Made by a program: the position numbers and the translations under genes. DNA of 64,000 nucleotides from Bacteroidota bacterium (GTDB lineage: Bacteria; Bacteroidota; Bacteroidia; UBA8524), in contig WBUH01000002.1 of assembly GCA_008933805.1 (NCBI GenBank), positions 27,443-91,442 of the forward strand. The letters are read 5' to 3'. Numbering within the stretch: the stretch's first letter is position 1; every line of letters starts with the position of its first letter. The notes under the pieces are model-generated. The model was not told where the DNA came from. It saw nothing but the letters and a program-made list of their open reading frames with translations, and did no database searches. This document shows positions 1 through 64,000 of this stretch, piece after piece.

Positions 1-1189
1 CCGTTGCAAGTACGATACCTAATAGGGTTAACACGTTGATGGAGAACCCGAAAATGTACATGATAAAGAATGCCCCCAATAGTGATACGGGAATATCAAT
101 CAACGGGCGGATGGCTATCAGCCAGTTACGGAAAAACAGATAGATAATAATTACTACCAGCAGTATGGCAATCAGCAGGGTTTCCTCTACCTCAGCAATA
201 GAACGTTTTACAAATTTGGTGGTATCCAATACAATACCCACCTCAATGTCTTCGGGTATTTCTTTTTTCAGTTGCTCAAAGCGTTTGTAAAACTCATCCG
301 CAATAGCCACCTGATTAGAGCCGGGCTGGGGGATGATAGCCAAGGCCACCATCGGTACCCCCGATTCTTTCAAAATCGTTTCTTCGTTTTCAGGGCCAAG
401 TACCGCACGGCCTACATCGCGCAAACGCACGATACTGTTGGCATCGGTTTTAATAATAAGGTTGTTAAAATCCTCTTCGGTAACTAACAGGCCTGATGTT
501 TTAACAGTTAGTTCAGTGGCGTTACCTGCAATTTTACCGGATGGAAGCTCGATATTCTCGCGGTTTAAGGCTGACTGAATATCGTTTAGCGAAAGTTGTT
601 TGGCCGCCAATTTCATCGGGTCGAACCAAATACGCATGGCATATTTCTTTTCACCCCAAATCTGTATTCCACTCACACCGGGTATGGTTTGCAAGCGCTC
701 TTGCAACACGTTGGTGGCATAGTCGCACACTTCCAATTGGTTGCGGGTATCGCTTTTTACCGTCATGGATATGATTGCATCGCTGTTTGCATCGGCTTTT
801 GATACAATGGGCGGAGCATCAATATCTTCGGGCAATTGACGTTGTGCTTGCGATACTTTATCACGCACATCGTTGGCAGCAGCTTCTAAGTCTGAGTTCA
901 AATCAAACTCTACCGAAATAACGCTGGAACCTTGGTTGCTTGACGACGAAATGGTGCGTATACCTTCGATACCGTTAATTGCTTTTTCAAGCGGCTCGGT
1001 AATTTGTGACTCGATTACATCGGCATTAGCACCGGTATAAGCAGTACGGACGGTTATAATGGGAGGGTCGACCGAGGGATATTCCCTCACCCCCAAAAAA
1101 TTAAATCCTATCAACCCGAACAGCACAATAATGATAGACATTACTGTGGCAAGTATGGGCCTTTTTAAACTCAGTGATGATAAACTCAT
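1..1189 (-). CDS. RND (HAE1/AcrB-type) efflux permease, N-terminal part; gene continues beyond the window start
   Basis: Manual reverse-complement translation from the ATG at 1187-1189 gives MSLSSLSLKRPILATVMSIIIVLFGLIGFNFLGVREYPSVDPPIITVRTAYTGANADVIESQITEPLEKAINGIEG..., the typical AcrB N-terminus (TM1 plus periplasmic porter domain). It lies 10 nt downstream of the adaptor gene on the same strand. It is absent from the ORF track because it runs off the window. Confidence 0.85.
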   Translation of the reverse strand, partial: MSLSSLSLKRPILATVMSIIIVLFGLIGFNFLGVREYPSVDPPIITVRTAYTGANADVIESQITEPLEKAINGIEGIRTISSSSNQGSSVISVEFDLNSDLEAAANDVRDKVSQAQRQLPEDIDAPPIVSKADANSDAIISMTVKSDTRNQLEVCDYATNVLQERLQTIPGVSGIQIWGEKKYAMRIWFDPMKLAAKQLSLNDIQSALNRENIELPSGKIAGNATELTVKTSGLLVTEEDFNNLIIKTDANSIVRLRDVGRAVLGPENEETILKESGVPMVALAIIPQPGSNQVAIADEFYKRFEQLKKEIPEDIEVGIVLDTTKFVKRSIAEVEETLLIAILLVVIIIYLFFRNWLIAIRPLIDIPVSLLGAFFIMYIFGFSINVLTLLGIVLAT

Positions 1190-1199
1190 TACGCCCTCC

Positions 1200-2261
1200 T
1201 TATTTTACAATTTTGGCCACTTTTACATCACCGTTGGGTTTCAATTGCATTAGCCCTGTAGTAACAACGGTATCACCCACTTGTATGCCGCTTGTAATTT
1301 CCACCAGGTCAGCATCGCGCAGGCCTGTTTCTACGGGTACATAGGTTGCTTTACCGGCTTTTACCACAATTACCTGTTTGCCCCTTGCTATCGGCATAAT
1401 GGCTTGGGTAGGTACCATTACCGCATTTTGGTGGCTTGCAATGCCCAGGCTTACGTTGGCAAACATACCGGGCAATAACTTACCACTTGTGTTTTGGGTG
1501 CGGGCGCGCACTTTAATGTTGCGGGTGGCCACATCAATTTTGGGTTCTATGGCAAATACCGTTGCATCAAACGTATCTTTAAAACCATCGATGATAAACT
1601 GTAAACGGCTGTTGTTTTTTATTGATTGGGCATACTTTTCAGGGATTGCAAAATCAATTTTTAGCGTACTTAGTTGCTGCAATGTGGCAATAAGTGTTTG
1701 CGGGGTTACATAAGCCCCTTCGCTAATGTTACGCAAACCAATCTGCCCGCTAAAGGGGGCGCGTATTTCTGTTTTACGCAACTGGTTCTTTAATGCTTCG
1801 ATATCGGCGTCGTAGCTTTTTTGTTGGGTTTGTGCAGCATCGTATTCTTGTTTGCTCACCCCGTTAATCTTTAGCAACTCCGCCAGCCTGTCTACATTTT
1901 TCTGGGTAAGTGCTTGTTGTGCCTGTGCTTTTTTCAGTTGCGCCACAATATCCGCATCATCCAATTTCACCAAAAGTTGCCCTTTGGTTACGTTAGAACC
2001 TTCTTCAAAATAAAGGTTCACTACGCGCAATTGCAGTTCAGGACGTATTTCAACTTCCTCGTTTGCAAGCAAGGTTCCCGATGCGTTTACTGTGCTTGTG
2101 ATGTTTTGGGTGCGGGCAATAAATGCATTTATTGCAGTTGGCGGACGTTTGGCTCCTGCTGCCCCGGGGGCATTTTTGCCGTCGCTGCTTCCGCAACTTG
2201 TTGCTAATGTTAGTAGTAGTATATTGGTTATGGCCACTAGTAGAGCCTGTGTGTGCCTCAT
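1200..2261 (-). CDS. Efflux RND transporter periplasmic adaptor subunit (HlyD/MFP family), lipoprotein
   Basis: 353 aa. Lipobox LATSCG, then coiled-coil and beta-barrel regions typical of membrane fusion proteins (RPELQLRVVNLYFEEGSNVTKGQLL...LRKTEIRAPFSGQIG). Immediately upstream of the RND permease on the same strand. Confidence 0.9.
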   Translation of the reverse strand: MRHTQALLVAITNILLLTLATSCGSSDGKNAPGAAGAKRPPTAINAFIARTQNITSTVNASGTLLANEEVEIRPELQLRVVNLYFEEGSNVTKGQLLVKLDDADIVAQLKKAQAQQALTQKNVDRLAELLKINGVSKQEYDAAQTQQKSYDADIEALKNQLRKTEIRAPFSGQIGLRNISEGAYVTPQTLIATLQQLSTLKIDFAIPEKYAQSIKNNSRLQFIIDGFKDTFDATVFAIEPKIDVATRNIKVRARTQNTSGKLLPGMFANVSLGIASHQNAVMVPTQAIMPIARGKQVIVVKAGKATYVPVETGLRDADLVEITSGIQVGDTVVTTGLMQLKPNGDVKVAKIVK

Positions 2262-2522
2262 GTTTAGGGATTATTTTTAATGTTTAAACTTTAAATTAGG
2301 CGTGGAAAGACTACTTCTTGCCACACATACTATGCCTATTTTTATGTATTACGAAAGTTTAATGTGTTTTAAAAGGTAAAGTTAAGATTTTTAAGCAGGT
2401 AGCTTTTATAGTGTATTTGGCTATAATGCAATTGGTAGGCAAAACGGGCTATTTTTATCTAAATCACTACATTTTTACTCCAAAACCATTAGGTTTGAAA
2501 CTTTTGCAAAACACTACGCAGT

Positions 2523-4688
2523 ATGAGAAAATACAATTTGCTGATTGTTGCAGCCCTGCTTACTCTTAGCAGTATAGCCCAGAAAAAAATCACTCTTGAG
2601 GATATATTTCTGAATAACACCTTCAGAATGAATACCGTGTCGGGGTTTGTGCCTTCAGCGGATGGTGAGAACTACTATAATTACGAAGGGGATGACACCC
2701 TATTTGTAGTAAAATACTCGTACAAAACAGGGGTTAAAGTGCAAACGGTGTTTAATCCGTATGATTTGGGTTTGGGTCAGGATGCAGCTTCATACGGTTA
2801 TGAATTTAGCGGTGATGAAACCAAAATACTTATCAGCTTAGCTACAGAACATATCTACCGTCACAGTACCCGCAGCAAATACTACGTGTGGGACTTGAAG
2901 GAAAAGAAAGCATACCCCGTTGCGGCTGATAAGGTAATGTATGCAAGCTTTTCGCCCGATGGTAATAAGATAGCCTATGTAAAAGACAACAACCTTTACT
3001 ATACTGATTATAAAAGCGGCCAAACCCGCCAAATAACTACCGATGGGAAAGAAGATGCGATTATAAACGGTGGGGTTGATTGGGTGTACGAAGAAGAGTT
3101 TACGATGAGTAAAGGGTTTGATTGGAACGCCAACGGAACCAAAATAGCGTTTTACCGTTTTGACGAAAGTGCTGTAAAGAAGTTTAGCATGGATATGTAC
3201 GGCAGCCTTTACCCATCGCAAGATGTTTTTAAATACCCCAAAGCAGGTGAAGCAAACTCAGTAGTAGATGTAAAAATCTATGATTTAGCGACCAACAACA
3301 CTATTGATTTAGCCGAAGGCAGCCAAAACGACCAATACATTCCCCGCATTAAATGGACTACCGATGCTAATGTGTTATCGTTTCAGCGATTGAACCGCCA
3401 CCAGAATAAGTTTGAACTGTTGGCCGCAGATGCTACTACAGGCTCAATCAGAACGTTATACAGCGAAGAAAACAAGTATTATATAGACATCAACGATAAC
3501 CTTACGTTTTTGGCCGACGGTAAACAGTTTATCATTACCAGCGAAAAAGACGGTTACAACCATTTGTACCTGTATGGTATGGACGGAAAAGAAGTACGCC
3601 AACTAACCAAAGGAACTTGGGAGGTTGACGGCTTTTTGGGGTACGACACTAAAAAGAAATTGCTCTATTTCACTTCGACTGAAATTAGCCCGACTGAAAG
3701 GTATTTGTACAGCATAGGAATTGACGGTAAAAACAAAAAGCAAATAACCAAAAACAAAGGCTATCACATGATAACCTTTAACCCCACCTATACCTACTAT
3801 ATGGATATGGAGTCGGCGTTGGGTGTACCTTATACCCAAGCCATTTGGAATAATAAAGGTGAGCTTGTGCGTGAGTTAGCAAACAACAAAGACTTAGCCG
3901 CAAAAATGACGGAATACGGTTTTGCTCCCGCTGAGTTTGCAACGCTTACAACAAGCGAAAATGTTGAGCTAAACTATTGGATGATTAAGCCTGCCAACTT
4001 TGACCCTAATAAAAAGTACCCTTTGTTGATGTTTGTTTACGGCGGACCCGGTAGCCAGCAAACAGTAAACCGTTGGGGCGGCAGTAACTACCTGTGGTAT
4101 CAATACCTTGCGCAGCAAGGGTATGTTATTGCCTGCGTTGACAACCGCGGAACAGGCGCAAGGGGAGAAGAGTTTAAGAAAATGACTTACCAACAATTAG
4201 GTAAGTATGAAACGATTGACCAAATAGAGGCTGCTAAGTTTTTTGGTAAGCAAAACTTTATTGATGCCGGTCGCATTGGTATTTGGGGCTGGAGTTTTGG
4301 CGGTTATATGTCTTCATTGTGTATTAGTAAAGGAGCAGATGTGTTTAAAGCTGCCGTTGCAGTAGCACCGGTAACCAACTGGAGGTACTACGACAACATT
4401 TATACCGAGCGTTTTATGCGTACCCCTGCTGAAAACGGAGCAGGTTATGATGATAACTCTCCTATCAACCATGTGAAAAAGATAAAAGGTAATTACCTAA
4501 TTATACACGGTACAGCCGATGATAACGTTCATTTTCAGAACACGGTAGAAATGGTGAATGCCATGATAAACGCCGGAGTTAAGTTTGACAGTGAATTTTA
4601 TCCGAATAAAAATCACGGCATTGGAGGCAGAATGACCCGCTATCACCTATTCAGCCGCATCACTGCGTTTGTACTTGAAAAACTTTAA
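2523..4688 (+). CDS. S9B family serine peptidase, dipeptidyl-peptidase IV-like (N-terminal beta-propeller plus C-terminal alpha/beta hydrolase)
   Basis: 721 aa with a signal peptide. GWSFGGYMSS matches the catalytic Ser motif GxSxGG, with downstream catalytic D and H (HGTADDNVHFQN). Overall architecture is that of prolyl-oligopeptidase/DPP-IV. Confidence 0.88.
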   Translation: MRKYNLLIVAALLTLSSIAQKKITLEDIFLNNTFRMNTVSGFVPSADGENYYNYEGDDTLFVVKYSYKTGVKVQTVFNPYDLGLGQDAASYGYEFSGDETKILISLATEHIYRHSTRSKYYVWDLKEKKAYPVAADKVMYASFSPDGNKIAYVKDNNLYYTDYKSGQTRQITTDGKEDAIINGGVDWVYEEEFTMSKGFDWNANGTKIAFYRFDESAVKKFSMDMYGSLYPSQDVFKYPKAGEANSVVDVKIYDLATNNTIDLAEGSQNDQYIPRIKWTTDANVLSFQRLNRHQNKFELLAADATTGSIRTLYSEENKYYIDINDNLTFLADGKQFIITSEKDGYNHLYLYGMDGKEVRQLTKGTWEVDGFLGYDTKKKLLYFTSTEISPTERYLYSIGIDGKNKKQITKNKGYHMITFNPTYTYYMDMESALGVPYTQAIWNNKGELVRELANNKDLAAKMTEYGFAPAEFATLTTSENVELNYWMIKPANFDPNKKYPLLMFVYGGPGSQQTVNRWGGSNYLWYQYLAQQGYVIACVDNRGTGARGEEFKKMTYQQLGKYETIDQIEAAKFFGKQNFIDAGRIGIWGWSFGGYMSSLCISKGADVFKAAVAVAPVTNWRYYDNIYTERFMRTPAENGAGYDDNSPINHVKKIKGNYLIIHGTADDNVHFQNTVEMVNAMINAGVKFDSEFYPNKNHGIGGRMTRYHLFSRITAFVLEKL

Positions 4689-4748
4689 AAGTTTGCTTTT
4701 TATAATTTAACAGTTAGTTTTACGAAAATTTAATATCTGGAATACACA

Positions 4749-6641
4749 ATGAGCAACTCTTCATCCAAACATCCGGCAGGTTTATACCTGTTGTATTTCA
4801 CTGAAATGTGGGAGCGATTCAGCTATTATGGGATGCGTGCAATTTTTACCTTATACATGGTTAATGCACTGCTTTTTGATAAGGCTTTGGCTTCGCAGAT
4901 TTATGGTAGTTACACAGGTTTAGTATATCTAACTCCTTTATTGGGAGGATATATTGCCGATCGTTACTGGGGAAACCGCCGCTCGATAATTTTCGGGGGT
5001 GTGTTGATGGCCATCGGGCAGTTTTTTATGTTTACAAGCGGAGGGCTTTATGAAAATCCGGATACTGCCAAATTGGCCATGTACACAGGATTAGGCTTTC
5101 TGATATTTGGTAACGGTTTCTTTAAACCCAATATTTCTACAATGGTAGGTCAATTATACCCTGAGGGTGACCGTCGTGTAGATTCAGCGTTTACAATATT
5201 TTACCAAGGGATAAACTTAGGCGCCTTGCTTGCCCCACTGGTTTGCGGTGGTTTGGGTGAACAATATACAGAGACCGGCGCAGTTGTTCCTGAAGCCTTC
5301 AAATGGGGCTTCCTAGCTGCTTGTATTGGTATGATTATCAGTCTTGTGGCTTTTGTAATGCTTAAAAATAAGTACATCGTTTCTCCTGAAGGCCATGCAG
5401 TAGGATTGCCTCCTAAATTGGCTTTCAACAGGCAAAATGAAACCAAAGAAAGCGCAAAAATGAGTCCTGCTAAAATTGGTGCTGCTTTATTGGCATTGGT
5501 AGGTTTGTTCTTTGTATTTTATAAAGTATTAGAGTTTGATATCATTGGGGCTGTAATATTTTCAAGCTGCATTGTGCTTCCTGTATTTATTATCAGCGAC
5601 CCATCACTAACTAAGATAGAAAAAGACCGTATTCTGGTTATATACATTGTAGCTTTCTTTGTTATATTCTTTTGGAGCGCGTTTGAGCAAGCAGGGGCAT
5701 CACTAACCTTCTTTGCCCAAGAGCAAACCAACCGCGTCATATTCGGTTGGACAATGCCGGCCAGCTTCTTCCAAGTATTTAACGCCTTGTTCATTGTTGT
5801 ACTTGCACCCGTTGCAGTTGCTGTTTGGACTACATTAGGCAACAAGGGTAAAGAACCCGCCTCGCCTGTTAAACAATCAATGGGTTTAGGCTTTTTGGCT
5901 TTGGGCTATTTATTTATAGCTTGGGGTGTATACGGTGTTCAACCTTGGGATAAAGTAAGCATGATTTGGTTGGTGGGGTTATACCTTATACACACCATCG
6001 GCGAGCTTTGCCTTTCACCTATAGGCCTTTCAATGGTTGTAAAATTAGCTCCAATACGTTTTGTGTCGTTGCTAATGGGTGTTTGGTTTATGGGCATTGC
6101 AACTGCAAATAAATTTGCCGGTGAATTAAGTGCTTTGTATCCTGAAGAAGTTAAAATTGAAACTGTAGCGCAGGGAGCTGACAGCATTATAAAAACTGTA
6201 GGTTCACAAGCTATTGATACCGCTGTTTGGAGCTTATCTGCTAAAGAAAACACCAAACTGCCAACAGCTAAGTTTACATTAGACGAGAAAAAGGAAAATG
6301 TTTCTGCACTTGAGCTGACAAACGGAACCAAAGAGATTTCTGTATATCATCTTAAACTTATCCGTACTATTAATTCAAAGTTTGAAAAAGCTGTAGTTAG
6401 CGAAGACGGGAAGTTTTTAGTAGGGTATAAAAAAGATATTAAAAAGACCAAAGAAGGAGATGTAGCGGAAGAAAAACTTGAAGTTTGGAATTTGCAACCT
6501 GTGAAACCATCGTTTTTGGGTATGCAGATAAACACTCTCTTTGATTTCTTTATGATATTTGTTTACATGGCCGGTGCAGCTGCAATTATATTGTTTGCAA
6601 TTCGCAAAGTATTGTTGCGCATGATGCACGGCGTTCAATAA
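4749..6641 (+). CDS. POT/PTR2 family proton-dependent di/tripeptide permease (MFS)
   Basis: 630 aa. PTR2 signatures: LYFTEMWERFSYYGMRAIFTLYM, GGYIADRYWGNRRSIIFGG, FKPNISTMVGQLY. Polytopic membrane protein with a long extracytoplasmic insertion. Confidence 0.9.
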   Translation: MSNSSSKHPAGLYLLYFTEMWERFSYYGMRAIFTLYMVNALLFDKALASQIYGSYTGLVYLTPLLGGYIADRYWGNRRSIIFGGVLMAIGQFFMFTSGGLYENPDTAKLAMYTGLGFLIFGNGFFKPNISTMVGQLYPEGDRRVDSAFTIFYQGINLGALLAPLVCGGLGEQYTETGAVVPEAFKWGFLAACIGMIISLVAFVMLKNKYIVSPEGHAVGLPPKLAFNRQNETKESAKMSPAKIGAALLALVGLFFVFYKVLEFDIIGAVIFSSCIVLPVFIISDPSLTKIEKDRILVIYIVAFFVIFFWSAFEQAGASLTFFAQEQTNRVIFGWTMPASFFQVFNALFIVVLAPVAVAVWTTLGNKGKEPASPVKQSMGLGFLALGYLFIAWGVYGVQPWDKVSMIWLVGLYLIHTIGELCLSPIGLSMVVKLAPIRFVSLLMGVWFMGIATANKFAGELSALYPEEVKIETVAQGADSIIKTVGSQAIDTAVWSLSAKENTKLPTAKFTLDEKKENVSALELTNGTKEISVYHLKLIRTINSKFEKAVVSEDGKFLVGYKKDIKKTKEGDVAEEKLEVWNLQPVKPSFLGMQINTLFDFFMIFVYMAGAAAIILFAIRKVLLRMMHGVQ

Positions 6642-6661
6642 TTTAATAATGATTTTAAACC

Positions 6662-6690
6662 AAAGCCTTGCGACATGCGAGGCTTTTTTA
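6662..6690 (+). terminator. Rho-independent terminator after the first POT gene
   Basis: aaagccttgcg acat gcgaggcttt followed by tttatttt. Confidence 0.65.
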
Positions 6691-6698
6691 TTTTAACT

Positions 6699-8327
6699 AT
6701 GGAAAGAAAACACCCGGTAGCATTGCCATTCCTGTTTTTTACTGAAATGTGGGAACGGTTTGGTTATTATCTGATGATAGGCATCTTTACATTGTATCTT
6801 AAAGATGTAAAAGCAGGCTTTGCAATGACAGAAGCCGAAGCAGCAGACCTTTACGGAACTTTTATTGCCCTTGTTTTTTTAACTCCGTTTTTGGGCGGAC
6901 TTCTTGCCGACCGTTATTTTGGTTATCGTAAATCAATAATTGCAGGCGGAATAATGATGGGTGTTGGATATTGTATGATGGGAATACATAATTTGCCCAT
7001 GCTTTATCTATCAATGACGTTGGTGATTCTTGGTAATGGTTTTTTTAAACCCAATATCTCTACGTTACTAGGTAATGTGTATTCTACACCGGAGTTTAAG
7101 GATAAGAAAGACGATGGCTATAACATTTTTTACATGGGTATAAATGTTGGGGCCTTTATCTGTAACTTTTTTGGAGCAGCGTTATACATTATGCTGGGAT
7201 GGAGCTATGCGTTTATGGCAGCCGGGGTAGGTATGTTTATAGGCATTATTGTATTCTTGGTAGGTACAAAACACTATGCACATGCCGATGTAAAAAAAGG
7301 GGTAAAGGAAGGCGATATGCCGATGTCGAAACTAACTCTTGTGATATTACTGCCATCTATTGTTGCAGGTTTACTGGGCTGGTTTTTACCAGGAAGTATA
7401 TTCGGATCCGATTCAACAGATGCCTTTATCTTCTCATGCATACCCGTTATCTACTTTTTCGGAACATTGTACACCAAAGCTGCCGCAAATGAAAAGAAGC
7501 CAATAGCAGCATTACTTGCAATATTTACTGTTGTAATTCTTTTTTGGGCGGTATTTAAACAAAACGGTTCTGCACTAACAACATGGGCGGACAGATACAC
7601 CGACCGCGAATTGAGCGGTGCATCGCAAACTGCGTTTGAAACTATTAAAGGAGCCCAAACCATCACATACAGTAAAGACAGTGTTGCCTTATATGATGAT
7701 CAGTTTAGGATATCAAAAGAAAACGGGGTAGTGGTGAAAGAGTTTAACTACCCGCCATATTTTAAAAACATGGCCCCTGAAAAACTACCTCAAGAGGGAA
7801 GTAAGATAAGCGTGTGGGCAACCAACATCAGCCAGTCTATTAATCCGGGCTGGGTAATATTGTTGACACCTTTGGTGGTTGCGTTTTTTGCTTATTTGCG
7901 CCGTAAAAATAAAGAGCCTTCAACACCTACAAAAATTGCTTGGGGTCTCGTTATTTCTGCACTATCAACATTGGTAATGGTGGGTGCTGTGTATGCTTCA
8001 AACAACGGGGTTGAGAAAGCTTCAACGTGGTGGTTAATTGCATCGTATGGTGTAATCACCATAGGCGAGTTATTTCTAAGTCCCATGGGATTATCACTAG
8101 TTTCAAAAGTAAGTCCGCCCCATATTACTTCATTGATGATGGGAGGCTGGTTCCTTTCTACATCTATTGGAAACAAGCTTTCAGGTGTTTTGGCTTCGAT
8201 GTGGGATAAATACGAAGACAAGACTAACTTTTTCTTAGTAAATTTTGTTTTGTTAGGCTTTTCAGCAATACTAATGCTGATATTACTACGCTGGCTGAAG
8301 AAAGTTCTTTCAGAAAGGCTTAGTTAA
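6699..8327 (+). CDS. POT/PTR2 family peptide permease (second paralog)
   Basis: PTR2 motifs LFFTEMWERFGYYLMIGIFTLYL, GGLLADRYFGYRKSIIAGG, FKPNISTLLGNVY. The ORF-track start at 6675 lies inside the upstream terminator hairpin, so I place the start at the ATG at 6699 (MERKHPV...). Confidence 0.85.
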   Translation: MERKHPVALPFLFFTEMWERFGYYLMIGIFTLYLKDVKAGFAMTEAEAADLYGTFIALVFLTPFLGGLLADRYFGYRKSIIAGGIMMGVGYCMMGIHNLPMLYLSMTLVILGNGFFKPNISTLLGNVYSTPEFKDKKDDGYNIFYMGINVGAFICNFFGAALYIMLGWSYAFMAAGVGMFIGIIVFLVGTKHYAHADVKKGVKEGDMPMSKLTLVILLPSIVAGLLGWFLPGSIFGSDSTDAFIFSCIPVIYFFGTLYTKAAANEKKPIAALLAIFTVVILFWAVFKQNGSALTTWADRYTDRELSGASQTAFETIKGAQTITYSKDSVALYDDQFRISKENGVVVKEFNYPPYFKNMAPEKLPQEGSKISVWATNISQSINPGWVILLTPLVVAFFAYLRRKNKEPSTPTKIAWGLVISALSTLVMVGAVYASNNGVEKASTWWLIASYGVITIGELFLSPMGLSLVSKVSPPHITSLMMGGWFLSTSIGNKLSGVLASMWDKYEDKTNFFLVNFVLLGFSAILMLILLRWLKKVLSERLS

Positions 8328-8344
8328 TTAGAACAACATTCTGA

Positions 8345-8384
8345 ATAATAAGCAATTCGAACAAATCGAATTGCTTATTATTTT
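8345..8384 (+). terminator. Rho-independent terminator after the second POT gene
   Basis: aataataagcaattcga acaaa tcgaattgcttattatt is a 17-bp perfect stem followed by ttatat. Confidence 0.7.
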
Positions 8385-8440
8385 ATATGCGTTGTATAGT
8401 TCCATTTCACTATTTTTGATTGTTATATGTAATTGTTAAG

Positions 8441-10405
8441 ATGGAGGAAGAAAAAAACAATAAAGAGTTTAAGCCATACATAGCCGCTAAAGACTTTATT
8501 CCTGAGTTTACTCCCAAAGCTATCATATTAGGTGCTGTTTTCGGCATTATATTCGGGGCAGCAACTGTTTATCTGGGTCTTAAAGTAGGCTTAACGGTAA
8601 GTGCCTCCATTCCCATTGCAGTATTGGCAATTTCTATTTTCAAAAAAATTGGCAATGCCACCATTCTAGAAAGTAACATCGTACAAACTATAGGTTCTGC
8701 CGGAGAATCGGTAGCAGCCGGGGTGGTATTTACTATACCTGCCTTGTTGTTTCTTTCAGGCGGTATCGATTACTTTAACTACTTCACCATCTTTATTCTT
8801 GCCCTTTGCGGTGGTATTTTAGGGGTGTTGTTTATGGTGCCTTTGCGTCGTTCGTTGATTGTTAAAGAACACGGAAATCTACCTTATCCCGAAGGTACTG
8901 CTTGTGCCGACGTTTTAGTTGCGGGTGAAAAGGGCGGAAACCTTGCCAAAAAAGTGTATTACGGTTTAGGCGTAGCCTTTTTATACAAAGTATTAATGAC
9001 TGTTTTCGGGTTTTGGAAAGATGTACCCCAAATCGTATTCAGTCGCAAATCTGCACTTCCCAACGGGACGGTAAATGGTGAAATCACTCCTGAGTTGTTA
9101 GGAGTGGGATATATCATAGGTCCCAGCATTTCAGGGGTAATGGTTGCGGGCGGTGTATTATCGTGGTTAGTGCTAATCCCCTTAATTACATTTATCGGGG
9201 ATTACCTTACTGTGCCTTTGTTGCCTGAAAAAGTGAAACTAATAGCAGACATGAGTGCCGATGAGATATGGAGCAAATACATCCGTTACATTGGTGCCGG
9301 TGCAGTAACCTTTGGTGGTGTAATGACTTTGATAAAGACCCTTCCTACCATTGTATCTGCTTTTCGAGATTCATTTAAAGATTTAAAAAATCAAAAAAAT
9401 AACGCTGAGGCAAAAACCCGTACTGAAAAGGATATGCCTTTGATTTGGGTGGTTGCAGGCAGCTTGTTTCTTATCGTATTTATGGCAGTGATGCCGGGAT
9501 TACCTGTAAACTGGCTTTCATCAGTAATGATTGTTGTGTTCGGGTTCTTCTTTGTAACGGTGTCTTCACGTATTGTGGGGCTCATCGGTTCTTCATCTAA
9601 CCCTATATCGGGTATGACCATAGCTACACTGATGGCTACTGCGTTGATATTTGTAGGTATAGGATGGAGTGGTGATGCTTACCAACCCATTGCATTGGTG
9701 GTGGGTTCAATCGTTTGTATTGCATCGGCCAATGCGGGGGCTACCTCTCAGGATTTGAAAACAGGTTTTATTGTAGGAGCAACTCCTATAAAGCAGCAAC
9801 TTGGTTTACTTATTGGGGTGTTGGTATCCGTTGTTGCCATTGGGTTTACCCTAATGTTGTTAAACGATGCCATAGGTATTGGTGAACCTACTGCCGAGCA
9901 CGCCAAACCGCTTCCTGCTCCGCAAGCAACCCTTATGTCAACCGTTATCAAAGGACTTTTGAGTAATGATTTGCCTTGGGGACTTGTAATTATTGGCATG
10001 GGTATTTCAGCGGTGGTAGAGTTGTGCGGTATCAGTTCACTAGCATTTGCCGTGGGTGCATATTTGCCGCTTAGCAGCACCACGCCTATATTTATAGGTG
10101 GTATGGTTAAATGGCTTTCAGACAAGATAACCAAGCGCAAAGGCGAAGAAAGCGATATAGGTTCGGGCGCTTTGTTTAGCTCGGGGCTGATTGCCGGAGG
10201 TTCGCTTACTGGTATTTTGATAGCGTTTCTTACTGCAAAAACCATACAGGGTGCGGATGGTGAAGTGAGTTTGATGGTATGGCTGAACAGCGGGGTTGCA
10301 GAAGGTATGGGAACATATGCTGACCTTGTAGCAATGATTATGTTTTTGCTGCTGGGAGCCCTGTTACTGCGCTTTGCAATAATGAAAGAAAAACAAAACG
10401 GATAA
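8441..10405 (+). CDS. OPT superfamily oligopeptide transporter
   Basis: About 654 aa, polytopic. N-terminal FIPEFTPKAIILGAVFGIIFGAATVYLGLKVGLTVSASIP is characteristic of the OPT family. The track begins at a TTG at 8420; the ATG at 8441 (MEEEKNNK) is the more likely start. Confidence 0.82.
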   Translation: MEEEKNNKEFKPYIAAKDFIPEFTPKAIILGAVFGIIFGAATVYLGLKVGLTVSASIPIAVLAISIFKKIGNATILESNIVQTIGSAGESVAAGVVFTIPALLFLSGGIDYFNYFTIFILALCGGILGVLFMVPLRRSLIVKEHGNLPYPEGTACADVLVAGEKGGNLAKKVYYGLGVAFLYKVLMTVFGFWKDVPQIVFSRKSALPNGTVNGEITPELLGVGYIIGPSISGVMVAGGVLSWLVLIPLITFIGDYLTVPLLPEKVKLIADMSADEIWSKYIRYIGAGAVTFGGVMTLIKTLPTIVSAFRDSFKDLKNQKNNAEAKTRTEKDMPLIWVVAGSLFLIVFMAVMPGLPVNWLSSVMIVVFGFFFVTVSSRIVGLIGSSSNPISGMTIATLMATALIFVGIGWSGDAYQPIALVVGSIVCIASANAGATSQDLKTGFIVGATPIKQQLGLLIGVLVSVVAIGFTLMLLNDAIGIGEPTAEHAKPLPAPQATLMSTVIKGLLSNDLPWGLVIIGMGISAVVELCGISSLAFAVGAYLPLSSTTPIFIGGMVKWLSDKITKRKGEESDIGSGALFSSGLIAGGSLTGILIAFLTAKTIQGADGEVSLMVWLNSGVAEGMGTYADLVAMIMFLLLGALLLRFAIMKEKQNG

Positions 10406-10531
10406 TTTTACAACCTTTGATAATATTAAAGTCTAATACTTTAAGAATAAAAGGTATAATTTTGTGTAGCTAATATTAAGGAGTGTTATTTACTTTTAAC
10501 CGTCATAAGGTATAAAAGCTGACTTTGGCCT

Positions 10532-11071
10532 ATGGAAAGTTCAACAGCGTTTAAAAATTGGTATGCGATATATACCACCCCGCGTGCTGAAAAGAAAGTT
10601 GCGGAGAGGTTTGAACAGGCCGGTTTTGAATATTATCTCCCATTAACTAAACAATTAAAAAGGTGGAGTGATCGTAAAAAATGGGTTATAGAACCCCTTT
10701 TTAAATCGTATATATTCGTTAAAATTGACCCGTCAAATTATTTCAACGTTCTTAATATACATGGTGTTGTACGTTTTATAACATTTTCGGGTAAGGCAGT
10801 GCCAATTCCCGAACGTGAGATTGAAACAATAAAAATGCTGTTAGCTGAGTTTTCGGATACCATTGAAGTAGCTGAAAACTTAAAACCCGGAACGCCAATA
10901 GAAATTTTGGCCGGCCCGATGATGGGGATAAAAGGGGAGATGGTAGAATACCGCGGTGAAAAGAGAGCTTCGATAAGGATAGAGTACATTAATCAATCGG
11001 TATTGGTTAATATTCCGTCATCCTTCATCACGCCACTCGCACAAGAAAAACCCCTACCCGTAGAAAGTTGA
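10532..11071 (+). CDS. UpxY-family transcription antiterminator (NusG paralog with KOW domain)
   Basis: 179 aa. WYAIYTTPRAEKKVAERFEQAGFEYYLPL is a NusG N-terminal-like domain and GEMVEY is in a KOW-like region. UpxY-type genes typically lead polysaccharide loci in Bacteroidota. Confidence 0.8.
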   Translation: MESSTAFKNWYAIYTTPRAEKKVAERFEQAGFEYYLPLTKQLKRWSDRKKWVIEPLFKSYIFVKIDPSNYFNVLNIHGVVRFITFSGKAVPIPEREIETIKMLLAEFSDTIEVAENLKPGTPIEILAGPMMGIKGEMVEYRGEKRASIRIEYINQSVLVNIPSSFITPLAQEKPLPVES

Positions 11072-11128
11072 TCGTTGTTTAGATAATAGACTGGAAATTA
11101 CTTGATGATATAAATATAATTTTGTAAC

Positions 11129-13081
11129 ATGAATTGGGATAACGTGCTGAAAAAACCGTCAAAAAGTCATATACCCCGCTGGGTAATATTGCTTATAGAT
11201 TTAAGCATATGTCTTTTTTCGTTTGTTGTAGCCCATTACCTGCGTCATAATTTTATATTGACGTCTGAAAACTATACAGCGTTGTACGCCGCAATTCCGG
11301 TGTTCCTAACTGTTCGTTTTGTCTCATTCTATCTTACCAAAACTTACCACGGTATTGTTCGTTACTCAGGTACTCAGGATATCATCCGTATTTTTGTTAC
11401 TCTTTTAGTGGGCAGCATGGTGCTTGTAGCCACCAACATCGTTGCAAATAGCCTTCCCGCAATCAACCATTTTATAATTCCCCATTCAGTAGTAATTATA
11501 GATTTCTTTATCTCATTGGTATTAATGACTTCTTCGCGTTTTGCCTACAAACATTTGTATAAGCAAATCACAAAAAGCGATGGAGGTGTTAATGGCAACG
11601 GTATCGGTAAATTGAATGTTATTATTTACGGTGCAGGCGATTCAGGACTTATTACTAAACGTACGTTAGAGCAAGAAACCAAAAACCGCCAGCGTGTTAT
11701 TGCCTTTGTGGATGACAACCCCTCAAAAGCAAAAAAACGTATCGACGGGGTGCCTATTTACCATACTGAAACACATCTTGAGAAGTTATTGCGTGATAAT
11801 AAAGTGGACGAGGTGATTATCTCTATCCAAAACATTACCAAGCAACGTAAAAAAGATATTATCGAGGCTTGCCTTGCCCTGAACGTAAAGATTAAAGTAA
11901 TCCCTCCCGTTGAAAAATGGATTAACGGTGAGTTGAGTTTTAGCCAGTTTAAAAAGGTAAACATTGAAGAGTTGCTTGAAAGGGATGAGATACAACTTGA
12001 CCTTGAGAAAATAAGCGAGAACATCAAGGGTAAAACAATAATGATTACCGGTGCTGCCGGTTCTATAGGTAGTGAAATTGTACGCCAATTAATACCCTTT
12101 TACCCTAACAAATTGGTATTGGTTGACCAAGCTGAAACACCTTTGTATGAATTGGAGGGTAGACTTAAGGAACTGTTCAAACATCATGGGTTCAGCAAAA
12201 CGGTTGATATTATTATGGCAGACATCCGCTGCCACGAAAAGATAGAATATATAATAGCCAATTATAAGCCCGATATTATTTACCATGCTGCTGCATACAA
12301 ACATGTGCCGTTGATGGAGAACAACCCCGATGAGGCTATTAATACGAACGTGGGCGGTACCAAAACGCTTGCTGACCTTGCTGTGAAATACGGTATCCGT
12401 AAGTTTGTAATGGTATCTACCGATAAGGCAGTAAACCCTACCAACGTTATGGGGGCCAGCAAACGCATTGCTGAGATTTACGTTCAATCATTGAACAATT
12501 GGGAAGGCAATACCACTACCCGATTTATTACTACCCGTTTTGGCAATGTATTAGGCTCAAACGGCTCGGTAATTCCATTATTCAAGAAACAAATAGCCGA
12601 AGGAGGCCCGATAACCGTTACACACCCTGAAATCACCCGTTATTTTATGACTATTCCTGAAGCTTGCCAACTGGTGATTGAAGCCGGTAATATGGGCAGG
12701 GGAGGAGAGATATTTATTTTTGACATGGGACAGAGCGTGAAGATTGTTGATTTGGCCAAGAAGATGATAAAACTATCAGGGCTTACTTTGGGTAAAGATA
12801 TCAGTATAGAATTTACCGGCTTGCGTCCGGGTGAGAAACTGATGGAAGAGCTGTTGAATGATGCGGAAAACACTTTGCCAACGCATCACCCTAAAATTAC
12901 AATTGCAAAAATTAAACCCTACCACTACGAGGTGATCCAAGAAGAAGTAACTGCGCTTATCGAGTTGCTTAATGTAAGGGACACCGAGCTCATCGTTCGT
13001 AAGATGAAACAGATTGTTCCTGAGTTCATCAGCAACAATTCAGTGTTCACTTCGTTAGACGTTGTGAAACTACCTTCATAA
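11129..13081 (+). CDS. Polysaccharide biosynthesis protein CapD/WbpM/PglF-like (membrane-anchored NDP-sugar 4,6-dehydratase/epimerase)
   Basis: 650 aa. N-terminal 4-TM region, Rossmann motif MITGAAGSIGSEIVRQL, and catalytic YHAAAYKHVP. Directly downstream of the UpxY gene. Confidence 0.85.
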   Translation: MNWDNVLKKPSKSHIPRWVILLIDLSICLFSFVVAHYLRHNFILTSENYTALYAAIPVFLTVRFVSFYLTKTYHGIVRYSGTQDIIRIFVTLLVGSMVLVATNIVANSLPAINHFIIPHSVVIIDFFISLVLMTSSRFAYKHLYKQITKSDGGVNGNGIGKLNVIIYGAGDSGLITKRTLEQETKNRQRVIAFVDDNPSKAKKRIDGVPIYHTETHLEKLLRDNKVDEVIISIQNITKQRKKDIIEACLALNVKIKVIPPVEKWINGELSFSQFKKVNIEELLERDEIQLDLEKISENIKGKTIMITGAAGSIGSEIVRQLIPFYPNKLVLVDQAETPLYELEGRLKELFKHHGFSKTVDIIMADIRCHEKIEYIIANYKPDIIYHAAAYKHVPLMENNPDEAINTNVGGTKTLADLAVKYGIRKFVMVSTDKAVNPTNVMGASKRIAEIYVQSLNNWEGNTTTRFITTRFGNVLGSNGSVIPLFKKQIAEGGPITVTHPEITRYFMTIPEACQLVIEAGNMGRGGEIFIFDMGQSVKIVDLAKKMIKLSGLTLGKDISIEFTGLRPGEKLMEELLNDAENTLPTHHPKITIAKIKPYHYEVIQEEVTALIELLNVRDTELIVRKMKQIVPEFISNNSVFTSLDVVKLPS

Positions 13082-13211
13082 ATCTCCCTGCTCTTATTTG
13101 TCATTTATAACAGTTAAATAATTGTTTGTCAGTTTTTTGTAAACATTATTTAGACGTGTTTTAAATTAAAGAAATGTGTATTTTTTTTAGTCAGTCAATG
13201 TTTTTGCACAC

Positions 13212-13219
13212 TATATTTG
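13212..13219 (+). promoter_or_regulatory. Candidate Bacteroidota -7 promoter element (TAnnTTTG) about 75 nt upstream of actA
   Basis: TATATTTG in a long AT-rich leader with no ORF. No clear -33 TTTG is present at the canonical spacing. Confidence 0.3.
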
Positions 13220-13292
13220 CGCCCAAAACACGGTAAAAGTAGTAGTAATAACCTACGGAGCCGCGAGTTTTTAAAAAACTTAAAGAGAGTAT

Positions 13293-14561
13293 ATGGTGCA
13301 TACTTCAACGCTTAAACGCCTTCTAATATTACCCTTAGCCTTAGGCATTTTCGCTACTACCCCTATTTTGGCACAAGATGTTGCCGAAGGCGAAAAATTA
13401 TTTAACGAGAACTGTACTTCATGCCACGTGATTGACGGGGCTAAAAGTGTGGGACCAAACCTTCGCGACGTTACTAAACGTCGTAAAGAAGATTGGTTGT
13501 TAAAGTGGATTAAAAACTCACCCGCAATGATTGCCTCTGGCGACCCCGTTGCTGTGAAATTGTACGAAGAGAACAACAAAGCAAACATGACTGAGTTTGG
13601 TTTCCTTAGCGATAACCAAATCAAATCAATCCTTAAGTATGTTGAGTCTGCTCCTGTAGCTACTGCCGCAGCAGCTCCTGCTGAAGGCGGTGCTTCAACA
13701 TCAACTGAAGCTACTTCAACAGTATCTTCTAAAAAGGATGAAGGTTTTTATAGTTCAACCACTATGATAATCTTATTAGTACTAGCCTTTGTACTACTTG
13801 TGATGGGCTTACTATTATCAAGGGTACAGGCTATGATGAAAAAGATGCTTGCTGCCAAATTCCCCGAAGAGGAAGAGTTGAACCAACCTTCGTGGTATGA
13901 AAGCAAGTTTACCCCTTGGGTTAAAAACTTAAACCCTACCATTACTGTACTTGTATTAGTACTTATTGTAGGTGTTATAGGCGGTGGTGCGTACTTTAAA
14001 TATGCAAACGAAGAGATAGGTGTACAACAAGGTTATGCTCCTGTTCAGCCTATTGCATTTGACCACAGCTTGCACGCCGGCGAATACAAAATGGATTGCC
14101 AGTTCTGTCACTCTACTGCTTCAATCAGTAAGCAGGCAAGTGTACCTTCAGTAAACACTTGTATGAACTGTCACAAGAGTGTTGACGCTTCTGCCAAATA
14201 CAACGGTGAAGTTTCTCCTGAAATTCAAAAAATACGCGACGCGTATAAAAACAATACCCCAATTAAATGGGTGCGTATACACAACCTACCCGACCACGCA
14301 TACTTTAACCACGCACAACACGTAAGCGTGGGCAAACTTGAGTGCCAAACTTGCCACGGACCAATTGAAACCATGAAGAAAGTTGAGCAGTTTGCCAGCC
14401 TACAAATGGGATGGTGCGTAAACTGTCACCGTGAAGCTAAAATTGACGTTGAAAACAACGACTACTACGAAAAACTTCACAAAGACCTTAAAGGCATGGG
14501 CCGTAAAGGTTTGACAGTAGCCATGAACGGTGGTTTGGAATGTGGTAAATGCCACTATTAA
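13293..14561 (+). CDS. actA: Alternative complex III subunit ActA (multihaem c-type cytochrome)
   Basis: Six CxxCH motifs: CTSCH in an N-terminal class-I-like domain, then one TM helix, then CQFCH, CMNCH, CQTCH, CVNCH and CGKCH. First gene of the act cluster. Confidence 0.85.
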   Translation: MVHTSTLKRLLILPLALGIFATTPILAQDVAEGEKLFNENCTSCHVIDGAKSVGPNLRDVTKRRKEDWLLKWIKNSPAMIASGDPVAVKLYEENNKANMTEFGFLSDNQIKSILKYVESAPVATAAAAPAEGGASTSTEATSTVSSKKDEGFYSSTTMIILLVLAFVLLVMGLLLSRVQAMMKKMLAAKFPEEEELNQPSWYESKFTPWVKNLNPTITVLVLVLIVGVIGGGAYFKYANEEIGVQQGYAPVQPIAFDHSLHAGEYKMDCQFCHSTASISKQASVPSVNTCMNCHKSVDASAKYNGEVSPEIQKIRDAYKNNTPIKWVRIHNLPDHAYFNHAQHVSVGKLECQTCHGPIETMKKVEQFASLQMGWCVNCHREAKIDVENNDYYEKLHKDLKGMGRKGLTVAMNGGLECGKCHY

Positions 14562-14635
14562 TAGTTAAGTAACAAAGATTACCAACCTCACACATTAAAT
14601 TCTGAGAAATAAACCTTCATCATAATAAACGTTAG

Positions 14636-17600
14636 ATGGAAAATAAAACTAAATACTGGAAAGGTTTAGAGGAACTGAACAGGGAACCCGGTTTTGTTCA
14701 AGCAAACAAAAACGAGTTTGCCGAAGGCCTTCCGCTTGACGAAGTGTTTAGCGAAAGCACAATGAGCCTTTCGTCGAACCGCAGGGATTTCCTTAAATAC
14801 TTCGGGTTTAGTGTTTCAGCCGTTGCCTTGGCAGCCTGTAACACAGCCCCTGTTAAAAATGTTATACCCTATGTTACAAAGCCTGAAGAGGTGAACCCAG
14901 GTATACCCAACTGGTATGCTACTGCCTACGAAGGTCAGCCTATATTGGTAAAAACCCGTGAAGGTCGCCCTATTAAAATAGAAGGCAACAACAAAGGTTT
15001 TACCGGTGGTGGTGTTGATGCCGCAGGGCACGCATCGCTGTTGAGCTTGTACGATTCAGAAAGGCTTGATGCCCCGATGAAAGACGGCAAAGCAAGCGAC
15101 TGGAAAACTGTAGATAAAGAAATTACTGATAAACTTACCAAAATTGCTGCTGCAGGTGGTGCAATCCGTATCGTAACAGGTTCGGTAAACAGCCCCTCAA
15201 TGCTAAGCGCTATTGCTGAGTTTACTGCTAAGTATCCAACTACACAACACGTTCAATACGATGCAGTATCGTATTCAGGCATTCTTAATGCCAACAAAAT
15301 GTGTTTTGGAAAAGCAGTAATCCCATCATACAAGTTTGATAAGGCTAAAGTGATTGTGAGCTTTGAAGCTGACTTTTTGGGTACTTGGATTTCTCCAACC
15401 GAATTTACTTACCAATGGTCTAGAAACCGTAGGTTGTTAAACGGTGAAAAAGAAATTTCACGTCACTACCAATTTGAAGCTACTCTTTCTCTTACCGGTT
15501 CTAATGCTGATGTGCGTATGCCCATCAAGCCATCAAAACAAGGCGAATACGTAGTGGCATTGTACAATGCTGTTGCTAAACTAGCCGGTGTTGATGCTAT
15601 AGCAAGCGGTGCTAAAGAATTGGGTGGTAACTCAATAGGCAATGCTGCTGCCGACCTTTGGAAAAACAAAGGAAATTGTGTGGTAGTAAGCGGTAGCAAC
15701 GATCATTACACACAGTGTGTTGTAAACGGTATCAACTTGATGCTTGGCAACTACGGTACTACTATTGATTTGGATAACTACTCAAAACAATACAGTGCTA
15801 CCGATGATACGTTTGAGAAGTTTGTAGATGAGTTGAACAACGGCACTGTTAAGGCTGTTATCATGCACGGTATCAACCCTGCATATACTTACTACAATGC
15901 TAAGAAGTTTGAAGCAGGTATTAAAAAGGCTGAATTGTCTGTTAGCGCAGCATACAGCATTGATGAAACTGCTAAACTTTGCCAATACCTTACCCCTGAT
16001 AACCACTACTTAGAGAGCTGGGGTGATAACGAAACCAAAGCAGGGTATTTTGCATTTACGCAACCTACCATGCAACGCGTGTTTGAAACCCGCCAAGTGC
16101 TTGAAAGCATCTTAGTATGGGCAGGTAACAACACTGCGGCTTACGATTACATTAAAAATAACTGGCAAACCAAAATGTTTGGTTTGCAAAGCAAATACAC
16201 TTCGTTTTCACAAATGTGGAACGAAAGCATCCAGAATGGTGTGTTTGAAATGACTGCTATAGCTACTACTGCGGTTACTTCAGCTGCCAATATGGGCGAA
16301 ATGGCGAGCAAAATTGCCAAAGGTGCTGCTGACGCTGAGTTAGAGTTTGTTGCTTACGAAAGCAGCGCACTACGCGACGGTCGTGATGCTAACAACCCTT
16401 GGTTGCAAGAATTGCCAGATCCTATCAGCAAAGTAACTTGGGATAACTTTGCCAGCCTTTCTAAATACAATGCTGACCTTATTAAGGTTAAAGAAGGCGA
16501 TACAGTTAACGTTACTGTAGGTAGCGTTAAGTTTGAAAACGTTCCTGTAATTATCCAACCCGGTCAAGCACGTAACACTGTTGCTATCGCATTAGGTTAC
16601 GGACGCAAAGAGGGTGGTAAAGTTGCAAAAGAAGCAGGTGGTGTGGATGTATTCCCGGCACGCAGCTACAAAAATGATGCGATAACCAACGTAACATCAG
16701 CCGGTGTTAAATTGGAAAAAGGCAGCGCTCGCTATGAGTTGGCTCGCACCCAAACCCACCACTCTATTGAGGGCAGGGATTTAGTGAAAGAAACCAGCTT
16801 GCCTGCATACCAACGTGACCCACGTTCAGGTAATCACGATCACCACGGGCTTATCCGCGACCCTAAAAACAACGGTCAGTACTACACCCTTTGGGAAGAA
16901 CACGATAACAAAGGCCACAAATGGGGTATGGCAATCGACTTGAATGCTTGTACCGGTTGCGGTGCTTGTATCGTAAGTTGTAATGCTGAGAACAACGTTC
17001 CTGTTGTAGGTCGTGATGAAGTACGTCGTCGTCGTGAAATGCACTGGATACGTATCGACCGTTACTACCGTTTCTCTCCAACTACTCCAAACCCTGAAGA
17101 TAAACAACTGGGTGCCGGTTTCACTAAAGCCGGTGATTTGGGTATCGGTGAAACAGATGGTTACTTAGATCACCCTGAAATGTATGACAACGTGAGCGTA
17201 TCACACGTTCCTATGATGTGTCAACATTGCGGTCACGCTCCTTGCGAAACTGTGTGTCCTGTACTTGCTACAACTCACAGCAACGAAGGTTTGAACCAAA
17301 TGACTTACAACCGTTGTATCGGTACTAAGTATTGTGCAAACAACTGCCCATACAAAGTGCGCCGTTTCAACTGGTTCCGTTATAACGACAATAACAAGTT
17401 TGATTATTACATGAATAACGACTTGGGTAAAATGGTTATCAACCCCGATGTTACCGTTCGTACCCGAGGTGTTATGGAGAAATGCTCATTCTGTATTCAA
17501 CGTATCCAATACGGTAAACTTCAAGCTAAGTTGCAAAACCGCAAACTAAAAGACGGTGATGTGAAAGTAGCTTGTCAACAATCTTGCGCATCAGGTGCTA

Positions 17601-17797
17601 TTGTTTTTGGTGATTTGAAAGATCCTGAAAGCGAAATCTCACGCTTGTACCGCAACGAACGTGCTTACCACATGTTGGATGAATTGAACGTTCAGCCTGC
17701 GGTTGTGTATATGACACAAGTTCGCAACACCGAAGAAATAGGTGCTGCACACGCAACCAAAACTGAAAAGAAAGCTGAGCACGAACACGCTCATTAA
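14636..17797 (+). CDS. actB: ACIII subunit ActB (molybdopterin-oxidoreductase-like domain fused to a 4Fe-4S ferredoxin domain), Tat-secreted
   Basis: 1053 aa. Twin-arginine signal SNRRDFLKYFG. Fe-S cysteine clusters: CTGCGACIVSCNAEN, CQHCGHAPCETVCP, CIGTKYCANNCP, CSFCIQR. Characteristic position after actA. Confidence 0.9.
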   Translation: MENKTKYWKGLEELNREPGFVQANKNEFAEGLPLDEVFSESTMSLSSNRRDFLKYFGFSVSAVALAACNTAPVKNVIPYVTKPEEVNPGIPNWYATAYEGQPILVKTREGRPIKIEGNNKGFTGGGVDAAGHASLLSLYDSERLDAPMKDGKASDWKTVDKEITDKLTKIAAAGGAIRIVTGSVNSPSMLSAIAEFTAKYPTTQHVQYDAVSYSGILNANKMCFGKAVIPSYKFDKAKVIVSFEADFLGTWISPTEFTYQWSRNRRLLNGEKEISRHYQFEATLSLTGSNADVRMPIKPSKQGEYVVALYNAVAKLAGVDAIASGAKELGGNSIGNAAADLWKNKGNCVVVSGSNDHYTQCVVNGINLMLGNYGTTIDLDNYSKQYSATDDTFEKFVDELNNGTVKAVIMHGINPAYTYYNAKKFEAGIKKAELSVSAAYSIDETAKLCQYLTPDNHYLESWGDNETKAGYFAFTQPTMQRVFETRQVLESILVWAGNNTAAYDYIKNNWQTKMFGLQSKYTSFSQMWNESIQNGVFEMTAIATTAVTSAANMGEMASKIAKGAADAELEFVAYESSALRDGRDANNPWLQELPDPISKVTWDNFASLSKYNADLIKVKEGDTVNVTVGSVKFENVPVIIQPGQARNTVAIALGYGRKEGGKVAKEAGGVDVFPARSYKNDAITNVTSAGVKLEKGSARYELARTQTHHSIEGRDLVKETSLPAYQRDPRSGNHDHHGLIRDPKNNGQYYTLWEEHDNKGHKWGMAIDLNACTGCGACIVSCNAENNVPVVGRDEVRRRREMHWIRIDRYYRFSPTTPNPEDKQLGAGFTKAGDLGIGETDGYLDHPEMYDNVSVSHVPMMCQHCGHAPCETVCPVLATTHSNEGLNQMTYNRCIGTKYCANNCPYKVRRFNWFRYNDNNKFDYYMNNDLGKMVINPDVTVRTRGVMEKCSFCIQRIQYGKLQAKLQNRKLKDGDVKVACQQSCASGAIVFGDLKDPESEISRLYRNERAYHMLDELNVQPAVVYMTQVRNTEEIGAAHATKTEKKAEHEHAH

Positions 17798-17842
17798 TAA
17801 TTAATTAAAAAGAAAGTTACACTTAACAAGAATATATAAGCC

Positions 17843-19258
17843 ATGTACGAATCTCCCATAAGAGAACCGCTTGTAACAGGAGGAAAAACGGTAGCTGATG
17901 TAACCCGCGACATTTGCCGCCCAATGGAAAACAAGCCCACCAAAGCCTGGTGGATAGGTTTCATCATTTCGGTATTTTGTTTAGGGCTACTGCTATGGAA
18001 TTTGTGGACATCATCAACACAAGGTTTAGGCTTGTGGGGTATCAACAAAACTGTAGGCTGGGCTTGGGATATCACCAACTTCGTGTTTTGGGTGGGTATC
18101 GGTCACGCCGGAACCCTGATTTCAGCAATCCTTTTGCTGTTCCGCCAAAAATGGAGGATGTCTATCAACCGTTCAGCTGAAGCGATGACAATTTTCGCGG
18201 TAATGTGTGCCGCCATATTCCCTTTGTTTCACATGGGTAGGGTATGGATTGGACCTTACTGGGCGCTACCAATGCCTAACGCATTTGGTTCGTTGTGGGT
18301 AAACTTTAACTCACCATTGCTTTGGGACGTATTTGCGATATCAACTTACTTCTCAGTATCACTATTGTTTTGGTACTTGGGTTTGATTCCTGATATTGCT
18401 TCAGTACGTGACCGTGCTACAACCAAAGTTCGTAAATTTATGTACCACTTCTTTGCTATGGGCTGGGATGGTTCAGTACGTACTTGGGCACGTTACGAAG
18501 TTGTATCGTTGATTTTGGCAGGTATTTCAACTCCTCTGGTACTTTCGGTGCACACCATCGTATCTATGGACTTTGCTACCTCAATAGTTCCCGGATGGCA
18601 CACTACCATCTTCCCGCCATATTTCGTTGCGGGTGCTATCTTCTCAGGTTTCGGTATGGTGTTAACGCTGTTGGTTATTGCCCGTAAGGTAATGAACTAC
18701 GAAAACTACATCACATCGGGTCACTTAGAAGCAATGTGTAAAATCGTAATGCTTACCGGTTCTATGGTAGGTTTGGCATACATTACTGAGTTCTTTATCG
18801 CTTGGTACTCTGGTGTAAACTATGAGCAGTATGCGTTCCTTAACCGTATGAGCGGTGAGTACTGGTGGGCTTACTGGAGTATGATGACATGTAACCTTAT
18901 TGCCCCTCAGGTATTTTGGATTAAATGGGCACGTACTACACCTTGGTTCATTTTTGTAATGTCAATCATTGTAAACATCGGTATGTGGTTTGAGCGTTTT
19001 GTAATTATCGTAACCTCACTACACCGTGATTACCTTCCTTCAAGCTGGGTTATGTATTATCCAACCCCAACTGAGGTAGGTATATTTGTGGGTTCATTCG
19101 GTTTGTTCTTTACCTTCTTCTTCTTGTTCTGCAGGTTCCTACCTGTAATCAACATGGCTGAGGTAAAATCAATCCTTCCTCACAAACACCATGATGACGA
19201 GCATGGTCATGATGACCACGGTCATAGTCACGACCACAATCATAACGATAACCACTAA
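17843..19258 (+). CDS. actC: ACIII subunit ActC (NrfD/PsrC-like quinol-interacting integral membrane subunit)
   Basis: 471 aa, polytopic with NrfD-like topology. His-rich C-terminal tail [25 protein letters not shown]. Confidence 0.88.
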
Positions 19259-19279
19259 TAACGAAATTTTTAGTAAGCG

Positions 19280-19816
19280 ATGAGCAATAAAACCAATAAT
19301 ATGCTTTACGGTATCTATGATGATGCCGACCAATTCCTGAAATCAGCTTACAAGATGAAGGATATGGGTGTGCCTGTTGAGGATTGCTATACCCCACACC
19401 CCGTGCACGGTATAGAAAAGGCAGTGGGCATTAAGCGTACCCGTCTTACAATTGCTGCATTTTTGTGCGGCCTTACCGGAACCATATCAGCTGTAACGCT
19501 TGAAATGTACACCAACATTTTTGATTGGCCAATGAATATAGGTGGTAAACCCAACGGTGGTTATGTACCTGCCTTTATTCCTGTAACGTTTGAGCTTACC
19601 GTGTTGTTTACTGCTTTTGGTATGATGATATTGTTTTTTTACCGTAACAGGATGGTACACGGTCAACGTGAGAAATTGGTTGACCTACGTCAGACAGACG
19701 ATTTATATATCATAGCCATTAACATGGATGAACAACACCACAGCCGTGAAGAAATTGCCGGTGTGATGATGCAAAATGGTGCTATTGAAACAAGGGAGAA
19801 AGGAGTAAGCAAATGA
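19280..19816 (+). CDS. actD: ACIII subunit ActD (DUF3341-type membrane subunit)
   Basis: 178 aa. Position and size are conserved in act operons. Sequence MSNKTNNMLYGIYDDADQFLKSAYKMKDMGV, with two TM segments. Confidence 0.8.
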   Translation: MSNKTNNMLYGIYDDADQFLKSAYKMKDMGVPVEDCYTPHPVHGIEKAVGIKRTRLTIAAFLCGLTGTISAVTLEMYTNIFDWPMNIGGKPNGGYVPAFIPVTFELTVLFTAFGMMILFFYRNRMVHGQREKLVDLRQTDDLYIIAINMDEQHHSREEIAGVMMQNGAIETREKGVSK

Positions 19817-20457
19817 CAAAGAATATATTGAAGCTTATACTACCCGCTATGGCTGCAGCAGTTATGTTGCAAAGCTGCGGTGTAGCAGGCGGTGATGATC
19901 CCGGTGTTGAATATGCACCTGATATGTATGTATCAAAAGGATATGAGCCTATGACCCAGTTAGAAAGCAAACAGTTCCAATTGGTAACTGTGAGCGGAAA
20001 AACGGTGATGCTTACCAAAGATGGTAAAACCATGCGTGACCCTGTAAAAGGTTCTATCCCTCGTGATTTAGATTTTGAAGCAGGCCATGTATTAATAAAC
20101 AACTTTTTGTGGATGCAATATCCTTATGCCAATTCTATCGGCGGTAAAGATTCAGCTTCAAAAATGTTGCAAAACCCTATTCAGTTAACTGAAAAATCTC
20201 TTGCAAACGGTAAGAGGCTTTACAACATTAACTGTGCTCCTTGCCACGGTGTTGACGGTTTGGGTAAAGGCCCTGTAGCTGCAAAAGTTGCAGGTATTCC
20301 TTCATACAAATCAGCAAGGATACTTAACCTTACTGATGGTGGTGCATACCACACCATTACTTATGGTTTGAACAATATGGGTTCATACGCATCAGTACTT
20401 ACCCCCCAACAACGTTGGGAAGTTATCCATTACATTAATTACCTAAAAACTAACTAA
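19813..20457 (+). CDS. actE: ACIII subunit ActE (monohaem cytochrome c, lipoprotein)
   Basis: 214 aa. Lipobox LQSCG. Single CAPCHG haem site. Overlaps the actD stop by 4 nt. Confidence 0.8.
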   Translation: MTKNILKLILPAMAAAVMLQSCGVAGGDDPGVEYAPDMYVSKGYEPMTQLESKQFQLVTVSGKTVMLTKDGKTMRDPVKGSIPRDLDFEAGHVLINNFLWMQYPYANSIGGKDSASKMLQNPIQLTEKSLANGKRLYNINCAPCHGVDGLGKGPVAAKVAGIPSYKSARILNLTDGGAYHTITYGLNNMGSYASVLTPQQRWEVIHYINYLKTN

Positions 20458-20462
20458 CCGCA

Positions 20463-21773
20463 ATGGCACATACCGAAAATATACAATTAGCTGATGAAAG
20501 ATATGTGATGAGCAGCCGCACCAAAATGTGGGTGATGGTGCTTATTGCAGTGGGCCTTGTGCTTACGGTGGCAGGCATTATTATGCATAAAAGCGGTGCA
20601 AGCAGCCACGATGCACACCATGCGGCATTAGTATCGGCAGGTCAAGAAACAGGACACGCTGATGCACACCACGGACCATCATGGACCGCCCGTATTTGGA
20701 GCAACTTGCTTATTAACAGTTGGTTCTTTTTCTTGATTTCTATCATGGGTACTTTCTTTGTAGCCGTAAACTACCTTGCAGAGGCAGGCTGGTCAGCTGC
20801 AATTAAACGTATCCCTGAAGCTATGGGAGCTTATTTGCCTGTAGCCTTAATAACTCTATTAGTAACAGCAATTTTTGGTGCAAATGAATTGTACCACTGG
20901 ATGCACGAAGGGGTAACAGACCCTAACAGCCCAAACTACGACTCTATTATTGCCGGCAAATCAGCGTTTCTTAACGGTGGTTTCCTTTACGGCGGTATTA
21001 TCGTAATCGTGGGTTTGTTTATACTATTCACTTACCTGATTCGCAAAAACTCTTTGAAAGAAGATGAAGTTGGTGGTTTGAAACACTTCAATAAATCGTT
21101 CCGTATTTCAGCAACTTTCACTTTCATCTTTGCTTTCGCATTCTCAATACTAACATGGTTATTGGTAATGTCGGTTGATGCACACTGGTTTTCAACCATC
21201 TATTCAGTATATAACTTTGCTACAGGTTTTGTATCGGGTATGGCTGTTCTTACCTTGTTAGTGTTGTTCCTTAAATCTCAAGGTTATTTGAACTTTGTTA
21301 ACGGCGAACATTTGCACGATTTAGGTAAATACATGTTTGCCTTCAGTATTTTCTGGACATACATTTGGTTGGCTCAGTACTTATTGATTTGGTACGCAAA
21401 CATACCTGAAGAGGTAACCTATTACAATGCCCGTTTTGATGGCCCTTACAGCACTCACTTCTGGTTTAACCTTGCATTGTGTTTCTTCTTCCCATTCTTA
21501 TGGTTTATGACTCGCGGAAACAAACGCAGCACTGTGCCTTTGGTAATTGGTGCATCGGTTATATTGGTAGGTCACTGGAGCGACGTATTTATCTTGGTTA
21601 CACCTGGTGTAATGAAAGAGAATGCACACTTTGGTTTGCTTGAAATTGGTATGCCGATATTGTTTGCAGGCATCTACATCTTTATGGTGTTGAGCGCTTT
21701 GGGCAAGGCAAACTTGTTCCCCAAAAACCACCCTTACCTGAAAGAGAGCATTTTGCACGAAACAGGTCCTTAA
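20463..21773 (+). CDS. actF: ACIII subunit ActF (second NrfD-like membrane subunit)
   Basis: 436 aa polytopic membrane protein following actE; the last gene of the operon, followed by a terminator. Confidence 0.85.
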   Translation: MAHTENIQLADERYVMSSRTKMWVMVLIAVGLVLTVAGIIMHKSGASSHDAHHAALVSAGQETGHADAHHGPSWTARIWSNLLINSWFFFLISIMGTFFVAVNYLAEAGWSAAIKRIPEAMGAYLPVALITLLVTAIFGANELYHWMHEGVTDPNSPNYDSIIAGKSAFLNGGFLYGGIIVIVGLFILFTYLIRKNSLKEDEVGGLKHFNKSFRISATFTFIFAFAFSILTWLLVMSVDAHWFSTIYSVYNFATGFVSGMAVLTLLVLFLKSQGYLNFVNGEHLHDLGKYMFAFSIFWTYIWLAQYLLIWYANIPEEVTYYNARFDGPYSTHFWFNLALCFFFPFLWFMTRGNKRSTVPLVIGASVILVGHWSDVFILVTPGVMKENAHFGLLEIGMPILFAGIYIFMVLSALGKANLFPKNHPYLKESILHETGP

Positions 21774-21811
21774 TAGAAACAGAGATTATACTACTATAAA
21801 GTATTTATTCA

Positions 21812-21834
21812 AAAGGCACGCATTGCGTGCCTTT
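21812..21834 (+). terminator. Rho-independent terminator after actF
   Basis: aaaggcacgc att gcgtgccttt: a perfect 10-bp stem followed by ttgtgttt. Confidence 0.7.
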
Positions 21835-22014
21835 TGTGTTTATTAGCGGTTAATGGTGATTGGAAAGGTGTACATAGCGTTATTGCAAGCGGATAAATAA
21901 ATGGAAAATGACAAATCCAATTTGCCAAAGATTAGGCACATATTGTTAATGGGAATAGCAATGCCGTTGCCAAATGCAGCAAGGGTTTATTAGTAAGTGA
22001 GAGGGGAAAAAGAG

Positions 22015-22386
22015 TTATTGGATAATCCGTTTAGTAGAGAAAGAGTTGTCGCACATTTCAGGTACTACCACTGCATTTGATAATGCTTGAGAAACGGATG
22101 AAGCTATAAATTTAAAGCTGAAGTCTACAGCGGTGTCGCTAAATGCTTTTTCGTTAACAACAAAACGTAGTTTGTAAGTACTTCCTGTTTTATCCAGTTG
22201 CACGCTCACAGCCTTGTCTTCGGTAAAGTAGCCGGTTTCCTGTATTTTGCTACCTGCTTTATCGGCTTCTTCGGCAGTAATACTGCTGGTGTAATACAAC
22301 TCACCTTTTCCAAATACCTTCTTATCTCCGTAATTATTACAAGCAGTTAACAACAGGGTTGTGAAACCGATAAAAAAGTATTTCAT
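22015..22386 (-). CDS. Hypothetical lipoprotein
   Basis: Start trimmed to MKYFFIGFTTLLLTACNN (lipobox LLTAC). No recognisable family. Confidence 0.45.
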   Translation of the reverse strand: MKYFFIGFTTLLLTACNNYGDKKVFGKGELYYTSSITAEEADKAGSKIQETGYFTEDKAVSVQLDKTGSTYKLRFVVNEKAFSDTAVDFSFKFIASSVSQALSNAVVVPEMCDNSFSTKRIIQ

Positions 22387-22480
22387 GTTTGCAGTATGTC
22401 TTTGTTGATTATAGCGCAGCAAAGTAAACCAAAAAGTAAGTAAAAATGCAATGCCTTTGTATAGTGTTATAAGCTCTTGA

Positions 22481-23095
22481 TTAGCTTTTTGTAAGTTTAA
22501 ATACGTAGTGGTGTTTCCAAGGAAATCCGGGACGTATAAACCCCTCGTAGCTGATGGTAAGTCCTAAACGGGTAAACAGTTGCTTGTAATAGTTATACGA
22601 CCTGAAATTAAGCGGAACGGGCACACCCTCTTTCATTTTGTTCAGTATCCAATCTTCGGCCATTATGTATAGCTTATCGGGAGTGTTGTGATACATCTCC
22701 TCTATAAGCAAAATGCTTCCACCGGGTTTTAGTGTGCGAGCCAAATCGGCAAGGTAAAAATCAGGGTCGGGGGTATGGTGCATTACGGCTGATGCAATGG
22801 CTATGTCAAATGTACCCTCGGCAAAAGGTAATTCGCCTACTTCACAAACCCTAAACTGTACACGAGGGTTGTTTAGCAATTCACGGTCAAGGTTTTGGTC
22901 TTCAATTACATCTACCGCGGTTATTTGTACTTGCGGCATGGTTTCGGCCAACACCCTTGCCATGTACATATTGCCCGCACCAAAATCAAGGATGTGAGCA
23001 TTGGCAGGAGTAATAAGGGGAACCAGCTTTTGGGCAAGACGTTTTGAGCGGTTGAACGAAAGCTTTTTATAAAAACCTAAACTGGCTATAAACAT
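22481..23095 (-). CDS. Class I SAM-dependent methyltransferase
   Basis: 204 aa. Motif I ILDFGAGNM, acidic motif-II residue, post I-like motif LKPGG. Confidence 0.75.
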   Translation of the reverse strand: MFIASLGFYKKLSFNRSKRLAQKLVPLITPANAHILDFGAGNMYMARVLAETMPQVQITAVDVIEDQNLDRELLNNPRVQFRVCEVGELPFAEGTFDIAIASAVMHHTPDPDFYLADLARTLKPGGSILLIEEMYHNTPDKLYIMAEDWILNKMKEGVPVPLNFRSYNYYKQLFTRLGLTISYEGFIRPGFPWKHHYVFKLTKS

Positions 23096-23170
23096 TGTGA
23101 GTTGCGGCTATTTTATGTGGCTGTTTGTGCGCTGCGCGAAAATAAACAAAAAGATGAAGGGAGGTGAACT

Positions 23171-24301
23171 CTATTCTAGCAGCAAGGTTGCCAGTTTTTC
23201 ACCTGTGGTGCTGCCTAATGCCACGCCCATGCCATTACAGCCGAATCCTACGGCAATACTGTCGGTAATTTTTTTGACTATGGGTTTTTTATCGGGGGTA
23301 AAGCCCATGATACCTTGCCACACACGGTCTATTTCATACGCTTGGCCGGGCAAAATCACCTCGTCAATAAAATCTTTCAGTTCACTAATAATGTAGTCGT
23401 TGCGTTCGTAGGCGGTAGTAGTCTCGGTTTCAAAATCAAGATTACGTCCGCCACCAAATAATAGCCTGTCGCCAAAATCTCTGAAATAAAAATACCCCTC
23501 TTCAAAATGGAATGTACCTTTAAACTTAAGATTGTCAATAGGTTTAGTAATCAATACCTGTCCGCGGCCGGGGCTTATTTGCAAATCAGGTAAAAAATCA
23601 CCCGTAAAAGCATTGGTACACAAGGCCAACTTCTCACATTCAAACTCAACATTCTCGTTCAGTTGGCGGTGGTTCACAAAAACGCTTATGCCGTTTTCAG
23701 TTTCATCAAACTCAATTACTTCGGCACCGGTAATAATCTTAACACCTAACGATGTTGCATACGCCGCCAGCGATTGCATCATCATGCCTGTATTTATCTG
23801 CCCTTCAAGCGGGGTGTATATCAAGTGTTTGGTGTTCCCAAACCCCAAAGCACCTATTTCGCTTGTTTTATCATAAAATACCTGACTATTGAAATAGGGA
23901 TGTAATAATTGGTTTAGGTGTTCAATTTCCCCAAGGTCAAAACCGGTATCATCATTAAAAACCAGTTCATACCCGCCGTTTTGTATGTAGCCAATGTTAT
24001 TATCACCCAATCGGGCACGCAGCTTATCCAAACCGTTTTTGCGGTTAAGGGCTATTTGAGCAACGGTTTCAGCATCGGATAACTTAATATCCGAAAGCAT
24101 TTCGCAAGCTTTAACAAAACAGGCAAACCCCGCATTTTTGGTGCTTGCTCCGGTAGGAAAGATGCCTCTTTCAAGTACCAATACCGTTTTTTTCGGATTG
24201 TTCTCTTTTAGCGAACAGGCGGTTGATAAGCCTGTGATACCGCCCCCTATGATGATAATGTCATAGCGGGTAAATGAATTTTTTTCCCAAAAACTAATCA
24301 T
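23171..24301 (-). CDS. FAD-dependent oxidoreductase (DAO/glycine-oxidase-like family)
   Basis: 376 aa. N-terminal dinucleotide-binding motif DIIIIGGGITGLSTA and a C-terminal FGCNGMG-type region. Confidence 0.8.
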   Translation of the reverse strand: MISFWEKNSFTRYDIIIIGGGITGLSTACSLKENNPKKTVLVLERGIFPTGASTKNAGFACFVKACEMLSDIKLSDAETVAQIALNRKNGLDKLRARLGDNNIGYIQNGGYELVFNDDTGFDLGEIEHLNQLLHPYFNSQVFYDKTSEIGALGFGNTKHLIYTPLEGQINTGMMMQSLAAYATSLGVKIITGAEVIEFDETENGISVFVNHRQLNENVEFECEKLALCTNAFTGDFLPDLQISPGRGQVLITKPIDNLKFKGTFHFEEGYFYFRDFGDRLLFGGGRNLDFETETTTAYERNDYIISELKDFIDEVILPGQAYEIDRVWQGIMGFTPDKKPIVKKITDSIAVGFGCNGMGVALGSTTGEKLATLLLE

Positions 24302-24378
24302 TGCTTACCAAATTCAATATTCAATGATAATACTTTCCTTCTATTTTATGTTTTGTATAGATTTGGCAAAACTATTTT

Positions 24379-25401
24379 ATGGATGCCACTATTACTCTTG
24401 CAGCAAAAACAGATACCGGACGTTTGGGTATAATGTTTCTTAAAAGATATTGGGAAAAACAACGGGCTATAGCAGTAAGAAAGGCCACACCAAATATGTT
24501 TGCCGATGAATGGAGTATTGATAAAAGTTTGCTATCAGTGGTGGGTATTGGCGAAGAACAAATGCTGAAATTTCTTTTCATGCAAAATCCTACGTTTGAA
24601 GAACTTGAAGCATGGGTGCTTGAAGTAAATGGCGGCTCTTTGGCAACGGACAAAGTAATGTCTTTTAATAAATGTTTGGTGGAGGGGGATATTCCCGTAG
24701 CCTTAGGAAGTGATACAGAAATGGTGTTAAGTGAAGCTGATTTGGCATTTTGGGACGAGAATGGCTATGTAATTGTGCGGAATGCGGTGGATAAGCAAGG
24801 CTGTGAAGACGCAATCGCAGCCATTTGCAGCCATATAGGGGTGGATTTAAGCAACCCGTCTACTTGGTATTTGGGTCAAAATAAGGCCGGGATAATGGTG
24901 CAGTTATGGCAACATGAAACCCTTGAAAAAAACCGACGGTCAAAGCGCATTCGCGATGCTTTCAGGCAATTATGGCGTAGGGAGGATGTATTTGTGAATG
25001 CAGATAGGGGTGGCTTTAACCCTCCTGAAACCGATAATTATAAATTTCAAGGTTCGCCGTTGCATTGGGACGTGAGTTTGTCTCAGCCAATTCCCTTTGG
25101 TACACAAGGGATATTATACCTTACCGATACACAGGCCAATCAAGGAGCATTTACAGCTGTACCCGGTTTTCAGCATAAAGTAGGGCAGTGGTTACAGAGC
25201 CTTCCTCCCGATGCTAATCCGAGGGAGCAAAACTTTTATGAGTTGGGAGCTAAACCCATTGCCGCAAATGCAGGGGATTTGATAATATGGCACCATGCTT
25301 TACCGCACGGGGCAAGTCCTAATACATCAACAGCACCCCGCATTGTACAATATTTAAATTACAAGCCGGTGATGATGGATATACACCCAGTGTGGCTGTA
25401 A
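24379..25401 (+). CDS. Phytanoyl-CoA dioxygenase (PhyH) family Fe(II)/2-oxoglutarate oxygenase-like protein with an N-terminal extension
   Basis: LSEADLAFWDENGYVIVRNAV is a PhyH-like N-terminus. A candidate HxD...H triad is HWDVS...WHHALPHG. The family assignment is from memory only. Confidence 0.5.
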   Translation: MDATITLAAKTDTGRLGIMFLKRYWEKQRAIAVRKATPNMFADEWSIDKSLLSVVGIGEEQMLKFLFMQNPTFEELEAWVLEVNGGSLATDKVMSFNKCLVEGDIPVALGSDTEMVLSEADLAFWDENGYVIVRNAVDKQGCEDAIAAICSHIGVDLSNPSTWYLGQNKAGIMVQLWQHETLEKNRRSKRIRDAFRQLWRREDVFVNADRGGFNPPETDNYKFQGSPLHWDVSLSQPIPFGTQGILYLTDTQANQGAFTAVPGFQHKVGQWLQSLPPDANPREQNFYELGAKPIAANAGDLIIWHHALPHGASPNTSTAPRIVQYLNYKPVMMDIHPVWL

Positions 25402-25403
25402 GG

Positions 25404-25895
25404 TTAGTTGGTTACGTATAAAAAGCTGCCGCTTTGTGATACGCGGTAGTTTTTTAGCGAGAACCGCGAAGGCCCGCTGATAAGTATTCCGCCCTCAAGA
25501 GCGTAATGCGAGTTGCAGCAAGGAACCCAAGTAGTATCGCTTTGAGATTTGTACGAACCGCAACGGGCAAATACCCCATTGTTTTCAACCGTTACTTTGG
25601 CGCAACTATCCCAAGGTTGGTAAGGGCAGTTACGTTCAAGGGCATAAAAATTATCGTCGTAGTGGTGGTATATAATCAAACCCTTAACGCCGCCGTTTTC
25701 ATATACCCAGTTTCCTTGGGCTTGCAAAGGCAGGTATTGGGGTAAATTAAGGTTAATAGTAACATTAACAGGCACATTGGGCACATCGTTCTGCACTTGC
25801 CCGTTATCTTTTTTGCACTGTGCCAGCAAAAAAACGATGGCTGTACCCATAATTGCCAGTGCGGCCAACTTGTATAATCTACCTAAAGTCATCAT
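25404..25895 (-). CDS. Hypothetical Cys-rich lipoprotein
   Basis: I trimmed the start to MMTLGRLYKLAALAIMGTAIVFLLAQC (lipobox). Five additional Cys residues (CPYQPWDSC, CGSY, WVPCCNSH). The track ORF extends further upstream to 26009, abutting the tRNA. Confidence 0.45.
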   Translation of the reverse strand: MMTLGRLYKLAALAIMGTAIVFLLAQCKKDNGQVQNDVPNVPVNVTINLNLPQYLPLQAQGNWVYENGGVKGLIIYHHYDDNFYALERNCPYQPWDSCAKVTVENNGVFARCGSYKSQSDTTWVPCCNSHYALEGGILISGPSRFSLKNYRVSQSGSFLYVTN

Positions 25896-26012
25896 CACAA
25901 TAAACGAACTATTAAATACAAATGTTGCTGTTTTTGAGGCTAAAACCAAAACAAAGCAAATAAGGTTTGCAGATTTGGCAAATAGCGTTAATTTTGCACT
26001 CCTGTTCAAAAA

Positions 26013-26083
26013 GGTCTCATGGCCGAGTGGCTAGGCACGGGTCTGCAAAACCCTTTACGGCGGTTCGAATCCGCCTGAGACCT
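26013..26083 (+). tRNA. tRNA-Cys (anticodon GCA)
   Basis: Hand-folded cloverleaf: 7-bp acceptor GGTCTCA/TGAGACC, anticodon loop CTGCAAA, T-arm GGCGG-TTCGAAT-CCGCC, 4-nt variable loop, discriminator T. Length 71 nt; CCA is not encoded. Confidence 0.85.
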
Positions 26084-26113
26084 CAAACCCCAATCATTAA
26101 AGCAGCTTCACCC

Positions 26114-26878
26114 TTGAAAGTTACTTTTTTAGGCACAGGCACTTCGCAGGGTATCCCCGTAATAGCTTGTGGTTGTGAAGTTTGCCAATCACCCGACCCC
26201 AAAGACAAGCGTTTACGAACCTCGATACACGTTGAAACAAACGGGTTGAGTTTGGTTGTTGATACCGGTCCTGATTTTCGTCAGCAAATGTTGCGCGAAA
26301 ACATTAACACCCTTGATGCAGTAATATTTACCCATGCCCACAAAGACCATATTGCGGGAATGGACGATATACGGGCGTATAATTTTGTGCAGCAAAATGC
26401 TGTACCCATTTACGCCGATAAGATAGTGCAAGAAGCTTTGAGGCGTGATTTCCATTATGTGTTTGCCGATGAAAAATACCCCGGCATCCCTGAGGTGGAG
26501 ATGAATACCATTGAATACAATACCCCTTTTACCATCGGGACTACTAAAATTGAACCCATAATGGTTTGGCATTACCGCTTGCCGGTGTTGGGCTTCCGTT
26601 TTGGTGATTTCACCTACATTACCGATGCTAACCGCATTGATGAAGCCGAAAAAGAAAAAATAAAAGGTAGTAAAGCACTGGTTCTGAATGCACTTCGTAA
26701 AACCGAACACATTTCGCATTTTACGTTGGATGAGGCCATTGCCCTTGCGCAAGAGCTGCAAGTGCCTGATACGTATTTGATACATCTGAGCCACCAAATG
26801 GGCAAGCACGAAGAGGTGAGCAAAGAGCTGCCCGCAGGCATACACATTGCCTACGACGGACTTCAATTAGTCCTTTAA
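26114..26878 (+). CDS. MBL-fold metallo-hydrolase (PhnP/YhfI-like)
   Basis: KVTFLGTGTSQGIPV is at the N-terminus and HxHxDH is present as THAHKDHIAG. The track ORF (from 25967) reads through the tRNA. The first in-frame start after the tRNA is a TTG at 26114, giving (M)KVTFLGTG.... Confidence 0.72.
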   Translation: MKVTFLGTGTSQGIPVIACGCEVCQSPDPKDKRLRTSIHVETNGLSLVVDTGPDFRQQMLRENINTLDAVIFTHAHKDHIAGMDDIRAYNFVQQNAVPIYADKIVQEALRRDFHYVFADEKYPGIPEVEMNTIEYNTPFTIGTTKIEPIMVWHYRLPVLGFRFGDFTYITDANRIDEAEKEKIKGSKALVLNALRKTEHISHFTLDEAIALAQELQVPDTYLIHLSHQMGKHEEVSKELPAGIHIAYDGLQLVL

Positions 26879-26936
26879 TTTAACGGTATAGGGAAGCAAC
26901 CCAATACCCAATTACTTATAACAAATAACTAATACC

Positions 26937-27980
26937 ATGTTTGAAAACGCAGGAAGAACCGAATTGCAAGATTTAGGTGAGTTTGGTTTGATAAAACACC
27001 TTACGAGTGCTATTGAACACAAAAACACACAAACAATAAAAGGTGTTGGCGACGATGCGGCCGTGCTTGATTATGGCGATAAGAAAGTATTGGTGAGCAC
27101 TGATATGTTGTTGGAAGGTGTACATTTTGACCTTGCCTATACCCCGTTGAAGCACTTGGGTTACAAGGCTGTGGTGGTGAACCTTTCTGACATTTATGCC
27201 ATGAACGGAACACCCAAGCAGGTTACTGTTTCGATCGGGATTTCAAATCGTTTTTCGTTAGAGGCGGTTGAAGAATTGTACAAAGGCATTTATGCTGCTT
27301 GCGACCATTACCATGTTGATTTGGTTGGCGGTGATACCTCATCATCAAGGCAGGGATTGGTTTTATCAGTTACCGCAGTGGGTGAGGTAGAAGAAAATAA
27401 AATAACCTACCGCAATACCGCCAAAGAAGGTGATTTATTATGCCTTAGCGGCGATGTGGGCGGTGCTTATATGGGTTTGCAGTTGTTGGAGCGTGAAAAG
27501 CAAGTGTTTTTAGCCAATCCGCAAATGCAACCCGATTTGGAAGGCTGGGATTATATTGTAAGCCGTCAGTTGAAACCCGAAGCTCGCAAAGACGTTGTTG
27601 AATGGTTGGCAGGAAAAGGGATTGTCCCTACATCTATGATTGATGTATCGGACGGGGTAGCTTCTGAAATTTTCCATTTATGCAGTCAATCGGGCGTGGG
27701 GATGAATGTGTATGAAGAGAAGCTACCGATTGACCACCAAACCATTCAGATGGCTGAAGAGTTTAAATTGGATGTTACCACAGCAGCCTTGAACGGCGGT
27801 GAGGATTACGAACTGCTGTTTACCATTCCGCAAAGTGAGTATGATAAAATTAAGAGCCACAAACCTATTACTGTAATTGGACATTGTACAGCACAAAGCG
27901 AAGGCATTAATATTATTACCCGTAACAATAATAAGTTTGCTTTGCAAGCACAAGGCTGGCAACATTTGAAGAAGGATTAA
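26937..27980 (+). CDS. thiL: Thiamine-monophosphate kinase
   Basis: 347 aa with AIR-synthase-related fold motifs: GEFGLIKHL, GVGDDAAVL, STDMLLEGVHF. Confidence 0.85.
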   Translation: MFENAGRTELQDLGEFGLIKHLTSAIEHKNTQTIKGVGDDAAVLDYGDKKVLVSTDMLLEGVHFDLAYTPLKHLGYKAVVVNLSDIYAMNGTPKQVTVSIGISNRFSLEAVEELYKGIYAACDHYHVDLVGGDTSSSRQGLVLSVTAVGEVEENKITYRNTAKEGDLLCLSGDVGGAYMGLQLLEREKQVFLANPQMQPDLEGWDYIVSRQLKPEARKDVVEWLAGKGIVPTSMIDVSDGVASEIFHLCSQSGVGMNVYEEKLPIDHQTIQMAEEFKLDVTTAALNGGEDYELLFTIPQSEYDKIKSHKPITVIGHCTAQSEGINIITRNNNKFALQAQGWQHLKKD

Positions 27981-28101
27981 GCGGAAAGTAAGTTTTTATC
28001 TTATTCTTCAGGCCACAAAGACACAAAGACACCAAGCTTTTGTAATTAGAATGCTTGGTGTCTTTGTAGTAATATAGATGCTGTAGAGACAGCCCATTTG
28101 C

Positions 28102-28812
28102 TTAATTACTTATACCGCCGCCGCCAATGGTAATCCCCACGTAGAAGCTGGATAGGTTGCCCATGCCGCTCACCTTGGTATCGTTGGCTTCAAACCGCCA
28201 ATCTTGTGATGGGAAGTAATTTATACCGGCTGCAAGTCCCAGCATAAAACAACTTCTACCCGCATCGTCGCCCTTACCTTTTATTAGTTGCTGCACTCCA
28301 ATACCGGCCTCAAGGCCAAACCCGCCGGCTCTAATTTTCCTTTTTTCGCCGATAGGTATTTGTTGGTTGGCGCTAAAATCAAGTGTTGTAAAGCTCGTGT
28401 TTTTAATTTCTAAGGTACTGCCTCCACCGCCAATTCCGCCAAAGCCATACATAAAGGTTCTTTCTTTTTTTAAGAACAAGTAGCCAAAATTAAAGAAGCC
28501 CCCACCGATGCTTAGTTTTACCTCAGCGTTTGTTGCATCGCCAAGTAGAATAGTGCCGTAGCCACCCCCGCCGATAAGAAATCTATTATAAATGCCAAAG
28601 CCTTTACCGCCCATTGTGCGGCCTACAGGAGAAAAATTAAACGAGTTACCAAATAGGGTAGGACTCTGCAATCGGGTTTCAATACTCTTTTGAAAATGCC
28701 CTCCTATTCCGGCATTAAAGTACCCGAAGCCTCCTTCGTATTTTTGTGCAATTGCGGTATGGGCAAGCACAGTTAATACACAAATAGAAATAAGTTTACC
28801 TAGTGTTTTCAT
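28102..28812 (-). CDS. Gly-rich outer-membrane beta-barrel protein (hypothetical)
   Basis: Signal peptide, then alternating Gly/aromatic beta-strand-like pattern, with a C-terminal aromatic-rich strand. Confidence 0.45.
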   Translation of the reverse strand: MKTLGKLISICVLTVLAHTAIAQKYEGGFGYFNAGIGGHFQKSIETRLQSPTLFGNSFNFSPVGRTMGGKGFGIYNRFLIGGGGYGTILLGDATNAEVKLSIGGGFFNFGYLFLKKERTFMYGFGGIGGGGSTLEIKNTSFTTLDFSANQQIPIGEKRKIRAGGFGLEAGIGVQQLIKGKGDDAGRSCFMLGLAAGINYFPSQDWRFEANDTKVSGMGNLSSFYVGITIGGGGISN

Positions 28813-28877
28813 AGTTTTTAATAAATAGATGATTGCCCGCGTTGTGCGGATAAGATTTAAAGCAGCCCTTGTGCTAT

Positions 28878-29174
28878 TTACTCAGCTTTGGGCTTTATGT
28901 ATTGTTGCAGAGCTTCTACGTATTTCTCAAAGGCGTTGAGTCCCTGAGGTGTGAGTTTGCAAAGTGTTTGCGGATAATTGTTATGAAAACGCTTTTCGAT
29001 ATCAATATATCCGGCCTCTTTTAGTTTGTTCAGTTGCACGCTTAGGTTGCCTGCGGTAGCACCGGTTTTATCTTTTATAAAGGTAAATTCAGCCGATTGA
29101 ACCCCAACCAGCAGGCTCACTACCGCCAATCTTAGTTGGCTGTGCAGTATGGGGTCCAAATCATTAAAGGCCAT
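28878..29174 (-). CDS. Winged-helix transcriptional regulator (small, PadR/MarR-like)
   Basis: Start trimmed to MAFNDLDP. TFIKDKTGATAGNLSVQLNKLKEAGYI is a helix-turn-helix region. Only 5 nt downstream of the membrane-protein gene. Confidence 0.55.
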   Translation of the reverse strand: MAFNDLDPILHSQLRLAVVSLLVGVQSAEFTFIKDKTGATAGNLSVQLNKLKEAGYIDIEKRFHNNYPQTLCKLTPQGLNAFEKYVEALQQYIKPKAE

Positions 29175-29754
29175 ATTCGGGGTTCCTTTCGCGTTTTGCC
29201 CGCAATATATAACCGGGTATGATATACCCACCCAATACAGATGCTCCTAAAACCAATAAACCTTCGGGGAAATCTACCCAAACCAAAGCAGCCGCGCACA
29301 CCCACGCAAATATTCCGCCTATAATTAGTGGTTTAAATTTTATGATTGTACCCGTGGTAAGCGTTCCCATTCCGTAAAAAATCATCAGCGCCACGTATGC
29401 TCCTCTAAAATTGGCAACGGCGGTAACCAGCAACAGCACCAAGAAAAGTGATATACCCAAATACATCCACATGGTACCTATGTAGTTATCAATGTAGCTG
29501 GTTGCTAAACTGGCCTTGCTCATTCTATAGCCTGCAACGGCTGATGTGATTGCAGCTGTCGTCATTAACACAGGCCATGGCAAAAAATGATATTCATAGT
29601 TCTGTTTCCATAAAACATAGTGAGTTACCGATGCCAACAAAACTGCCCAACCCCAAAGCAAGAAAAAGAAACTGTTGTTTTGAAGTTTGTTCTTAGCCGT
29701 ATTAATCATTTGGGTAATGATTTGCAGGCTTTGTTTTTCATCAAATGGTTCCAT
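29164..29754 (-). CDS. Hypothetical integral membrane protein, co-operonic with the wHTH regulator
   Basis: 196 aa, about 5 TM segments, no recognisable family. Confidence 0.45.
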   Translation of the reverse strand: MEPFDEKQSLQIITQMINTAKNKLQNNSFFFLLWGWAVLLASVTHYVLWKQNYEYHFLPWPVLMTTAAITSAVAGYRMSKASLATSYIDNYIGTMWMYLGISLFLVLLLVTAVANFRGAYVALMIFYGMGTLTTGTIIKFKPLIIGGIFAWVCAAALVWVDFPEGLLVLGASVLGGYIIPGYILRAKRERNPEYGL

Positions 29755-29771
29755 GATGGTTTATGGGGGTA

Positions 29772-30779
29772 TTAGTTTACTAAAAGTTTTGCGGTGTATT
29801 GTACACTGTTGGCAGGTAGTACAATATAGTAAATACCAGTTGTAAGCGGATGCTCAAGCGCATACTCCGCAGTTGTTGTTCCTATTTTGCGGGTAGCTTG
29901 GGTTATCATTTTTCCCAAAGCATCATAAATATATACAGTAGGCAAATTTTCGGGTAACCCAGTCACATTTAAACAAGATTGGTTTAACCACACTCTCACG
30001 TCGTCTTTAGTTGCAGTTACTACTGAATTTGATGGATTTTTTAGGATATATATACCGCGACGGGTGTTGTTGTAAAATGGCGATTGTACCCTAACTGAGT
30101 CCATTTCAAATAAAGGAGCGTTGTTGTAAAGGTTGTACCAACTGTGTTTTACTCTATGCACTTGTTGCACATAGCCCCCTGCGCCCTGTAATGTATCATA
30201 GTAAAGCGTTTCAGTACGTATTCTTACCACATTGTTATAAGTTCCTTGGGGCAGAACCAATGTTCCGTAACTATCGGCGGTAATTGTGTAAGCCCCTCCA
30301 CTTTTGTACGAATAGGTATCGTACTTGTATTGATAAAGAGCATCGCTTGTGTGCACAGCCTGATACGTTTGCGGGCTAACGCTCCTTACTTGAGGACGAC
30401 TGTATTTAAGTAGTATGTTGTTGTAATCCAGCCATGCTCCTATTTCGTAAATAGTATCATTTCTTTGCTGAAAATACAAAGTAGTACCGTCGTTTCCCAC
30501 CTCTGCGAGGGTTGCCGCAGGGAAACTGTCGCCCATTTCGGTTATTTCGGGTAATACGTATTGTTTTGTGTAGGTTTCATTTGTTTGCACCAAGTTGGCA
30601 AAGTTCCATATTGCATTAGCACCCGATGCTCCCGAGTGGATGTTGGAGGTATCCATCACATAAAAGTTTACTACACTGCCCGGTGTAAATTTTTCATGGT
30701 TATTGAGTGTGGGCTGGGCCCAAAGCGAGCCGATAGCGGCCACTAAACTCATTGTTACAGATAAAAGAATTGTTTTCAT
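29772..30779 (-). CDS. Secreted protein with a T9SS C-terminal sorting domain
   Basis: Start trimmed to MKTILLSV (signal peptide). The C-terminus GIYYIVLPANSVQYTAKLLVN is a type-A Por sorting-domain-like sequence. Confidence 0.55.
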   Translation of the reverse strand: MKTILLSVTMSLVAAIGSLWAQPTLNNHEKFTPGSVVNFYVMDTSNIHSGASGANAIWNFANLVQTNETYTKQYVLPEITEMGDSFPAATLAEVGNDGTTLYFQQRNDTIYEIGAWLDYNNILLKYSRPQVRSVSPQTYQAVHTSDALYQYKYDTYSYKSGGAYTITADSYGTLVLPQGTYNNVVRIRTETLYYDTLQGAGGYVQQVHRVKHSWYNLYNNAPLFEMDSVRVQSPFYNNTRRGIYILKNPSNSVVTATKDDVRVWLNQSCLNVTGLPENLPTVYIYDALGKMITQATRKIGTTTAEYALEHPLTTGIYYIVLPANSVQYTAKLLVN

Positions 30780-30978
30780 AGTTTTAAATAGAGATGCAAA
30801 CATAAAGTAGTTTATATTGTAAACCAAATAATTTTTTGTTACCTCAAGGTTAACACTCGTTAGTTTATACCATTGGTTTTCAGCAGGTGAGAGTAGTTAT
30901 AAGCTAAAACACAAAACTTTGCACTTTTTTAAATGTTAGGCTGTTTAGTATATATTTGCACACTTTAAAATTTTTGAT

Positions 30979-32121
30979 ATGAATTTCCAGCTTACGGAAG
31001 AACATCTGATGATACAAAAAGCAGCTCGCGATTTCGCTGAAACCGAATTGCTGCCCGGTGTAATTGAAAGGGATGAAAAGTGTGAATTCCCTTACGAACA
31101 AATTAGAAAACTGGGCGAACTAGGCTTTTTGGGCATGATGGTGAGCCCTGAGTATGGCGGAAGTGGTTTAGATACCATATCTTACGTGCTTGCCATGGAA
31201 GAAATATCAAAGGTTGATGCATCAGCATCAGTAGTAATGTCAGTAAACAACTCATTGGTTTGCTGGGGTTTAGAAACCTTTGGTAATGAAGAGCAAAAGC
31301 GTAAATACTTGGTGCCCCTTGCAAAAGGTGAGATACACGGTGCTTTTTGCTTAAGCGAACCTGAGGCAGGTAGTGATGCAACATCACAACGTACTACTGC
31401 TGAGGATAAAGGTGATTATTATTTATTAAACGGAACTAAAAACTGGATTACCAACGGTAACAGTGGTTCGGTATATTTAGTAATTGCACAAACTCACCCA
31501 GAAAAAGGACATAAAGGTATCAATGCTTTTATAGTTGAAAAAAGCTGGGAAGGTGTGCAAGTGGGACGTAAAGAAGATAAAATGGGTATCCGCGGCAGCG
31601 ATACGCACTCTATTATGTTCCAAGATGTGAAAGTGCCTAAAGAAAACCGTATCGGCGAAGATGGCTTCGGGTTTAAGTTTGCTATGAAAACCCTTGCAGG
31701 TGGTCGTATCGGTATTGCTTCGCAAGCTTTGGGTATTGCCAGCGGCGCTTATGAACGTTCGATAGAATACAGTAAACAACGTAAGGCGTTTGGTAAAGAA
31801 ATCTCACAACACCAAGCTATACAGTTTAAGTTGGCCGATATGGCAACCGAAATTGAAGCTGCACGTTTGCTTTGCCTTAAAGCTGCCTGGATGAAAGATA
31901 ACCACATGGATTATGGTTTGGCCAGCAGTATGGCTAAAGTATTTGCCAGCGAAACTGCGATGAAAACCACCACTGAGGCGGTGCAAATACATGGCGGTTA
32001 CGGTTATGTACGCGAATACCACGTTGAACGTATGATGCGTGATGCTAAAATTACTCAGATATACGAAGGTACCAGCGAGGTAAACCGTATTGTAATTTCA
32101 CGCTCAATATTGAAAGACTAA
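30979..32121 (+). CDS. Acyl-CoA dehydrogenase (short/medium-chain type)
   Basis: 380 aa. ACAD N-terminus FQLTEEHLMIQKAARDFAE, and a C-terminal catalytic region IYEGTSEV. Confidence 0.9.
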   Translation: MNFQLTEEHLMIQKAARDFAETELLPGVIERDEKCEFPYEQIRKLGELGFLGMMVSPEYGGSGLDTISYVLAMEEISKVDASASVVMSVNNSLVCWGLETFGNEEQKRKYLVPLAKGEIHGAFCLSEPEAGSDATSQRTTAEDKGDYYLLNGTKNWITNGNSGSVYLVIAQTHPEKGHKGINAFIVEKSWEGVQVGRKEDKMGIRGSDTHSIMFQDVKVPKENRIGEDGFGFKFAMKTLAGGRIGIASQALGIASGAYERSIEYSKQRKAFGKEISQHQAIQFKLADMATEIEAARLLCLKAAWMKDNHMDYGLASSMAKVFASETAMKTTTEAVQIHGGYGYVREYHVERMMRDAKITQIYEGTSEVNRIVISRSILKD

Positions 32122-32145
32122 TCTGTTTAGGAATATTATTTATAC

Positions 32146-32172
32146 AAGCCCTGCACAATCGTGCAGGGCTTT
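32146..32172. terminator. Bidirectional rho-independent terminator between convergent genes
   Basis: aagccctgcac aatc gtgcagggctt followed by ttttttgtt. Confidence 0.7.
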
Positions 32173-32179
32173 TTTGTTG

Positions 32180-32752
32180 CTACCAATCTTTAGCCAGCTC
32201 CTTTATTTTTACTAAGTCCTGTTCCAGTTCTTTTGGTTTCTTGTACCGCACGCTGGTAATGTAAGTAACCTTTACAGGCTTAATGCCGCAAAATTTTAGG
32301 ATGGCATTTTTTAACAGATTGGTGCCGGCTGAGTGGTATGCAAACTTGTACCAAAGCACGGGAGCATCCATTGTTGTAATTAGGTGCGCGCTGCGACCTT
32401 TAAGCAGTTTATCCCAAAGCGGGTCGTTATCATGGTATTTATAGGCAAACCCCGAATAAAATGCCCTGTCAAACAGGCCTTTTAATATTGCAGGCGGACC
32501 ACCCCACCACGTAGGGTACACAATTACAAAATGCTGTGCCCACAATATCTTTCGCTGAAAATCAACCAAATCAGGCTCTAACGTTTGTGTGGTATGGTAA
32601 CCCTCACGTAAAATGGGGTCAAACTGCATATCACCGATATTAAGCACTTCAATAGTGTGTCCTATTTGTTTAGCGCCTTCAATGTATGCCGTACAAATAC
32701 TTTTTGAGAAACTGTGCGTTTCTGTATTTCCGTTAAGCAGGAGAATGTTCAT
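32180..32752 (-). CDS. NAD(P)H-dependent oxidoreductase, flavodoxin-like fold (NQO/GSP14-type)
   Basis: 190 aa. MNILLLNGN...YPTWWGGPPAILKGLFDR matches the flavodoxin_2 family pattern. Confidence 0.75.
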   Translation of the reverse strand: MNILLLNGNTETHSFSKSICTAYIEGAKQIGHTIEVLNIGDMQFDPILREGYHTTQTLEPDLVDFQRKILWAQHFVIVYPTWWGGPPAILKGLFDRAFYSGFAYKYHDNDPLWDKLLKGRSAHLITTMDAPVLWYKFAYHSAGTNLLKNAILKFCGIKPVKVTYITSVRYKKPKELEQDLVKIKELAKDW

Positions 32753-32899
32753 CAGGGTGGTATTAGCTAACGAAATTCAGTAAATGCGTCAGCGAAAAAA
32801 ATGACGATAGATAACTCTAAAACTGATTTGTATCAGCGCGAATTAGCGTTTAATATTCTTAATTGATAACTTGCGTAATACAGCACTAAATTCATCTTT

Positions 32900-33811
32900 A
32901 TGGGTAAGCCCTTTTTTACACTCTTTATTTTTTGCATTGCAGCATTAACGTATAATTTAAGTGCGCAAAACCGCAAACAACAGTTTGATTTATTAGTTGA
33001 GAAGAAAGACACAGCAGGGCAAAGGGTGCTTCTTGAGAAATGGCAGCTTGCCGATAGTAACGATGCTGAGTTATACGTAGCACAGTTTAATTACTATGTA
33101 AACATAAGTCGCAGGGAGATTTTAGTATTCGGAGACGAGCCGACGGGTGAGGCACTTGAGATTAAAAGTATAGATACTGCAAATAAAGAACCTGTTAGCT
33201 ATTTGTACGGACAAAAGGATTACAATACTGTGCTGTTGCAAATGGGGTTTGATTGTATCAGTAAAGGAATAAAAAAACACCCTGCCCGCTTGGATATGCG
33301 TTTTGGGAAGGTGTACATGTATGGGGCTGTTTTAGATTGGGCAAGCTTTACCGATGAAATAATCAAAACGGTTGAATACTCGGCAACTATTAAAAACAAA
33401 TGGTTGTGGGCAAATAATAAACCGGCAGAAAATGCTAAGGTTTTAATGTTGAGTTCGATTCAGGAGTATCAGGCACAACTTTATAATACAAACGATGACA
33501 ACTTATTGGTGTACATTAAATCAATTGCTTTGGCCGTACTTAAACATTACCCTGATAATGTTGAGAGCTACTCTAATTTAGCGGTTGTTTATATAATTAG
33601 TGAAGACTACGACAAGGCTATTGAAGAACTTAAGAAAGCCGAAAAGCTTGCCCCTAAAGATGATATTGTGTTGAACAACATGGCACATGCGTATAAAATG
33701 AAAGGCGATACGGAGAATGCTATTAAGTATTATAAATTGGTGATACAGTATGGTGACGAGTCGTCAAAACAGTTTGCTGAAAGTGCAATAGAAAGCTTGC
33801 AAACAAAATAG
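32900..33811 (+). CDS. Hypothetical secreted protein with C-terminal TPR repeats
   Basis: Signal peptide. The C-terminal ~100 aa show a TPR-like periodicity (YSNLAVVYIISEDYDKAIEELKKAEKLAP...). Confidence 0.45.
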   Translation: MGKPFFTLFIFCIAALTYNLSAQNRKQQFDLLVEKKDTAGQRVLLEKWQLADSNDAELYVAQFNYYVNISRREILVFGDEPTGEALEIKSIDTANKEPVSYLYGQKDYNTVLLQMGFDCISKGIKKHPARLDMRFGKVYMYGAVLDWASFTDEIIKTVEYSATIKNKWLWANNKPAENAKVLMLSSIQEYQAQLYNTNDDNLLVYIKSIALAVLKHYPDNVESYSNLAVVYIISEDYDKAIEELKKAEKLAPKDDIVLNNMAHAYKMKGDTENAIKYYKLVIQYGDESSKQFAESAIESLQTK

Positions 33812-33865
33812 CTGTGGGGATTCGTTTCCTATCATTCCCAACTTGATGGGGAATCTATAATAAGC

Positions 33866-34789
33866 TTAACCCAACAACTCAAACATTACCCCTTCTTTTA
33901 AGGAGTAGGTAGAGCAGAATAACTCACTAAGGTTATTGGCACGAAGGGCGTAATCAATCAGGCAACTGGCAACCACCATCATTTCAACGCGGTAATCTAC
34001 CAAACCTGCCATTTTTTTACGGTCTTCAAGGGTTGATAATAGCAGTATCGTATGTATTTGGCTATAACTCTCTAACGGGATGTTGCACCAAGTTTCGTTG
34101 TTTTCAAGTAAATGGGTGCCAAAACGTTCGTTCACCAATTCGCAGATACTATCAAACGACCCTGCCGACCCTACCAGTTTTGTTACCGGAAATTTGGCTA
34201 CTGCCTCTCTAAGCGGAGCAAGGTGCTTTTCTAAGAAAGAATTTAAGGCTTTCAAATCACCGGCTGAGATGGGCTCAGTAGTATGGAACATTTCGGCAAG
34301 GCGCGCAGCACCTACTTCAAAGCTGCCATGCCAGTGTATTTTTTCGTTATTACCCAGTATAAACTCAACACTTCCGCCGCCAATATCCATTACCAGTACA
34401 TTTTCATCGGTAAGAGGGTAGGCGTGTTTTACACCGTTGTATATCAATTCAGCCTCACGCAAGCCGTCAATAGTGGCAAGTTCAATACCTGTTTTGTCTA
34501 AAACTTCTGCACTAAATTGGGCACCATTTGCTGCTGAACGTATGGCCGATGTAGCAAAGGCAGCTACTTTATCAGCCCCAAATTCTTTAATTTTTTCACC
34601 AAAAAAAGTAAGCGCATTAATACCCCGTTCATACGCAGCGGCTTGTATAGTCCCTTTATTTATACCCCCTTCGCCCAATTTCACCGGAAACTGCTTGCGG
34701 TATTCAGTAGTAAAAGTCCCTTGGTTTAGCGACACTATTAATAAATGAAACGTGTTTGTGCCACAATCTATAACCGCCAGTTTTTGCAT
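33866..34789 (-). CDS. Ppx/GppA family phosphatase (exopolyphosphatase-like)
   Basis: 307 aa. Actin-like ATPase N-terminus LAVIDCGTNTFHLLIV and the motif DIGGGSVEF. Confidence 0.8.
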   Translation of the reverse strand: MQKLAVIDCGTNTFHLLIVSLNQGTFTTEYRKQFPVKLGEGGINKGTIQAAAYERGINALTFFGEKIKEFGADKVAAFATSAIRSAANGAQFSAEVLDKTGIELATIDGLREAELIYNGVKHAYPLTDENVLVMDIGGGSVEFILGNNEKIHWHGSFEVGAARLAEMFHTTEPISAGDLKALNSFLEKHLAPLREAVAKFPVTKLVGSAGSFDSICELVNERFGTHLLENNETWCNIPLESYSQIHTILLLSTLEDRKKMAGLVDYRVEMMVVASCLIDYALRANNLSELFCSTYSLKEGVMFELLG

Positions 34790-34824
34790 CCGTTGTATTT
34801 CTGCTTCTTAGTTAGGTGTATAAT

Positions 34825-36078
34825 TTATTTATCTGCCAGCCAGCTTTCGGGGTTCAGGTTATTACTGTTTTGCCATACCTCAAAATGCAGTACGGTTTTG
34901 CCTTCTTCAGTATCGTGGTATATGATACCTAATTCCTGTTTAACTTTTACCTTATCGCCTCTGTTCACAAGCACTTGGTCAAGGTGCGTGTACACCGTAA
35001 AATAGTTACCGTGTTTCACCATCACCGCTTTTTGCATACCGGGTATTGAAAATACCGAACGTACTTCGCCTTCAAACACACAACGGGCTTTTGAGCCTTT
35101 AACGGTGGCAATATCTACTCCGTTGTTTTCAATTGTAATATTCTTAAGTTCAGGGTGGGCATACGTACCAAATTTGCCAACCACAATACCCGTTTCAGTA
35201 GGCCAAGGTAATTTACCCTTGTTGGCACTAAAGTTTTTGGCAAGGGCAGCCCCTGCAGGGGTCAGCTCCATTTCACCTTTTTTCTTACTATCCTCGGGTT
35301 TGTTTTTATCCTTGTCCTTACCTTTACCTTTTCCCGTTGGTTCCTTAATCTCTTCCTGTATCAGCTTTCGTATTTGGTAGTCAAGCTGTTTGGCTGACTT
35401 TTCTTTTTGCTTAATCTCGTCTTTTAGCTCTTTTTCCTTTTGTTGAAGGGTTTTTACCAATTGCTGGGTTTCTTTCACATCCACCTTCAACTCATTGTTT
35501 TCGGTTTCTTTTTGTCCCAATAACTCGTTTTTCTCACGCTTTATTTCTTTCAGCTTGGTAATTTTTCCCGTGATACTGTCTTGCATGTGTTTAATCAAAA
35601 CCAGCTGACGTTCGCGGTCTTCACTCACCTGTTGCACATATTTTATACGCTTCACCGCTTGGTTAAAGTTGTCAGACGAAAGAACATACGAAGCCAAGTC
35701 GCCCGATTCACGCATTTTATAAGCACGGTACACCATGTCGGCATATTCGTCTTTTAATCGTTTTAATTCATGACCCAACTGCTCAAGAGTAGCATTTTCA
35801 ACGGTAATCTGCCCGTCAACCACTACTATCTCGTCAGAGATAGTGCCTATCAATTCCTCGCGCACCTTTATTTGCTTATCCAGCAGGTTAAGCTCGTTCA
35901 GTGTCTTTTTCTTTTGTGTGCGGGTTTGGTCTAAGATTTTTTTGGTGAGCTTTATTTCCTGCTCTTTCTGCTTGCGCTTTTTCTCAAGCTCCTTGCGCGA
36001 TTGTTGTGCAGAAACTGTTAAAGGCAATAGCAACAGTGCCGTGTATGTGATTACTATGAACCATCTACTTATGCTCAT
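34825..36078 (-). CDS. M23 family metallopeptidase with a long N-terminal coiled coil (EnvC-like murein hydrolase activator)
   Basis: 417 aa. Signal peptide, about 250 aa of Lys/Glu-rich coiled coil, then a C-terminal LytM/M23 domain (GVDIATVKGSKARCVFEGEV...HFEVWQ). Confidence 0.8.
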   Translation of the reverse strand: MSISRWFIVITYTALLLLPLTVSAQQSRKELEKKRKQKEQEIKLTKKILDQTRTQKKKTLNELNLLDKQIKVREELIGTISDEIVVVDGQITVENATLEQLGHELKRLKDEYADMVYRAYKMRESGDLASYVLSSDNFNQAVKRIKYVQQVSEDRERQLVLIKHMQDSITGKITKLKEIKREKNELLGQKETENNELKVDVKETQQLVKTLQQKEKELKDEIKQKEKSAKQLDYQIRKLIQEEIKEPTGKGKGKDKDKNKPEDSKKKGEMELTPAGAALAKNFSANKGKLPWPTETGIVVGKFGTYAHPELKNITIENNGVDIATVKGSKARCVFEGEVRSVFSIPGMQKAVMVKHGNYFTVYTHLDQVLVNRGDKVKVKQELGIIYHDTEEGKTVLHFEVWQNSNNLNPESWLADK

Positions 36079-36859
36079 ATTTTGCAGGTATCTTAAAAGG
36101 CCAGTCGGTTATGGTTAGAGTGCTAATATCGGAATATTTGAGCGATGCCTTCATTTGCTGGGTGTTGGTAACTGCGTTTAGCGAAACTAAAGAAGGCAGT
36201 ATACGTGAGTTTTGCTCAACAAAGTCGCTGTATATAACTTCTAACTTGTTAGACGTTCCAGCCTCGTCAGCATTGATTTTCACAGGTCTGAACGTCCCAG
36301 TATTAAAGGCTTCCACCAACAAAAATTGTTTAATGCGGGTTGTTATTTTCATCGCCTCGTCAGTATTTTCATACGACGAGTTGTTATCATGTGTAAGTAT
36401 TGAATTGCCTACCAATGCGTCTTGTATTTGATCAATAGTAAGCGGGGTGCCTGTGTAGGCTGCAATAAAATCAATTTTGCGGCTGGTAATGGTTTTTTCG
36501 CTGTAATTAATGATGTGCACTGAATCAGGGGTGATAAGTACACGGGCTACTTCAAAAAATATTGCCGATGCCGACATCCATATTTTTTGACCGCGCTGCA
36601 TACGCACATTAACGCTGATAGGCACCGGTGAGCCTGAATAATCACAAACTGCATTTGCCGAAAAATATTCAAACTCAAAACGGTTGTTTTTAATAGCGCT
36701 GAATACCTCGGTTTTGTTATCGCGGTTAACAACAGTATTGTTGGGAGCTTTTGAGATTGATTTTTTACTTCTGCACGAGGTAGCCCCTAATGAAATCACT
36801 AGTAGTAATAACAGGATAGGGTAGGCAGAGCGGCTATTAATCTGAAAGTTTACCTTCAT
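36065..36859 (-). CDS. DUF4292-like lipoprotein
   Basis: 264 aa, lipobox GATSC. It sits in a conserved Bacteroidota position between the TPR gene and the M23 gene. The domain name is recalled, not verified. Confidence 0.5.
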   Translation of the reverse strand: MKVNFQINSRSAYPILLLLLVISLGATSCRSKKSISKAPNNTVVNRDNKTEVFSAIKNNRFEFEYFSANAVCDYSGSPVPISVNVRMQRGQKIWMSASAIFFEVARVLITPDSVHIINYSEKTITSRKIDFIAAYTGTPLTIDQIQDALVGNSILTHDNNSSYENTDEAMKITTRIKQFLLVEAFNTGTFRPVKINADEAGTSNKLEVIYSDFVEQNSRILPSLVSLNAVTNTQQMKASLKYSDISTLTITDWPFKIPAKYEHK

Positions 36860-38588
36860 TTATTTTTTTATCAAGTTGTGCTGAGGGGTTTCCGCTTTGT
36901 TTAGCCTTGCGCCAATACTCAACGGCTTTGTCTTTGTTCCCCAGTTGGTAGTATACATCGCCCAAATGCTCTAAAATATCCCCATCGGTAGGAGAGAGGG
37001 CAAGGGCTTTTTCAATATAGGTTAAGGCTTCTTCGTACAGCGAGCTTTTGTATAGCACCCAGCCGTACGTATCTAAATAGGCAGCTTCGTTGGGTTTTAA
37101 TTCAACAGCCTTTTTTGCCATGCTCAACGCTTTTTCTAACTGTTGCTCTTGTTGCGAAAGGTAGTAGGCATAGTTGTTTAGCACGTATGCGTTGTTACCG
37201 TCAATAGCCAAGGCTGATTCAAGCGAGGCATAACACAACAGGTATTCTTGTAATTTATAGTAGGCATCGCCTGCAATGGTGTACAATCCCATATTAACAA
37301 AATTGTCACCTATTCCTAAATCAATACCAGCCTGTGCAGTCGATGCGGCCTTCTTGTAGTTTTTTTGTTGGTACGATGCGTTAGCATTGTAATAATACAG
37401 CACTACTCTGTTTGGAAATAACTCCAACGCCTTATCGCTCTCATCGTGCAAATTTTTATAGTCCCCTGCTTCTTCATAGCAAGCCAGTAATTGCTGCCAT
37501 ACTTTAAAGTTGTTGTTATCCAGCGTAAGGGTAATTTTATATTGCTCGGCAGCTTTTACGTATTGCTTATCACCAAATAGCAAATCAGCATATATAGCGT
37601 GCGATTGGGGTTGGTCGGGGTGCTTTTCTACAGCTATTTCAGCCAGTTCAAATACCTGTTTGCGGTATTCAAGGTTATTATCACCCAGCGGAGCCATCGA
37701 AAGGATAACGTCTATCTTATCCTTTAATGATACTTCCTTGTCTTTAAACGCAAGTTTCAGTTCGTTAATTACGTTGGCACTATCGCCTTCTTGTCGGTAT
37801 ATATTAGCTAAGCCAAAATGCGCACGGCCGTTTTCAGGTTCAATAGCTAATATTTTGTTGTAATACTCAAGGGCTTTATCCTTTTTGCCTATTACTACAT
37901 ACAATTCAGCCAGCATACCCAAGTAATCGGTATTTCCGGGTACACTGTTCACCAGTTTTTGTACTTCTTCAATAGCCTTTTCAGGCTTATTCATATAGAG
38001 ATACAAATCTTCTTTTTTGCGTACCACTTCTTCCGAAAGTCCGAAGCGGGCTTCCATTTTATCCAAAATGGCTATTGCATCGAGGGGTTTACTTGCCAAT
38101 ACCAATTGTTCGGCAGCATTATCGTAATGGTCGGCAGTTTCAGGCGAAAGTTCAATCAGTTGAATAAAAATGGCTGCTGCGTCGGCATTCTTGCGAAACG
38201 ATTTCAGCAGCAAGGCTTTTTCTTCAAGATACCACACATTTTTGGGTGAAAGCTCAATGGCCTTATCAAGATAAGGAAGCACACCCGGTTTGCGGGTTTG
38301 CATATAACACAGGTATAACTGGTAATACACATCGGCTACCTTTTGAGTGATTTTAAGGCATTGCTCAAAGTTTTGCGCAGCCTCTTCGTACCTGCCAAGC
38401 TGTTTGTCTTTATTACCTTCAAAAAACAAGGCATCAAAGCGCATTTTGTCAGCTTCGTTTGCAAACAAAGGACCACCCGAACCTGCAGGGGCTTTGCGGG
38501 TATTGCCCGTGCTTTTGGGGCTCTTGCACCCTGCGGCCACAAGTGCCGCCAGCATAAAGATGTATAGTATATGTATTGAGGGGCGCAA
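36837..38588 (-). CDS. TPR-repeat lipoprotein
   Basis: 583 aa, lipobox AAGC, with multiple 34-aa TPR-like repeats throughout. Confidence 0.65.
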   Translation of the reverse strand: MRPSIHILYIFMLAALVAAGCKSPKSTGNTRKAPAGSGGPLFANEADKMRFDALFFEGNKDKQLGRYEEAAQNFEQCLKITQKVADVYYQLYLCYMQTRKPGVLPYLDKAIELSPKNVWYLEEKALLLKSFRKNADAAAIFIQLIELSPETADHYDNAAEQLVLASKPLDAIAILDKMEARFGLSEEVVRKKEDLYLYMNKPEKAIEEVQKLVNSVPGNTDYLGMLAELYVVIGKKDKALEYYNKILAIEPENGRAHFGLANIYRQEGDSANVINELKLAFKDKEVSLKDKIDVILSMAPLGDNNLEYRKQVFELAEIAVEKHPDQPQSHAIYADLLFGDKQYVKAAEQYKITLTLDNNNFKVWQQLLACYEEAGDYKNLHDESDKALELFPNRVVLYYYNANASYQQKNYKKAASTAQAGIDLGIGDNFVNMGLYTIAGDAYYKLQEYLLCYASLESALAIDGNNAYVLNNYAYYLSQQEQQLEKALSMAKKAVELKPNEAAYLDTYGWVLYKSSLYEEALTYIEKALALSPTDGDILEHLGDVYYQLGNKDKAVEYWRKAKQSGNPSAQLDKKINEGKLSD

Positions 38589-38654
38589 AGCGTAAGTATT
38601 TTTAAGAAAACGTAATATTAATAAAAATGTTACGCAAAAGGTAAACAGCTAAAA

Positions 38655-39662
38655 CTATTCCATAACAGAATAGTCGCTGATACTCAAGTCGTCTTGCTTA
38701 CCTGTAAACGATGCGTAGCTGCCTATCATGCTGCCGGTAATGTTGGCGTTTTTGATAGAAGTATGTTTTTGTACGATAGAATTTGAAACTATCGAGTTCT
38801 CAACTTTGCAGCCATCGCCCAGCGAGGCGTAAGGGCCTACTACCGAGTTGGTAATGGTTACGTTATTGCCGATAAAGCAAGGGGGGATAATTTGCGCATT
38901 GGTAAGTGTAGCGTTGGGGTTGGGTTGGCTGTAACGCTCGCGTTCCAACTCAAGCACGCGCTCGTTGGTGTAAACGGTAGCGGCTTTGTTACCGCAATCC
39001 AACCATTCTTTTACAGTACCGGGGTGAAACTTAAGCCCTTTGTTTTTCATATTTTCCAGGGCGTTGGTAAGTTGGTATTCACCTTTGTCTTTAATATCGT
39101 TATCCAACAGGTGTTTTATCTCTGCTGATAGGTTGTCACCGTCTTTAAAGTAATAGATGCCAATAATAGCAAGGTCAGAAACAAACTCTTGAGGTTTCTC
39201 AACAAACTCGCTGATGTGGCCATCGGCAGCAATTTTCACCACCCCGAATTGTTTGGGGTCTTCAACCTTATTTACCCAAATCACTCCGTCTTTTCCTGCA
39301 TCCAATGTAAAATCGGCACGGAAAATAGTATCTGCAAAAGCAACAATAACATTACCGCGCAAGCAAGGCTCTGCACAATACACTGCATGGGCAGTTCCTA
39401 AAGCTTCGTCTTGGTAAAATATTTTACCTTTTGCACCAATGTTTTCAGCAATTTTCAGAAGGTTAGCTTCGGCCTCAGCGCCAAAATTCCTACCAATTAC
39501 AAAGGCTACTTCCTCAATTTTTTCATTGCACATAGCCGATAAATCGTGAACAAGGTGCTCAACTATAGGTTTACCTGCTACCGGAATAAGGGGTTTTGGG
39601 GTAGTTAGGGTGTGGGGTCTCATACGTTTGCCCATCCCTGCCATTGGTACTATAATATTCAT
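38655..39662 (-). CDS. Sugar-phosphate nucleotidyltransferase with C-terminal left-handed beta-helix (GlmU/GCD1-like)
   Basis: N-terminal MNIIVPMAGMGKRMRP...KPLIPVAGKPI nucleotidyltransferase motif. C-terminal hexapeptide-repeat region. Confidence 0.72.
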   Translation of the reverse strand: MNIIVPMAGMGKRMRPHTLTTPKPLIPVAGKPIVEHLVHDLSAMCNEKIEEVAFVIGRNFGAEAEANLLKIAENIGAKGKIFYQDEALGTAHAVYCAEPCLRGNVIVAFADTIFRADFTLDAGKDGVIWVNKVEDPKQFGVVKIAADGHISEFVEKPQEFVSDLAIIGIYYFKDGDNLSAEIKHLLDNDIKDKGEYQLTNALENMKNKGLKFHPGTVKEWLDCGNKAATVYTNERVLELERERYSQPNPNATLTNAQIIPPCFIGNNVTITNSVVGPYASLGDGCKVENSIVSNSIVQKHTSIKNANITGSMIGSYASFTGKQDDLSISDYSVME

Positions 39663-39702
39663 TAGGGTAATTGGTGTCTTTATATTCGTTAAACTAAATC
39701 TA

Positions 39703-40140
39703 CTACTTCACTCCTGTATGACCGAATCCGCCTGCGTTTCGTTCGGTTTCGGTAAGTGTTTCAACGGGTTGCCATTGTACAGTCTCGTGGCGGGCTATTA
39801 CCAGTTGGGCAATGCGTTCGCCATCATTAATTACAAAATCTTCGGATGATAGATTAACCAGTAATACCTTCACTTCGCCACGGTAATCCGCATCAATAGT
39901 GCCGGGACTGTTAAGCACGGTAATTCCGTTTTTATAGGCCAATCCGCTGCGGGGTCTCACTTGAGCCTCATAGCTTTGGGGCAATTCAATAAAAATACCT
40001 GTGCTTATTAGTTTCCTTTCAAGCGGCTTCAAGGTTTCGGGCCCTTCAAGGTTGGCTCTTAAATCCATGCCTGCCGACAATCCGGTTTGGTATTGTGGCA
40101 ATGGGTGGTGCGAACTGTTTACTATCTTAACCTCTATCAA
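39703..40140 (-). CDS. dut: dUTP diphosphatase
   Basis: 145 aa with dUTPase motifs: [36 protein letters not shown]. Confidence 0.9.
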
Positions 40141-40269
40141 AACTTTGTATTGTTTTGGCCTGCGAATTTAGCATTTTGAATGAAAAATGCCGTATTTATC
40201 TAATGGGATATTAAACCAAAAGCTATTGACAGTTGTTGTACTTTTGCACGCGTTTTTAAAAAATCAGGA

Positions 40270-41034
40270 ATGAATTTGTTTTATAAGCAGTATAGCCAAA
40301 CAGGCAAGCCTTTGTTTATTTTTCATGGGTTATTCGGGATGTTGGATAATTGGCACAACGTAGCCCAACAACTGGCTGCCGATTATGCCGTTTATACTGT
40401 TGATTTGCGCAACCACGGGCAATCGCCGCACAGTGATGAGATGAATTACAGTTTGATGGCTGACGATATTGCGCAATTACTGGTATCGCTTAAATACGAA
40501 AAGGCTCACATACTTGGGCACAGCATGGGGGGAAAAGCGGTGATGACGTTTGCGCTTAAATACCCTGCAATGATTGATAAACTGATTGTGGCCGATATAG
40601 GTGTGAAAGAATATAAGCGCGGCCACGATGATATTTTTGATGCTATTATTCCGCTGAAACTTGAAACGTTTGAAACCCGCGGCGATATTGACCGACACCT
40701 TACTCCACTATTGCCTGAGTTTAGTACCCGCCAGTTTATTCTTAAAAACCTTGCCCGCAATGCTGATGGCGGTTTTTATTGGAAAATGAACGTTGAGTCT
40801 ATCTATAAAAACTACGAAAATATAGTAGGGCCCATCAAGTCGGCCAAGCCGTATATGGGAGAAACAATGTTTTTGCGGGGAGGAAACTCGAAATACGTAA
40901 CCGATGAGGACTGGACTGATATTCAAACCCTTTTCCCCAACGCAAAACTAAGCACTATTGAAGGTGCCGGTCACTGGGTGCACGCTGAAAACCCTGCCGC
41001 AGTTGTTGCCTATGTGAAAGAGTTTTTGAGCTGA
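40270..41034 (+). CDS. Alpha/beta-fold hydrolase
   Basis: 254 aa. Nucleophile elbow GHSMGG. Oxyanion region HGLFG. Confidence 0.8.
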   Translation: MNLFYKQYSQTGKPLFIFHGLFGMLDNWHNVAQQLAADYAVYTVDLRNHGQSPHSDEMNYSLMADDIAQLLVSLKYEKAHILGHSMGGKAVMTFALKYPAMIDKLIVADIGVKEYKRGHDDIFDAIIPLKLETFETRGDIDRHLTPLLPEFSTRQFILKNLARNADGGFYWKMNVESIYKNYENIVGPIKSAKPYMGETMFLRGGNSKYVTDEDWTDIQTLFPNAKLSTIEGAGHWVHAENPAAVVAYVKEFLS

Positions 41035-41046
41035 TAAAATAGTTAC

Positions 41047-41145
41047 GACGGATTAAAATCCGTCGCTCCTAAGATTACAAAGCGTGGAGGGACTTAAGTC
41101 CCTCCACGCTTTGTAATTTTTACAGAATAGGATTTCAATCCTATT
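41047..41145. repeat. Three consecutive intergenic hairpins (family 1, family 2, plus one more)
   Basis: gacggattaaaatccgtc at 41047-41064. attacaaagcgtggaggGACTTAAGTCcctccacgctttgtaat at 41074-41117 (19-bp stem). aataggatttcaatcctatt at 41126-41145. Confidence 0.75.
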
Positions 41146-41281
41146 AAACACGACAGTCTTTACATTCTCCTTTCCTACGGAAAAAGAAATGTTATATTTC
41201 CGTTAACATTTGCAAAGTTGAGCCACCCTTTACAACTCAAAAAAGAATAAGCGCGTTTATCAAAGTACAATCGTCAAACCT

Positions 41282-44200
41282 ATGAAAAATCTCAAAGCAC
41301 TGCTGTGGGTTATCACGGCAATAGTAGCTGTTCCTTTTACAGTAAAGGGGCAAGCTCCCACTATTGAAGGCAGCGAATATTCATACTTGTACAAGCTTGA
41401 AAAAGAACAAGTACGCTGGATGCTCGACAGTGCTTGGCTAAGCGATAAAAGCCCCATACTAACGGCACCTGTAGATAGCTCATTACGCATCAACAACAGC
41501 AATCCGTTTGTGCCTAAGAAGCTGGCAAGAGGCTACTATTTATCCGCCTACGCTGCTGATTTAACCATTAATGCTCAGTTGCACATTCACCAACCGTTTT
41601 TTCCTACCATACAAGAAACCAACGGGGTGTGGTGGTTTGTGTTTAAAGATACCCTGCAAAGCATTGTGAAGGGCGGTACGCTTACCATGATTGGCAGCAA
41701 AGAGAAAGACAGTGTAATTGGTTACGATTCGTCGTGTATGTGCTATCCTGTGCCGCTGCAAAAGCAAGACCGCTGGTTTTTGTTTGAAAAGGGTACAGAG
41801 TTTTATTACCTGAAAGTATATTCTCCCTACAAAAAAGTAAAACGCGATTGTACCCGCCCATGGTGGAAATTTTGGAAAAAATGCCGCCCTGCATACAGCG
41901 ATTATAACAACTACAATTACAGATACCGCCCAAGAGGATGGCGCAGGTTATTAAACTGGGCATCGGATGTTTTTAGCCGCCCTGCAACCCCCATGCAGCT
42001 TAACCCGGGTTATATGGTGATTAACCAGCCTGAGTACAAACACTTTGATTCACTAAAGATGAAAGCTTTTATAGTGAACAAAAAGGGCAAGCCGCTTAAG
42101 AAGGATTTGTATGTAAAAATTACAACGCAGTCCAACTTCTACCAGCCGCTGCTATTCAAAAAAATATCGCCGGTTACACGGGGAGCTTATACGTTTGATA
42201 TGGCGATACCCGACAGTTTCCTGCTCGACCAAACGTATCTAATTTCTATTACCGATAAGTTGGGGAGAAGCTATAAATCAAGCCAATTTAAAGTAGCCGA
42301 TTACGAACTTAAAAAGGTGAGCTACAGTTGGGAAAACGGTTCGCCCGAATATTACCGAGGTAATGATATTGTTTTTTACGCTAAATCAGTTGATGCAAAC
42401 AACCTGCCCCTGCCCGATGCCACAGTGCGGTTACGATTGAGGATAGACCAAGTATTAGCTACATACGACACCTTGATAGCCTTGCGCGATAGTGTGTTTA
42501 CTTCGTGGTACGATACCCTGTTGGCGTGCAGCCCTGATGGGTTAACACCGATACACTTGCCGCAACACCTGTTGCCCAATGCTGATTTGAGAATTTTTGG
42601 TACCATGAATTTTACCAATGCAGATAACCAACCCGGTTTTGCACAATGGCAATTCAATATTCTAGCCGACTCTAAACGATTTTTTGTAAAAGAAGATAGT
42701 AACGGTTTAAGAGCAGGGTATGTAGTACAAGGCCGCATACAAAAAGAAATTCCGGCGTATTGGGTGGTTGAATATACTACAGGCGTTAGAACGGAAAAGA
42801 AAATCACTCTGCCGTATTACCAAGATTGGGAGCCCGGGGCTACATTGTATCGTTTGTTAGATTCAGGCAGACGCGAGATAAGCTCGATTGCTATGCCCCG
42901 CCAAATACCCAAACCGCCTGCATTTATCGTTACCAAAACTTACGACTCGCTGCACATTGATTTGCAAAACCCTTTGGGCATTGAGGTGGGTTGGCGCATC
43001 TTATCAGGCAAAAAGCTGATTGAAAAAGGTGCGGGTAACAGCCTATCGTACCATAAAAAACTAAAAGGCACTAAGCCTGTGTATGTGGCATATACCTACA
43101 CTTGGGGAGGCAATTTATTTACCTACGAAACCATTGCTTGGGTGAAGGAAAAACAGTTGACGGTGAAAATTGAACAACCCGAAGTTGTTTACCCCGGACA
43201 AGAAATTGCCGTTGATATTACGGTTACCGATTATAAAAACAGGGGTGCAAGTGGAGTGAATCTTACCGCATACAGCGTAAACATGGAGTTTGAGAACATT
43301 CCCTACCCACAAATGCCCTATTATGGTAAAAACTACGGCGGGCAGTTGGTTAAGAAGCCCATCAACAACATGAGTTTGTGGGAGAAAAGCTACAACTATA
43401 CGTTGCCCTGCAATCCGTATCTGTACAAATGGATGGGCTTGGCAAGCCATCCCTACTACCGTTTGATGTATAGCCCAACAGCATTGGGTATTTTAAAAGA
43501 CAGCCTATCCGACGGGAAAACCCAGTTAAGCCTGTTTGCAAGAAACTCAAACACCAACTACAAAAACTACTATGCTGCTTGGATTGACGATACCTTGGCG
43601 TATTTGAGCCTGAGCGGACAAGAACCCAATGCCTACCGAGTGAAACCCGGCAAGCACAAAATAACCTTGCGCACGTATGAGGGATTGTATGAAACAGATA
43701 GTATTGAATGCACGGCAGGAATGCGCACCCTTGTAGGGCTTAATACGGATAGTATTTATAACAACCGTACCATTAAACGTACTGAGATGTTGAAGGAGGT
43801 GAGAAAAGAAGAGTACGGGTTGTACCAGCCTCATGTATTGTACATCACCGGAGATAAAAACTCCATGTATGGAGATAATCTTTCAAGGGGATACCTAAGA
43901 CAGGGGGATAAAATTTACAACATCGGCAGGTTACAAAAATCATACACATACGGGCACAACGATAACCTTAAAAACAATCCGTACTACTTTTACAAAGTAG
44001 GGCCGTTTGAAAAGGGGTGGATAGATTTGATTATTGACCAACGGGTAATAACGTTCTTCTTTAATCCAGAGTATGTTTATACTTATTCAACAGTAGCGGT
44101 AATGTCGTCAGATGTGAATTACGACGACTTTAAACCGCAACCACTGCCCTCTTTCTACAGCTTTGCAGATACCGCTACCGAACTACCGCCGCCACCGCCC

Positions 44201-47200
44201 GAAGAGCCTAAAGTAAATATTATTCCAACTTACGCTTCAACCAATCCCTTGCAGCACCCCGGTATGCGTACCTATTACCACCCGTATTGGGTGGGCAAAG
44301 GTTGTTTTTATCGCGTATCCAATAGTAAAGATAACCGTATCATGAACTGGTGGTTTATTAATAACGACAGTCTCGAAATGTCGACCGTAGTAGCATGGCA
44401 AACAGGTGTTATAAACCCGCACTTAGTCCCCGGCAATTACGATATAGTAATGCTAACTGATACCAACAGTTTTAAACTGCTGCGCAATGTGCAGGTGCTG
44501 GATAGTTTTATTGTGTATTACAACCCCACCGACGAAGGCTTTATGAAATACGATACCCTTTTGATGTGGAGTTACCTTACCAAAATAAAACTTATAAACA
44601 GAGGGCCTGTACCCGAATATTACAACACCCCTGTGAAGTTAAAGGTAACTACTGATAATGAACCCGCTAAGGGGGCAGAAAAAGTAGTAGGTGAATTGAG
44701 TCTCAACAGCCGATACATAAGCAATGCCCTGATAGTGATTGAAGACGGTAAAGGCGGTTTTATAAACGGAGGGCTTACCAATCAGTTCGGGTTTTATCAA
44801 ATACCGCTGAAACCGGGAACGTATTATATGAAAATATTTACCCCTCAGTGGGATATGTTTCATGTAGAGAAACTTACGGTAACTGCAAAGAAAAATACCA
44901 TAGCCCACCTACACATTGGCAATTACAGCCCCGAAGTATTGGCAAGAAACTTTAACAATCTTCCCCGTTCACAAACCAGCGAAAAGCTAACCAATAACGG
45001 TACACAACCTAAGTATGAAAACACATCAACAGGAAACTGTTTTGGCAACAATTGCGGGGAAGTAAAGGGTATTATTTCCGACGCTGCAACGGGTGAACCT
45101 TTGGTAGGGGCAACAGTAATGATAGAAAGTAATAGCATAGCTACAGCTACCGGTATAGACGGTGATTACCGCATAAAAGGATTATCGGCAGGAACATACA
45201 CCCTTGTAGTGAGGTACGTAGGGTATCAAACCCAAAAGGTTATGAATGTGAATGTTGGTACCGGTGCAACTACTTTTTTAAACATTGAGTTAAGAGAGAA
45301 TGTTAGTGAAGTGGGTGAGGTGATTGTGACAGAAAGAGCAAGAATGCCCGTTGTTAAAGGCGATGAAATGAGTTACAATAGCGAAAGATATTATTCAGCT
45401 ACATCTCCGATGATGAATGAAAGTGTAACGACGATGGATGTTGTAACCACTACTTCAAAAAGCAAGAGAAGAAAAACATTAAACAGTCCTGATTTTAGTG
45501 ATGGTGAAGAACAAGGCTACGAAGAGGAATACAATCCTTTTAGGGGTAATGCCTTAGCCGATAGTACTGAAGTAAACTGGGTTGACAGGCAAAAAGAAGC
45601 ACAACGCCTGCAAGGAATGCTGGGGGATAGCAATGCCCTTTTGGTACGCAAAACCTTCCGCGATTACGGGTATTGGATACCCAATCTGCTTACTAACCGC
45701 AAGGGCAAAGCGGGCTTCACCGTAAAACTACCCGATAACCAAACCCAATGGAAATCATTTGTGCCAGCCATGGACGGTAAACGCCGTACGGGTTTGGGAA
45801 CAGCTACCATAAAAGCCTACAAGCCGTTAACGGCCAACCTTTCAGTACCCCGTGTAATGGTTGCAGGCGACCGCTTAGAGATTACAGGAAAAACAGTAAA
45901 CTATACATCAGACTCGGTAGTGGTGAATGCCTTGTTGCGTGTAAACGATAAAGATTTGTATAACAACCCGATGGGGTTGCGCTATTACCAACTGGTACAG
46001 CAGTTTTTAGAACCCATTAAGGCCGGAGAAACCGTAGTACAATACAGCATTAAGATGGACAACGGTTACCTTGACGGCGAAATACGCAATGTACCCGTGT
46101 TAGAAAACGGCTTATTGGTAAACAACGGCGAAAGTCAAACCCTTGACGGCAATTTAGAGCGTACCCTTTACCCCGAAGAGGGTTTTATCAACCGCGAGTT
46201 GATGGTGAGTAACCGAAAAGTGGTATTGCTGGAGGCAGAGTTGAATAAACTGCGCAACTATCAATACGGTTGTGTGGAGCAAACGGCATCAAAGCTAAAA
46301 GCCTTGTTGCTTGAAAAGCAGTTTGCAAAAGCACTGAACAAACCGTTTACGGATGAAAAAGAAATCAGCCAGTGCGTAAAACGCCTTGAAAAATTCCAAA
46401 ACACCGACGGATCATGGGGATGGTGGAGTCGCACCCTTACCGATTACTGGATGACAATTTATGCCACTGATGCACTGCAACGCGCCGTTAAAGCAGGGTA
46501 TAAAACACAAAGTGCGCTTACAGGAGCACAACATTTATGGGGTGTGTATCAATTTTTGGCCATCCCGCATAAAATCAATTCGTTAGAACTGTTTATTAAT
46601 GGCGGGTTTGGCTCGGTAGCTGATAAAATTGCAAAACTGGATACTCTTAACCTTAACCTGCAAGAACGTTATGCACTGATGAAAGCGAAACAAGCTTCGG
46701 GTATAAAAATTAATACCAAACCTTTGCTGGAAGCAGTGCGCTTACCTAATGAAAAACAGGCTGTGTGGGGCGAGAAAGTATTTAGTATTTCAGTAAACGA
46801 GTTGCAAACTTCTGCCGTTGTGTATGAAATTTTGAGAAAAGAAGGCGGCCATGATGAATTACTGAAAAAAGTGCGTAATTACTTCTTATCGCAGCCTCAT
46901 ACTTCAAGAAACACCATCGAGTCGGCCACCGTGTTGCAAACGTTTATGCAGGATATTGTTACAGAGGATAACAAACGCGAGGAGTTGATACCCGATTTCA
47001 GCATCAACGGAAAAGCAACCCCTTTACCCCTTGCCATGAAAATAGCTCCGGCTGATACTGTAAAGCTGGCTAAAAAGGGCAGTGAGTTGTTTTACGTGTA
47101 CTCGTGGCAACAATTTGAGGCCAATCCGGATGCTCGTACTCAAATATTTGATATACGGACTTCGTTTGAACAAAACAAACGCATGACAGATACTTTGCAG

Positions 47201-47518
47201 GTGGGTAAACCTGTTACCATGCACATCAGCATGACAATTGATAAAGAGCGTGAGTATGTGATGCTGGAAATACCTATCCCCGCAGGGTTTTCATACCAAA
47301 GCAAAACACCCGGTTATGCATACGAACAACACCGTGAACATTTTGACGACAAGGTGGCTATTTTCTTTGGCAAGTTGCCCCGCGGTTTGTATAGCTTTAA
47401 AGTAGAATTACTTCCTAAGTTTAAAGGACAAGTAACTTTATTACCTGCCCGTGCAGAAGAGATGTACTTCCCGCTTCACTTTGGCAACAACGCCAAACGC
47501 ACCATAGTGGTTGAATAG
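41282..47518 (+). CDS. Alpha-2-macroglobulin family giant protein (MG-domain/thioester type), secreted
   Basis: 2078 aa with a signal peptide. Thioester-type motif YQYGCVEQT (canonical CxEQ) about 450 aa from the C-terminus. Embedded carboxypeptidase-regulatory-like beta-sandwich (GIISDAATGEPLVGATVMIE...YTLVVRYVGYQTQ). Confidence 0.72.
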   Translation: MKNLKALLWVITAIVAVPFTVKGQAPTIEGSEYSYLYKLEKEQVRWMLDSAWLSDKSPILTAPVDSSLRINNSNPFVPKKLARGYYLSAYAADLTINAQLHIHQPFFPTIQETNGVWWFVFKDTLQSIVKGGTLTMIGSKEKDSVIGYDSSCMCYPVPLQKQDRWFLFEKGTEFYYLKVYSPYKKVKRDCTRPWWKFWKKCRPAYSDYNNYNYRYRPRGWRRLLNWASDVFSRPATPMQLNPGYMVINQPEYKHFDSLKMKAFIVNKKGKPLKKDLYVKITTQSNFYQPLLFKKISPVTRGAYTFDMAIPDSFLLDQTYLISITDKLGRSYKSSQFKVADYELKKVSYSWENGSPEYYRGNDIVFYAKSVDANNLPLPDATVRLRLRIDQVLATYDTLIALRDSVFTSWYDTLLACSPDGLTPIHLPQHLLPNADLRIFGTMNFTNADNQPGFAQWQFNILADSKRFFVKEDSNGLRAGYVVQGRIQKEIPAYWVVEYTTGVRTEKKITLPYYQDWEPGATLYRLLDSGRREISSIAMPRQIPKPPAFIVTKTYDSLHIDLQNPLGIEVGWRILSGKKLIEKGAGNSLSYHKKLKGTKPVYVAYTYTWGGNLFTYETIAWVKEKQLTVKIEQPEVVYPGQEIAVDITVTDYKNRGASGVNLTAYSVNMEFENIPYPQMPYYGKNYGGQLVKKPINNMSLWEKSYNYTLPCNPYLYKWMGLASHPYYRLMYSPTALGILKDSLSDGKTQLSLFARNSNTNYKNYYAAWIDDTLAYLSLSGQEPNAYRVKPGKHKITLRTYEGLYETDSIECTAGMRTLVGLNTDSIYNNRTIKRTEMLKEVRKEEYGLYQPHVLYITGDKNSMYGDNLSRGYLRQGDKIYNIGRLQKSYTYGHNDNLKNNPYYFYKVGPFEKGWIDLIIDQRVITFFFNPEYVYTYSTVAVMSSDVNYDDFKPQPLPSFYSFADTATELPPPPPEEPKVNIIPTYASTNPLQHPGMRTYYHPYWVGKGCFYRVSNSKDNRIMNWWFINNDSLEMSTVVAWQTGVINPHLVPGNYDIVMLTDTNSFKLLRNVQVLDSFIVYYNPTDEGFMKYDTLLMWSYLTKIKLINRGPVPEYYNTPVKLKVTTDNEPAKGAEKVVGELSLNSRYISNALIVIEDGKGGFINGGLTNQFGFYQIPLKPGTYYMKIFTPQWDMFHVEKLTVTAKKNTIAHLHIGNYSPEVLARNFNNLPRSQTSEKLTNNGTQPKYENTSTGNCFGNNCGEVKGIISDAATGEPLVGATVMIESNSIATATGIDGDYRIKGLSAGTYTLVVRYVGYQTQKVMNVNVGTGATTFLNIELRENVSEVGEVIVTERARMPVVKGDEMSYNSERYYSATSPMMNESVTTMDVVTTTSKSKRRKTLNSPDFSDGEEQGYEEEYNPFRGNALADSTEVNWVDRQKEAQRLQGMLGDSNALLVRKTFRDYGYWIPNLLTNRKGKAGFTVKLPDNQTQWKSFVPAMDGKRRTGLGTATIKAYKPLTANLSVPRVMVAGDRLEITGKTVNYTSDSVVVNALLRVNDKDLYNNPMGLRYYQLVQQFLEPIKAGETVVQYSIKMDNGYLDGEIRNVPVLENGLLVNNGESQTLDGNLERTLYPEEGFINRELMVSNRKVVLLEAELNKLRNYQYGCVEQTASKLKALLLEKQFAKALNKPFTDEKEISQCVKRLEKFQNTDGSWGWWSRTLTDYWMTIYATDALQRAVKAGYKTQSALTGAQHLWGVYQFLAIPHKINSLELFINGGFGSVADKIAKLDTLNLNLQERYALMKAKQASGIKINTKPLLEAVRLPNEKQAVWGEKVFSISVNELQTSAVVYEILRKEGGHDELLKKVRNYFLSQPHTSRNTIESATVLQTFMQDIVTEDNKREELIPDFSINGKATPLPLAMKIAPADTVKLAKKGSELFYVYSWQQFEANPDARTQIFDIRTSFEQNKRMTDTLQVGKPVTMHISMTIDKEREYVMLEIPIPAGFSYQSKTPGYAYEQHREHFDDKVAIFFGKLPRGLYSFKVELLPKFKGQVTLLPARAEEMYFPLHFGNNAKRTIVVE

Positions 47519-47560
47519 GTTGAGTTAAAAGAAAAACCAAACGTTAACAAGGTGTATGAG

Positions 47561-47650
47561 GCCGTCATTCCCTCGAAAGAGGGAATCCGTGGGTGGGTGG
47601 CACTGTTGATTAAGTCAACCGCACAGATTCCCATTTAAAATGGGAATGAC
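47561..47650. repeat. Three nested or tandem hairpins sharing ATTCCC...GGGAAT arms, in the intergenic region after the A2M gene
   Basis: attccctc gaaa gagggaat at 47567-47586. gttgattaagtcaac at 47605-47619. attcccatttaaaatgggaat at 47627-47647. Outer complement gtcatt/aatgac. G-run gtgggtgggtgg between the hairpins. Confidence 0.6.
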
Positions 47651-47785
47651 TGACAGCCGCACACAGCAATAATAATTAGGGCTGACTTTCCCTTATTCCT
47701 AACTCGAAATAAAAGCGTCATAAAACAACATCGCCTTCCCTAATTATTTAGAGAAGGCGATTTTGTTATAACTACGCGGAGTGAA

Positions 47786-48613
47786 TTACATAAAACGGCG
47801 GCGAACCATATCGGCCAGTTCAAGAAACAGTTTGTTTTCCTCGTCCCAGCTAAACTCACGTTTCAGGTTTCTAAAGAAAGTATCTGCTTCATTTCCGTTC
47901 GTTAGCCCATTTATATAGTGTATTGACTTCGCATAAGCTTCGTGGTCGCCTTTAAAAAGTTGGTTAATAAACTCAAACTTCTTATTAATGCTAATTGCCT
48001 TCTTTAAATCGTGTATCGGGGTTTGCTGCAACTTAGATACCAAGTCATTACCCTCAGGGGCAGTTTGCAAACGGTCGTTCAGCGAAGGCTCATTCACCAG
48101 CTTATTCACAGGCTGTGCAACAGGAGCGGGTGGGGGAGTTACTGGAGGCACAGGAACAACAGGTGCAATAGGAGTTTCAACAACCACAGGGGGAGCAACG
48201 GGCGCAACAGGCTCTTGTACTTTTGGTGTCTCAACCACGGGAGCTTCAACAACTATGGGCTTCACAGGAACTTCAAAAACTGGCGGTGGCGGAACAGGTT
48301 GTTCAACCTTAGGCATGGGCGCATCAATTTTTGGAGGAGCAGGTTCTACAAATGGAGTAGTTACCGGCTCTTTTACCGGAGCAGGAGGAGGAACGGGAAC
48401 AGTAACAACAGGCGCGCTAAATTCAGCAACCTTTGTATTAGTATCAGCACTGTTTAATTCTAAAACAGCGTCGTACAACTCAATCGTGTACTTGCGCAAA
48501 AGGTCAATATCTAATGGATTAAGGGACGATTTTTGTGCAAAACCGTTATTAAGGTCGGTAATCTTGGCCGTTAATTGTTGAATTTTGTCGTGCAGTTCAG
48601 TCCTATTGCTCAT
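47786..48613 (-). CDS. Hypothetical protein with a central Pro/Val-rich low-complexity region
   Basis: 275 aa with conserved-looking N- and C-terminal globular parts. The middle is (P/V/A/E)-rich repeats. The antisense-strand ORFs at 47988-48581 are mirror artefacts. Confidence 0.5.
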   Translation of the reverse strand: MSNRTELHDKIQQLTAKITDLNNGFAQKSSLNPLDIDLLRKYTIELYDAVLELNSADTNTKVAEFSAPVVTVPVPPPAPVKEPVTTPFVEPAPPKIDAPMPKVEQPVPPPPVFEVPVKPIVVEAPVVETPKVQEPVAPVAPPVVVETPIAPVVPVPPVTPPPAPVAQPVNKLVNEPSLNDRLQTAPEGNDLVSKLQQTPIHDLKKAISINKKFEFINQLFKGDHEAYAKSIHYINGLTNGNEADTFFRNLKREFSWDEENKLFLELADMVRRRFM

Positions 48614-48734
48614 TTTAAATTATTTTGCGCTTCAAATATAGCCCCGCTTTGTGAGGCAAATGTTATAAAGCATGGGTAAGTATTGCACGTGGCAATGTGT
48701 ATAATTATAAAACCGTTAAAAGGCTCAGTATAGT

Positions 48735-49313
48735 ATGTTTATAGAACCCACCGGAAACAGGGGCAGACAAAAAGGATGGATAGAGGTAGTGTGCGGTTGT
48801 ATGTTCAGCGGTAAAACCGAGGAGCTGATACGTCGTCTCAAAAGGGCGAGGTTTGCCCACCAGCGGGTAGAGATTTTTAAACCGATGACGGATGTGCGCT
48901 ACCACGAGCAAAACATCGTCTCACACGATGCTAGTGAGATTCGTTCTACTCCCGTTGATTCTTCCCTTAATATCTTATTGATGGCGGGTGATGCCGAGGT
49001 GATTGGTATTGACGAGGCCCAGTTTTTTGATAACGAGTTACCCAACGTTTGTGCCGAGATGGCTGCACGCGGCATTAGGGTAATAGTGGCAGGATTGGAC
49101 ATGGATTATAGAGGTCAGCCTTTTGGACCCATGCCAAATTTGATGGCAAAAGCTGAGTTTGTAACCAAAGTACACGCTATATGTATGAAGTGCGGTGATT
49201 TGGCCACCCACTCATTCCGTACCACCCACCAAACCGACCAAGTTTTGCTGGGTGAAAAAGAAAGCTACGAACCCCGTTGCCGTCGCTGCTTTAATGAAGA
49301 TTTTAAACCTTGA
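48735..49313 (+). CDS. tdk: Thymidine kinase
   Basis: 192 aa. P-loop [12 protein letters not shown]-terminal zinc ribbon CMKCG...CRRC. Confidence 0.9.
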
Positions 49314-49466
49314 TTTTCAATAGCACAGGATTTCATGTCCTGCGACACCGTGTGCCCAGTTCAGTGTCTATTTATAAACAATTGCCAATGGCAGTAAACC
49401 AAATTTAACTTTGGTTTGTTAATATTGAAGATTGATTTACTATTCATTATTTAAACATAAATAACA

Positions 49467-50063
49467 ATGGCTTTTGAATTACCCGCACTAGACTATGCAT
49501 ACAATGCGCTTGAACCGCACATTGATGCACGCACAATGGAAATACACCATAGCAAACACCACCAAGCATACGTTACCAACCTTAATAATGCTATCGCCGG
49601 AACTGATGCAGAAGGTTTGAGCATTGAAGATATTTGCCGCAACATCAGCAAATATGCTCCTGCCGTTCGCAACAACGGTGGTGGTCATTACAACCACAGC
49701 CTGTTTTGGAATATCATGGCCCCCGGCAAAGGCGGCGTTCCTACAGGTGCTTTAGGCGATGCTATCACCAGCACTTTTGGTTCTTTTGATGCATTTAAAG
49801 AAAAATTTGCCGCTGCTGCTGCTACCCGTTTTGGTAGCGGATGGGCTTGGTTGATTAAAAATGCCGAAGGTAAGCTTGAAGTAACCAGCACCCCTAACCA
49901 AGATAATCCTTTGATGGACATTGCCGACGTAAAAGGCACTCCGTTGTTGGGTATCGACGTATGGGAACACGCGTATTACCTTAACTACCAAAACCGCCGC
50001 CCTGATTACGTAGCAGCATTTTGGAATGTAATTAACTGGGATGCCGTAGCGGCTCGCTTTTAA
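49467..50063 (+). CDS. Fe/Mn superoxide dismutase
   Basis: 198 aa. [28 protein letters not shown], and the metal ligands in DVWEHAYY. Confidence 0.9.
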
Positions 50064-50091
50064 TTCACCGTATTACATAGTAAATAAAAAA

Positions 50092-50107
50092 GGGGCGCAA
50101 GCCCCTT
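50092..50107. terminator. Bidirectional terminator between the SOD gene and the cytochrome c gene
   Basis: aaaaaa ggggc gcaa gcccc tttttt: A-run, hairpin, T-run. Confidence 0.75.
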
Positions 50108-50109
50108 TT

Positions 50110-50469
50110 TTATTTTAAACTGTTTATCCATTTGGCAATAGCCAGTGCATCTTCTTGCGGTAAACGTTGGGGCAGCATCGGGGGGTAGCCCGGCCAGTTT
50201 TCAGGCTTGGGGTTATACATCAAACTCACCATTTGCTCATCAGTGTATCCTTTTTTAGCAACCTCATTAAAAGCAGGCCCTACTAATTTTTCACTTGGCT
50301 TATGGCAGGTAAGGCAAGTATGTTCGTCAAGCTTGGCTTGTATATCAGCAGGCGGCTCAATGGTGACTGTTTGCTGTGTGGCTTGTTCAGTACTTTGTGC
50401 GGGTTTCTTTTCATTTCCGCAGGCAGTCATTGCAAACCCTGCAATCATAAGAATCACGTAGTTTTTCAT
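50110..50469 (-). CDS. Class I c-type cytochrome, lipoprotein
   Basis: 119 aa. Lipobox MTACG. Single CLTCH haem site and a distal Met. Confidence 0.75.
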   Translation of the reverse strand: MKNYVILMIAGFAMTACGNEKKPAQSTEQATQQTVTIEPPADIQAKLDEHTCLTCHKPSEKLVGPAFNEVAKKGYTDEQMVSLMYNPKPENWPGYPPMLPQRLPQEDALAIAKWINSLK

Positions 50470-50564
50470 ACACTCAAAAATTTCAGCGAAAATAAAGGCT
50501 TGCTGTATGAAACACTACAAAACTTTACCGATAGGAAAAACAAAAGGCTAAAGCGTTGACGGTA

Positions 50565-50662
50565 ACTTTTGGGTGGGACACTTGGGACACTCGTTTTTAA
50601 ATTCTATCAAATTGATTTTAAATTGTTTATGTGTTGTAAAGTTGTCCCATTTACGTGGGACA
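50565..50662. promoter_or_regulatory. Cluster of GGGACA direct repeats and a TGTCCCA-N6-TGGGACA palindrome (candidate operator)
   Basis: gggtgggacacttgggacac at 50561-50580. tgtcccatttacgtgggacaaagtgggaca at 50633-50662. A further copy, tttgggacacc, sits at 52443-52453 at the edge of repeat copy B. Confidence 0.45.
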
Positions 50663-50872
50663 AAGTGGGACAGTTGTATGGCCCAGTTACGGTGTTATTT
50701 AGTTACGCGGTTATCGTGTTATTTTTGTTACGCACCGCGCAGGGGCTTGCGAAGTTCTACAAAGCAAAGGCAGTTTCAGGAGGTCAAAGAACTAGGCTGG
50801 ATAGTTTGTAATTGGAAACGGGTATAAATGAAGACTGGGCTTGCTCAAAAGTAAGGGGTTGAAAACTCTACT

Positions 50873-50926
50873 GTTACAATTACCTTTTTATGAAGGACTT
50901 AAGTCCTTCACAAAAAGGTAATTACA
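50873..50926. repeat. Family-2 hairpin element (TTACAA-stem-GACTTAAGTC-stem-TTGTAA)
   Basis: ttacaattacctttttatgaag GACTTAAGTC cttcacaaaaaggtaattacaa. Confidence 0.7.
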
Positions 50927-50986
50927 AAAGCGATAGGTTTTAACCTGTCGGGTTAGAAAAACACCGCAACACTCATATTTGATGCA

Positions 50987-51280
50987 CCCCGCTCCCATAA
51001 GTCTCTCCAGCAAACTGTGCAACAGCGACTTGTAAAAGCAAAAATACATCCTTTGTTAGGAAGGTAGCAACTATCAACGGCCATGTGCGCGGCTCCCCTC
51101 CTTGTGGAGGCTGAGCAAAGGACAAGGAGGGGTTGGGGGAGGTAGCATTAAACACAGCTTACCCCGCTCTCCCAAGTCTCTGCCTTCGGCTATGCAATAG
51201 GGGCTTGTAAGCCAAAGTTAAAATAAGCTTGTAACGTATTATTCACTTATAAAGTTGCAGTTTTATACGCAGGTGATAAT
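50987..51280. repeat. Composite repeat copy A: U1-U2-U1'-T
   Basis: Aligned by eye to copies B, C and D. U1 is ccccgctcccataagtctctccagcaaactgtgcaacagcgacttgtaa. U2 is the ~125-bp GC-rich unit containing ggccatgtgcgcggctcccctccttgtggaggctgagcaaagga(a/c)aaggaggggttgggggagg. The T tail is gccaaag(t/a)taaaataag(c/t)ttgtaacgtatt.... Confidence 0.8.
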
Positions 51281-51408
51281 TGAAATACTACCAGTTATCC
51301 AGCCCACTGTAGTAACGGTTACAAATACAGCCCATGTTTGTTGTGAAATTTGTAGGCACGGCTCATACTTCAAATTCCTTTCTCTATGTTACATACTTAG
51401 GCTATTTG

Positions 51409-51453
51409 CCCTCACAAGTCCCTGCCACTACAAGCCAAGCTACTGACTTGCGA
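51409..51453. repeat. Degenerate U1-like copy overlapping the 3' end of small ORF X1
   Basis: ccctcacaagtccctgccactacaagccaagctactgacttgcga compared with the U1 consensus. Confidence 0.5.
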
Positions 51454-51765
51454 GAGCGGCTTATTGTAAAAATTATTGGACTCTGCACCTCTAAAAACAA
51501 ACATCATTAGAATAATATTAATTGCAATTAAAAAATTCAAAATACTGATTATATAAGACCAGTTTCTACTCTTAACAACAACAAAACTTAAAAAACTAGT
51601 AATTACCATCCAAAGGGTAAATCCAATAAAATAAATTGCATCTCCTAAACCATAACCAAGATTGTAGTCAAAGAAACTAAAACTAATAAAGAAAAGACTA
51701 TATACTACAGCATAAAAAAAGAATGTTTTCTTCTTTATGTCTTTAATAATATCAGATTTTATCAT
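51412..51765 (-). CDS. Hypothetical small polytopic membrane protein (X1), AT-rich
   Basis: 117 aa, 3-4 hydrophobic segments, very AT-rich codons, no recognisable family. The 3' end overlaps the degenerate U1 repeat, so the true stop or extent is uncertain. Confidence 0.4.
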   Translation of the reverse strand: MIKSDIIKDIKKKTFFFYAVVYSLFFISFSFFDYNLGYGLGDAIYFIGFTLWMVITSFLSFVVVKSRNWSYIISILNFLIAINIILMMFVFRGAESNNFYNKPLSQVSSLACSGRDL

Positions 51766-51984
51766 TTTTTTGAGAGATTACTAATTTAGTTAAATAACCA
51801 TTGTCAGTTGTTTTTTAATTAATTCTGGATGATCAACATCAAATGAATATACATCTAACCACCAAATCCATTTATATAAGAATCAGACAGATCAATTAAT
51901 GTAGTTGTACGTAAATATTTGCCATCATCCCCATGACAATTAAATTCGGCCTGCTAATCCTCCTTGAACGCCGTCAATATTGTT

Positions 51985-52453
51985 CCACCCGTTCTCGTAA
52001 GTCTGTCGTAGGCAATGCACGGCAGGAACTTGTAAGAACAAAAATACATCCTTTGTTAGGAAGGTAGCAACTACAAACGGCCATGTGCGCGGCTCTCCTC
52101 CTTGTAGAGGTTGCGCAAAGGAAAAGGAGGGGTTGGGGGAGGTCGCAAAAACAAGGATCACCCCATTCTCCCAAGCCTCTACCGCAAACTGTGCAACAGC
52201 GACTTGTGAGAACAAAAATACATCCTTTGTTAGGAAGGTAGCAACTATCAACGGCCATGTGCGCGGCTCCCCTCCTTGTGGAGGCTGAGCAAAGGAAAAG
52301 GAGGGGTTGGGGGAGGTCGCAAAAACACGGCTCACCCCGTTCTCTCAAGTCCCCACCGCAAACTGTGCAACAGCGACTTGTAAGCCAAAGATAAAATAAG
52401 TTTGTAACGTATTCTTCACTTATAAAGTTGCAGTTTCATACGAAGGGGATAAT
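51985..52453. repeat. Composite repeat copy B: U1''-U2-U1-U2-U1-T (2.3 tandem units of ~175 bp)
   Basis: Two near-identical U2 units (52036-52161 and 52210-52336) separated by U1 copies. The T tail at 52384-52453 ends in tttgggacacc. Confidence 0.85.
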
Positions 52454-52470
52454 TTGGGACACCATCTGAA

Positions 52471-53091
52471 CTACCGATATAATCCCAAAAGATTTAATAA
52501 CGATGTTGCAAAAGATTTAAATTGTTTTTCAAAAAAAACAAACAGCTTTTCGTATTTGAAATAGTATATAAGCGATAACACAAATATTAATAAAATATAC
52601 AGTCGGTAGAAAAAAGTTCCTTTGTAAGGTAAATCAAACAACAAAGCTCCAAGAATAAAAATTGATGAAAAAACACCAAAAAAGAAACAAGAATAATTAA
52701 AGATAGATTGAGTGATTTCCAAATAAAAAGAATTTTCCTGCTCGAACTGGTCTTTTGAGTATTTTTTTAAAAGTAACATACAATAATAGCTTTTAAACCT
52801 TCTTTTAGTTTCAAAATAACATTTTGACATAATAGCTAAACAGAATGACATTTCTTTATAATCAAACTGTTCCGCTAATAGCATTAGTCGTCTGCTATTT
52901 GTACAATACTCCAATGCTTTTTGATACTTACATTTTTTATAATAGCTAAAACCCAAAATATTCAGCATATCAACCCTCTGCAATAAATTGACTCGCTGAG
53001 AGACCTCCATTTTTGAAACTGAATTAATTATTGCATCATACTCCTTATTCTCAAAATTTTCTATTATAGTTTCGAAGAGGTTCAATTTCAT
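52471..53091 (-). CDS. Hypothetical protein (X2): soluble alpha-helical N-domain plus two C-terminal TM helices, AT-rich
   Basis: 206 aa, no recognisable family. The start lies ~38 nt downstream (gene strand) of the reverse complement of repeat copy C. Confidence 0.4.
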   Translation of the reverse strand: MKLNLFETIIENFENKEYDAIINSVSKMEVSQRVNLLQRVDMLNILGFSYYKKCKYQKALEYCTNSRRLMLLAEQFDYKEMSFCLAIMSKCYFETKRRFKSYYCMLLLKKYSKDQFEQENSFYLEITQSIFNYSCFFFGVFSSIFILGALLFDLPYKGTFFYRLYILLIFVLSLIYYFKYEKLFVFFEKQFKSFATSLLNLLGLYR

Positions 53092-53129
53092 AACTATTTA
53101 TTTGATTTTCGTACCAACTGGTAAAATAG

Positions 53130-53250
53130 CCCCTGCTCCCATAAGTCTCTCCAGCAAGCTGTGCAACAGCTACTTGTAAGCCAAAGATAAAATAAGTTTG
53201 TAACGTATTCTTCTCAGCTAAAGTAACGGTTTATACGCTGAGGATAACCT
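53130..53250. repeat. Composite repeat copy C: U1-T (no U2)
   Basis: cccctgctcccataagtctctccagcaagctgtgcaacagctacttgtaa followed by gccaaagataaaataagtttgtaacgtattcttc.... Confidence 0.8.
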
Positions 53251-53310
53251 TGAACACATCTCTTAAACAAAACACATTGTATGTTTACATTCGATTTCAT
53301 TTCCTTTGAA

Positions 53311-53691
53311 TTAATTTGGATGATAGAATGTGAATTTATAAATCTCGTTTTTTGCTTTGATAACAAATAAAGTGTCAGAAAACGCGGGTTTGTAAACACT
53401 ATCATTTGGCTGTGCCAAATCATCAAAAAAAACACTTTTCCCATTTGTAGAGACAACATATGGATGAAAATAATACTTCGTAACACTATTTTTTAAAGAT
53501 ATTACTTGCATTTTTTCTCGATACTCAATATAGGAGATTAGTCCACTTAATTCTGTTGAATCAAAAAAATCAAAATGTTTTTTTAGTCTTCGGTTATTAA
53601 GATTGTTTACCAACAGATATCCCATTATTAAACAAAAAATAATCAGGGCTTTAACTTTAAATTTTTTTTCTTTTGTTCTTATTAAAATCAT
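53311..53691 (-). CDS. Hypothetical N-terminally membrane-anchored small protein (X3), AT-rich
   Basis: 126 aa. The N-terminal KALIIFCLIMGYLLV is a TM anchor, followed by a ~90-aa soluble domain. No recognisable family. Confidence 0.4.
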   Translation of the reverse strand: MILIRTKEKKFKVKALIIFCLIMGYLLVNNLNNRRLKKHFDFFDSTELSGLISYIEYREKMQVISLKNSVTKYYFHPYVVSTNGKSVFFDDLAQPNDSVYKPAFSDTLFVIKAKNEIYKFTFYHPN

Positions 53692-53712
53692 GTATTAAAA
53701 ACGCATTGGAAA

Positions 53713-53790
53713 CTCCCCAACTCCCACAAGCCTCTCCCGTAAATTGTAAAGCAGGGGCTTGTGCGTGGGAGATAAAATTGGGTTAAAGCT
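53713..53790. repeat. Degenerate repeat copy D (U1'-like plus T-like), immediately 5' of X3 on the gene strand
   Basis: ccccaactcccacaagcctctcccgtaaattgtaaagcaggggcttgtg, then cgtgggagataaaattgggttaaagc (compare T: aagccaaagataaaataagtttgtaacg). Confidence 0.55.
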
Positions 53791-53801
53791 ATATTATGTT
53801 C

Positions 53802-55766
53802 TTACTCCCTCACAAACTTAGTAACACCCTTGTACCCGTTGCCTTGCACTTGAATAAAGTAAATACCTGCGGGCAAATCAGCGATAGGTAACGTATTAGT
53901 ACCATTTTCAATGGCAAAGGTACGTACCACTTGTCCCACAAGGTTCATAAGGCTGCCCTTAAGAGCAGGGCCGTTAAAGCCGGCGGGAGCAATGGTAAGT
54001 TCAGTTGTAGCAGGGTTGGGGTACACAGCCAGTTGCAAGTTCGTTTCAGCCAATTGGTCTATCCCCGCGGGGAAGGTAATATCCGTACTGTCAAACATCC
54101 CTTGGCTCAAATTATAATACGTACCCGATGGAGTAGTCTCCTTTTTCACCGCACGCACCATATATACGTTGTGGCCTTGCAAAGGGTCATTGTCAACAAA
54201 GCTAGTACCGTTTACCAACGTAAGATTGACCTTCACATACTTGCCGTACAAATGCGGGGCGCGGTACACGTGGTAGCCCACCACATTAGCATCGGTAGAG
54301 GCCGTCCAGCTTACCGTTACCTTTTTTGTACCCGTTTCAACAGCGTCAATAGTAGTAGGGGCTAACGCTACGTGCATACGCAGGGTAGGGTCGCCCATCA
54401 GCGCAATGTGTATCAAGCGTTGCGAGCCGTTAAAGTTTCCTTCATACAATGTGCCGTTTTCGTTTTGGGTAAGTCGCGCACCGTATCCGATACATTCGCC
54501 CAATGCCATGTGGTGCAATGCCCAGTTGGGAATACCGCCCCAAAAACTTGCCAGTATCGAAGGTTTTGAAGCCAATGCAGCACGCAACAAAGCATCTTGG
54601 ATGTCCCAATCGCCAAAATAACTGCCTGCCAGCGAGGTGAAAATGGTTTTAATGCTATCCGCAGCAAACTGTGCGGTGTTGATTACTCCGCCGCAAGACG
54701 AGTACCAACCGCCGCCGCAAGCCCCGCTCCATAAATACCAGTCTTTTTTCAAATCAGCATTGTAGTCAACGCCGTTGTTCACATTGTCTACAATGTTTGC
54801 AGAGCCCACCATGGGCGCAAAGTTTCGCCAGTTTGACGAAGCAATTGTAAACGATTGAAAATTATCGTCAATCAACGCCCTTGCAGGGGCAGTAAGCTGT
54901 CCAATGCGGTAGCTGTGGTTTTTTTGCAGGTAGTAACGCAGCAACGCCGTATCACTTTGTCCCGCAAAAGCAGGCAAGCGAGAAAGGTCAACGCGGCCTA
55001 CCATTAAATCCACATCGCTATCAAACTGGCTGGCATCAAACTTACCATCACCGGGTTGGTTTTTATTCTCAGCCCTTGATGCCGACGAAGTACTTACAAT
55101 ATTATCCGTCCACAAACCATCTACATCACCGTAATACCCGTCGCAAGGCCAAGCCCCCGAATGGTCGGGGTGTCCGTCAGGGTATATACTCCCTGAATAG
55201 GGGACAGGTACTCTTCCCAACAGAAACACGGCTTTCACATTAGGTACAGTCTTTATTTTATCCCTAACCGCCGTAACTGCATCGGTACGTTCAGTGATAA
55301 TGCGTTGCACTTGCCAGCCGTCACCAATCAAATCTTTTTCAAGCATGGCAATTTCGGTGGCCAGCGGTTGCAAATAATTATTATCAATCACAAGCGCAAG
55401 CGTGCCGTGCTGTTCTTCGACAGCATGGTTTATACCGGCATACACACTGCCCAGTGCGCCCGTGCTTCCGCCTTCTTTAAATACCAAATACTCGTAGGCT
55501 TGACCCACGGTAACCGCATTATCGGTATAAGTACTGTCGCCCGTGCCAAGGTTAGCATACACATTGCCCCAGTCCTTATCTTCCTTCGCTTTTCTAAACA
55601 CCCGTATGCGGGTAGCATCAGTAAACTTTGGAAATTTAAGGGTAATAGCAGCCGGACTTTCGCTTACCGTTGCCGTAACCAACACCGAACGGTTTTTATT
55701 GAATTGTGCCGTTACAGCCGTTGAAACAAGAAATAGAAGTGAGGTAACGAGTAGAGTTTTTTTCAT
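53802..55766 (-). CDS. T9SS C-terminal-sorting-domain secreted protein of unknown function (possibly a cysteine-peptidase-like or adhesin-like cargo)
   Basis: Start trimmed to MKKTLLVTSLLFLVSTAVTAQ (signal peptide). The track's N-terminal extension to 55946 runs into the hairpin cluster. The C-terminus is LAVYPNPATTELTI...GIYFIQVQGNGYKGVTKFVRE, a type-A T9SS sorting domain. The Cys-containing central region is unassigned. Confidence 0.55.
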   Translation of the reverse strand: MKKTLLVTSLLFLVSTAVTAQFNKNRSVLVTATVSESPAAITLKFPKFTDATRIRVFRKAKEDKDWGNVYANLGTGDSTYTDNAVTVGQAYEYLVFKEGGSTGALGSVYAGINHAVEEQHGTLALVIDNNYLQPLATEIAMLEKDLIGDGWQVQRIITERTDAVTAVRDKIKTVPNVKAVFLLGRVPVPYSGSIYPDGHPDHSGAWPCDGYYGDVDGLWTDNIVSTSSASRAENKNQPGDGKFDASQFDSDVDLMVGRVDLSRLPAFAGQSDTALLRYYLQKNHSYRIGQLTAPARALIDDNFQSFTIASSNWRNFAPMVGSANIVDNVNNGVDYNADLKKDWYLWSGACGGGWYSSCGGVINTAQFAADSIKTIFTSLAGSYFGDWDIQDALLRAALASKPSILASFWGGIPNWALHHMALGECIGYGARLTQNENGTLYEGNFNGSQRLIHIALMGDPTLRMHVALAPTTIDAVETGTKKVTVSWTASTDANVVGYHVYRAPHLYGKYVKVNLTLVNGTSFVDNDPLQGHNVYMVRAVKKETTPSGTYYNLSQGMFDSTDITFPAGIDQLAETNLQLAVYPNPATTELTIAPAGFNGPALKGSLMNLVGQVVRTFAIENGTNTLPIADLPAGIYFIQVQGNGYKGVTKFVRE

Positions 55767-55844
55767 CAATTGTATAATTGGCTTTAAGAAGCAAGTTATA
55801 TAATTTAGAATAAAAACGGTGTGGCAAACATCATCAACGCAATA

Positions 55845-56181
55845 GCAGCAGGTTTTATACCTGCTGTGATGTGAGGATACAACAGCGACGGGTTTTACAC
55901 CCGTCGGCAAGAATGGTTTCATACCCTTTGCAAAACGGGTTCTCAATAGCGACGGGTTTCATACCCGTCGTAATAGGTAGGATAACAACGATGGGTTTTA
56001 CACCCATCGGTCAGAAAAGGTTTCATTCCCGCCATTAATACCCTGAATATAAAATTCAGGTCTTTTATGTGTAACGTTCCGAATGGTCTTAAACCATTCG
56101 GAACGAATCATTGCAAAACAGCGACGGGTTTTATACCCGTCGTAATAGGAGGGATAATAACGATGGGTTTTATACCCATCG
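55845..56181. repeat. Cluster of 8 family-1 hairpin repeats (GG-TTTYAHA-CC loop core with covarying stems), BIME-like
   Basis: gcagcaggttttatacctgctg. cgacgggttttacacccgtcg. cgacgggtttcatacccgtcg. cgatgggttttacacccatcg. ctgaatataaaattcag. cgttccgaatggtcttaaaccattcggaacg. cgacgggttttatacccgtcg. cgatgggttttatacccatcg. A ~55-bp doublet (gacggg hairpin, taatagg-gggataa spacer, gatggg hairpin) occurs twice. Confidence 0.85.
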
Positions 56182-56205
56182 ACCAAAATAAGGTTTCAAA
56201 CAGCC

Positions 56206-56805
56206 CTACTCCTGACTAGCCAGTATCTTTTGTATGTAAGTAAGCACCTCATCCTTACCTGTTTTCTTCTCAGCCGAAGTAATAAAATAAGGAGGCAGGG
56301 TTTCCCAAACCGTTAGCAGTTCATCCAAAAAAGCAGTAGTGTTGCGTTGCAACTCGCTTGGCTTTAGTTTATCAGCTTTTGTAAAAACAATGCTCAAAGG
56401 CAACCCGTTTTCACCCAGCCAGTTTACAAACTCAATATCAATTTTTTGGGGCGGCAGGCGGCAATCAATCAGCACAAATACATTGCACAAGGGCTCACGT
56501 TTTAGCATATACGAGCTAATCATACCTTCCCATTTTTCGCGCAATGTTTTTGATACCTTGGCATAACCGTAGCCGGGCAAATCCACCAAATACCAATAAT
56601 CGTCAATCAAAAAGTGATTGATGGTTTGGGTTTTTCCGGGGGTAGCAGATGTTTTTGCCAGTTTGGCCTGTCCCGTCAGCATATTAATTAGTGAGGATTT
56701 ACCCACGTTTGAGCGGCCGATAAAAGCCATTTCGGGTAATTGCGTATTGGGGAGTTTACTTATCTCTGCAAAACTGCTTATAAACTTAGCACTTGTGATA
56801 TTCAT
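56206..56805 (-). CDS. engB: Ribosome biogenesis GTP-binding protein YsxC/EngB
   Basis: 199 aa. P-loop GRSNVGKSSLIN. G3 DLPGYG. G4 TKADK. Confidence 0.85.
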   Translation of the reverse strand: MNITSAKFISSFAEISKLPNTQLPEMAFIGRSNVGKSSLINMLTGQAKLAKTSATPGKTQTINHFLIDDYWYLVDLPGYGYAKVSKTLREKWEGMISSYMLKREPLCNVFVLIDCRLPPQKIDIEFVNWLGENGLPLSIVFTKADKLKPSELQRNTTAFLDELLTVWETLPPYFITSAEKKTGKDEVLTYIQKILASQE

Positions 56806-56912
56806 TACTTTTGGCCTCTATTTTGCTACCTTTGCAAACCTAAAACAAATTGTAATGTTTAGCATACATATAATTATATAGCAAGCACATTACAAACAAC
56901 CCAAGTACACCA

Positions 56913-57641
56913 TTGGAAACCGTAACCCCTTATAAAGACTCAGAACTGGGCAAGAAGCAGCAGGTAGAAAAGATGTTTGACAGCATTGCCCACCGCTACG
57001 ATTTTTTGAATCATTTTCTTTCGATGGGTATTGATAAAGGCTGGAGGCGCAAAGCCATCAACCTGCTAAAACCCATTAAACCCCAAAGCGTATTGGATAT
57101 AGCCACCGGAACCGGTGACATTGCTTTTGAGGTGAACAAACGATTGAACCCGCAAACACTGGTAGGTCTTGACTTATCAGAGGGTATGCTGAGCTTTGCC
57201 CGCGAAAAAGCCCAAAAGCGTAATTTGCAGGATAAAATCAGTTTTGTGAAGGGCGATAGCGAAAATCTTGAGTTTGCAGACAATAGTTTTGATGCTGTAA
57301 TCGTTGCTTTTGGTGTAAGGAACTTTGAAAACCTTCAAAAAGGACTATCCGAAATTTTCAGGGTGTTGAAACCCGGAGGCAAATTGGTGGTGCTTGAATT
57401 TTCTAAACCTAAAAAAACACCCATTAAGCAACTGTATAATTTTTACTTTAGCAATATCTTGCCCCTGTGGGGAAAGATGATTTCAAAAGACCAGAGTGCA
57501 TATACATACCTTCCGCAATCAGTAATGGCATTTCCTGAAGGGGATGCGTTTTGCGGGATTATGAAAAGCACCGGTTTTAATACAGTTGAACAGAAAACAT
57601 TAACCTTCGGCATTTGTACGGTTTACTCAGGCATACGATAA
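56913..57641 (+). CDS. ubiE: Demethylmenaquinone/ubiquinone C-methyltransferase
   Basis: 242 aa. [25 protein letters not shown] is the UbiE signature N-terminus. SAM motif LDIATGTGD. Confidence 0.85.
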
Positions 57642-58324
57642 AAGTAACAGTTTGGCTTATCCTGCTGGTTGGCAGCGCGCAACTTAGTGCCCAACAGCTA
57701 AATATGCCCAACTATTGGTCGAAAAAGAAATTGCATTTCGGCTTTACGTTGGGTGCCAATAATAACGACTTCAAAATCCGTTTGGATAATGAGTTCCTTA
57801 ATATTGATACCCTGCATAGTATTTCGGTTAGGCGTTTCCCAGGATTTGTATTGGGCGGCATTGCCGATTTTAGCTTTGCCGAAAACTTTAACCTGCGTGC
57901 ACTACCCTCAATAGCCTTTGCGCAGCGTAACCTTGTATATAAATTCACCAACTCAAGAAGCAATCGCGAGGTAAAAATCGAATCGGTGTATTTAGAGATA
58001 CCTTTATTAGTAAAATACCGTACCCGCCGTTTTGGCAATTACGGGTTTTATGTAACAGGCGGGTTTAAATACAGCTACGATTTGGCTTCAAACATTGATG
58101 CCCAACGCAGTCTTGCCGACCCCGTGGTGGCAGTTCAGCCGCATACATTCAGCTACGAGTTAGGCGCAGGATTCGATATTTACTTCCCTTTCTTTAAACT
58201 TTCACCCGAGCTAAAACTTACCAACGGCATCAGCAATGCACTGGTAAAAGACGGCTACGTATATACCGAAAGCATGAACGGTTTGTGGAGTCGTATTGTA
58301 AACTTTTCGTTTCACTTTGAATAA
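57614..58324 (+). CDS. PorT/OmpA-like outer-membrane beta-barrel family protein
   Basis: 236 aa. Signal peptide, beta-strand periodicity, and a C-terminal aromatic strand (NFSFHFE). It overlaps the ubiE 3' end by 28 nt. The family assignment is tentative. Confidence 0.5.
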
Positions 58325-58344
58325 AACTTACTTTTGCCCCTCGC

Positions 58345-59463
58345 ATGAAATTTACAGTACAGGCAGAAGATAAAAACAGCAAAGCCCGCACGGGCGAAGT
58401 AGAAACAGCGCACGGGGTGATACAAACCCCCATTTTTATGCCTGTGGGTACGGCAGGCACCGTAAAAGCAGTTACCCAACACGATTTAAAAGAACACATC
58501 AACGCCCAAATAATATTGGGCAATACCTACCATTTATACTTGCGCCCCGGCACCGATGTTTTAAAACAGGCCGGCGGCTTGCATAAGTTTATTAATTGGG
58601 ACAGACCAATACTTACCGATAGCGGCGGGTATCAGGTATTTTCATTGGCCGATAACCGTAAGCTAACAGAAGAAGGTGCTAAGTTCAAATCGCACATCGA
58701 CGGTAGTATGCACCTGTTTACTCCTGAAGGGGTAATGGACATACAACGCCTGATAGGGGCTGATATAATTATGGCTTTTGATGAGTGTACTCCATACCCT
58801 TGCGAGCCTAAATATGCCAAAAACTCAATGGAGCTTACCCACCGTTGGTTAAAAAGGTGTGTAGACCATTTTAGAGCCACCGACCCTTTGTACGGGTACG
58901 AGCAAACGCTTTTTCCCATTGTGCAGGGCAGTGTGTATGCTGATTTGCGCAAACAATCGGCAGAATACATTGCAAGCATGGATTGCGATGGCAATGCTAT
59001 TGGCGGTCTTTCAGTAGGCGAGCCTGCCGAGATGATGTATGAAATGACGGAGCTGGTATGCGGTATTTTGCCCCGCAGCAAACCCCGTTACCTGATGGGT
59101 GTAGGCACTCCCGCAAACTTGCTTGAATGTATTGCATTGGGCATAGATATGTTTGATTGTGTGATGCCTACCCGCAATGCCCGCAACGGAATGCTATTTA
59201 CTGCCGAAGGCACAATGAACATGCGCAACGAGAAGTGGAAAGAAGATTTTAGCCCCGTTGACGAAACCATTACCCCGCATTTTAGCAAAGCCTACCTGCG
59301 CCATTTGATACACGCGGGCGAAATGTTGGGAGCTATGATAGCCAGTCGCCACAACCTTACTTTTTATCTATGGTTGATGGAACAAGCCCGTCAAAAAATA
59401 AACGAAGGCACTTTTTTTGAGTGGAAACAACAAATGGTTCCAAAATTGCAAAGAAGGCTGTAA
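58345..59463 (+). CDS. tgt: tRNA-guanine transglycosylase (queuine tRNA-ribosyltransferase)
   Basis: 372 aa. TPIFMPVGTAGTVK, DSGGYQV, and a zinc site region typical of Tgt. Confidence 0.9.
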   Translation: MKFTVQAEDKNSKARTGEVETAHGVIQTPIFMPVGTAGTVKAVTQHDLKEHINAQIILGNTYHLYLRPGTDVLKQAGGLHKFINWDRPILTDSGGYQVFSLADNRKLTEEGAKFKSHIDGSMHLFTPEGVMDIQRLIGADIIMAFDECTPYPCEPKYAKNSMELTHRWLKRCVDHFRATDPLYGYEQTLFPIVQGSVYADLRKQSAEYIASMDCDGNAIGGLSVGEPAEMMYEMTELVCGILPRSKPRYLMGVGTPANLLECIALGIDMFDCVMPTRNARNGMLFTAEGTMNMRNEKWKEDFSPVDETITPHFSKAYLRHLIHAGEMLGAMIASRHNLTFYLWLMEQARQKINEGTFFEWKQQMVPKLQRRL

Positions 59464-59504
59464 TAATTTGAATAACGGATAACCAATAACTGATAACCAC
59501 GATA

Positions 59505-60593
59505 GTGTTAACGATAATCGACAGGTACATATTAAAAAAATACTTTACCACCTTTTTCTTTTCATTAGGGTTGGCCATAATGGTATCTATCGTTGTTGAT
59601 ACTTCTGAAAAGATGGACGACTTTATCAGCTCCAAAGTATCCTTTGGGGGGCTGGTGTTTGGGTATTACATTTATTTTGTACCGTATTTTTATAACCTGT
59701 TTAGCCCGCTGTTCACCTTTTTGGCCGTATTGCTTATTACCTCCAAAATGGCTTCCGATTCAGAAATCGTTTCCATACTTGCCAGCGGGGTCAGTTTCAA
59801 ACGGCTTTTACGTCCGTTTCTCATTGGTGCAGCAGTGCTAGCCGTTATCACCTACTTATTAAACTCTTGGGTGATACCCGAAACCGAACAACGGCGCGTT
59901 GATTTTCAGAACCGAGTTCTTAAAGGTCGCAAGCTGGATAACAACTGGAAAAACAACATTCACCGCCAGCTTGAAAAAGGGCAGTTTCTTTACCTTCAAA
60001 CCTATAATAATAAAGACAGCTTCGGTTACCACATGACATTAGACCGTTTTGAGGGGCTTGATTTAAAACAAAAAATTTACGCTGAAAAACTGTACTGGAA
60101 TTCCGAAAGTCAATCGTGGGCCTTGCAGAATTATTTTATCCGTGAGTTTTTACCATCAGGAGATGAGGGTATAAAAAAGGGCGACCAGATGGATATTTCG
60201 ATGAATTTTAATCCGCAGGACGTTTTCAGGCGAAACGATGAAGTGGGCGTACTAAACAACCGCGAAATCAATGAATTTATCGAAGCCGAAAAAATACGCG
60301 GAGCAGAAAACATAGATTTTTATTTGATTGAAAAATACCGCCGCATAGCATTCCCTTTTGCCGGCGTCATACTCACCCTCATCGCCTTTGTAATATCATC
60401 GCGCAAGGTGCGGGGCGGGGTGGGCATCCATCTTGGCTTGGGAGTATTAATAGGGGGCAGCTTTATGCTGTTTAGCCATTTTGGTAACACCTTTGCCACC
60501 TCAGGCGGTTTAGATCCCTTAATTGCAGTATGGATACCCAACCTCTTGTTCTTGATTATCGGGTTGTATATGTACTCAAAAGCACCAAAATAA
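59505..60593 (+). CDS. LptF/LptG (YjgP/YjgQ) family LPS-export permease
   Basis: 362 aa. N-terminal IIDRYILKKY, 6 TM segments, and a periplasmic beta-jellyroll insert. Confidence 0.8.
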   Translation: MLTIIDRYILKKYFTTFFFSLGLAIMVSIVVDTSEKMDDFISSKVSFGGLVFGYYIYFVPYFYNLFSPLFTFLAVLLITSKMASDSEIVSILASGVSFKRLLRPFLIGAAVLAVITYLLNSWVIPETEQRRVDFQNRVLKGRKLDNNWKNNIHRQLEKGQFLYLQTYNNKDSFGYHMTLDRFEGLDLKQKIYAEKLYWNSESQSWALQNYFIREFLPSGDEGIKKGDQMDISMNFNPQDVFRRNDEVGVLNNREINEFIEAEKIRGAENIDFYLIEKYRRIAFPFAGVILTLIAFVISSRKVRGGVGIHLGLGVLIGGSFMLFSHFGNTFATSGGLDPLIAVWIPNLLFLIIGLYMYSKAPK

Positions 60594-60683
60594 CAGGGTT
60601 ATCCACAATTGTGCATGTGTAATATCATAGTTTACAGTAATAATTTTCTTTTATTTTGCCGCAACGTAAAAGCATAGCAGTTT

Positions 60684-61928
60684 ATGGATTTATTTGAGAA
60701 GATAGCAGGTAAGCCCGGTCCGCTGGGCATGTGGTCCGAAGGGGCCGAAGGGTATTATATGTTCCCAAAACTTGAAGGCGAAATCAGTAGCCGCATGATT
60801 TTTAGGGGCAAAACCAAACTTATTTGGAGCTTAAATAACTACTTGGGGCTGGCCAACCACCCCGAAGTGCGCAAAGCCGATGCGGACGCCGCTGCACAAT
60901 TCGGTATGGCCTACCCGATGGGTGCCCGCATGATGAGCGGTAACAGCAACTACCACGAGCAATTGGAGCGTGAGCTTGCAAGCTTTGTAGGGTACGATGA
61001 TGCCATATTGCTAAACTACGGCTACCAAGGTATGGTAAGTGCCATTGACACTTTGGTTGACCGCCACGACGTAATTGTGTACGATGCTGAAAGCCACGCT
61101 TGTATTATCGACGGGGTGCGCCTGCACATGGGCAAACGTTTTGTGTACAACCACAACGATATGGACAGCCTTGAAACCCAGTTGAAACGCGCTACCCGTG
61201 TAGCTGCTGAAAACAACGGAGGTATATTGGTGATTACTGAAGGTGTGTTTGGAATGAGCGGTGCGCAAGGCAACATAAAAGGCATAGTAGCACTGAAAGA
61301 AAAATACAACTTCCGTTTGTTTGTGGATGACGCACACGGTTTCGGCACAATGGGTAAAACCGGCGCAGGGATAGGAGAGGAGCAAGACGTAACCAACGGT
61401 ATCGATATTTATTTCGGAACCTTTGCTAAGAGCATGGCAGGTATCGGTGCATTTATAGGCGGTAACAAAATGGTTGTAAAACACCTGCGCTATAATATGC
61501 GTTCGCAAATATTTGCCAAAAGTTTGCCCATGCCAATGGTTATCGGTGCTTTGAAACGCCTAGAACTGTTGCGCAGCCAACCCGAACACAAAGAGAAACT
61601 GTGGACGATAGTAAACGCATTGCAAAACGGCTTACGTGAACGTGGCTTTAATATTGGTGTAACCTCATCGCCCGTTACCCCCGTAATATTAAACGGAACC
61701 ATACCCGAAGCCACTGCACTTACCCACGATTTACGTGAGAACTACGATATTTTCTGCTCAATAGTAGTATATCCTGTAGTACCCAAAGGAGTTATTTTAT
61801 TACGCTTGATACCTACTGCTGCACACAGCCTTGCTGATGTAGAAGAAACGTTGAAAGCCTTTAGCGAAGTGAAAGAAAAACTGGCGCAAGGCGTTTACAA
61901 CGTCGATAAACTGGTAGCAGTGTACTAA
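60684..61928 (+). CDS. Alpha-oxoamine synthase family PLP enzyme (serine-palmitoyltransferase / 8-amino-7-oxononanoate-synthase-like; candidate sphingolipid or sulfonolipid acyltransferase)
   Basis: 414 aa, class II aminotransferase fold. Matching regions: SLNNYLGLANHP, DDAHGFG, GTFAKSMAG (PLP-Lys region). Confidence 0.8.
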   Translation: MDLFEKIAGKPGPLGMWSEGAEGYYMFPKLEGEISSRMIFRGKTKLIWSLNNYLGLANHPEVRKADADAAAQFGMAYPMGARMMSGNSNYHEQLERELASFVGYDDAILLNYGYQGMVSAIDTLVDRHDVIVYDAESHACIIDGVRLHMGKRFVYNHNDMDSLETQLKRATRVAAENNGGILVITEGVFGMSGAQGNIKGIVALKEKYNFRLFVDDAHGFGTMGKTGAGIGEEQDVTNGIDIYFGTFAKSMAGIGAFIGGNKMVVKHLRYNMRSQIFAKSLPMPMVIGALKRLELLRSQPEHKEKLWTIVNALQNGLRERGFNIGVTSSPVTPVILNGTIPEATALTHDLRENYDIFCSIVVYPVVPKGVILLRLIPTAAHSLADVEETLKAFSEVKEKLAQGVYNVDKLVAVY

Positions 61929-61968
61929 TAGGTATTCCCCCCCAATTTTATAATAAAAAGCCGAAGGC

Positions 61969-62318
61969 AGACTTAAGTCTGCCTTCGGCTTTTTAACTGT
62001 ATAAGCAGCTAACGTTGCGAATGGTTTTAAACCATTCGCAACGAACCCTTGCAAAAGAGACGGGCTTTATGCCCGTCGGGGGTTGGACGGAATAAAGCCC
62101 ATTGTTATTTTGGGTTTAAAAACCCCACTATTACAATTACCAATCGAGAGATGACTTAAGTCCTCTCTCGCATTGTAATCACAAAAGAGACGGATTTTAA
62201 TCCGTCGCAGCAAAAAATACCCTTGCGCTTTAAAAACAACAGATTAAAACCTGTTGAACCGACTGATACAAAACGTTGTCTTGCGTTAAGACATTCCGAA
62301 TGATTTTAAACCATTTGG
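61969..62318. repeat. Intergenic cluster mixing both hairpin families (about 7 hairpins), starting with a bidirectional terminator
   Basis: aaaaagccgaaggcaGACTTAAGTCtgccttcggcttttt at 61965-62005. gcgaatggttttaaaccattcgc at 62037-62059. gacgggctttatgcccgtc at 62079-62097. gggtttaaaaaccc. ttacaattaccaatcgagagatGACTTAAGTCctctctcgcattgtaat at 62151-62199. gacggattttaatccgtc at 62209-62226. ccgaatgattttaaaccatttgg at 62296-62318. Confidence 0.8.
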
Positions 62319-62515
62319 GATGTTGCTGAATTAAACAGCTTACAAGTTTTGTAACCTGCCTCAAATACACTAAGAAGCAAAATAGTTGTTAATAGCGACT
62401 TAGTGTCTTCGTGGCAAAATAGTAAACTCCATCCGTGGACGTTATTTTGACTTTTTAGCCACTCCTTTTAACGTTAAAAAGTAGCAGGTTTCAACCAGTT
62501 GCATAAATTCGTAAC

Positions 62516-63379
62516 GTGAAACAACACATAAAGCAGTACTTTCAATTCAGCAGGCGTGAGCGCAACGGCATATTTGTACTGCTCTTTGTATTAATAGCAC
62601 TAATAATAGTAAGTTTCACCGTACCCCTTTGGGTAGGGACAGATAGGGAAGAGGCAAAGCAACAATTTGAGCAGAACGCCCTTGAACTTAAACAACTGGC
62701 TAATGAACAAGCTACAACCCAACAAAGTTTACTTAAACCCTTCAACCCCAATACCTATAGCTTAGATTCTTTAATGGCCTGCGGTATTCCTAAAAAGCTT
62801 GCTGCACAAATCATCAACTACCGCCAAAAAGTAGGACCGTTTGCCACCAAAGCCGATTTTGCCAAACTGTATAACCTCACCGATAGCTTATACAAAGTGT
62901 ACTTACCGTTTTTGGTATTACCGGATGCAGAAACATCTAAAAGTGAAAAACCAGCCTCACGTGGGTTGGTTGAAATAAACACTGCCGACTCATTGCAGCT
63001 ACTGGCGGTAAAAGGTATCGGCCCTTATTTTGCCCACAAAATCCTGCAATACCGTAATCAACTAGGGGGCTACTATAGTCTTAGCCAATTGGGAGAAGCC
63101 TTTACCATTCCCGTAGCCTCGCTGGCCGAAAAGCAACAACGCATGGATGAAATCAAAGCGCAGCTAACGGTAAATATTTCTCGTATCAAAAAAATAAATA
63201 TTAACACAGCTACCCAAAAGCAGCTGTCCGCACATCCGTATATCAGCTATAAGCAGTCTTCGGCAATACCCAAATACATTGCCCGCTATGGCAAAATAAA
63301 AAGCCTTGACGATTTAACAGTGTTGGGCATCATTACTACCCGCGATGCAGTTCTGCTAAAACATTATGTATCGTTTTAG
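62516..63379 (+). CDS. ComEA-like helix-hairpin-helix DNA-binding protein, membrane-anchored
   Basis: 287 aa with an N-terminal TM segment. Two HhH units: INTADSLQLLAVKGIGPYFAHKIL and INTATQKQLSAHPYISYKQS. Confidence 0.7.
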   Translation: MKQHIKQYFQFSRRERNGIFVLLFVLIALIIVSFTVPLWVGTDREEAKQQFEQNALELKQLANEQATTQQSLLKPFNPNTYSLDSLMACGIPKKLAAQIINYRQKVGPFATKADFAKLYNLTDSLYKVYLPFLVLPDAETSKSEKPASRGLVEINTADSLQLLAVKGIGPYFAHKILQYRNQLGGYYSLSQLGEAFTIPVASLAEKQQRMDEIKAQLTVNISRIKKININTATQKQLSAHPYISYKQSSAIPKYIARYGKIKSLDDLTVLGIITTRDAVLLKHYVSF

Positions 63380-63499
63380 GCGATGTTAAATAGCACAATG
63401 TGTTGCAGTTAGTTTATCGATAATTACACATTGTACATAGCCGGATGGGATAAAATTGAAAATTAGCTTTATTTTTGCCAAAATCGGAAATTGTTTAAA

Positions 63500-64000
63500 A
63501 TGAGTTCAACAGGAGAAATGATAGATACTTCCACAACATTGGGTTTTGCAGAAACCGAGAATATGAAGATGGTGCGCGATATGGTGCGCGATTTTGCCGA
63601 CCGCCATATAAGGCCAAAAATGATGGAATGGGACGAAAGTCAAGAGTTTCCTATCGAGGTTTTTAAACAATTGGGCCAGCTGGGTTTGATGGGCGTTTTA
63701 GTTCCCACAGAATACGGAGGCTCAGGTTTCGGATACTTTGAGTATGCAACCGTAATCAGCGAAATTTCTAAAGTTTGCGGTTCAATAGGTCTTTCGGTAG
63801 CTGCGCACAACTCATTGTGCACCGGCCACATTATGTACTTTGGTTCAGAAGAACAAAAACAAAAATACTTACCAAAACTTGCCACTGCTGAGTGGATTGG
63901 TGCTTGGGGTCTTACCGAGCCCAACACAGGTTCAGATGCATTCCGCATGATGACGGTAGGCGTGCAGGATGGTGATTACTGGGTGATAAACGGTGCAAAA
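63500..64000 (+). CDS. Acyl-CoA dehydrogenase, N-terminal part; gene continues beyond the window end
   Basis: Manual translation from the ATG at 63500 gives MSSTGEMIDTSTTLGFAETENMKMVRDMVRDFADRHIRPKMMEWDESQEFPIEVFKQLGQLGLMGVLVPTEYGGSGFGY...GAWGLTEPNTGSDA, a typical ACAD N-terminus. The minus-strand track ORF at 63640-63948 is antisense to it. Confidence 0.8.
   Translation, partial: MSSTGEMIDTSTTLGFAETENMKMVRDMVRDFADRHIRPKMMEWDESQEFPIEVFKQLGQLGLMGVLVPTEYGGSGFGYFEYATVISEISKVCGSIGLSVAAHNSLCTGHIMYFGSEEQKQKYLPKLATAEWIGAWGLTEPNTGSDAFRMMTVGVQDGDYWVINGAK

Follow-up and report, generated by a model that had tools for sequence, protein, structure and literature searches.

The palindromic decamer GACTTAAGTC, which recurs in the 64-kb window (the whole stretch of Bacteroidota DNA analysed here), marks a composite that is probably a REP/BIME/REPIN-like non-autonomous repeat of a clade of uncultured Bacteroidia, with a low-copy, chromosomally fixed IS200-like Y1 (HUH) transposase as its cognate enzyme. 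We assign this reading a probability of roughly 0.7. On this reading, the composite corresponds in Bacteroidia to what REP/RAYT repeats are in E. coli and Pseudomonas, and is neither a restriction site nor a new kind of signal.

Copies of the composite in the window

The decamer occurs exactly four times in the window (at 41091, 50896, 61970, and 62153). Dinucleotide-preserving shuffles of the window contained a mean of 0.03 copies, and none of 100 shuffles reached four. Each copy forms the tip of a long palindrome, and the first-pass annotation was right both about these four copies of an invariant palindromic core and about the stems that it quoted. The palindromes at 41074-41117 (22+22), 61954-61995 (21+21), and 50891-50910 are perfect, the last of them continuing to 50879-50922 if one mismatch is allowed, and that at 62136-62179 is imperfect; the spans 61954-61995 and 62136-62179 correct the shifted coordinates given earlier for copies 3 and 4. 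No known RNA family was found at these hairpins in the Rfam gathering scan of the window, which gave tRNA-Cys only.

Comparison with related genomes revealed that the GACTTAAGTC hairpin, here termed C, lies in the middle of a dyad-symmetric composite of ~99 bp, which consists of A, linker, C, linker', and A'. Hairpin A is small, with a variable stem and the tip GGRTT-GA-AAYCC, and is joined to C by an 8-nt linker; A' is A in inverted form. The consensus of C is ATTAC(A/C)A-N10-GACTTAAGTC-N10'-T(G/T)GTAAT, and the length of the composite is 92-104 bp (median 99). The logo over 82 half-units reads tttt..a..GG.TT.AAA.CC..t.cT.TT.aA, directly followed by ATTACAA. Conservation falls on the hairpin tips, on YT.TT in the linker, and on ATTAC, and the spacing from the A tip to ATTAC is fixed at 13-24 nt. 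The homology between paralogous copies ends at the outer A hairpins.

Composite 1 (41046..41145; all copies are given without strand) is complete and canonical. Its A hairpin (41046-41065, CGACGGATT-AA-AATCCGTCG) is followed by the linker CTCCTAAG, the C palindrome (41074-41117, ATTACAA-AGCGTGGAGG-GACTTAAGTC-CCTCCACGCT-TTGTAAT), the linker TTTTACAG, and the A' hairpin (41126-41145, AATAGGATT-TC-AATCCTATT). It starts 11 nt past the stop of an alpha/beta-hydrolase gene (40270-41034), and an alpha-2-macroglobulin-like gene (41282-47518) begins 136 nt beyond it. As single-stranded DNA, it is predicted to fold into exactly three hairpins (-37.5 kcal/mol, z = -12.5). The covariance-model score was 71 bits, and the copy is kept in a contig of a sister species (L141, 93% identity over 8 kb). 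Two further small hairpins, which were absent from the first-pass annotation, flank the central hairpin on both sides in a fixed register.

Composite 2 (50854..50950; 54 bits) lies inside a long intergenic region. It comprises a degenerate A hairpin (~50854-50869), the linker ACTGTTACA, the C palindrome with one mismatch (50879-50922, ATTACC-TTTTTATGAAG-GACTTAAGTC-CTTCACAAAAA-GGTAAT), the linker TACAAAAG, and an A' hairpin with one mismatch (50931-50950, CGATAGGTT-TT-AACCTGTCG). Its ATTACC/GGTAAT base was also found in L129 and L246.

Composite 4 (62112..62206; 46 bits) is decaying. The A hairpin (62112-62125, GGGTTT-AA-AAACCC) and a linker precede the C palindrome (62136-62179, ATTACCAATCGAGAGAT-GACTTAAGTC-CTCTCTCGCATTGTAAT), where a T:C mismatch adjoins the core and the right base carries an indel; the linker CACAAAAGA and the A' hairpin (62189-62206, GACGGATT-TT-AATCCGTC) follow. 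The counterpart in the sister strain contig L001, ATACCAATCGAGGGAG-GACTTAAGTC-CTCTCTCGATTGGTAAT, shows by comparison that the ancestral palindrome was 17+10+17. The flanks TTACAA...TTGTAA, earlier ascribed to three copies, are the true stem base in copy 1 alone; copies 2 and 4 have ATTACC...GGTAAT as their base. On its right side, copy 2 has TTACAA and not TTGTAA. In copy 4, the stem base has decayed, as the comparison with L001 indicates, and the TTACAAT there is part of the linker (CTGTTACA / CTATTACA).

Copy 3 (61954..61995, GCCGAAGGCA-GACTTAAGTC-TGCCTTCGGC; 43-45 bits) has the C-type tip and arm, and A5 and T5 flanks in place of the ATTAC base and the A hairpins. It starts 25 nt past the stop of the aminotransferase gene (60684-61928) and is retained in L001 with one uncompensated change. 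Because of its A5/T5 flanks it resembles an intrinsic terminator, and it is either a pared-down relative of the family or a separate terminator with the same tip. The first-pass annotation placed it between convergent genes. However, both real neighbours, the aminotransferase gene and an HHH_3/ComEA-like gene (62516-63379), are on the + strand, and the sole minus-strand ORF nearby (61800-62054, 84 aa, TTG start) overlaps both the aminotransferase gene and the hairpin.

The core is perfectly palindromic and includes CTTAAG, an AflII-type hexamer, which had been pointed out as a possible target of restriction-modification (R-M) or nicking enzymes. Such a target, or a double-stranded site of a dimeric host protein, could explain the conservation of GACTTAAGTC, and many other 6-bp palindromes are strongly avoided in the window, which indicates that R-M pressure exists in the genome. 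However, CTTAAG itself is not notably depleted in the window (13 observed vs 19.9 expected), and 9 of the 13 sites are outside the elements. The observed/expected ratio of 0.65 is mid-range among the 6-bp palindromes of the window, several of which are at 0-0.1, and the R-M target was rejected on these window statistics. The ATTAC/GTAAT base, at a distance of 10 bp, and two flanking hairpins are moreover conserved as well, and a double-stranded dimer site needs no self-complementary 10-bp spacers. We therefore consider a site of either kind extremely improbable.

Distribution, genomic context, and stem covariation

The strict two-flank pattern matched 40 loci in 185,579 species genomes. Thirty-one are true palindromes in four MAGs (JAMIFM01, 10; CALRQL02, 7 loci with 8 copies; JBBKVO01, 7; OZ252261.1, 6), one more is in CAZOZL01, and the remaining eight are non-palindromic chance matches. 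Each of the four MAGs thus has 6-10 strict matches. Where copies could be counted free of ascertainment bias, the strict pattern recovered only about one in four, and ~3 further relaxed copies were found per strict one; the taxonomic restriction of the composite is that of the strict pattern, which matched five related MAGs. These counts give an indirect estimate, based on the strict pattern, of tens of copies in each genome of a small, uncultured Bacteroidia clade. The two-flank pattern was needed for the genome scan because the one-flank pattern gave chance matches among those listed on viral contigs; a few unrelated terminator-like hairpins among the viral matches listed carry the tip. A search of 366 kb with a covariance model (R1) gave no new members with diverged cores, and the only core variants, GACCTAAGTC and GAACTTAAGTCC, were in copies adjoining the transposase gene (tnpA). 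At the ends of 30 composites, no direct repeat was found in 21 cases, and the rest had 1-2 nt, with one 5-nt case. A classical DDE-type MITE was rejected on this absence of target-site duplications (21/30 without any direct repeat).

We examined the C stem over 38 copies. In total, 98.1% of the cells were paired, against 76.9% in shuffles and 35-46% in slid controls, which bears out the earlier claim that the mid-stem differs between copies yet stays self-complementary. Double-change cells numbered 150 (36 in shuffles), single-side changes only 2, and 12 of the 20 stem pairs had double changes; the A stems covary too. G-U pairs occupied 2 of 755 cells, which indicates that the constraint is Watson-Crick on both strands. 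The covariation described as textbook is therefore real in its compensation but is not of the usual RNA type. These results point to a constraint acting on the DNA-level palindrome, and Watson-Crick-only compensation fits single-stranded or cruciform DNA, or arm-to-arm copying.

Orthologous copies are kept between species at 79-93% identity. Three double changes, all fully compensated, separate L128b from L129a, and one compensated indel separates L147 from L148; in L129b, the window, and L001, fresh uncompensated single changes were found. Four orthologous locus pairs (five copy comparisons) gave no insertion or empty-site polymorphism, and the copy was present in both genomes each time.

All copies are intergenic (42/42). 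A stop codon lies ~31-56 nt from C in most of them, so that the outer hairpin begins ~5-15 nt after the stop, and the gene pairs around the copies are 21 tandem, 11 convergent, and 5 divergent. One explanation would be that the hairpins are host RNA signals (bidirectional terminators or 3'-UTR stabilisers), each evolved in place by RNA selection, with an incidental link to the transposase. The location directly after stops, the convergent excess (11/37 vs 52/284 in the background), the A5/T5 flanks at copy 3, the T-rich linkers behind small hairpins (some flagged by the terminator scan), and the same tip in a few phage terminator-like hairpins among the matches listed agree with this explanation, and the strict after-stop position might reflect a host function (terminator or stabiliser) that alone maintains the structure. 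However, the ~99-bp three-hairpin homology with conserved linkers and fixed register indicates copies of common origin, the near absence of G-U pairs does not suit RNA selection, five copies lie in apparently divergent intergenic regions, and a composite is also found upstream of the tnpA start, with its own type for each TnpA paralog. A U-run was observed in copy 3 only (T5); the canonical copies end in TTGTAAT and a linker, have no T-run, and were not flagged by the terminator scan. The argument for bidirectional terminators had, furthermore, been built on the mis-called gene pair at copy 3. We regard host RNA signals as a very unlikely explanation, and the reading as independent terminators was likewise weakened by the ~99-bp shared architecture and the terminator scans. 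The 3'-end preference leaves a role as terminator or mRNA 3'-end (stabiliser) plausible for the composites: as copies at gene 3' ends, they probably also serve, secondarily, as transcript 3'-end hairpins (terminator or stabiliser).

Linkage to an IS200-like transposase

The tnpA gene at L145:7341-7769 encodes TnpA-1, a 142-aa IS200-like Y1/HUH transposase with an intact HUH motif and the Tyr motif Y---Q--HH. It matched Pfam Y1_Tnp (PF01797) with E = 2.5e-29, scored 84.3 bits on the NCBIfam IS200 model (transpos_IS200, cutoff 55), and aligned to the TnpA proteins of ISDra2 and IS608, where both DHVHLL, its HUH motif, and SYIQNQQQHH, its Tyr helix, were in register, which places it by sequence in the IS200/IS605 TnpA (Y1_Tnp) family. 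The score on the NCBIfam RayT model (REP_Tyr_transpos) was 34.1 bits, below the cutoff of 80, and the motif SYIQNQQQHH is without NP. Among 66 tabulated metagenome relatives, 63 have Y...Q..HH; one more is in an ORF running off its contig, and the other two are broken ORFs. By tblastn, tnpA was absent from the window and from the 8-kb loci except L145 and L155.

A composite A-C-A' (or C-A' where the contig begins inside C) lies upstream of the tnpA start at all six TnpA-1 loci; it is complete at L145, L155, L244, and L246, and cut by the contig start at L245 and L249-251. Downstream of tnpA, a composite is also present at L155, L244, and L246, and the right-hand composite is missing at L145 and L249. 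The paralog P0006 (TnpA-2) of the same MAG (JAMIFM) has a different composite, A*-B-D, on both sides, and TnpA-2 loci with a composite of another type are L247, L252, L253, L164, and L165. The relatives at 60-64% identity (L164, L165, L252, and L253/254) have their own three-hairpin composites on both sides, built to the same design of conserved base, variable mid-stem, and conserved tip. In L169 (42% identity), composites with the central hairpin CCCCGACTTAAGTCGGGG are on both sides, and flanking hairpins are present across relatives at 35-64% identity. These results show that each of the two transposase paralogs is physically linked to its own composite type. The first-pass annotation would have counted against itself a mapping of its copies to the repeats of a single mobile element; this is essentially what was found, the family being the repeat partner of a Y1 transposase.

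The window also contains modules of a second repeat system, namely the B palindrome (62013-62043, CGTTGCGAATGGTTT-T-AAACCATTCGCAACG) and the D hairpin (62059-62077, GACGGGC-TTTAT-GCCCGTC). These modules (62013..62077) are outside the GACTTAAGTC family, yet are part of the same mosaic intergenic region, and a B-like + D arrangement was also found on both sides of P0006 in L247/L248.

The composites could instead bound an active IS200-type insertion sequence on the left and the right (composite - tnpA - composite), the solitary ones being solo or PATE-like remnants from deletion between the ends or from end-only transposition. TnpA-1 passes the curated IS200 model, whole composites flank tnpA in direct orientation, like LE and RE hairpins, and the absence of target-site duplications is what HUH elements predict. 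JBBKVO has two [composite + tnpA] units at 90% identity, one tnpA being a pseudogene, a pattern closer to an IS than to a domesticated gene. On the other hand, tnpA occurs once or in few copies, on 1-3 contigs per protein cluster, and has conserved synteny across species, TnpA-1 adjoining clpB in two genomes and TnpA-2 an Endonuclease_1/T9SS gene in three. The right-hand composite is lacking at two loci, as described above, no tnpB gene is nearby, and solitary composites exceed tnpA by at least 10 to 1 within JAMIFM. The Y---Q--HH subclass was, moreover, described without IS properties (Quentin et al. 2018, PMC6006769). An active insertion sequence is thus an unlikely source of the composites, though the least unlikely of the alternatives to a REP-like repeat with a fixed transposase.

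Comparison with known systems and proposed mechanism

REP/RAYT is the best-studied case of a transposase and miniature repeats as long-term chromosome residents, and has been described almost entirely for Proteobacteria and Y---NP-class enzymes. Like the REP/BIME/REPIN repeats with RAYT in E. coli, Pseudomonas, and Stenotrophomonas, the composites are short, dispersed extragenic palindromes, tens to hundreds of copies, mostly at gene 3' ends, and form inverted doublets or mosaics of several hairpin types. Both systems have a single or low-copy Y1/HUH gene at a fixed chromosomal place with its own repeat type flanking it (REPtron), both allow several families per genome, each with its own enzyme, and vertical inheritance of the repeats, with 'master' variants particular to each genome, is common to both. 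In contrast, the GTAG (or CGTC) tetranucleotide of REP was not found at the hairpin foot, where only a weak T-run outside the A hairpin was seen (82 half-units), and the unit has three hairpins in dyad symmetry over ~99 bp, around a long centre that is perfectly palindromic. The enzyme also differs from RAYT (class 2), being IS200-like with Y---Q--HH, 142 aa, and no Y---NP motif, in a Bacteroidia host. The failed RayT model and the missing GTAG/CGTC tag make the composite an analogue of REP/RAYT and not a member.

The palindrome near the left end of IS200 is perfect and acts as a transcription terminator. The IS200/IS605 elements (IS200, IS608, ISDra2) and PATEs share with the present system the transposase fold and catalytic motifs, hairpins at both tnpA ends, and the lack of target-site duplications and of terminal inverted repeats in the DDE sense. 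They differ in that tnpA here is not multi-copy, has conserved synteny, and is without tnpB, that the hairpins nearest tnpA are mutually inverted, and that what is dispersed is a single symmetric composite instead of a fused left and right end. Integron attC sites likewise have conserved outer and inner boxes and a variable self-complementary middle, and are recognised as folded single-stranded DNA, which for the composite is proposed. However, attC is imperfect, needs extrahelical bases, and is served by a tyrosine recombinase (IntI) in a cassette array, whereas the composites are near-perfect palindromes with an HUH enzyme and no cassette array.

TnpA-Y1 subclass 1.2 comprises short Y---Q--HH proteins near IS200 TnpA, at low copy in Bacteroidetes and Cyanobacteria, and no repeat partner or IS properties were reported for it in the survey of Quentin et al. 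(2018, BMC Genomics 19:475, PMC6006769). TnpA-1 appears to belong to this subclass, as it has Y---Q--HH, the DH(V/I)H HUH motif, 142 aa, low copy number, and Bacteroidia MAG hosts; it differs in having multi-hairpin composites on its flanks, which also occur dispersed in the genome. In the literature searched, the motif was unmentioned in such a context, and no link was made between dispersed repeats and either subclass 1.2 or the IS200-like genes of Bacteroidetes.

We propose that the element would fold into its three hairpins wherever the DNA becomes single-stranded, as on the lagging-strand template. A TnpA dimer might then recognise the conserved parts at the tips and feet, namely GGRTT-GA-AAYCC in A and ATTAC...GACTTAAGTC...GTAAT in C, and cleave and rejoin nearby single-stranded DNA, like IS608/ISDra2 TnpA and E. 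coli TnpA-REP, which would generate, move, or maintain copies. The mutually inverted A and A' hairpins at tnpA, however, do not agree with simple IS608-type excision of a single strand. The mid-stems would need only to pair, and could therefore drift. Complementarity may be restored in one or both of two ways: only foldable copies would stay substrates, or one arm would be copied from the other via intrastrand template switching. Either route would let double changes dominate and leave G-T pairs nearly absent.

More tentatively, the subclass 1.2 Y---Q--HH transposases may represent a second, independent domestication into a REP-type system, serving lineage-specific multi-hairpin composites across several phyla, with the central palindrome kept perfect by hairpin-templated arm-to-arm copying and not by RNA-level selection; we hold this extension to be possible rather than probable. 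If true, it would be a second example of such domestication, and the elements would be a natural read-out of quasipalindrome template switching. The orphan Y---Q--HH genes would likewise gain a concrete candidate substrate, three defined hairpins in a fixed geometry, open to binding and cleavage assays. The REP/RAYT lifestyle would here be found among uncultured Bacteroidia, served by a transposase that belongs to the IS200 side of the family, and the Watson-Crick-only covariation is a clean data set on how palindromes stay perfect. In addition, the composites fill long intergenic regions and break short-read assemblies, and may be mistaken for small RNAs, terminators, or R-M sites.

Copies in the window and structure of the composite

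The window contained exactly four occurrences of GACTTAAGTC, at 41091, 50896, 61970, and 62153 (copies 1–4), and dinucleotide-preserving shuffles of the window gave a mean of 0.03 occurrences and never reached four. In a hairpin scan, every core was the centre of a long palindrome, which supports the four palindromic copies reported in the first-pass annotation. The palindromes of copy 1 (41074-41117, 22+22) and copy 3 (61954-61995, 21+21) were perfect; that of copy 2 was perfect over 50891-50910 and reached 50879-50922 with one mismatch, and that of copy 4, around 62153, was imperfect. The same annotation gave shifted coordinates for copies 3 and 4 and assigned a TTACAA...TTGTAA base to three copies. 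This base is true of copy 1 only; copies 2 and 4 have ATTACC...GGTAAT, and the TTACAAT reported for them is a piece of the preceding linker.

The GACTTAAGTC hairpin is the central palindrome (C) of a REP-like element with three hairpins, which is tied to an IS200-like Y1 transposase. We derived the architecture of this composite from 170 nt on either side of 24 copies, with left and right halves brought to one orientation. First comes a small hairpin, A, whose outer stem of 4-6 bp is variable and whose tip is GGRTT-(G/A)A-AAYCC, and then an 8-nt linker of a few types (CTGTTAAA, CTCTTTA, CTTTTGCA, and CTNTTAAG), C, the inverted linker, and an inverted hairpin A' with the loop TC or TT. The distance of the A tip to ATTAC was constant (13-24 nt), and the logo from 82 halves read tttt..a..GG.TT.AAA.CC..t.cT.TT.aA and then ATTACAA. 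The A stems within one composite differed from one another, each being compensated internally. The composites were 92-104 bp long (median 99), similarity between paralogous copies stopped at the outer A hairpins, and no target-site duplication was found at the composite ends.

The composite of copy 1 (41046-41145) is complete and folded as single-stranded DNA into exactly three hairpins (-37.5 kcal/mol, z = -12.5). Those of copies 2 and 4 are also complete, but are decaying. Copy 3 kept the tip and arm and lacked the base and both A hairpins, with A5/T5 flanks in their place. It had been placed between convergent genes; both neighbours, an aminotransferase (60684-61928) and an HHH_3 protein (62516-63379), are on the + strand. 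Terminator-like hairpins with an A-run, a T-run, and a GACTTAAGTC tip were also present in some phage contigs (L025:3571, L061:491, L038:9643, L121:662, and L064:3124); these have neither an ATTAC base nor flanking hairpins. The origin or use of the tip is thus not confined to the family, a point that bears on copy 3. A one-flank pattern gave only chance matches on viral contigs among the matches listed.

Two modules of a second repeat system, B and D, occupied the same intergenic regions as the composites in varying order and orientation, and the mixture is a BIME-like mosaic. The B palindrome has a variable stem and the tip GAATGGTTT-N-AAACCATTC (in the window, the 62013-62077 region and 56075-56105), and the D hairpin is GACGGGC-TTTAT-GCCCGTC (62013-62077 region). 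The B-type palindrome at 56075-56105 is enclosed by an array of six small hairpins (55846-56181), in which CGACGGGT-TTYAY-ACCCGTCG alternates with CGATGGGT-...-ACCCATCG and the linker is TAATAGG(A/T)GGGATAA(C/T)AA; this array may represent a third repeat family. Two of its hairpins lie inside a mechanical ORF (53802-55946), whose TTG start was probably placed too far upstream.

With 42% G+C and genes for T9SS-sorted proteins (Por_Secre_tail), the window belongs to Bacteroidota. An 8-kb contig of the MAG CALRQL02 (L141) was 93% identical to 38096-46079 and contained the same copy 1, so the MAG and the window represent sister species. Among 6-bp palindromes expected 5-20 times in the 64-kb window, AGATCT, CCTAGG, CTCGAG, GCATGC, and CGCGCG were absent and GACGTC, GAGCTC, GCTAGC, and GGATCC occurred once; others, such as TTGCAA and TGCGCA, were over-represented 2-3 fold. 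The rarity of many such palindromes suggests heavy restriction-modification pressure in the window's lineage.

Distribution of the family and pairing of the C stem

The genome-wide pattern search suggested in the first-pass annotation was run on a genome collection with the strict pattern TTACAA-N6-22-GACTTAAGTC-N6-22-TTGTAA, for which we estimate about 20 chance matches in 596 Gb. Among the 40 loci obtained, 31 were true palindromes from four MAGs (JAMIFM01, 10 loci; CALRQL02, 7 loci with 8 copies; JBBKVO01, 7; and OZ252261.1, a complete 3.81-Mb chromosome, 6), and 1 more was from CAZOZL01. The other 8 were scattered, non-palindromic chance matches. Nearly all true copies had the uniform 44-nt form ATTACAA-N10-GACTTAAGTC-N10'-TTGTAAT, a few having N9. 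Copies with a relaxed base (ATTACC, ATTACAG, ATTACTG, or ATTATC) were additionally present inside the fetched 8-kb loci, so the strict pattern recovers only about a quarter of the members, and each genome can reasonably, if indirectly, be estimated to have a few dozen copies. These results indicate that the GACTTAAGTC family is a real, well-defined repeat family.

JAMIFM01, JBBKVO01, and OZ252261.1 carry the database label "Bacteroidia bacterium", CALRQL02 being the mislabelled exception. Its contigs (L141, L128, L132, and L136) are labelled "Agrobacterium sp. 719_389", yet their G+C content is 43% and their identity to the T9SS-bearing Bacteroidota window is 93%. CAZOZL01 (L151) is labelled "uncultured Burkholderiales", yet is a 37% G+C contig with a canonical composite. 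Both labels look wrong.

Covariation was counted over the 20-bp C helix in 38 aligned copies (alignment A2). Paired cells amounted to 98.1%, whereas shuffles gave 76.9% and slid controls 35-46%. Changes on both sides occurred in 12 of the 20 pairs. Double-change cells numbered 150 (36 in shuffles) and single-side changes 2, and G-U was present in only 2 of 755 cells. The covariation of self-complementary stems noticed earlier is thereby borne out. This covariation is Watson-Crick-only and identical on both strands, unlike the usual RNA-only signature, and fits a DNA hairpin or cruciform, or arm-from-arm copying. The stems had been called completely different yet always complementary; the complementarity holds, but the common purine-rich consensus of the 5' arm (AGCGAAGGAG) indicates that they are diverged descendants of one ancestor. 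Genome-specific variants were dominant, namely GGACTTAAGTCC with the arm AGCGAAGCGG in JAMIFM and CALRQL, and CGACTTAAGTCG with the arm ..AAGGAC in JBBKVO and OZ252261. The structural and genomic facts of the family are established by these data.

Transposases flanked by the repeats

Locus-versus-locus BLAST revealed a 557-bp segment common to two JBBKVO loci, L145 and L155 (90% identity), which contains the C composite and a 142-aa ORF. The ORF matched Pfam Y1_Tnp (E = 2.5e-29) and NCBIfam transpos_IS200 (84 bits, cutoff 55), and its closest solved structures were the ISDra2 and IS608 TnpA, to which it aligns at both the HUH motif (DHVHLL) and the tyrosine helix (SYIQNQQQHH). Judged from these matches, the ORF is a Y1/HUH transposase (TnpA-1). 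The composite in L145 lies 46 nt upstream of the intact tnpA start. The second JBBKVO tnpA (L155:1673-2098), 92% identical to the intact copy, has an in-frame TGA in place of a Trp codon and is therefore a pseudogene; it lies between two convergent genes with A-C-A' composites on both sides in direct orientation.

Each tnpA protein cluster was found on 1-3 contigs, the two copies in JBBKVO being the exception to this low-copy pattern. TnpA-1 adjoins clpB in two genomes; in three genomes, the neighbours of a paralog group (TnpA-2) are a gene of the Endonuclease_1/T9SS type and one for Peptidase_S49. No tnpB gene was found near tnpA. Low-copy, vertically inherited tnpA is the pattern described for RAYTs, unlike insertion sequences.

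Members of the TnpA-1 group (66-95% identity) had composites on both sides in L244 and L246 (JAMIFM), with the upstream cores GACCTAAGTC and GAACTTAAGTCC, respectively, and C and A' upstream in L245 and L249-251, where the contigs begin inside the palindrome. C occurs about once per 20-40 kb, yet lies at most about 150 nt from nearly every TnpA-1 flank, so the association is not due to chance. Independent short-read contigs start or end exactly within C beside tnpA (L249, L250, and L251, position 1-15; L245, position 1-16; and the L244 end), and the composites break assemblies.

In regards to the TnpA-2 group (60-64% identity; L247/248 from JAMIFM and L252, L253/254, L164, and L165 from other sources), both sides of every locus carry a composite unlike that of TnpA-1. 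At its centre is a palindrome with the tip GGGTTT-T-AAACCC or GGGATTT-T-AAATCCC, whose base is conserved and whose mid-stem varies; in L247 a D hairpin follows it. JAMIFM therefore has two paralogous enzymes within a single genome, and each is surrounded by a repeat type of its own. P0006, the JAMIFM member of TnpA-2, is flanked on both sides (L247:1050-1210 and 1640-1760) by modules of the same type as B and D, which indicates that two repeat systems are represented in the window. We infer a catalytic relation between transposase and repeat.

More distant relatives (35-44% identity) had Y...Q..HH in 63 of the 66 tabulated; 1 more had it in an ORF running off the contig, and the last 2 were broken ORFs. 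In many, the hairpin NNNNGGNTT-TC-AANCCNNNN lies upstream of the gene, and downstream is an inverted counterpart whose loop is GA or AA. L169 (42% identity) carries three-hairpin units on both sides with the central hairpin CCCCGACTTAAGTCGGGG, and the L166 tnpA is flanked by TTTCGGACTT-C-AAGTCCGAAA; the GACTT/AAGTC tip thus predates the clade having the ATTACAA base. Tandem arrays of two alternating hairpin types follow distant Y---Q--HH genes (L173:4430-4640; L166:4400-4630 and 5080-5370), for example CCGTGGGTT-GA-AACCCACGG with ATCCCT-AA-AGGGAT, and ATAGCGAATTTATTCGCTAT repeated at about 60-nt spacing. Flanks with several hairpins may be a general trait of this enzyme subclass.

The closest known system is REP/BIME/REPIN with RAYT enzymes, reportedly treated by Nunvar in 2010 and by Bertels and Rainey in 2011. 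The likeness lies in dispersed extragenic palindromes at gene 3' ends, inverted doublets and mosaics, a single low-copy Y1 enzyme for each repeat family, with its own repeats on either side, and vertical inheritance (for REP/BIME/REPIN and RAYT, see Di Nocera 2013, PMC3733652). Two traits that define the classical system are missing, however: the half-unit logo has no GTAG or CGTC tag, and the TnpA is not a class-2 RAYT (34 bits against the RayT model, cutoff 80). Its Y---Q--HH signature matches that of TnpA-Y1 subclass 1.2, which is near IS200, of low copy number, and found in Bacteroidetes and Cyanobacteria; REPtron-like arrangements have been reported for class-2 subclasses only (Quentin et al. 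2018, PMC6006769). Among the accessible papers, our search found none tying subclass 1.2, or the GACTTAAGTC motif, to dispersed repeats.

Gene position and evolution of the copies

By crude ORF calls, all 42 copies classified were intergenic. They lay between tandem (21), convergent (11), or divergent (5) genes or at locus edges (5), compared with 179 tandem, 52 convergent, and 53 divergent background pairs in the same loci. A stop codon lay about 31-56 nt from C in most copies, so the outer hairpin starts only about 5-15 nt past the stop. The preference of the composites for the 3' ends of genes is strong, and such a preference is known for REP elements. A simple terminator scan flagged none of the C hairpins and flagged some A and D hairpins with T-rich linkers after them. 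We rejected independently evolved terminators in favour of the hairpin as the centre of a REP-like three-hairpin element; the reading of GACTTAAGTC as a restriction-modification target was also rejected, on hexamer counts in the window. The composites may act as terminators or stabilisers.

Orthologous copies were kept between species at 79-93% identity (L128/L129, L127/L150, L147/L148, and window/L141), and no empty site was found among the orthologous loci compared. In our reading of the alignment, L128b and L129a differ by three fully compensated double changes in the C stem, with flanks about 88% identical. Several compensated changes separate L147 from L148, among them the loss of one base from both arms. 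One fresh uncompensated change each was present in L129b, window copy 4, and the two L001 copies. These data are consistent with a mid-stem that drifts slowly and roughly neutrally while its complementarity is rapidly restored. Restoration could proceed by selection, if only foldable copies stayed substrates or functional, or by correction of one arm on the template of the other through quasipalindrome template switching, which is known from genetic work in E. coli; the drift data are compatible with both routes and do not separate them. Two inverted JAMIFM composites 6.7 kb apart (L129:400-520 and 7080-7200) share an identical chimeric A hairpin, ACAGGATTAAAACCCCATT, whereas the orthologous CALRQL pair (L128:990-1110 and 7690-7810) has two different, well-paired A hairpins, which indicates gene conversion between nearby inverted copies.

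Follow-up and report, generated by a model that had tools for sequence, protein, structure and literature searches.

To our knowledge, only two well-defined kinds of system build up stocks of single-gene cassettes, namely integrons and, as a more recent addition, rAID arrays; Bacteroidota are nearly devoid of integrons. Arrays of the rAID-1 type are recognized by at least two co-oriented downstream genes with a GC content at or below 41%, and the repetitive intergenic motifs of rAIDs have been described as 'reminiscent of integrons'. Here, we analyze a ca. 3.3 kb island (positions 50470–53800) in a 64,000-nucleotide stretch of DNA, henceforth termed the window, from an uncultured Bacteroidota species. 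An initial annotation had described the island, located between a T9SS gene and a cytochrome c gene, as AT-rich ORFs split by a modular GC-rich repeat, an observation that our analysis confirms.

Results

The island has a GC content of 35.8%, compared with 42.4% for the remaining window. Its repeat blocks reach 52–53% GC and its ORFs only 26–29%, in agreement with the compositional break reported earlier. For the island, the ORF listing contains only three long ORFs, X1, X2 and X3, all on the minus strand and with the lengths and AT-richness originally assigned to them (Table 1). Their proposed membrane anchoring is likewise borne out by hydropathy, with three, two and one transmembrane (TM)-like segments, respectively. 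AlphaFold2 predicts X3 to consist of an N-terminal TM helix and a small beta-barrel (pLDDT 93), for which the PDB offers no match with E<0.26. With 196 representatives at E<1e-3, the closest sharing 63% identity, X3 belongs to an uncharacterised family. X2, which shows a weak TPR match in the domain scan and two TM segments by hydropathy, is an orphan: its single match among 5.8e9 proteins searched was X2 itself. The single homologue of X1 (P0272/L061, 96% identical, 98 aa) stops at a TAG where the window has TAC, and the final 19 codons of X1 (51412–51468) are read-through into an inverted U1 repeat copy.

Table 1. Features of the island, listed in minus-strand order.
Feature	Position	Strand	Description
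U1 copy 7 and degenerate T	53712–53767	-	Degenerate T at 53765–53801; 24 nt upstream of X3
X3	53311–53691	-	Cassette gene, 126 aa, 26.5% GC; from ORF listing
X3–X2 linker	53127–53260	-	Degenerate S-box 53240–53260, T 53180–53250, U1 copy 6 53127–53185
X2	52471–53091	-	Cassette gene, 206 aa, 27.2% GC; locus tag F9K23_02485
X2–X1 linker	51982–52462	-	S-box GGTGTCCCAAATTATCC 52444–52462, T 52384–52454, then U1-U2-U1-U2-U1
U1 copies of X2–X1 linker	52330–52389, 52156–52215, 51982–52041	-	
X1	51412–51765	-	Cassette gene, 117 aa as read, 28.5% GC, 3 TM segments
Inverted U1 (U1b) and spacer M	51271–51460	+	U1b 51406–51460, M ~115 nt; half of the TIR 'doublet' of other arrays
Last linker	50982–51292	-	Degenerate S-box 51272–51292, T 51211–51281, U1 51158–51216, U2, U1 50982–51041
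60-nt perfect-loop palindrome	50871–50930	.	Part of an 'empty' unit lacking ORFs; located between E and last U1
E, conserved terminal element	50566–50832	-	~270 bp, non-coding; six-sequence alignment from three loci
U1 49-nt core, seven copies	50987, 51162, 51987, 52161, 52335, 53131, 53716		Single orientation

The linkers between these genes are assembled from a small set of modules. U1 is a 55-nt imperfect palindrome with half-sites TCTCACAAGTC and GACTTGCGAGA, a variable centre of ~24 nt and a GCGGGG tail, the invariant columns being CAAG/CTTG. An nhmmer profile places all eight U1 copies of the window within the island and none in its other 60.7 kb, a clustering that is therefore far beyond chance. 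U2 (~125 nt) occurs three times and forms 174-nt U2+U1 units, and T (~71 nt), which carries a GTAAC palindrome, occurs three times in addition to the degenerate copy. An S-box (GTGTCCCAAATTATC) ends each unit on its 3' side, followed by a short hairpin and then the T segment. On the minus strand, the modules read T-U1 / X3 / T-U1 / X2 / T-U1-(U2-U1)x2 / X1 / ... / T-U1-U2-U1, exactly the order first described, with the same T-U1(-U2-U1) module preceding each gene and a fourth copy past X1. Overlooked at that stage were the inverted eighth U1 with its spacer M, which overlaps the 3' end of X1, the S-boxes directly past the stop codons, and element E. The modules also sit nearer to the stop codon of the upstream gene than the term 'leader' suggests; the region of U1 copy 7 immediately follows the T9SS stop codon. 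Parts of the island recur in another assembly of the species, L034, which contains the U2-bearing X2–X1 linker (2758–3059) and a region 88% identical to U1b and M (4984–5173).

Such repeats might serve gene expression alone, for instance as promoters with a hairpin in the 5'-UTR, as terminators or as elements that stabilise RNA, having been copied together with a gene family that expanded locally and having no part in mobility. Consistent with this idea, 31 of 57 U1 copies lead an ORF start at a distance of 17–221 nt, the T copies of the window contain a TAnnTTTG-like -7 box (TATCTTTG), and many linkers carry a terminator-like hairpin and T-run past the S-box. However, the -7 box is not kept in T copies of other loci, the cassette genes are mutually unrelated and form no family, and 20 of the 57 U1 copies lie, in inverted orientation, against the 3' end of an ORF (the remaining six have no nearby ORF). 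The U1 alignment shows no covariation, pairing being kept at the sequence level, and RNAalifold predicts no structure for U1; a role as folded-DNA substrate therefore stays putative. Given the inverted copies and the lack of covariation, the 'structured leader' of the initial annotation is not supported, and expression signals alone leave strain turnover and E (see below) unexplained, making this explanation very unlikely.

A U1 pattern scan identified ~20 further loci, at every one of which U1 abuts ORFs with a mean GC content of 0.30, whereas core intergenic regions of the window and of these ~20 loci contain no U1 copy. U1 is thus dispersed, yet always linked to AT-rich ORFs, which sets it apart from a generic dispersed repeat. 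These linkers also separate ORFs of low GC content at no fewer than six loci, ~50 ORFs in addition to X1–X3. Between nearly all co-oriented ORF pairs, we found single-ended S-T-U1 linkers with conservation edges that are sharp at the ORF boundaries; some ORFs have inverted U1 copies on either side. The units stack head to tail right behind the stop codon with which a co-oriented core gene ends, and the arrays start at such a gene at nine loci; visible 5' ends beginning at the core gene include those of Locus 1 (six assemblies), L018/L038, L005, L026 and L021. No homology was detected among cassette ORFs across arrays and alleles, with the exception of X3 and one ORF inside the U1 array L005; other matches between low-GC ORFs came from identical genes covered by overlapping assemblies and from a pair of adjacent ORFs in L020. 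Low-GC, mostly orphan genes are organised as discrete units with U1 on their 5' side and an S-box on their 3' side.

The cargo across arrays includes Imm35, Colicin_immun, Tox-MPTase2, ParE, AIPR/AbiU (Abi) and CapP/CapH-like proteins. In a Pfam scan of 53 ORFs, Imm35, Colicin_immun and a toxin domain were each found once, and about two thirds of the ORFs had no match. The idea that the genes confer immunity is in line with the Imm35, Colicin_immun, Tox-MPTase2, ParE and Abi genes of the arrays overall and does not extend to X1–X3, none of which matches an immunity family. The neighbouring T9SS cargo gene, previously taken as a hint at toxin–immunity pairing, is adjacent by virtue of the array's position rather than of such a pairing. 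Since this cargo composition is typical of cassette arrays, we count it in favor of a cassette system. One array carries a truncated IS1 transposase as cargo, the sole transposase seen in the arrays; none is bracketed by U1.

Seven assemblies cover part or all of the window's locus, six from the window's species and one (L064) from a slightly more distant MAG, and among them the locus holds four different gene sets: X3, X2 and X1 in the window; 132, 148, 63 aa and ParE/antitoxin in L001, L062 and L063; 135, 155, 359, 148, 63 aa and ParE/antitoxin in L034; and 175 and 240 aa in L064. [quoted passage not shown] Relatives with a 62–70% identical T9SS protein have the T9SS gene followed by two cytochrome c genes and lack both array and E. 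The few breakpoints that could be mapped lie inside U1 or just after an S-box; L001 and L034, for example, diverge within the loop of the first U1 and rejoin just past an S-box. Content is thus replaced completely between strains whose flanks are 96–97% identical. Complete turnover between strains was also seen at two more orthologous loci. As all data derive from MAGs and short-read assemblies, repeat-induced chimeric joins may occur inside arrays. Together, ~50 mutually unrelated low-GC ORFs flanked by linkers and the four gene sets of one locus sustain the cassette-array reading first proposed for the island.

The arrays end in element E, which iterates GTAAC-type and TGTCCCA boxes. In the window, E comprises six tandem 8-nt GTTAY boxes (50686–50735, plus-strand reading), five TGTCCCA boxes (50574–50672) and the hairpin CGCAAGCCCCTGCGCG, and a box enrichment test showed its boxes to be enriched. 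At six or more loci, all found through U1, each array has a single E of constant polarity (nhmmer E=5e-84). The L064 array has E and lacks U1, and U1 is therefore not indispensable. GTAAC clusters resembling E are present in other species. The palindrome between the last U1 and E is related to window positions 62112–62164.

An unlikely but serious alternative is that the locus is a passive hotspot, at which AT-rich genes of foreign origin are acquired by ordinary horizontal transfer and exchanged when the conserved flanks recombine homologously, while U1 and its doublets are MITE/REP-like repeats that are moved by an in-trans transposase and spread preferentially in dispensable AT-rich DNA; E would then be a regulatory or terminator region. 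The doublets (U1'-M-U1) are indeed suggestive, being constant in length (~228 bp) at nine sites, devoid of coding capacity and bounded by perfect ~20-bp terminal inverted repeats (CCCCCGCTCTCGCAAGTCTG ... CAGACTTGCGAGAGCGGGGG). U1 also occurs in either orientation relative to ORFs, the window contains other intergenic hairpin-repeat families, and both the U1-free L064 array and the truncated IS1 transposase fit this scenario. It is harder to reconcile with the absence of U1 from core intergenic regions, with sharp-edged, single-ended linkers between nearly every co-oriented ORF pair, with an array start exactly at the core gene's stop codon and with the same E of fixed polarity closing every array. 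Target-site duplications are likewise absent, flanking 0 of 12 doublets.

Where array ends are visible, no recombinase or transposase adjoins them, contrary to the linked recombinase expected earlier under the cassette model. The nearest recombinase is a housekeeping-looking Xer-type gene (296 aa) beside rpsU, ~10 kb off with nine genes between. None of the 28 window ORFs scanned contains a Phage_integrase domain, and another nine genes of the window correspond by synteny to core genes of a relative. Among 83 flanking ORFs, the Y1-transposase family is absent from the 25 most frequent of 87 Pfam families. We found no sign of excised circles or of target-site duplications. With Rfam 15, tRNA-Cys alone passes the gathering threshold in the window, and matches in the island (E 0.23 to 9) all lie far below gathering scores. 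A literature search returned no matching system.

Discussion

Taken together, we put at about an even chance that the island belongs, as one of several sites, to a lineage-specific, integron/rAID-like gene-cassette system of this uncultured Bacteroidota species that is served in trans. We infer a mechanism in which units would be inserted, excised and exchanged through localised recombination at the linkers, by a recombinase encoded elsewhere in the genome that would recognise the U1, S and T boxes. As neither recombinase nor transposase lies beside the arrays, this catalytic agent is only postulated, and homologous recombination between linkers of ~170–230 bp could yield the same breakpoint pattern. 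By analogy, E may be a protein-binding platform equivalent to attI. The arrays would act as reservoirs of defence, immunity and toxin–antitoxin genes, with transcription possibly supplied by read-through from the upstream core gene.

A further-reaching proposal, which we advance only tentatively and regard as possible rather than probable, is a gene-capture system that has not been described before and shares no descent with IntI integrons or XerD-linked rAIDs. Self-contained AT-rich cassettes, delimited by an S-box and a hairpin site of 55 nt, would be inserted by an in-trans recombinase at several chromosomal sites, each marked by a ~270-bp GTAAC/TGTCCCA platform, with complete strain turnover of defence, immunity and orphan genes. 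If true, this would constitute a third cassette architecture, one that occupies several sites on each chromosome, lacks a recombinase in cis and uses a site set of its own (U1, S, T and E), and would imply that gene-cassette capture evolved repeatedly. It would also provide a handle on strain-level gain and exchange of orphan, defence and immunity genes in environmental Bacteroidota. The conserved boxes could serve as probes for arrays and their cargo in metagenomes and as baits for the in-trans recombinase.

Comparison with known systems

With integrons and CALINs, the arrays share tandem, mostly co-oriented, orphan-rich cassettes of one ORF and one repeat each between species-specific palindromic repeats, strain-variable content, and toxin–antitoxin and anti-phage genes among the cargo. 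A classical integron remnant, i.e., a CALIN with attC sites recombined by an IntI encoded elsewhere, would account for this architecture and cargo, for hairpin-forming repeats and for the several clusters per genome that lack an integrase, a feature known from CALINs. However, a regex search for attC R''/R' pairs (RYYYAAC...GTTRRRY, 50–150 nt apart) found none on either strand of 50470–53800; the island lacks the canonical R boxes of attC. U1 has CAAG/CTTG rather than AAC/GTT at its invariant positions, no IntI gene was seen, and complete integrons are very rare in Bacteroidetes, which leaves such a remnant extremely unlikely. Instead of a head of IntI, attI and Pc, the arrays start at a host gene's stop codon (a core gene at nine loci); platform E lies at the downstream end rather than the integrase-side upstream end, and the linkers are longer (170–480 nt) and modular (S, hairpin, T, U1, sometimes U2).

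The same phylum hosts rAIDs, and a rAID-1-type orphan-immunity array of the Bacteroidales kind, with its XerD-like recombinase outside the sampled DNA, would explain co-oriented genes of 100–300 codons with a GC content at or below 41% (26.5–28.5% for X1–X3, mean 30% for U1-led ORFs), repetitive intergenic motifs (co-orientation of short genes, low GC and such motifs being three of the published criteria), and cargo with Imm35, one toxin fragment and a protein resembling colicin immunity proteins. Yet none of the arrays with a visible end has the defining XerD-like gene on its 5' side, these arrays starting at a core gene, and there are at least six arrays per genome rather than one. The cargo is mostly unidentifiable; recognisable immunity genes form a small minority of it, and the identifiable share also has Abi, toxin–antitoxin and Cap-type genes. 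A terminal element like E has not been described for rAIDs, and the host is an environmental, non-Bacteroidales lineage. We therefore consider this assignment distinctly unlikely.

The non-coding doublets with their terminal inverted repeats resemble MITEs, and ORFs between inverted U1 copies recall the passenger genes of MICs. In contrast to these elements, they have neither target-site duplication nor a cognate transposase that we could find and are confined to arrays rather than dispersed, and single-ended linkers and an asymmetric E are not transposon-like. REP/BIME/REPIN (RAYT) systems likewise join short imperfect palindromes with other motifs into modular intergenic mosaics, and REPINs contain similar inverted doublets. 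REPs, however, are scattered by the hundreds among core genes, whereas U1 lies next to low-GC cassette ORFs only, lacks the conserved GTAG-type 5' tetranucleotide and has no visible RAYT gene. The pdif modules of Acinetobacter plasmids differ in that the arrays described here are chromosomal and in that U1 has a centre of ~24 nt, compared with the 6-nt dif spacer, and no sequence similarity to dif. Like the arrays, they consist of small accessory modules, including toxin–antitoxin pairs, bounded by short invertible recombination sites, and a recombinase acting in trans, as proposed here, would be a further parallel, this role being filled for pdif modules by the housekeeping Xer system (XerC/D sites).

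The island is a strain-variable insertion

The genes between the cytochrome c gene and the gene for a T9SS-sorted protein form part of a strain-variable cassette array that recurs at several loci and whose linkers and terminal element are conserved. Close relatives of the T9SS protein exist, and contigs of the same species carry flanks 95-97% identical to those of the window. This similarity ends exactly at the T9SS stop codon (53803) and returns inside the last copy of U1 (51004), a 55-nt hairpin repeat. In relatives with a 62-70% identical T9SS protein, two cytochrome c genes come straight after the T9SS gene and the island is absent. Since distant relatives lack the island and cargo differs between same-species contigs (Table), the island is an insertion whose content turns over within the species. 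The alleles L001 and L034 diverge inside the loop of the first U1 and rejoin just past an S-box, another linker module. Because the variable region ends in U1 and these two alleles part and meet again within linker modules, we infer that cargo is exchanged by recombination localized to the linkers. The sequences all come from MAGs or short-read assemblies, in which chimeric joins across repeats are possible; against chimerism, the architecture is the same in five independent assemblies, and the content is the same within each of two pairs.

Features of the island, its counterparts in other assemblies and its surroundings (window coordinates unless a locus is named)
Feature	Position	Strand	Description
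Cytochrome c gene	50110-50469	minus	One island flank
T9SS-sorted protein gene	53802-55766	minus	Other island flank; Por_Secre_tail domain
X1	51412-51765	minus	Long ORF; 28.5% GC; 3 TM-like segments (hydropathy)
X2	52471-53091	minus	Long ORF; 27.2% GC; 2 TM-like segments (hydropathy)
X3	53311-53691	minus	Long ORF; 26.5% GC; 1 TM-like segment (hydropathy)
U1, all eight copies	50982-53767		nhmmer profile
U1, inverted copy	51406-51460		Eighth copy
Half doublet linker	51271-51460
E, terminal element	50566-50832		E=5e-84 (nhmmer)
E, other copies	L034, L062, L018, L028, L012, L051, L053, L026
E, partial copies	L035, L064
296-aa Xer-type gene	L062 1-565; L064 271-1161		Just past the window's right end
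Cargo, T9SS to cytochrome c	window		X3, X2, X1
Cargo, T9SS to cytochrome c	L001 = L062 = L063		132, 148, 63 aa, ParE toxin + antitoxin
Cargo, T9SS to cytochrome c	L034		135, 155, 359, 148, 63 aa, ParE + antitoxin
Cargo, T9SS to cytochrome c	L064		175, 240 aa

A synteny break adjoins the array (window 33872-50063 versus 12870-19103 of locus L002), and a Ppx-M23-DUF4292-TPR-NTP_transferase-dUTPase block is inverted in the window compared with more distant relatives. Between this block and the cytochrome c gene, ~9.9 kb encode an abhydrolase, a 2078-aa alpha-2-macroglobulin, a 275-aa ORF, a thymidine kinase and SOD. The window is without the first of the relatives' two cytochrome c genes. A 38-nt fragment at L034 4941-4978, possibly left over from the disrupted second cytochrome c gene, is 95% identical to the cytochrome c 5' coding region (window 50402-50439) and directly borders an inverted U1 on that repeat's inner side.

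Island genes

ORF calling confirmed the initial annotation in that X1, X2 and X3 are the sole long ORFs between the two flanking genes, all on the minus strand. The compositional break suspected there was borne out by computed GC contents (26.5-28.5% versus 42.4% in the remaining window, with island repeat blocks at 52-53%), and hydropathy gave TM-like segments for all three products, in line with their predicted membrane anchoring. For the T9SS gene, the mechanical ORF (53802-55946) begins at a TTG 60 codons upstream of 55766; the signal peptide MKKTLLV and homologue lengths of 654-657 aa identify 55766 as the real start.

None of the three proteins scored above threshold against PADLOC, Pfam or NCBIfam, the sole hints being sub-threshold TPR and TssQ matches of X2. 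Among 5.8 billion proteins, X2 matched only its own record (F9K23_02485 [Bacteroidetes bacterium], a MAG hypothetical protein encoded on a 400-kb contig), and neither X2 nor the cytochrome c gene had an exact match in a contig index. X1 has one homologue, 96% identical, on the 934-bp Logan contig L061, where it is flanked by the same repeats as in the window. Its stop codon there is a TAG 5 nt before the inverted U1; as this codon is TAC in the window, the last 19 codons of X1 (51412-51468) represent read-through into the inverted repeat. X3 belongs to a real, uncharacterized family of ~120-aa proteins (196 cluster representatives at E<1e-3) with conserved GDS/SDTL motifs. Its confident AlphaFold2 model (pLDDT 93) combines a long helix at the N terminus with a small beta-barrel; comparison with the PDB gave nothing below E=0.26, and the gene contexts of more distant family members contain no recombinase or toxin.

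Linkers are assembled from conserved modules

A repeat search recovered the modular repeat of the initial annotation as U1 (49-nt core, seven copies in one orientation), U2 (~125 nt, three copies, building 174-nt U2+U1 units) and T (~71 nt, three copies plus a degenerate one directly behind the T9SS stop codon). An nhmmer profile detected eight U1 copies in the island and none in the other 60.7 kb of the window; no Rfam family matches. Linker conservation breaks off abruptly at the GCGGGG tail of U1 and resumes right behind each stop codon with the S-box, GGTCGTGTCCCAAATTATCACC. Single-ended linkers run from the S-box through a terminator-like hairpin (GTCCCGAGAAATCGGGA, then a T-run) and T, which carries the palindrome TAAGTTRCAAACTTA, to U1, and in the window U2-U1 units are added to them. 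Doublet linkers consist of ~228-bp U1'-M-U1 elements, M being a spacer, with perfect ~20-bp terminal inverted repeats (CCCCCGCTCTCGCAAGTCTG ... CAGACTTGCGAGAGCGGGGG); half a doublet is present in the window. No target duplication is visible at the doublets. A rival explanation for the array is that selfish MITE- or REP-like repeats colonized a passive hotspot.

In U1 itself, a variable center of ~24 nt separates two inverted half-sites of 11 nt each. The U1 stem is paired in 82% of cells versus 21-47% for slid controls, there is no covariation, and RNAalifold predicts no structure, a combination that fits a DNA site better than a selected RNA fold. A pairwise 'mosaic' comparison for a fixed crossover point in U1 yielded only anecdotal reassortments of 5' and 3' arms and is uninformative, given that every copy conserves both arms. 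T was considered as a general Bacteroidetes promoter and rejected: the TAnnTTTG box of the window's T copies is absent from most others.

Other intergenic hairpin-repeat families occur in the window (55881-56188, 62010-62338 and 16868-16900). Two of these, AACAGCGACGGGTTTTACACCCGTCGG with 7 copies and TAACGTTCCGAATGGTCTTAAACCATTCGGAACG with 3, make up a 172-nt tandem that lies upstream of the T9SS gene and recurs near 62 kb; they have no sequence relation to U1. A 60-nt perfect-loop palindrome (50855-50930) sits between the last U1 and the terminal element E; a 75%-identical relative lies 11 kb away (62112-62164), and the L001 contig terminates inside this palindrome.

Related arrays at other loci carry unrelated cargo

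U1 loops in the window are strain-specific; the window-specific U1 core found no match in the genome collection, nor did the T-U1 junction in the metagenome collection. The working search pattern for both was built on the conserved U1 arms, and ~13 of its 17 genome matches and ~1/3 of its metagenome matches were chance, judged by the lack of an nhmmer U1 there. Its matches comprised one same-species MAG (GCA_943370295.1), nine contigs of the ENA metagenome OFDN01, several JGI samples and chance matches in unrelated taxa. The MAG (loci L012, L018, L020 and L062; CALRQL02...) is titled 'Agrobacterium sp. 719_389', a label that appears wrong: its GC content is ~40%, over the stretches compared, its core DNA and OFDN01 contigs from the window's species share ~96-97% identity, and its T9SS protein shares the window's 90%-identity cluster.

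nhmmer confirmed U1 in 20 loci, a census that rests on retrieval through this one pattern, and in every one of them (20/20) the repeat adjoins ORFs of 20-38% GC embedded in core DNA of 43-48% GC. Among 57 scorable copies, 31 face an ORF start 17-221 nt away (median ~50 nt), 20 are inverted and abut an ORF 3' end, and 6 have no nearby ORF. A reading of the repeats as pure expression signals would have to accommodate the inverted copies behind ORFs along with those ahead of them. Two further orthologous loci (L018 versus L038+L028; L012 versus L051) have conserved flanks and unrelated cargo. In an all-against-all BLASTP, cassette ORFs of different arrays or alleles showed no homology except X3 to one L005 ORF; the remaining low-GC matches joined two neighboring L020 ORFs or represented single genes covered by overlapping assemblies.

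Pfam gave no match for about two-thirds of 53 low-GC ORFs. The remaining cargo includes Imm35, Colicin_immun, Tox-MPTase2, ParE with its antitoxin, a CapP/CapH-like pair, RadC, DUF6843, TPR proteins, one T9SS-sorted protein and, in L026, a 589-aa AIPR/AbiU cassette that stands alone between a U1 and an E. A truncated IS1-family transposase (L012 21-527; only DDE profile positions 6-51) also takes up a cassette position, with an S-T-U1 linker immediately downstream.

A terminal element closes the arrays

All arrays with a visible downstream end are closed by E, a non-coding element of ~270 bp that was absent from the initial annotation. It has the same polarity as the U1 copies and occurs at six or more loci of the window's species. 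Within E lie a short hairpin, six tandem 8-nt GTTAY boxes and five TGTCCCA boxes. The window has 11 TGTCCCA sites, 5 of which crowd within 100 bp, and the GTTAY run exceeds chance (3 overlapping matches observed versus 0.11 expected). Every linker has a single copy of each of these two motifs: TGTCCCA lies in S, GTAAC in T. Other species have E-like clusters of GTAACnnnGTAACnnnnGTAAC. Viral contigs gave 0 matches for U1 and for an E segment, and plasmids gave none in a blastn search with E and U1. A single viral match to the TGTCCCA box lies within a phage coding region and was dismissed as chance.

Recombinase searches and comparison with known systems

No integrase or transposase adjoins any array, and at the five loci with a visible 5' end the arrays begin directly at a core gene. 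In agreement with the initial annotation, Pfam scans revealed no recombinase in 28 window ORFs, nor among the 25 most frequent of 87 Pfam families from 83 flanking ORFs. The nearest is a 296-aa Xer-type tyrosine recombinase (Phage_int_SAM_1 + Phage_integrase), which adjoins rpsU (ribosomal protein S21) at a distance of ~10 kb from the array and resembles a housekeeping Xer. Another rival explanation is a divergent CALIN, an integrase-less attC cluster; no attC R''/R' box pair occurs in the island, and we found nothing in the literature matching the U1 sequence or integron-like arrays in Bacteroidota. In the mechanism we propose for linker-localized exchange, a recombinase encoded in trans would recognize the U1, S and T boxes and perform the exchange, with E as its putative binding platform.

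A further rival is an rAID-1 system, the recombinase-associated orphan-immunity array of Bacteroidales, with its recombinase located elsewhere. A 5' XerD-like recombinase defines rAID-1 and is lacking from the arrays with a visible 5' end, whereas in gene orientation, gene size, GC content and repetitive intergenic motifs the arrays agree with the published description of that system.

What the first reader, a model, noticed from the sequence alone, without database searches (positions are those of the whole stretch)
51985..52453. 175-bp tandem unit (U1 ~48 bp + U2 ~125 bp) with copy-number variation between array positions
Aligning the four copies by eye shows the layouts A = U1-U2-U1'-T, B = U1''-U2-U1-U2-U1-T, C = U1-T and D = degenerate U1'-T'. 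The U2-U1 unit is therefore present 1, 2, 0 and 0 times.

U1 is an imperfect hairpin (ataagtc...gacttgt). U2 contains a GC-rich inverted repeat, ggctcccctcctt ... aaggaggggttggggg, with a nested cctcc-ttgt-ggagg hairpin. The two U2 copies inside B are nearly identical, differing at only a few positions. The U1 copies diverge more, and the differences often sit within the stem: cccataagtctctcc, cccaagtctctgcc, ctcgtaagtctgtcg.

Near-identical tandem units point to recent slippage, duplication or gene conversion, that is, an actively changing locus. Translating these repeats gives the spurious ORFs in the track (for example 51940-52335), whose protein sequences are themselves internally repeated.
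Basis: seen in the sequence. Interest (0 to 1): 0.6.

Follow-up and report, generated by a model that had tools for sequence, protein, structure and literature searches.

The report
Junction repeats of a strain-variable gene-cassette array
The 174-bp tandem unit is real. It is a non-coding insert (U2) plus one copy of a hairpin repeat (U1) that separates small, AT-rich, strain-specific genes in a hypervariable gene array of an uncultured Bacteroidota bacterium, similar to an integron or an orphan-immunity island but with no recombinase gene beside it.

Summary
Block B (51986-52462) reads U1-U2-U1-U2-U1-T. Block A has one U2; C and D have none.

No Rfam family, plasmid or phage matches. The long ORFs across the repeat are spurious.

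The repeats are junction elements of a cassette array on the minus strand. Each small gene (26-29% GC against 42% for the window) is followed by T (~78 nt) and then U1 (~50-nt imperfect hairpin).

Seven strains share flanks that are 96-98% identical: a T9SS-sorted protein gene on one side and a cytochrome c gene on the other. They carry seven different gene sets between those flanks, joined by T/U1. More distant relatives have no array there.

Contents include an Rhs-like toxin fragment and a ParE pair. Most genes have no homologues.

The closest known system is rAID-1 of gut Bacteroidales. Its defining adjacent tyrosine recombinase is absent here, and integron attC boxes are absent too.

The tandem U2 copies differ at 8 positions, as much as copies at other positions or in another strain. 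One shares three linked variants with that other strain. This argues against recent slippage and for recombination between U1 copies.

The mechanism, the function of U2 and the assembled copy number remain unproven.

The parts
53802..55766 (-). Conserved left flank: gene for a 654-aa protein with a T9SS C-terminal sorting domain
   Evidence: Pfam Por_Secre_tail, E = 6e-11. 96-98% nucleotide identity to sibling strains, and the homology stops at the stop codon.
53715..53801 (-). Junction D: truncated T plus U1_D, directly after the stop codon of the T9SS-sorted protein gene
   Evidence: nhmmer U1 hit at 53765-53715; alignment.
53311..53691 (-). Cassette gene, 126 aa, 26.5% GC, no family hit
   Evidence: Identical to KAB2918035.1.
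53130..53257 (-). Junction C: T_C (53180-53257) plus U1_C (53130-53180), with no U2
   Evidence: nhmmer; alignment A6.
52471..53091 (-). Cassette gene, 206 aa, 27.2% GC, with a weak TPR match. It has essentially no homologues.
   Evidence: Among 1.84 billion representative proteins, only the protein itself and TPR-only hits were found.
52384..52462 (-). T_B. It starts 9 nt after the stop codon of the 206-aa gene and contains the conserved core AAGAATACG-TTACAAA-CTTATTTTA and a TATCTTTG box.
52334..52384 (-). U1_B3 hairpin
52211..52334 (-). U2_B2, an insert with no ORF, 52.8% GC
52160..52210 (-). U1_B2 hairpin. It shares an identical 27-nt stretch with U1_B3.
52037..52160 (-). U2_B1. This is a distinct allele that shares three linked variants with the U2 of strain L002.
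51986..52036 (-). U1_B1 hairpin, the most divergent loop type. It lies 220 nt upstream of the 117-aa gene.
51412..51765 (-). Cassette gene, 117 aa, predicted membrane protein, 28.5% GC. Its 3' end overlaps the inverted U1.
51284..51459 (+). Inverted U1 (51411-51459) plus a conserved segment of about 130 nt. The same module occurs in strain L002 at 89% identity.
   Evidence: nhmmer; blastn 51459-51277 against L002 4984-5167.
50986..51283 (-). Junction A: T_A, U1_A2, U2_A, U1_A1. Homology to the right flank of other strains starts inside U1_A1, at 51004.
50110..50469 (-). Conserved right flank: cytochrome c gene, 119 aa
   Evidence: Pfam Cytochrom_C; 96% identity to L002.

Best explanation
**What it is.** T plus U1 form a composite junction element of about 130 nt. 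It separates the cassettes of a hypervariable, horizontally acquired gene array inserted between a T9SS-sorted protein gene and a cytochrome c gene in one species-level lineage of uncultured Bacteroidota.

On the minus (gene) strand each module reads: stop codon, T, U1, short leader, next ORF. U2 is a 125-nt piece with no ORF, caught between two U1 copies. The '174-bp unit' is therefore U2 plus one junction hairpin.

**Shown.**
- Gene content and the number of U2-U1 units differ between array positions and between strains.
- Homology breakpoints between strains fall inside or at the edges of T and U1.

**Inferred.**
- Recombination at the junction elements does the shuffling. This could be RecA-type unequal crossover between U1 copies, which share up to 27 identical nt. 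It could also be a trans-acting site-specific recombinase using the conserved dyad core of T or the U1 hairpin.
- Such recombination inserts, deletes, duplicates and swaps the segments between junctions. The doubled U2-U1 in block B would be one such event, not replication slippage.
- The junction probably also carries expression signals. A Bacteroidetes-type -7 box (TAnnTTTG) lies immediately before U1 in most copies, so U1 would form a 5' stem-loop on each cassette mRNA.
- The cargo is probably orphan toxin and immunity genes and similar conflict genes.
For: **Layout and copies.**

**Gene and junction geometry.** All array genes lie on the minus strand, with T 3-54 nt after stop codons and U1 25-220 nt before start codons.

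**Composition.** Cassettes are 26.5-28.5% GC, against 48% for the flanking gene and 42% for the window.

**Strain variation.** Seven strain versions of the same locus have different genes but the same T/U1 junctions. They are the window, L002, L008/9/10, L011, L012, L013/14 and L016. Flank identity is 96-98%, with breakpoints at the stop codon of the T9SS-sorted protein gene and inside the last U1.

**Recent origin at this site.** Relatives at 62-64% protein identity have the T9SS-sorted protein gene followed directly by cytochrome c genes, with no T, U1 or U2.

**Confinement.** T, U1 and U2 were found only inside the arrays in all sequence held.

**Recombination traces.**
- U1 copies are chimeric. 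L002 and L008 diverge in the centre of the loop.
- A homologous gene (73% identity) sits at different array positions with different U1 types.
- L012 and L016 share a block whose homology begins inside T.

**U1 structure.** The hairpin is conserved: 79% of cells pair, against 36-54% for slid controls.

**U2 alleles.** Tandem copies are no closer to each other than dispersed copies are.

**Cargo.** A weak Rhs core match (E = 0.0019) followed by an HExxH protein and a small gene in L013; ParE in L002/L008; a weak MORN_2 match in L016.
Against: - No recombinase gene lies within 10 kb on one side or about 50 kb on the other. The nearest tyrosine recombinase in sibling strains is the XerC/D-like gene next to rpsU, about 9.5 kb away. 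Array-less relatives have it too.
- Array boundaries are heterogeneous. L011 and L013 start with no T/U1 and end in a half T. L012 ends with no junction at all. This does not fit a single attI-type insertion site.
- Covariation in U1 is weak (27 of 500 shuffles reach the observed score), and neither strand is clearly preferred.
- The -7 box is missing in the short T variant and in junction D.
- The window's own three cassette proteins have no toxin or immunity family hit.
- U2 has no detectable function. Its folding is no better than that of shuffled sequence.
- The copy number in block B rests on one metagenome-assembled contig. The independent Logan contig L001 breaks at junction C.
Confidence: 0.62

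Rival explanations
1. The junction is purely an expression module. T is a promoter and U1 a 5'-UTR stabilising or regulatory hairpin that travels with each gene. U2 is a leader, riboregulator or small RNA. The junctions are conserved for expression only, and variation arises by ordinary horizontal transfer and homologous recombination.
For: TAnnTTTG lies directly upstream of U1 in win_A, win_B, win_C and L002_b, and with one mismatch in four more junctions. Every junction is co-oriented with the genes. G-U pairs slightly favour the sense strand (79.2% against 72.5% of cells paired).
Against: T is tied more tightly to the upstream stop codon (3-54 nt) than U1 is to the next start codon (25-220 nt). 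The -7 box is deleted in the short T variant (L012_c, L013_b) and degenerate in D. No -33 TTG lies at the right spacing. U2 folds no better than shuffled sequence. There is no Rfam match. An inverted U1 with no gene behind it exists at 51411-51459. This rival is compatible with the main explanation rather than exclusive of it.
Confidence: 0.2
2. The doubled U2-U1 in block B is an assembly artefact. An assembler traversed a U1-U2-U1 cycle twice, threading two strain alleles of a single-copy U2 in tandem.
For: The source is a metagenome-assembled genome. The two U2 copies are distinct alleles, and one is shared with another strain. The unitig-level Logan contig breaks at a junction repeat. Every other U2 position has one copy.
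Against: The middle U1_B2 differs from both neighbouring U1 copies (7 of 53 positions from U1_B3), so it is a third distinct sequence that must exist in the reads. The 16 mismatches between the units make them resolvable with short reads.
Confidence: 0.1
3. These are REP/BIME-like or MITE-like selfish palindromic elements that happen to have accumulated here. U2 would be a miniature transposon whose terminal inverted repeats are GACTTGTGAGAAC and GTTCTCTCAAGTC.
For: The mosaic of palindromic units and linkers with variable copy number resembles E. coli BIMEs (own knowledge). RNAfold pairs the two ends flanking U2. The window holds other hairpin repeat families (D4, D5, D7).
Against: No T, U1 or U2 lies outside the array in the 64-kb window or in the sibling loci. 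Neither T pattern matched any of 185,579 species-representative genomes, and the short viral scans also found nothing. The 'terminal repeats' are just the two halves of U1, which exist without U2 in C and D. There is no target-site duplication. All four U2 copies sit between two U1 copies, right after a T.
Confidence: 0.06
4. The repeat encodes a real repetitive protein (ORF 51940-52335 or 51974-52348).
For: Open frames of 131 and 124 aa span two units.
Against: Frames are open on both strands, and because the period is 58 codons. There is no homologue in 5.8 billion proteins. U2 differences are mostly non-synonymous. GC is 53% in a 27% GC gene array.
Confidence: 0.02

Closest known systems
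rAID-1 (recombinase-associated acquired interbacterial defence) gene clusters of gut Bacteroidales (Ross et al. 2019, bioRxiv 10.1101/471110; PMC12247911)
   Same: Both are arrays of co-oriented short genes of low GC (the rAID criterion is below 41%; here 26-29%). Both have conserved repetitive intergenic sequences 'reminiscent of integrons', strain-variable content, and orphan toxin/immunity-type cargo. In rAID the mechanism of assembly is still unknown.
   Different: The defining XerD-family tyrosine recombinase gene at the head of the array is absent here; a T9SS-sorted protein gene sits there instead. The host is an uncultured environmental Bacteroidota lineage, not a named Bacteroidales. 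Immunity-family hits are only weak. The rAID-1 intergenic motif could not be compared with T/U1 because it is given only as a figure.
Integrons and CALINs (clusters of attC sites lacking an integrase)
   Same: Each ORF is followed by a repeated, imperfectly palindromic site. Cassettes are mostly ORFans. The array differs between close strains. ORF-less cassettes and cassette duplications are known in integrons (own knowledge).
   Different: There is no IntI gene. No R'' (RYYYAAC) or R' (GTTRRRY) boxes occur in any of 10 junctions on either strand. Much of the junction (T) is conserved in sequence rather than only in structure. Array boundaries are heterogeneous.
Orphan toxin C-terminus/immunity arrays downstream of rhs and cdi genes (own knowledge)
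   Same: L013 carries an Rhs-core-like fragment followed by an HExxH protein and a small gene, and L011 carries a remnant of that fragment. The arrays are strain-variable and AT-rich.
   Different: No full-length rhs or cdiA gene lies upstream. Most cassettes are single small genes with their own junction repeat and lack a toxin-fragment homology patch.
E. coli BIMEs (mosaic REP clusters) and Acinetobacter pdif modules (own knowledge)
   Same: BIMEs are tandem mosaics of palindromic units and linkers with variable copy number. pdif modules are gene modules, often toxin-antitoxin, bounded by short recombinase sites and served by a recombinase encoded elsewhere.
   Different: The elements are not dispersed in the sequence sampled. 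No 28-bp dif-like site was identified, only a weak 9-7-9 dyad in T.

Membership tests
rAID-1 | Predicted XerD-family tyrosine recombinase gene immediately upstream of the array | tested here: not met
   The upstream gene is a T9SS-sorted protein gene. None of the ORFs scanned within 10 kb upstream or 10 kb downstream is a recombinase. The nearest Phage_integrase gene in sibling strains lies about 9.5 kb away next to rpsU and is also present in array-less relatives.
rAID-1 | Two or more co-oriented short genes (about 100-300 codons) with GC below 41% | tested here: met
   Genes of 126, 206 and 117 aa, all on the minus strand, with GC 0.265-0.285.
rAID-1 | Conserved intergenic sequence motifs between the ORFs | tested here: met
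   T plus U1 occurs after every cassette in the five strain versions that have internal junctions (the window, L002, L012, L013/14, L016). Whether the motif is related to the published rAID-1 motif could not be tested.
rAID-1 | Genes homologous to known interbacterial immunity or toxin families | tested here: inconclusive
   Only weak or indirect hits were found: Rhs_assc_core E = 0.0019, zincin motif, MORN_2 E = 1e-4, ParE. The window's three proteins have none.
Integron / CALIN | attC sites with R''/L''...L'/R' boxes (RYYYAAC ... GTTRRRY) | tested here: not met
   A regex scan of 10 junctions on both strands found no compatible pair. The IntegronFinder attC covariance model was not available.
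Integron / CALIN | IntI-type integrase with attI and Pc at the head of the array | tested here: not met
   No integrase gene occurs in the window ORFs scanned or in the gene lists of the sibling loci next to the array.
Integron / CALIN | Imperfect palindromic site after each cassette, with cassette content variable between strains | tested here: met
   79% of cells in the U1 hairpin pair. Seven different arrays lie between identical flanks.
Slippage-type tandem repeat (minisatellite) | Adjacent units more similar to each other than to copies elsewhere | tested here: not met
   U2_B1 against U2_B2 gives 8 differences, U2_B2 against U2_A gives 8, and U2_B2 against the L002 copy gives 7. U2_B1 shares three linked variants with the L002 copy.
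REP/BIME or MITE | Many copies dispersed in unrelated intergenic regions; for MITEs, terminal inverted repeats with target-site duplication | tested here: inconclusive
   No copies lie outside the array in the window and loci, and exact T patterns are absent from GTDB representative genomes. The complete source genome could not be scanned. No target-site duplication was seen, and the 'terminal repeats' are halves of U1.
Known RNA family (Rfam 15) | Covariance-model match at or near the gathering score | tested here: not met
   Only a tRNA at 26013 reaches the gathering score. In 50800-53900 at E up to 10 there are only chance microRNA-type hits, none on U1, U2 or T.

The most novel reading that the evidence does not exclude
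T plus U1 is the recombination site of an undescribed cassette-capture system in environmental Bacteroidota that works with a recombinase encoded elsewhere. It would be analogous to a CALIN or pdif system but with its own site architecture: a sequence-conserved 9-7-9 dyad core followed by a 50-nt hairpin. U2-U1 would be a mobile cassette with no ORF. The array would bank orphan toxin, immunity and toxin-antitoxin genes at a fixed chromosomal hotspot.
Probability: 0.25. Interest if true: 0.7.

Novelty: new variant of a known kind. Interest (0 to 1): 0.5.

Why it matters
How rAID-type orphan-immunity arrays are assembled is an open question; PMC12247911 calls it 'an area of active research'.

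This locus offers a compact natural series. Seven strains have near-identical flanks, seven different cassette sets and well-defined junction repeats, with no recombinase gene next to the array. That makes it possible to map where exchanges happen, and the breakpoints fall in or at the edges of T and U1.

It also suggests that such arrays exist outside gut Bacteroidales and can run on a recombinase encoded elsewhere or on homologous recombination alone.

For genome annotation, the practical lesson is that the long ORFs across U2-U1 are artefacts, and that repeats of this kind break short-read assemblies.

Tried and rejected
- **Rfam.** A gathering-threshold scan of the window and a permissive scan of 50800-53900 found nothing on the repeats.
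- **Collection scans for T.** Two exact patterns against 185,579 species-representative genomes gave 0 hits.
- **Viral contigs, plasmids and phages.** T and U2 patterns in viral contigs gave 0 hits. blastn of block B against plasmids and phages gave no match.
- **Pseudo-protein trick.** Searching the U2 ORF translation to find other U2 copies that had been called as genes gave no hits.
- **U2 as a structured RNA.** Fold z-scores of -1.1 to +0.1 on both strands reject this for now.
- **U2 as a diverged T.** Global alignment scores no better than shuffles.
- **U2 as a MITE.** The inverted ends are just halves of U1.
- **T hairpin with covarying stem.** The apparent covariation is alternative partial matches to a constant GTGAAG, so it is not convincing.
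- **attC boxes.** Absent.
- **Cassette protein function.** AlphaFold2 of the 126-aa protein gave pLDDT 48, which is unusable. PADLOC gave no hits. The 206-aa protein is not homologous to the L012 TPR lipoproteins. The L013 HExxH protein has no homologue other than itself.
- **Recombinase hunt.** No recombinase was found among the candidate ORFs scanned in the window.

Full report
**1. The observation**

Tandem Repeats Finder reports 52028-52384 as a 174-nt period with 2.1 copies, 91% matches and score 616.

Repeat finding, MAFFT alignments and profile searches give these copies:
- Seven co-oriented copies of a ~50-nt unit, U1, at 50986, 51161, 51986, 52160, 52334, 53130 and 53715.
- Three copies of a ~125-nt unit, U2, at 51037, 52037 and 52211.
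- Three full copies of a ~78-nt unit, T, at 51211, 52384 and 53180, plus a truncated one that abuts the stop codon at 53802.

The layouts A = U1-U2-U1-T, B = U1-U2-U1-U2-U1-T, C = U1-T and D = degenerate U1 plus partial T are correct.

The two full 174-nt units are 90.8% identical, with 16 mismatches. The two U2 cores differ at 8 positions.

**2. What the repeats are not**

- Only a tRNA elsewhere in the window reaches an Rfam gathering score. A permissive Rfam scan of 50800-53900 gives only chance hits, none on U1, U2 or T.
- Block B has no blastn match in the plasmid or phage collections.
- The 131-aa ORF across the repeat has no homologue among 5.8 billion proteins. Frames stay open simply because 174 nt equals 58 codons.
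- U2 folds no better than shuffled sequence on either strand, with z from -1.1 to +0.1. There is no statistical support for a structured RNA, although the 9-11-bp GC-rich inverted repeat is there.
- The nested CCTCC/GGAGG hairpin is not conserved.
- U2 shows no significant similarity to T.

**3. Context in the window**

All genes in 50100-55800 lie on the minus strand. In gene order they are:
- a 654-aa protein with a T9SS sorting domain (53802-55766)
- junction D
- a 126-aa gene
- junction C
- a 206-aa gene
- block B
- a 117-aa gene
- an inverted U1 plus a ~130-nt segment
- block A
- about 500 nt of flank
- a cytochrome c gene (50110-50469)

The three small genes are 26.5-28.5% GC. The gene for the T9SS-sorted protein is 48% GC and the window 42%.

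On the gene strand each module therefore reads: stop codon, T, U1, optionally U2-U1 once or twice, leader, next start codon.

The three small proteins have no Pfam, NCBIfam or PADLOC family apart from a weak TPR match. The 206-aa protein has no real homologue among 1.84 billion representative proteins.

**4. Other strains**

A metagenome scan with the U2 core found one contig, L002. It is the same locus in a close relative.

Exact-protein look-ups of members of the 90% identity cluster of the T9SS-sorted protein recovered the locus from more assemblies: L008/L009/L010, L011, L012, L013/L014 and L016.

Flanks are 96-98% identical to the window. Homology stops exactly at the stop codon of the T9SS-sorted protein gene on one side and inside the last U1 (window 51004) on the other. 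Between these flanks the seven versions carry seven different sets of small AT-rich genes, joined by T and U1.

Relatives whose T9SS-sorted protein is only 62-64% identical have that gene followed directly by cytochrome c genes, with no T, U1 or U2. The array is therefore an insertion hotspot acquired in one lineage.

In all sequence held (the 64-kb window plus about 20 kb around the locus in each strain), T, U1 and U2 occur only inside the arrays. U2 occurs only three times in the window and once in L002. Two T patterns found nothing in 185,579 species-representative genomes.

**5. Cargo**

- In L013 the array begins with a fragment that weakly matches the RHS-associated core domain (TIGR03696, E = 0.0019, below cut-off; sequence YRFGFNGQEKDDE...YDTRLGRRWNVD). 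It is followed by a 265-aa protein with a zincin HExxH motif and then a 138-aa gene. This is the pattern of an orphan polymorphic toxin with its immunity gene.
- L011 keeps a remnant of the same fragment.
- L002 and L008 carry a ParE toxin and antitoxin pair.
- L016 has a protein with a weak MORN_2 match.
- L012 has two tandem TPR lipoprotein cassettes.

The toxin/immunity reading is thus an inference from sibling strains. It is not shown for the window's own three genes.

**6. Anatomy of the junction**

Alignment of ten complete T-U1 junctions shows that T is conserved in sequence: GTCGTGTYCCAAATTATC ... GTTACTTTAGCTGTGAAGAATACGTTACAAACTTATTTTA.

The most invariant stretch is AAGAATACG-TTACAAA-CTTATTTTA, an imperfect dyad with 6 of 9 matches between its arms. 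A TAnnTTTG box, the Bacteroidetes -7 promoter consensus (own knowledge), lies immediately before U1 in eight of ten junctions, either perfectly or with one mismatch. It is deleted in a short T variant that always pairs with one particular U1 loop type.

U1 is an imperfect hairpin (CAAGTC ... GACTTG with a variable interior). Across 19 distinct copies 79% of cells pair, against 36-54% for slid controls. Covariation is weak (27 of 500 shuffles reach the observed score), and the two strands fold about equally.

Integron attC boxes are absent.

T starts 3-54 nt after stop codons. U1 ends 25-220 nt before start codons.

**7. Evidence for recombination at the junctions**

- The right-flank homology starts within the last U1.
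- L002 and L008 share the first U1 only up to the centre of its loop. L002's copy is a chimera of two loop types seen in the window.
- L012 and L016 share a block whose homology begins inside T and ends at the 3' edge of U1.
- Homologous genes (73% identity) sit at different positions behind different U1 types in L002 and L012.
- L002 has an inverted pair of U1 copies with the same loop. One of them lies next to a duplicated 38-nt fragment of the cytochrome c gene.
- Boundaries are not uniform. L011 and L013 lack a junction at the head and end in half a T, and L012 ends without one. A single integron-style insertion site does not fit.

**8. The tandem unit itself**

The 174-nt unit is U2 plus one U1. 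All four known U2 copies lie between two U1 copies, directly downstream of a T on the gene strand.

U2 differences between copies:

| Pair | Differences |
|---|---|
| U2_B1 vs U2_B2 (tandem neighbours) | 8 |
| U2_B2 vs U2_A (1 kb away) | 8 |
| U2_B2 vs the L002 copy | 7 |

U2_B1 shares three linked variants with the L002 copy (GTAGAGGTTGCGC instead of GTGGAGGCTGAGC). The tandem pair is therefore made of two old alleles, which argues against recent replication slippage.

U1_B2 and U1_B3 share an identical 27-nt stretch, enough for homologous unequal crossover. A site-specific event at U1 would give the same product. I cannot distinguish the two.

Because the source is a metagenome-assembled genome and the independent Logan contig L001 ends at junction C, the copy number of two is not independently confirmed. 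The distinct middle U1_B2 argues that it is real.

**9. Comparison with known systems**

The closest described system is rAID-1 of gut Bacteroidales. [quoted passage not shown] Its mechanism of assembly is unknown (10.1101/471110; PMC12247911).

The present array meets the gene, GC and repeat criteria. It fails the defining recombinase criterion: a T9SS-sorted protein gene is at the head, and no recombinase lies within 10 kb. The only nearby tyrosine recombinase in sibling strains is the rpsU-linked XerC/D-like gene, which array-less relatives also have.

It also fails integron membership, having neither IntI nor attC boxes. It works like these systems but is not a member of either as defined.

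REP/BIME, MITE and coding-repeat readings are disfavoured. The evidence is set out with the rival explanations.

**10. Verdict**

'Recent slippage' is not supported.

The feature is the junction repeat system of a strain-variable, AT-rich cassette array, carrying an ORF-less insert (U2) of unknown function that is present one, two, zero and zero times.

Novelty is a new variant of a known kind. Interest is moderate, mainly because the seven-strain series could help work out how recombinase-less rAID-like arrays are built.

Noticed in passing
window 51284-51459; L002 4984-5167: An inverted U1 plus a ~130-nt non-coding segment is conserved at 89% identity between two strains, although the upstream neighbours differ. 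In the window the inverted U1 supplies the last codons of the 117-aa ORF. It may be a reversed cassette remnant or a small RNA.
   Followed up: partly
L002 4941-4978 (matches window 50402-50439): A 38-nt copy of the 5' part of the cytochrome c gene lies inside the L002 array, directly next to an inverted U1. Relatives have two tandem cytochrome c genes after the T9SS-sorted protein gene, so the array may have been inserted into, and destroyed, the first of them.
   Followed up: partly
window 55881-56188, 62010-62085, 62289-62338: Two other families of short GC-rich hairpin repeats (D4: AACAGCGACGGGTTTTACACCCGTCG...; D5: TAACGTTCCGAATGGTCTTAAACCATTCGGAACG) lie clustered in intergenic regions, partly as a 172-nt tandem at 55945-56195. 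They look REP-like and are unrelated to U1, U2 and T.
   Followed up: no
window 50855-50923 and 62112-62164: A near-perfect 46-nt palindrome (AATTACCTTTTTATGAAGGACTTAAGTCCTTCACAAAAAGGTAATT) lies in the right flank of the array. A 75% identical partial copy lies 11 kb away. It accounts for the spurious microRNA hits in the permissive Rfam scan.
   Followed up: no
window 50574-50591; L002 6900-7020: Repeated TGTCCCA / TGGGACA motifs, including an inverted pair, lie upstream of the cytochrome c gene. The 5' end of T carries a similar GTGTCCCAAA. This may be a shared regulator half-site or chance.
   Followed up: no
window 33866-34789 against L003-L007: In relatives at 62-64% identity the T9SS-sorted protein gene and cytochrome c genes are followed directly by ppx. 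In the window ppx lies about 19 kb away, with sodA, tdk and a 2078-aa alpha-2-macroglobulin gene in between. This is a lineage-specific rearrangement next to the hotspot.
   Followed up: partly
L012 12079-13634: Two tandem paralogous TPR lipoprotein cassettes (205 aa each) have the same leader and are each followed by T. This is a whole-cassette duplication analogous to the U2-U1 duplication.
   Followed up: partly
L016 8162-8612: The first cassette of strain L016 looks like a frameshifted or split small gene directly after the stop codon of the T9SS-sorted protein gene, with no head junction. This is a third type of left boundary.
   Followed up: no
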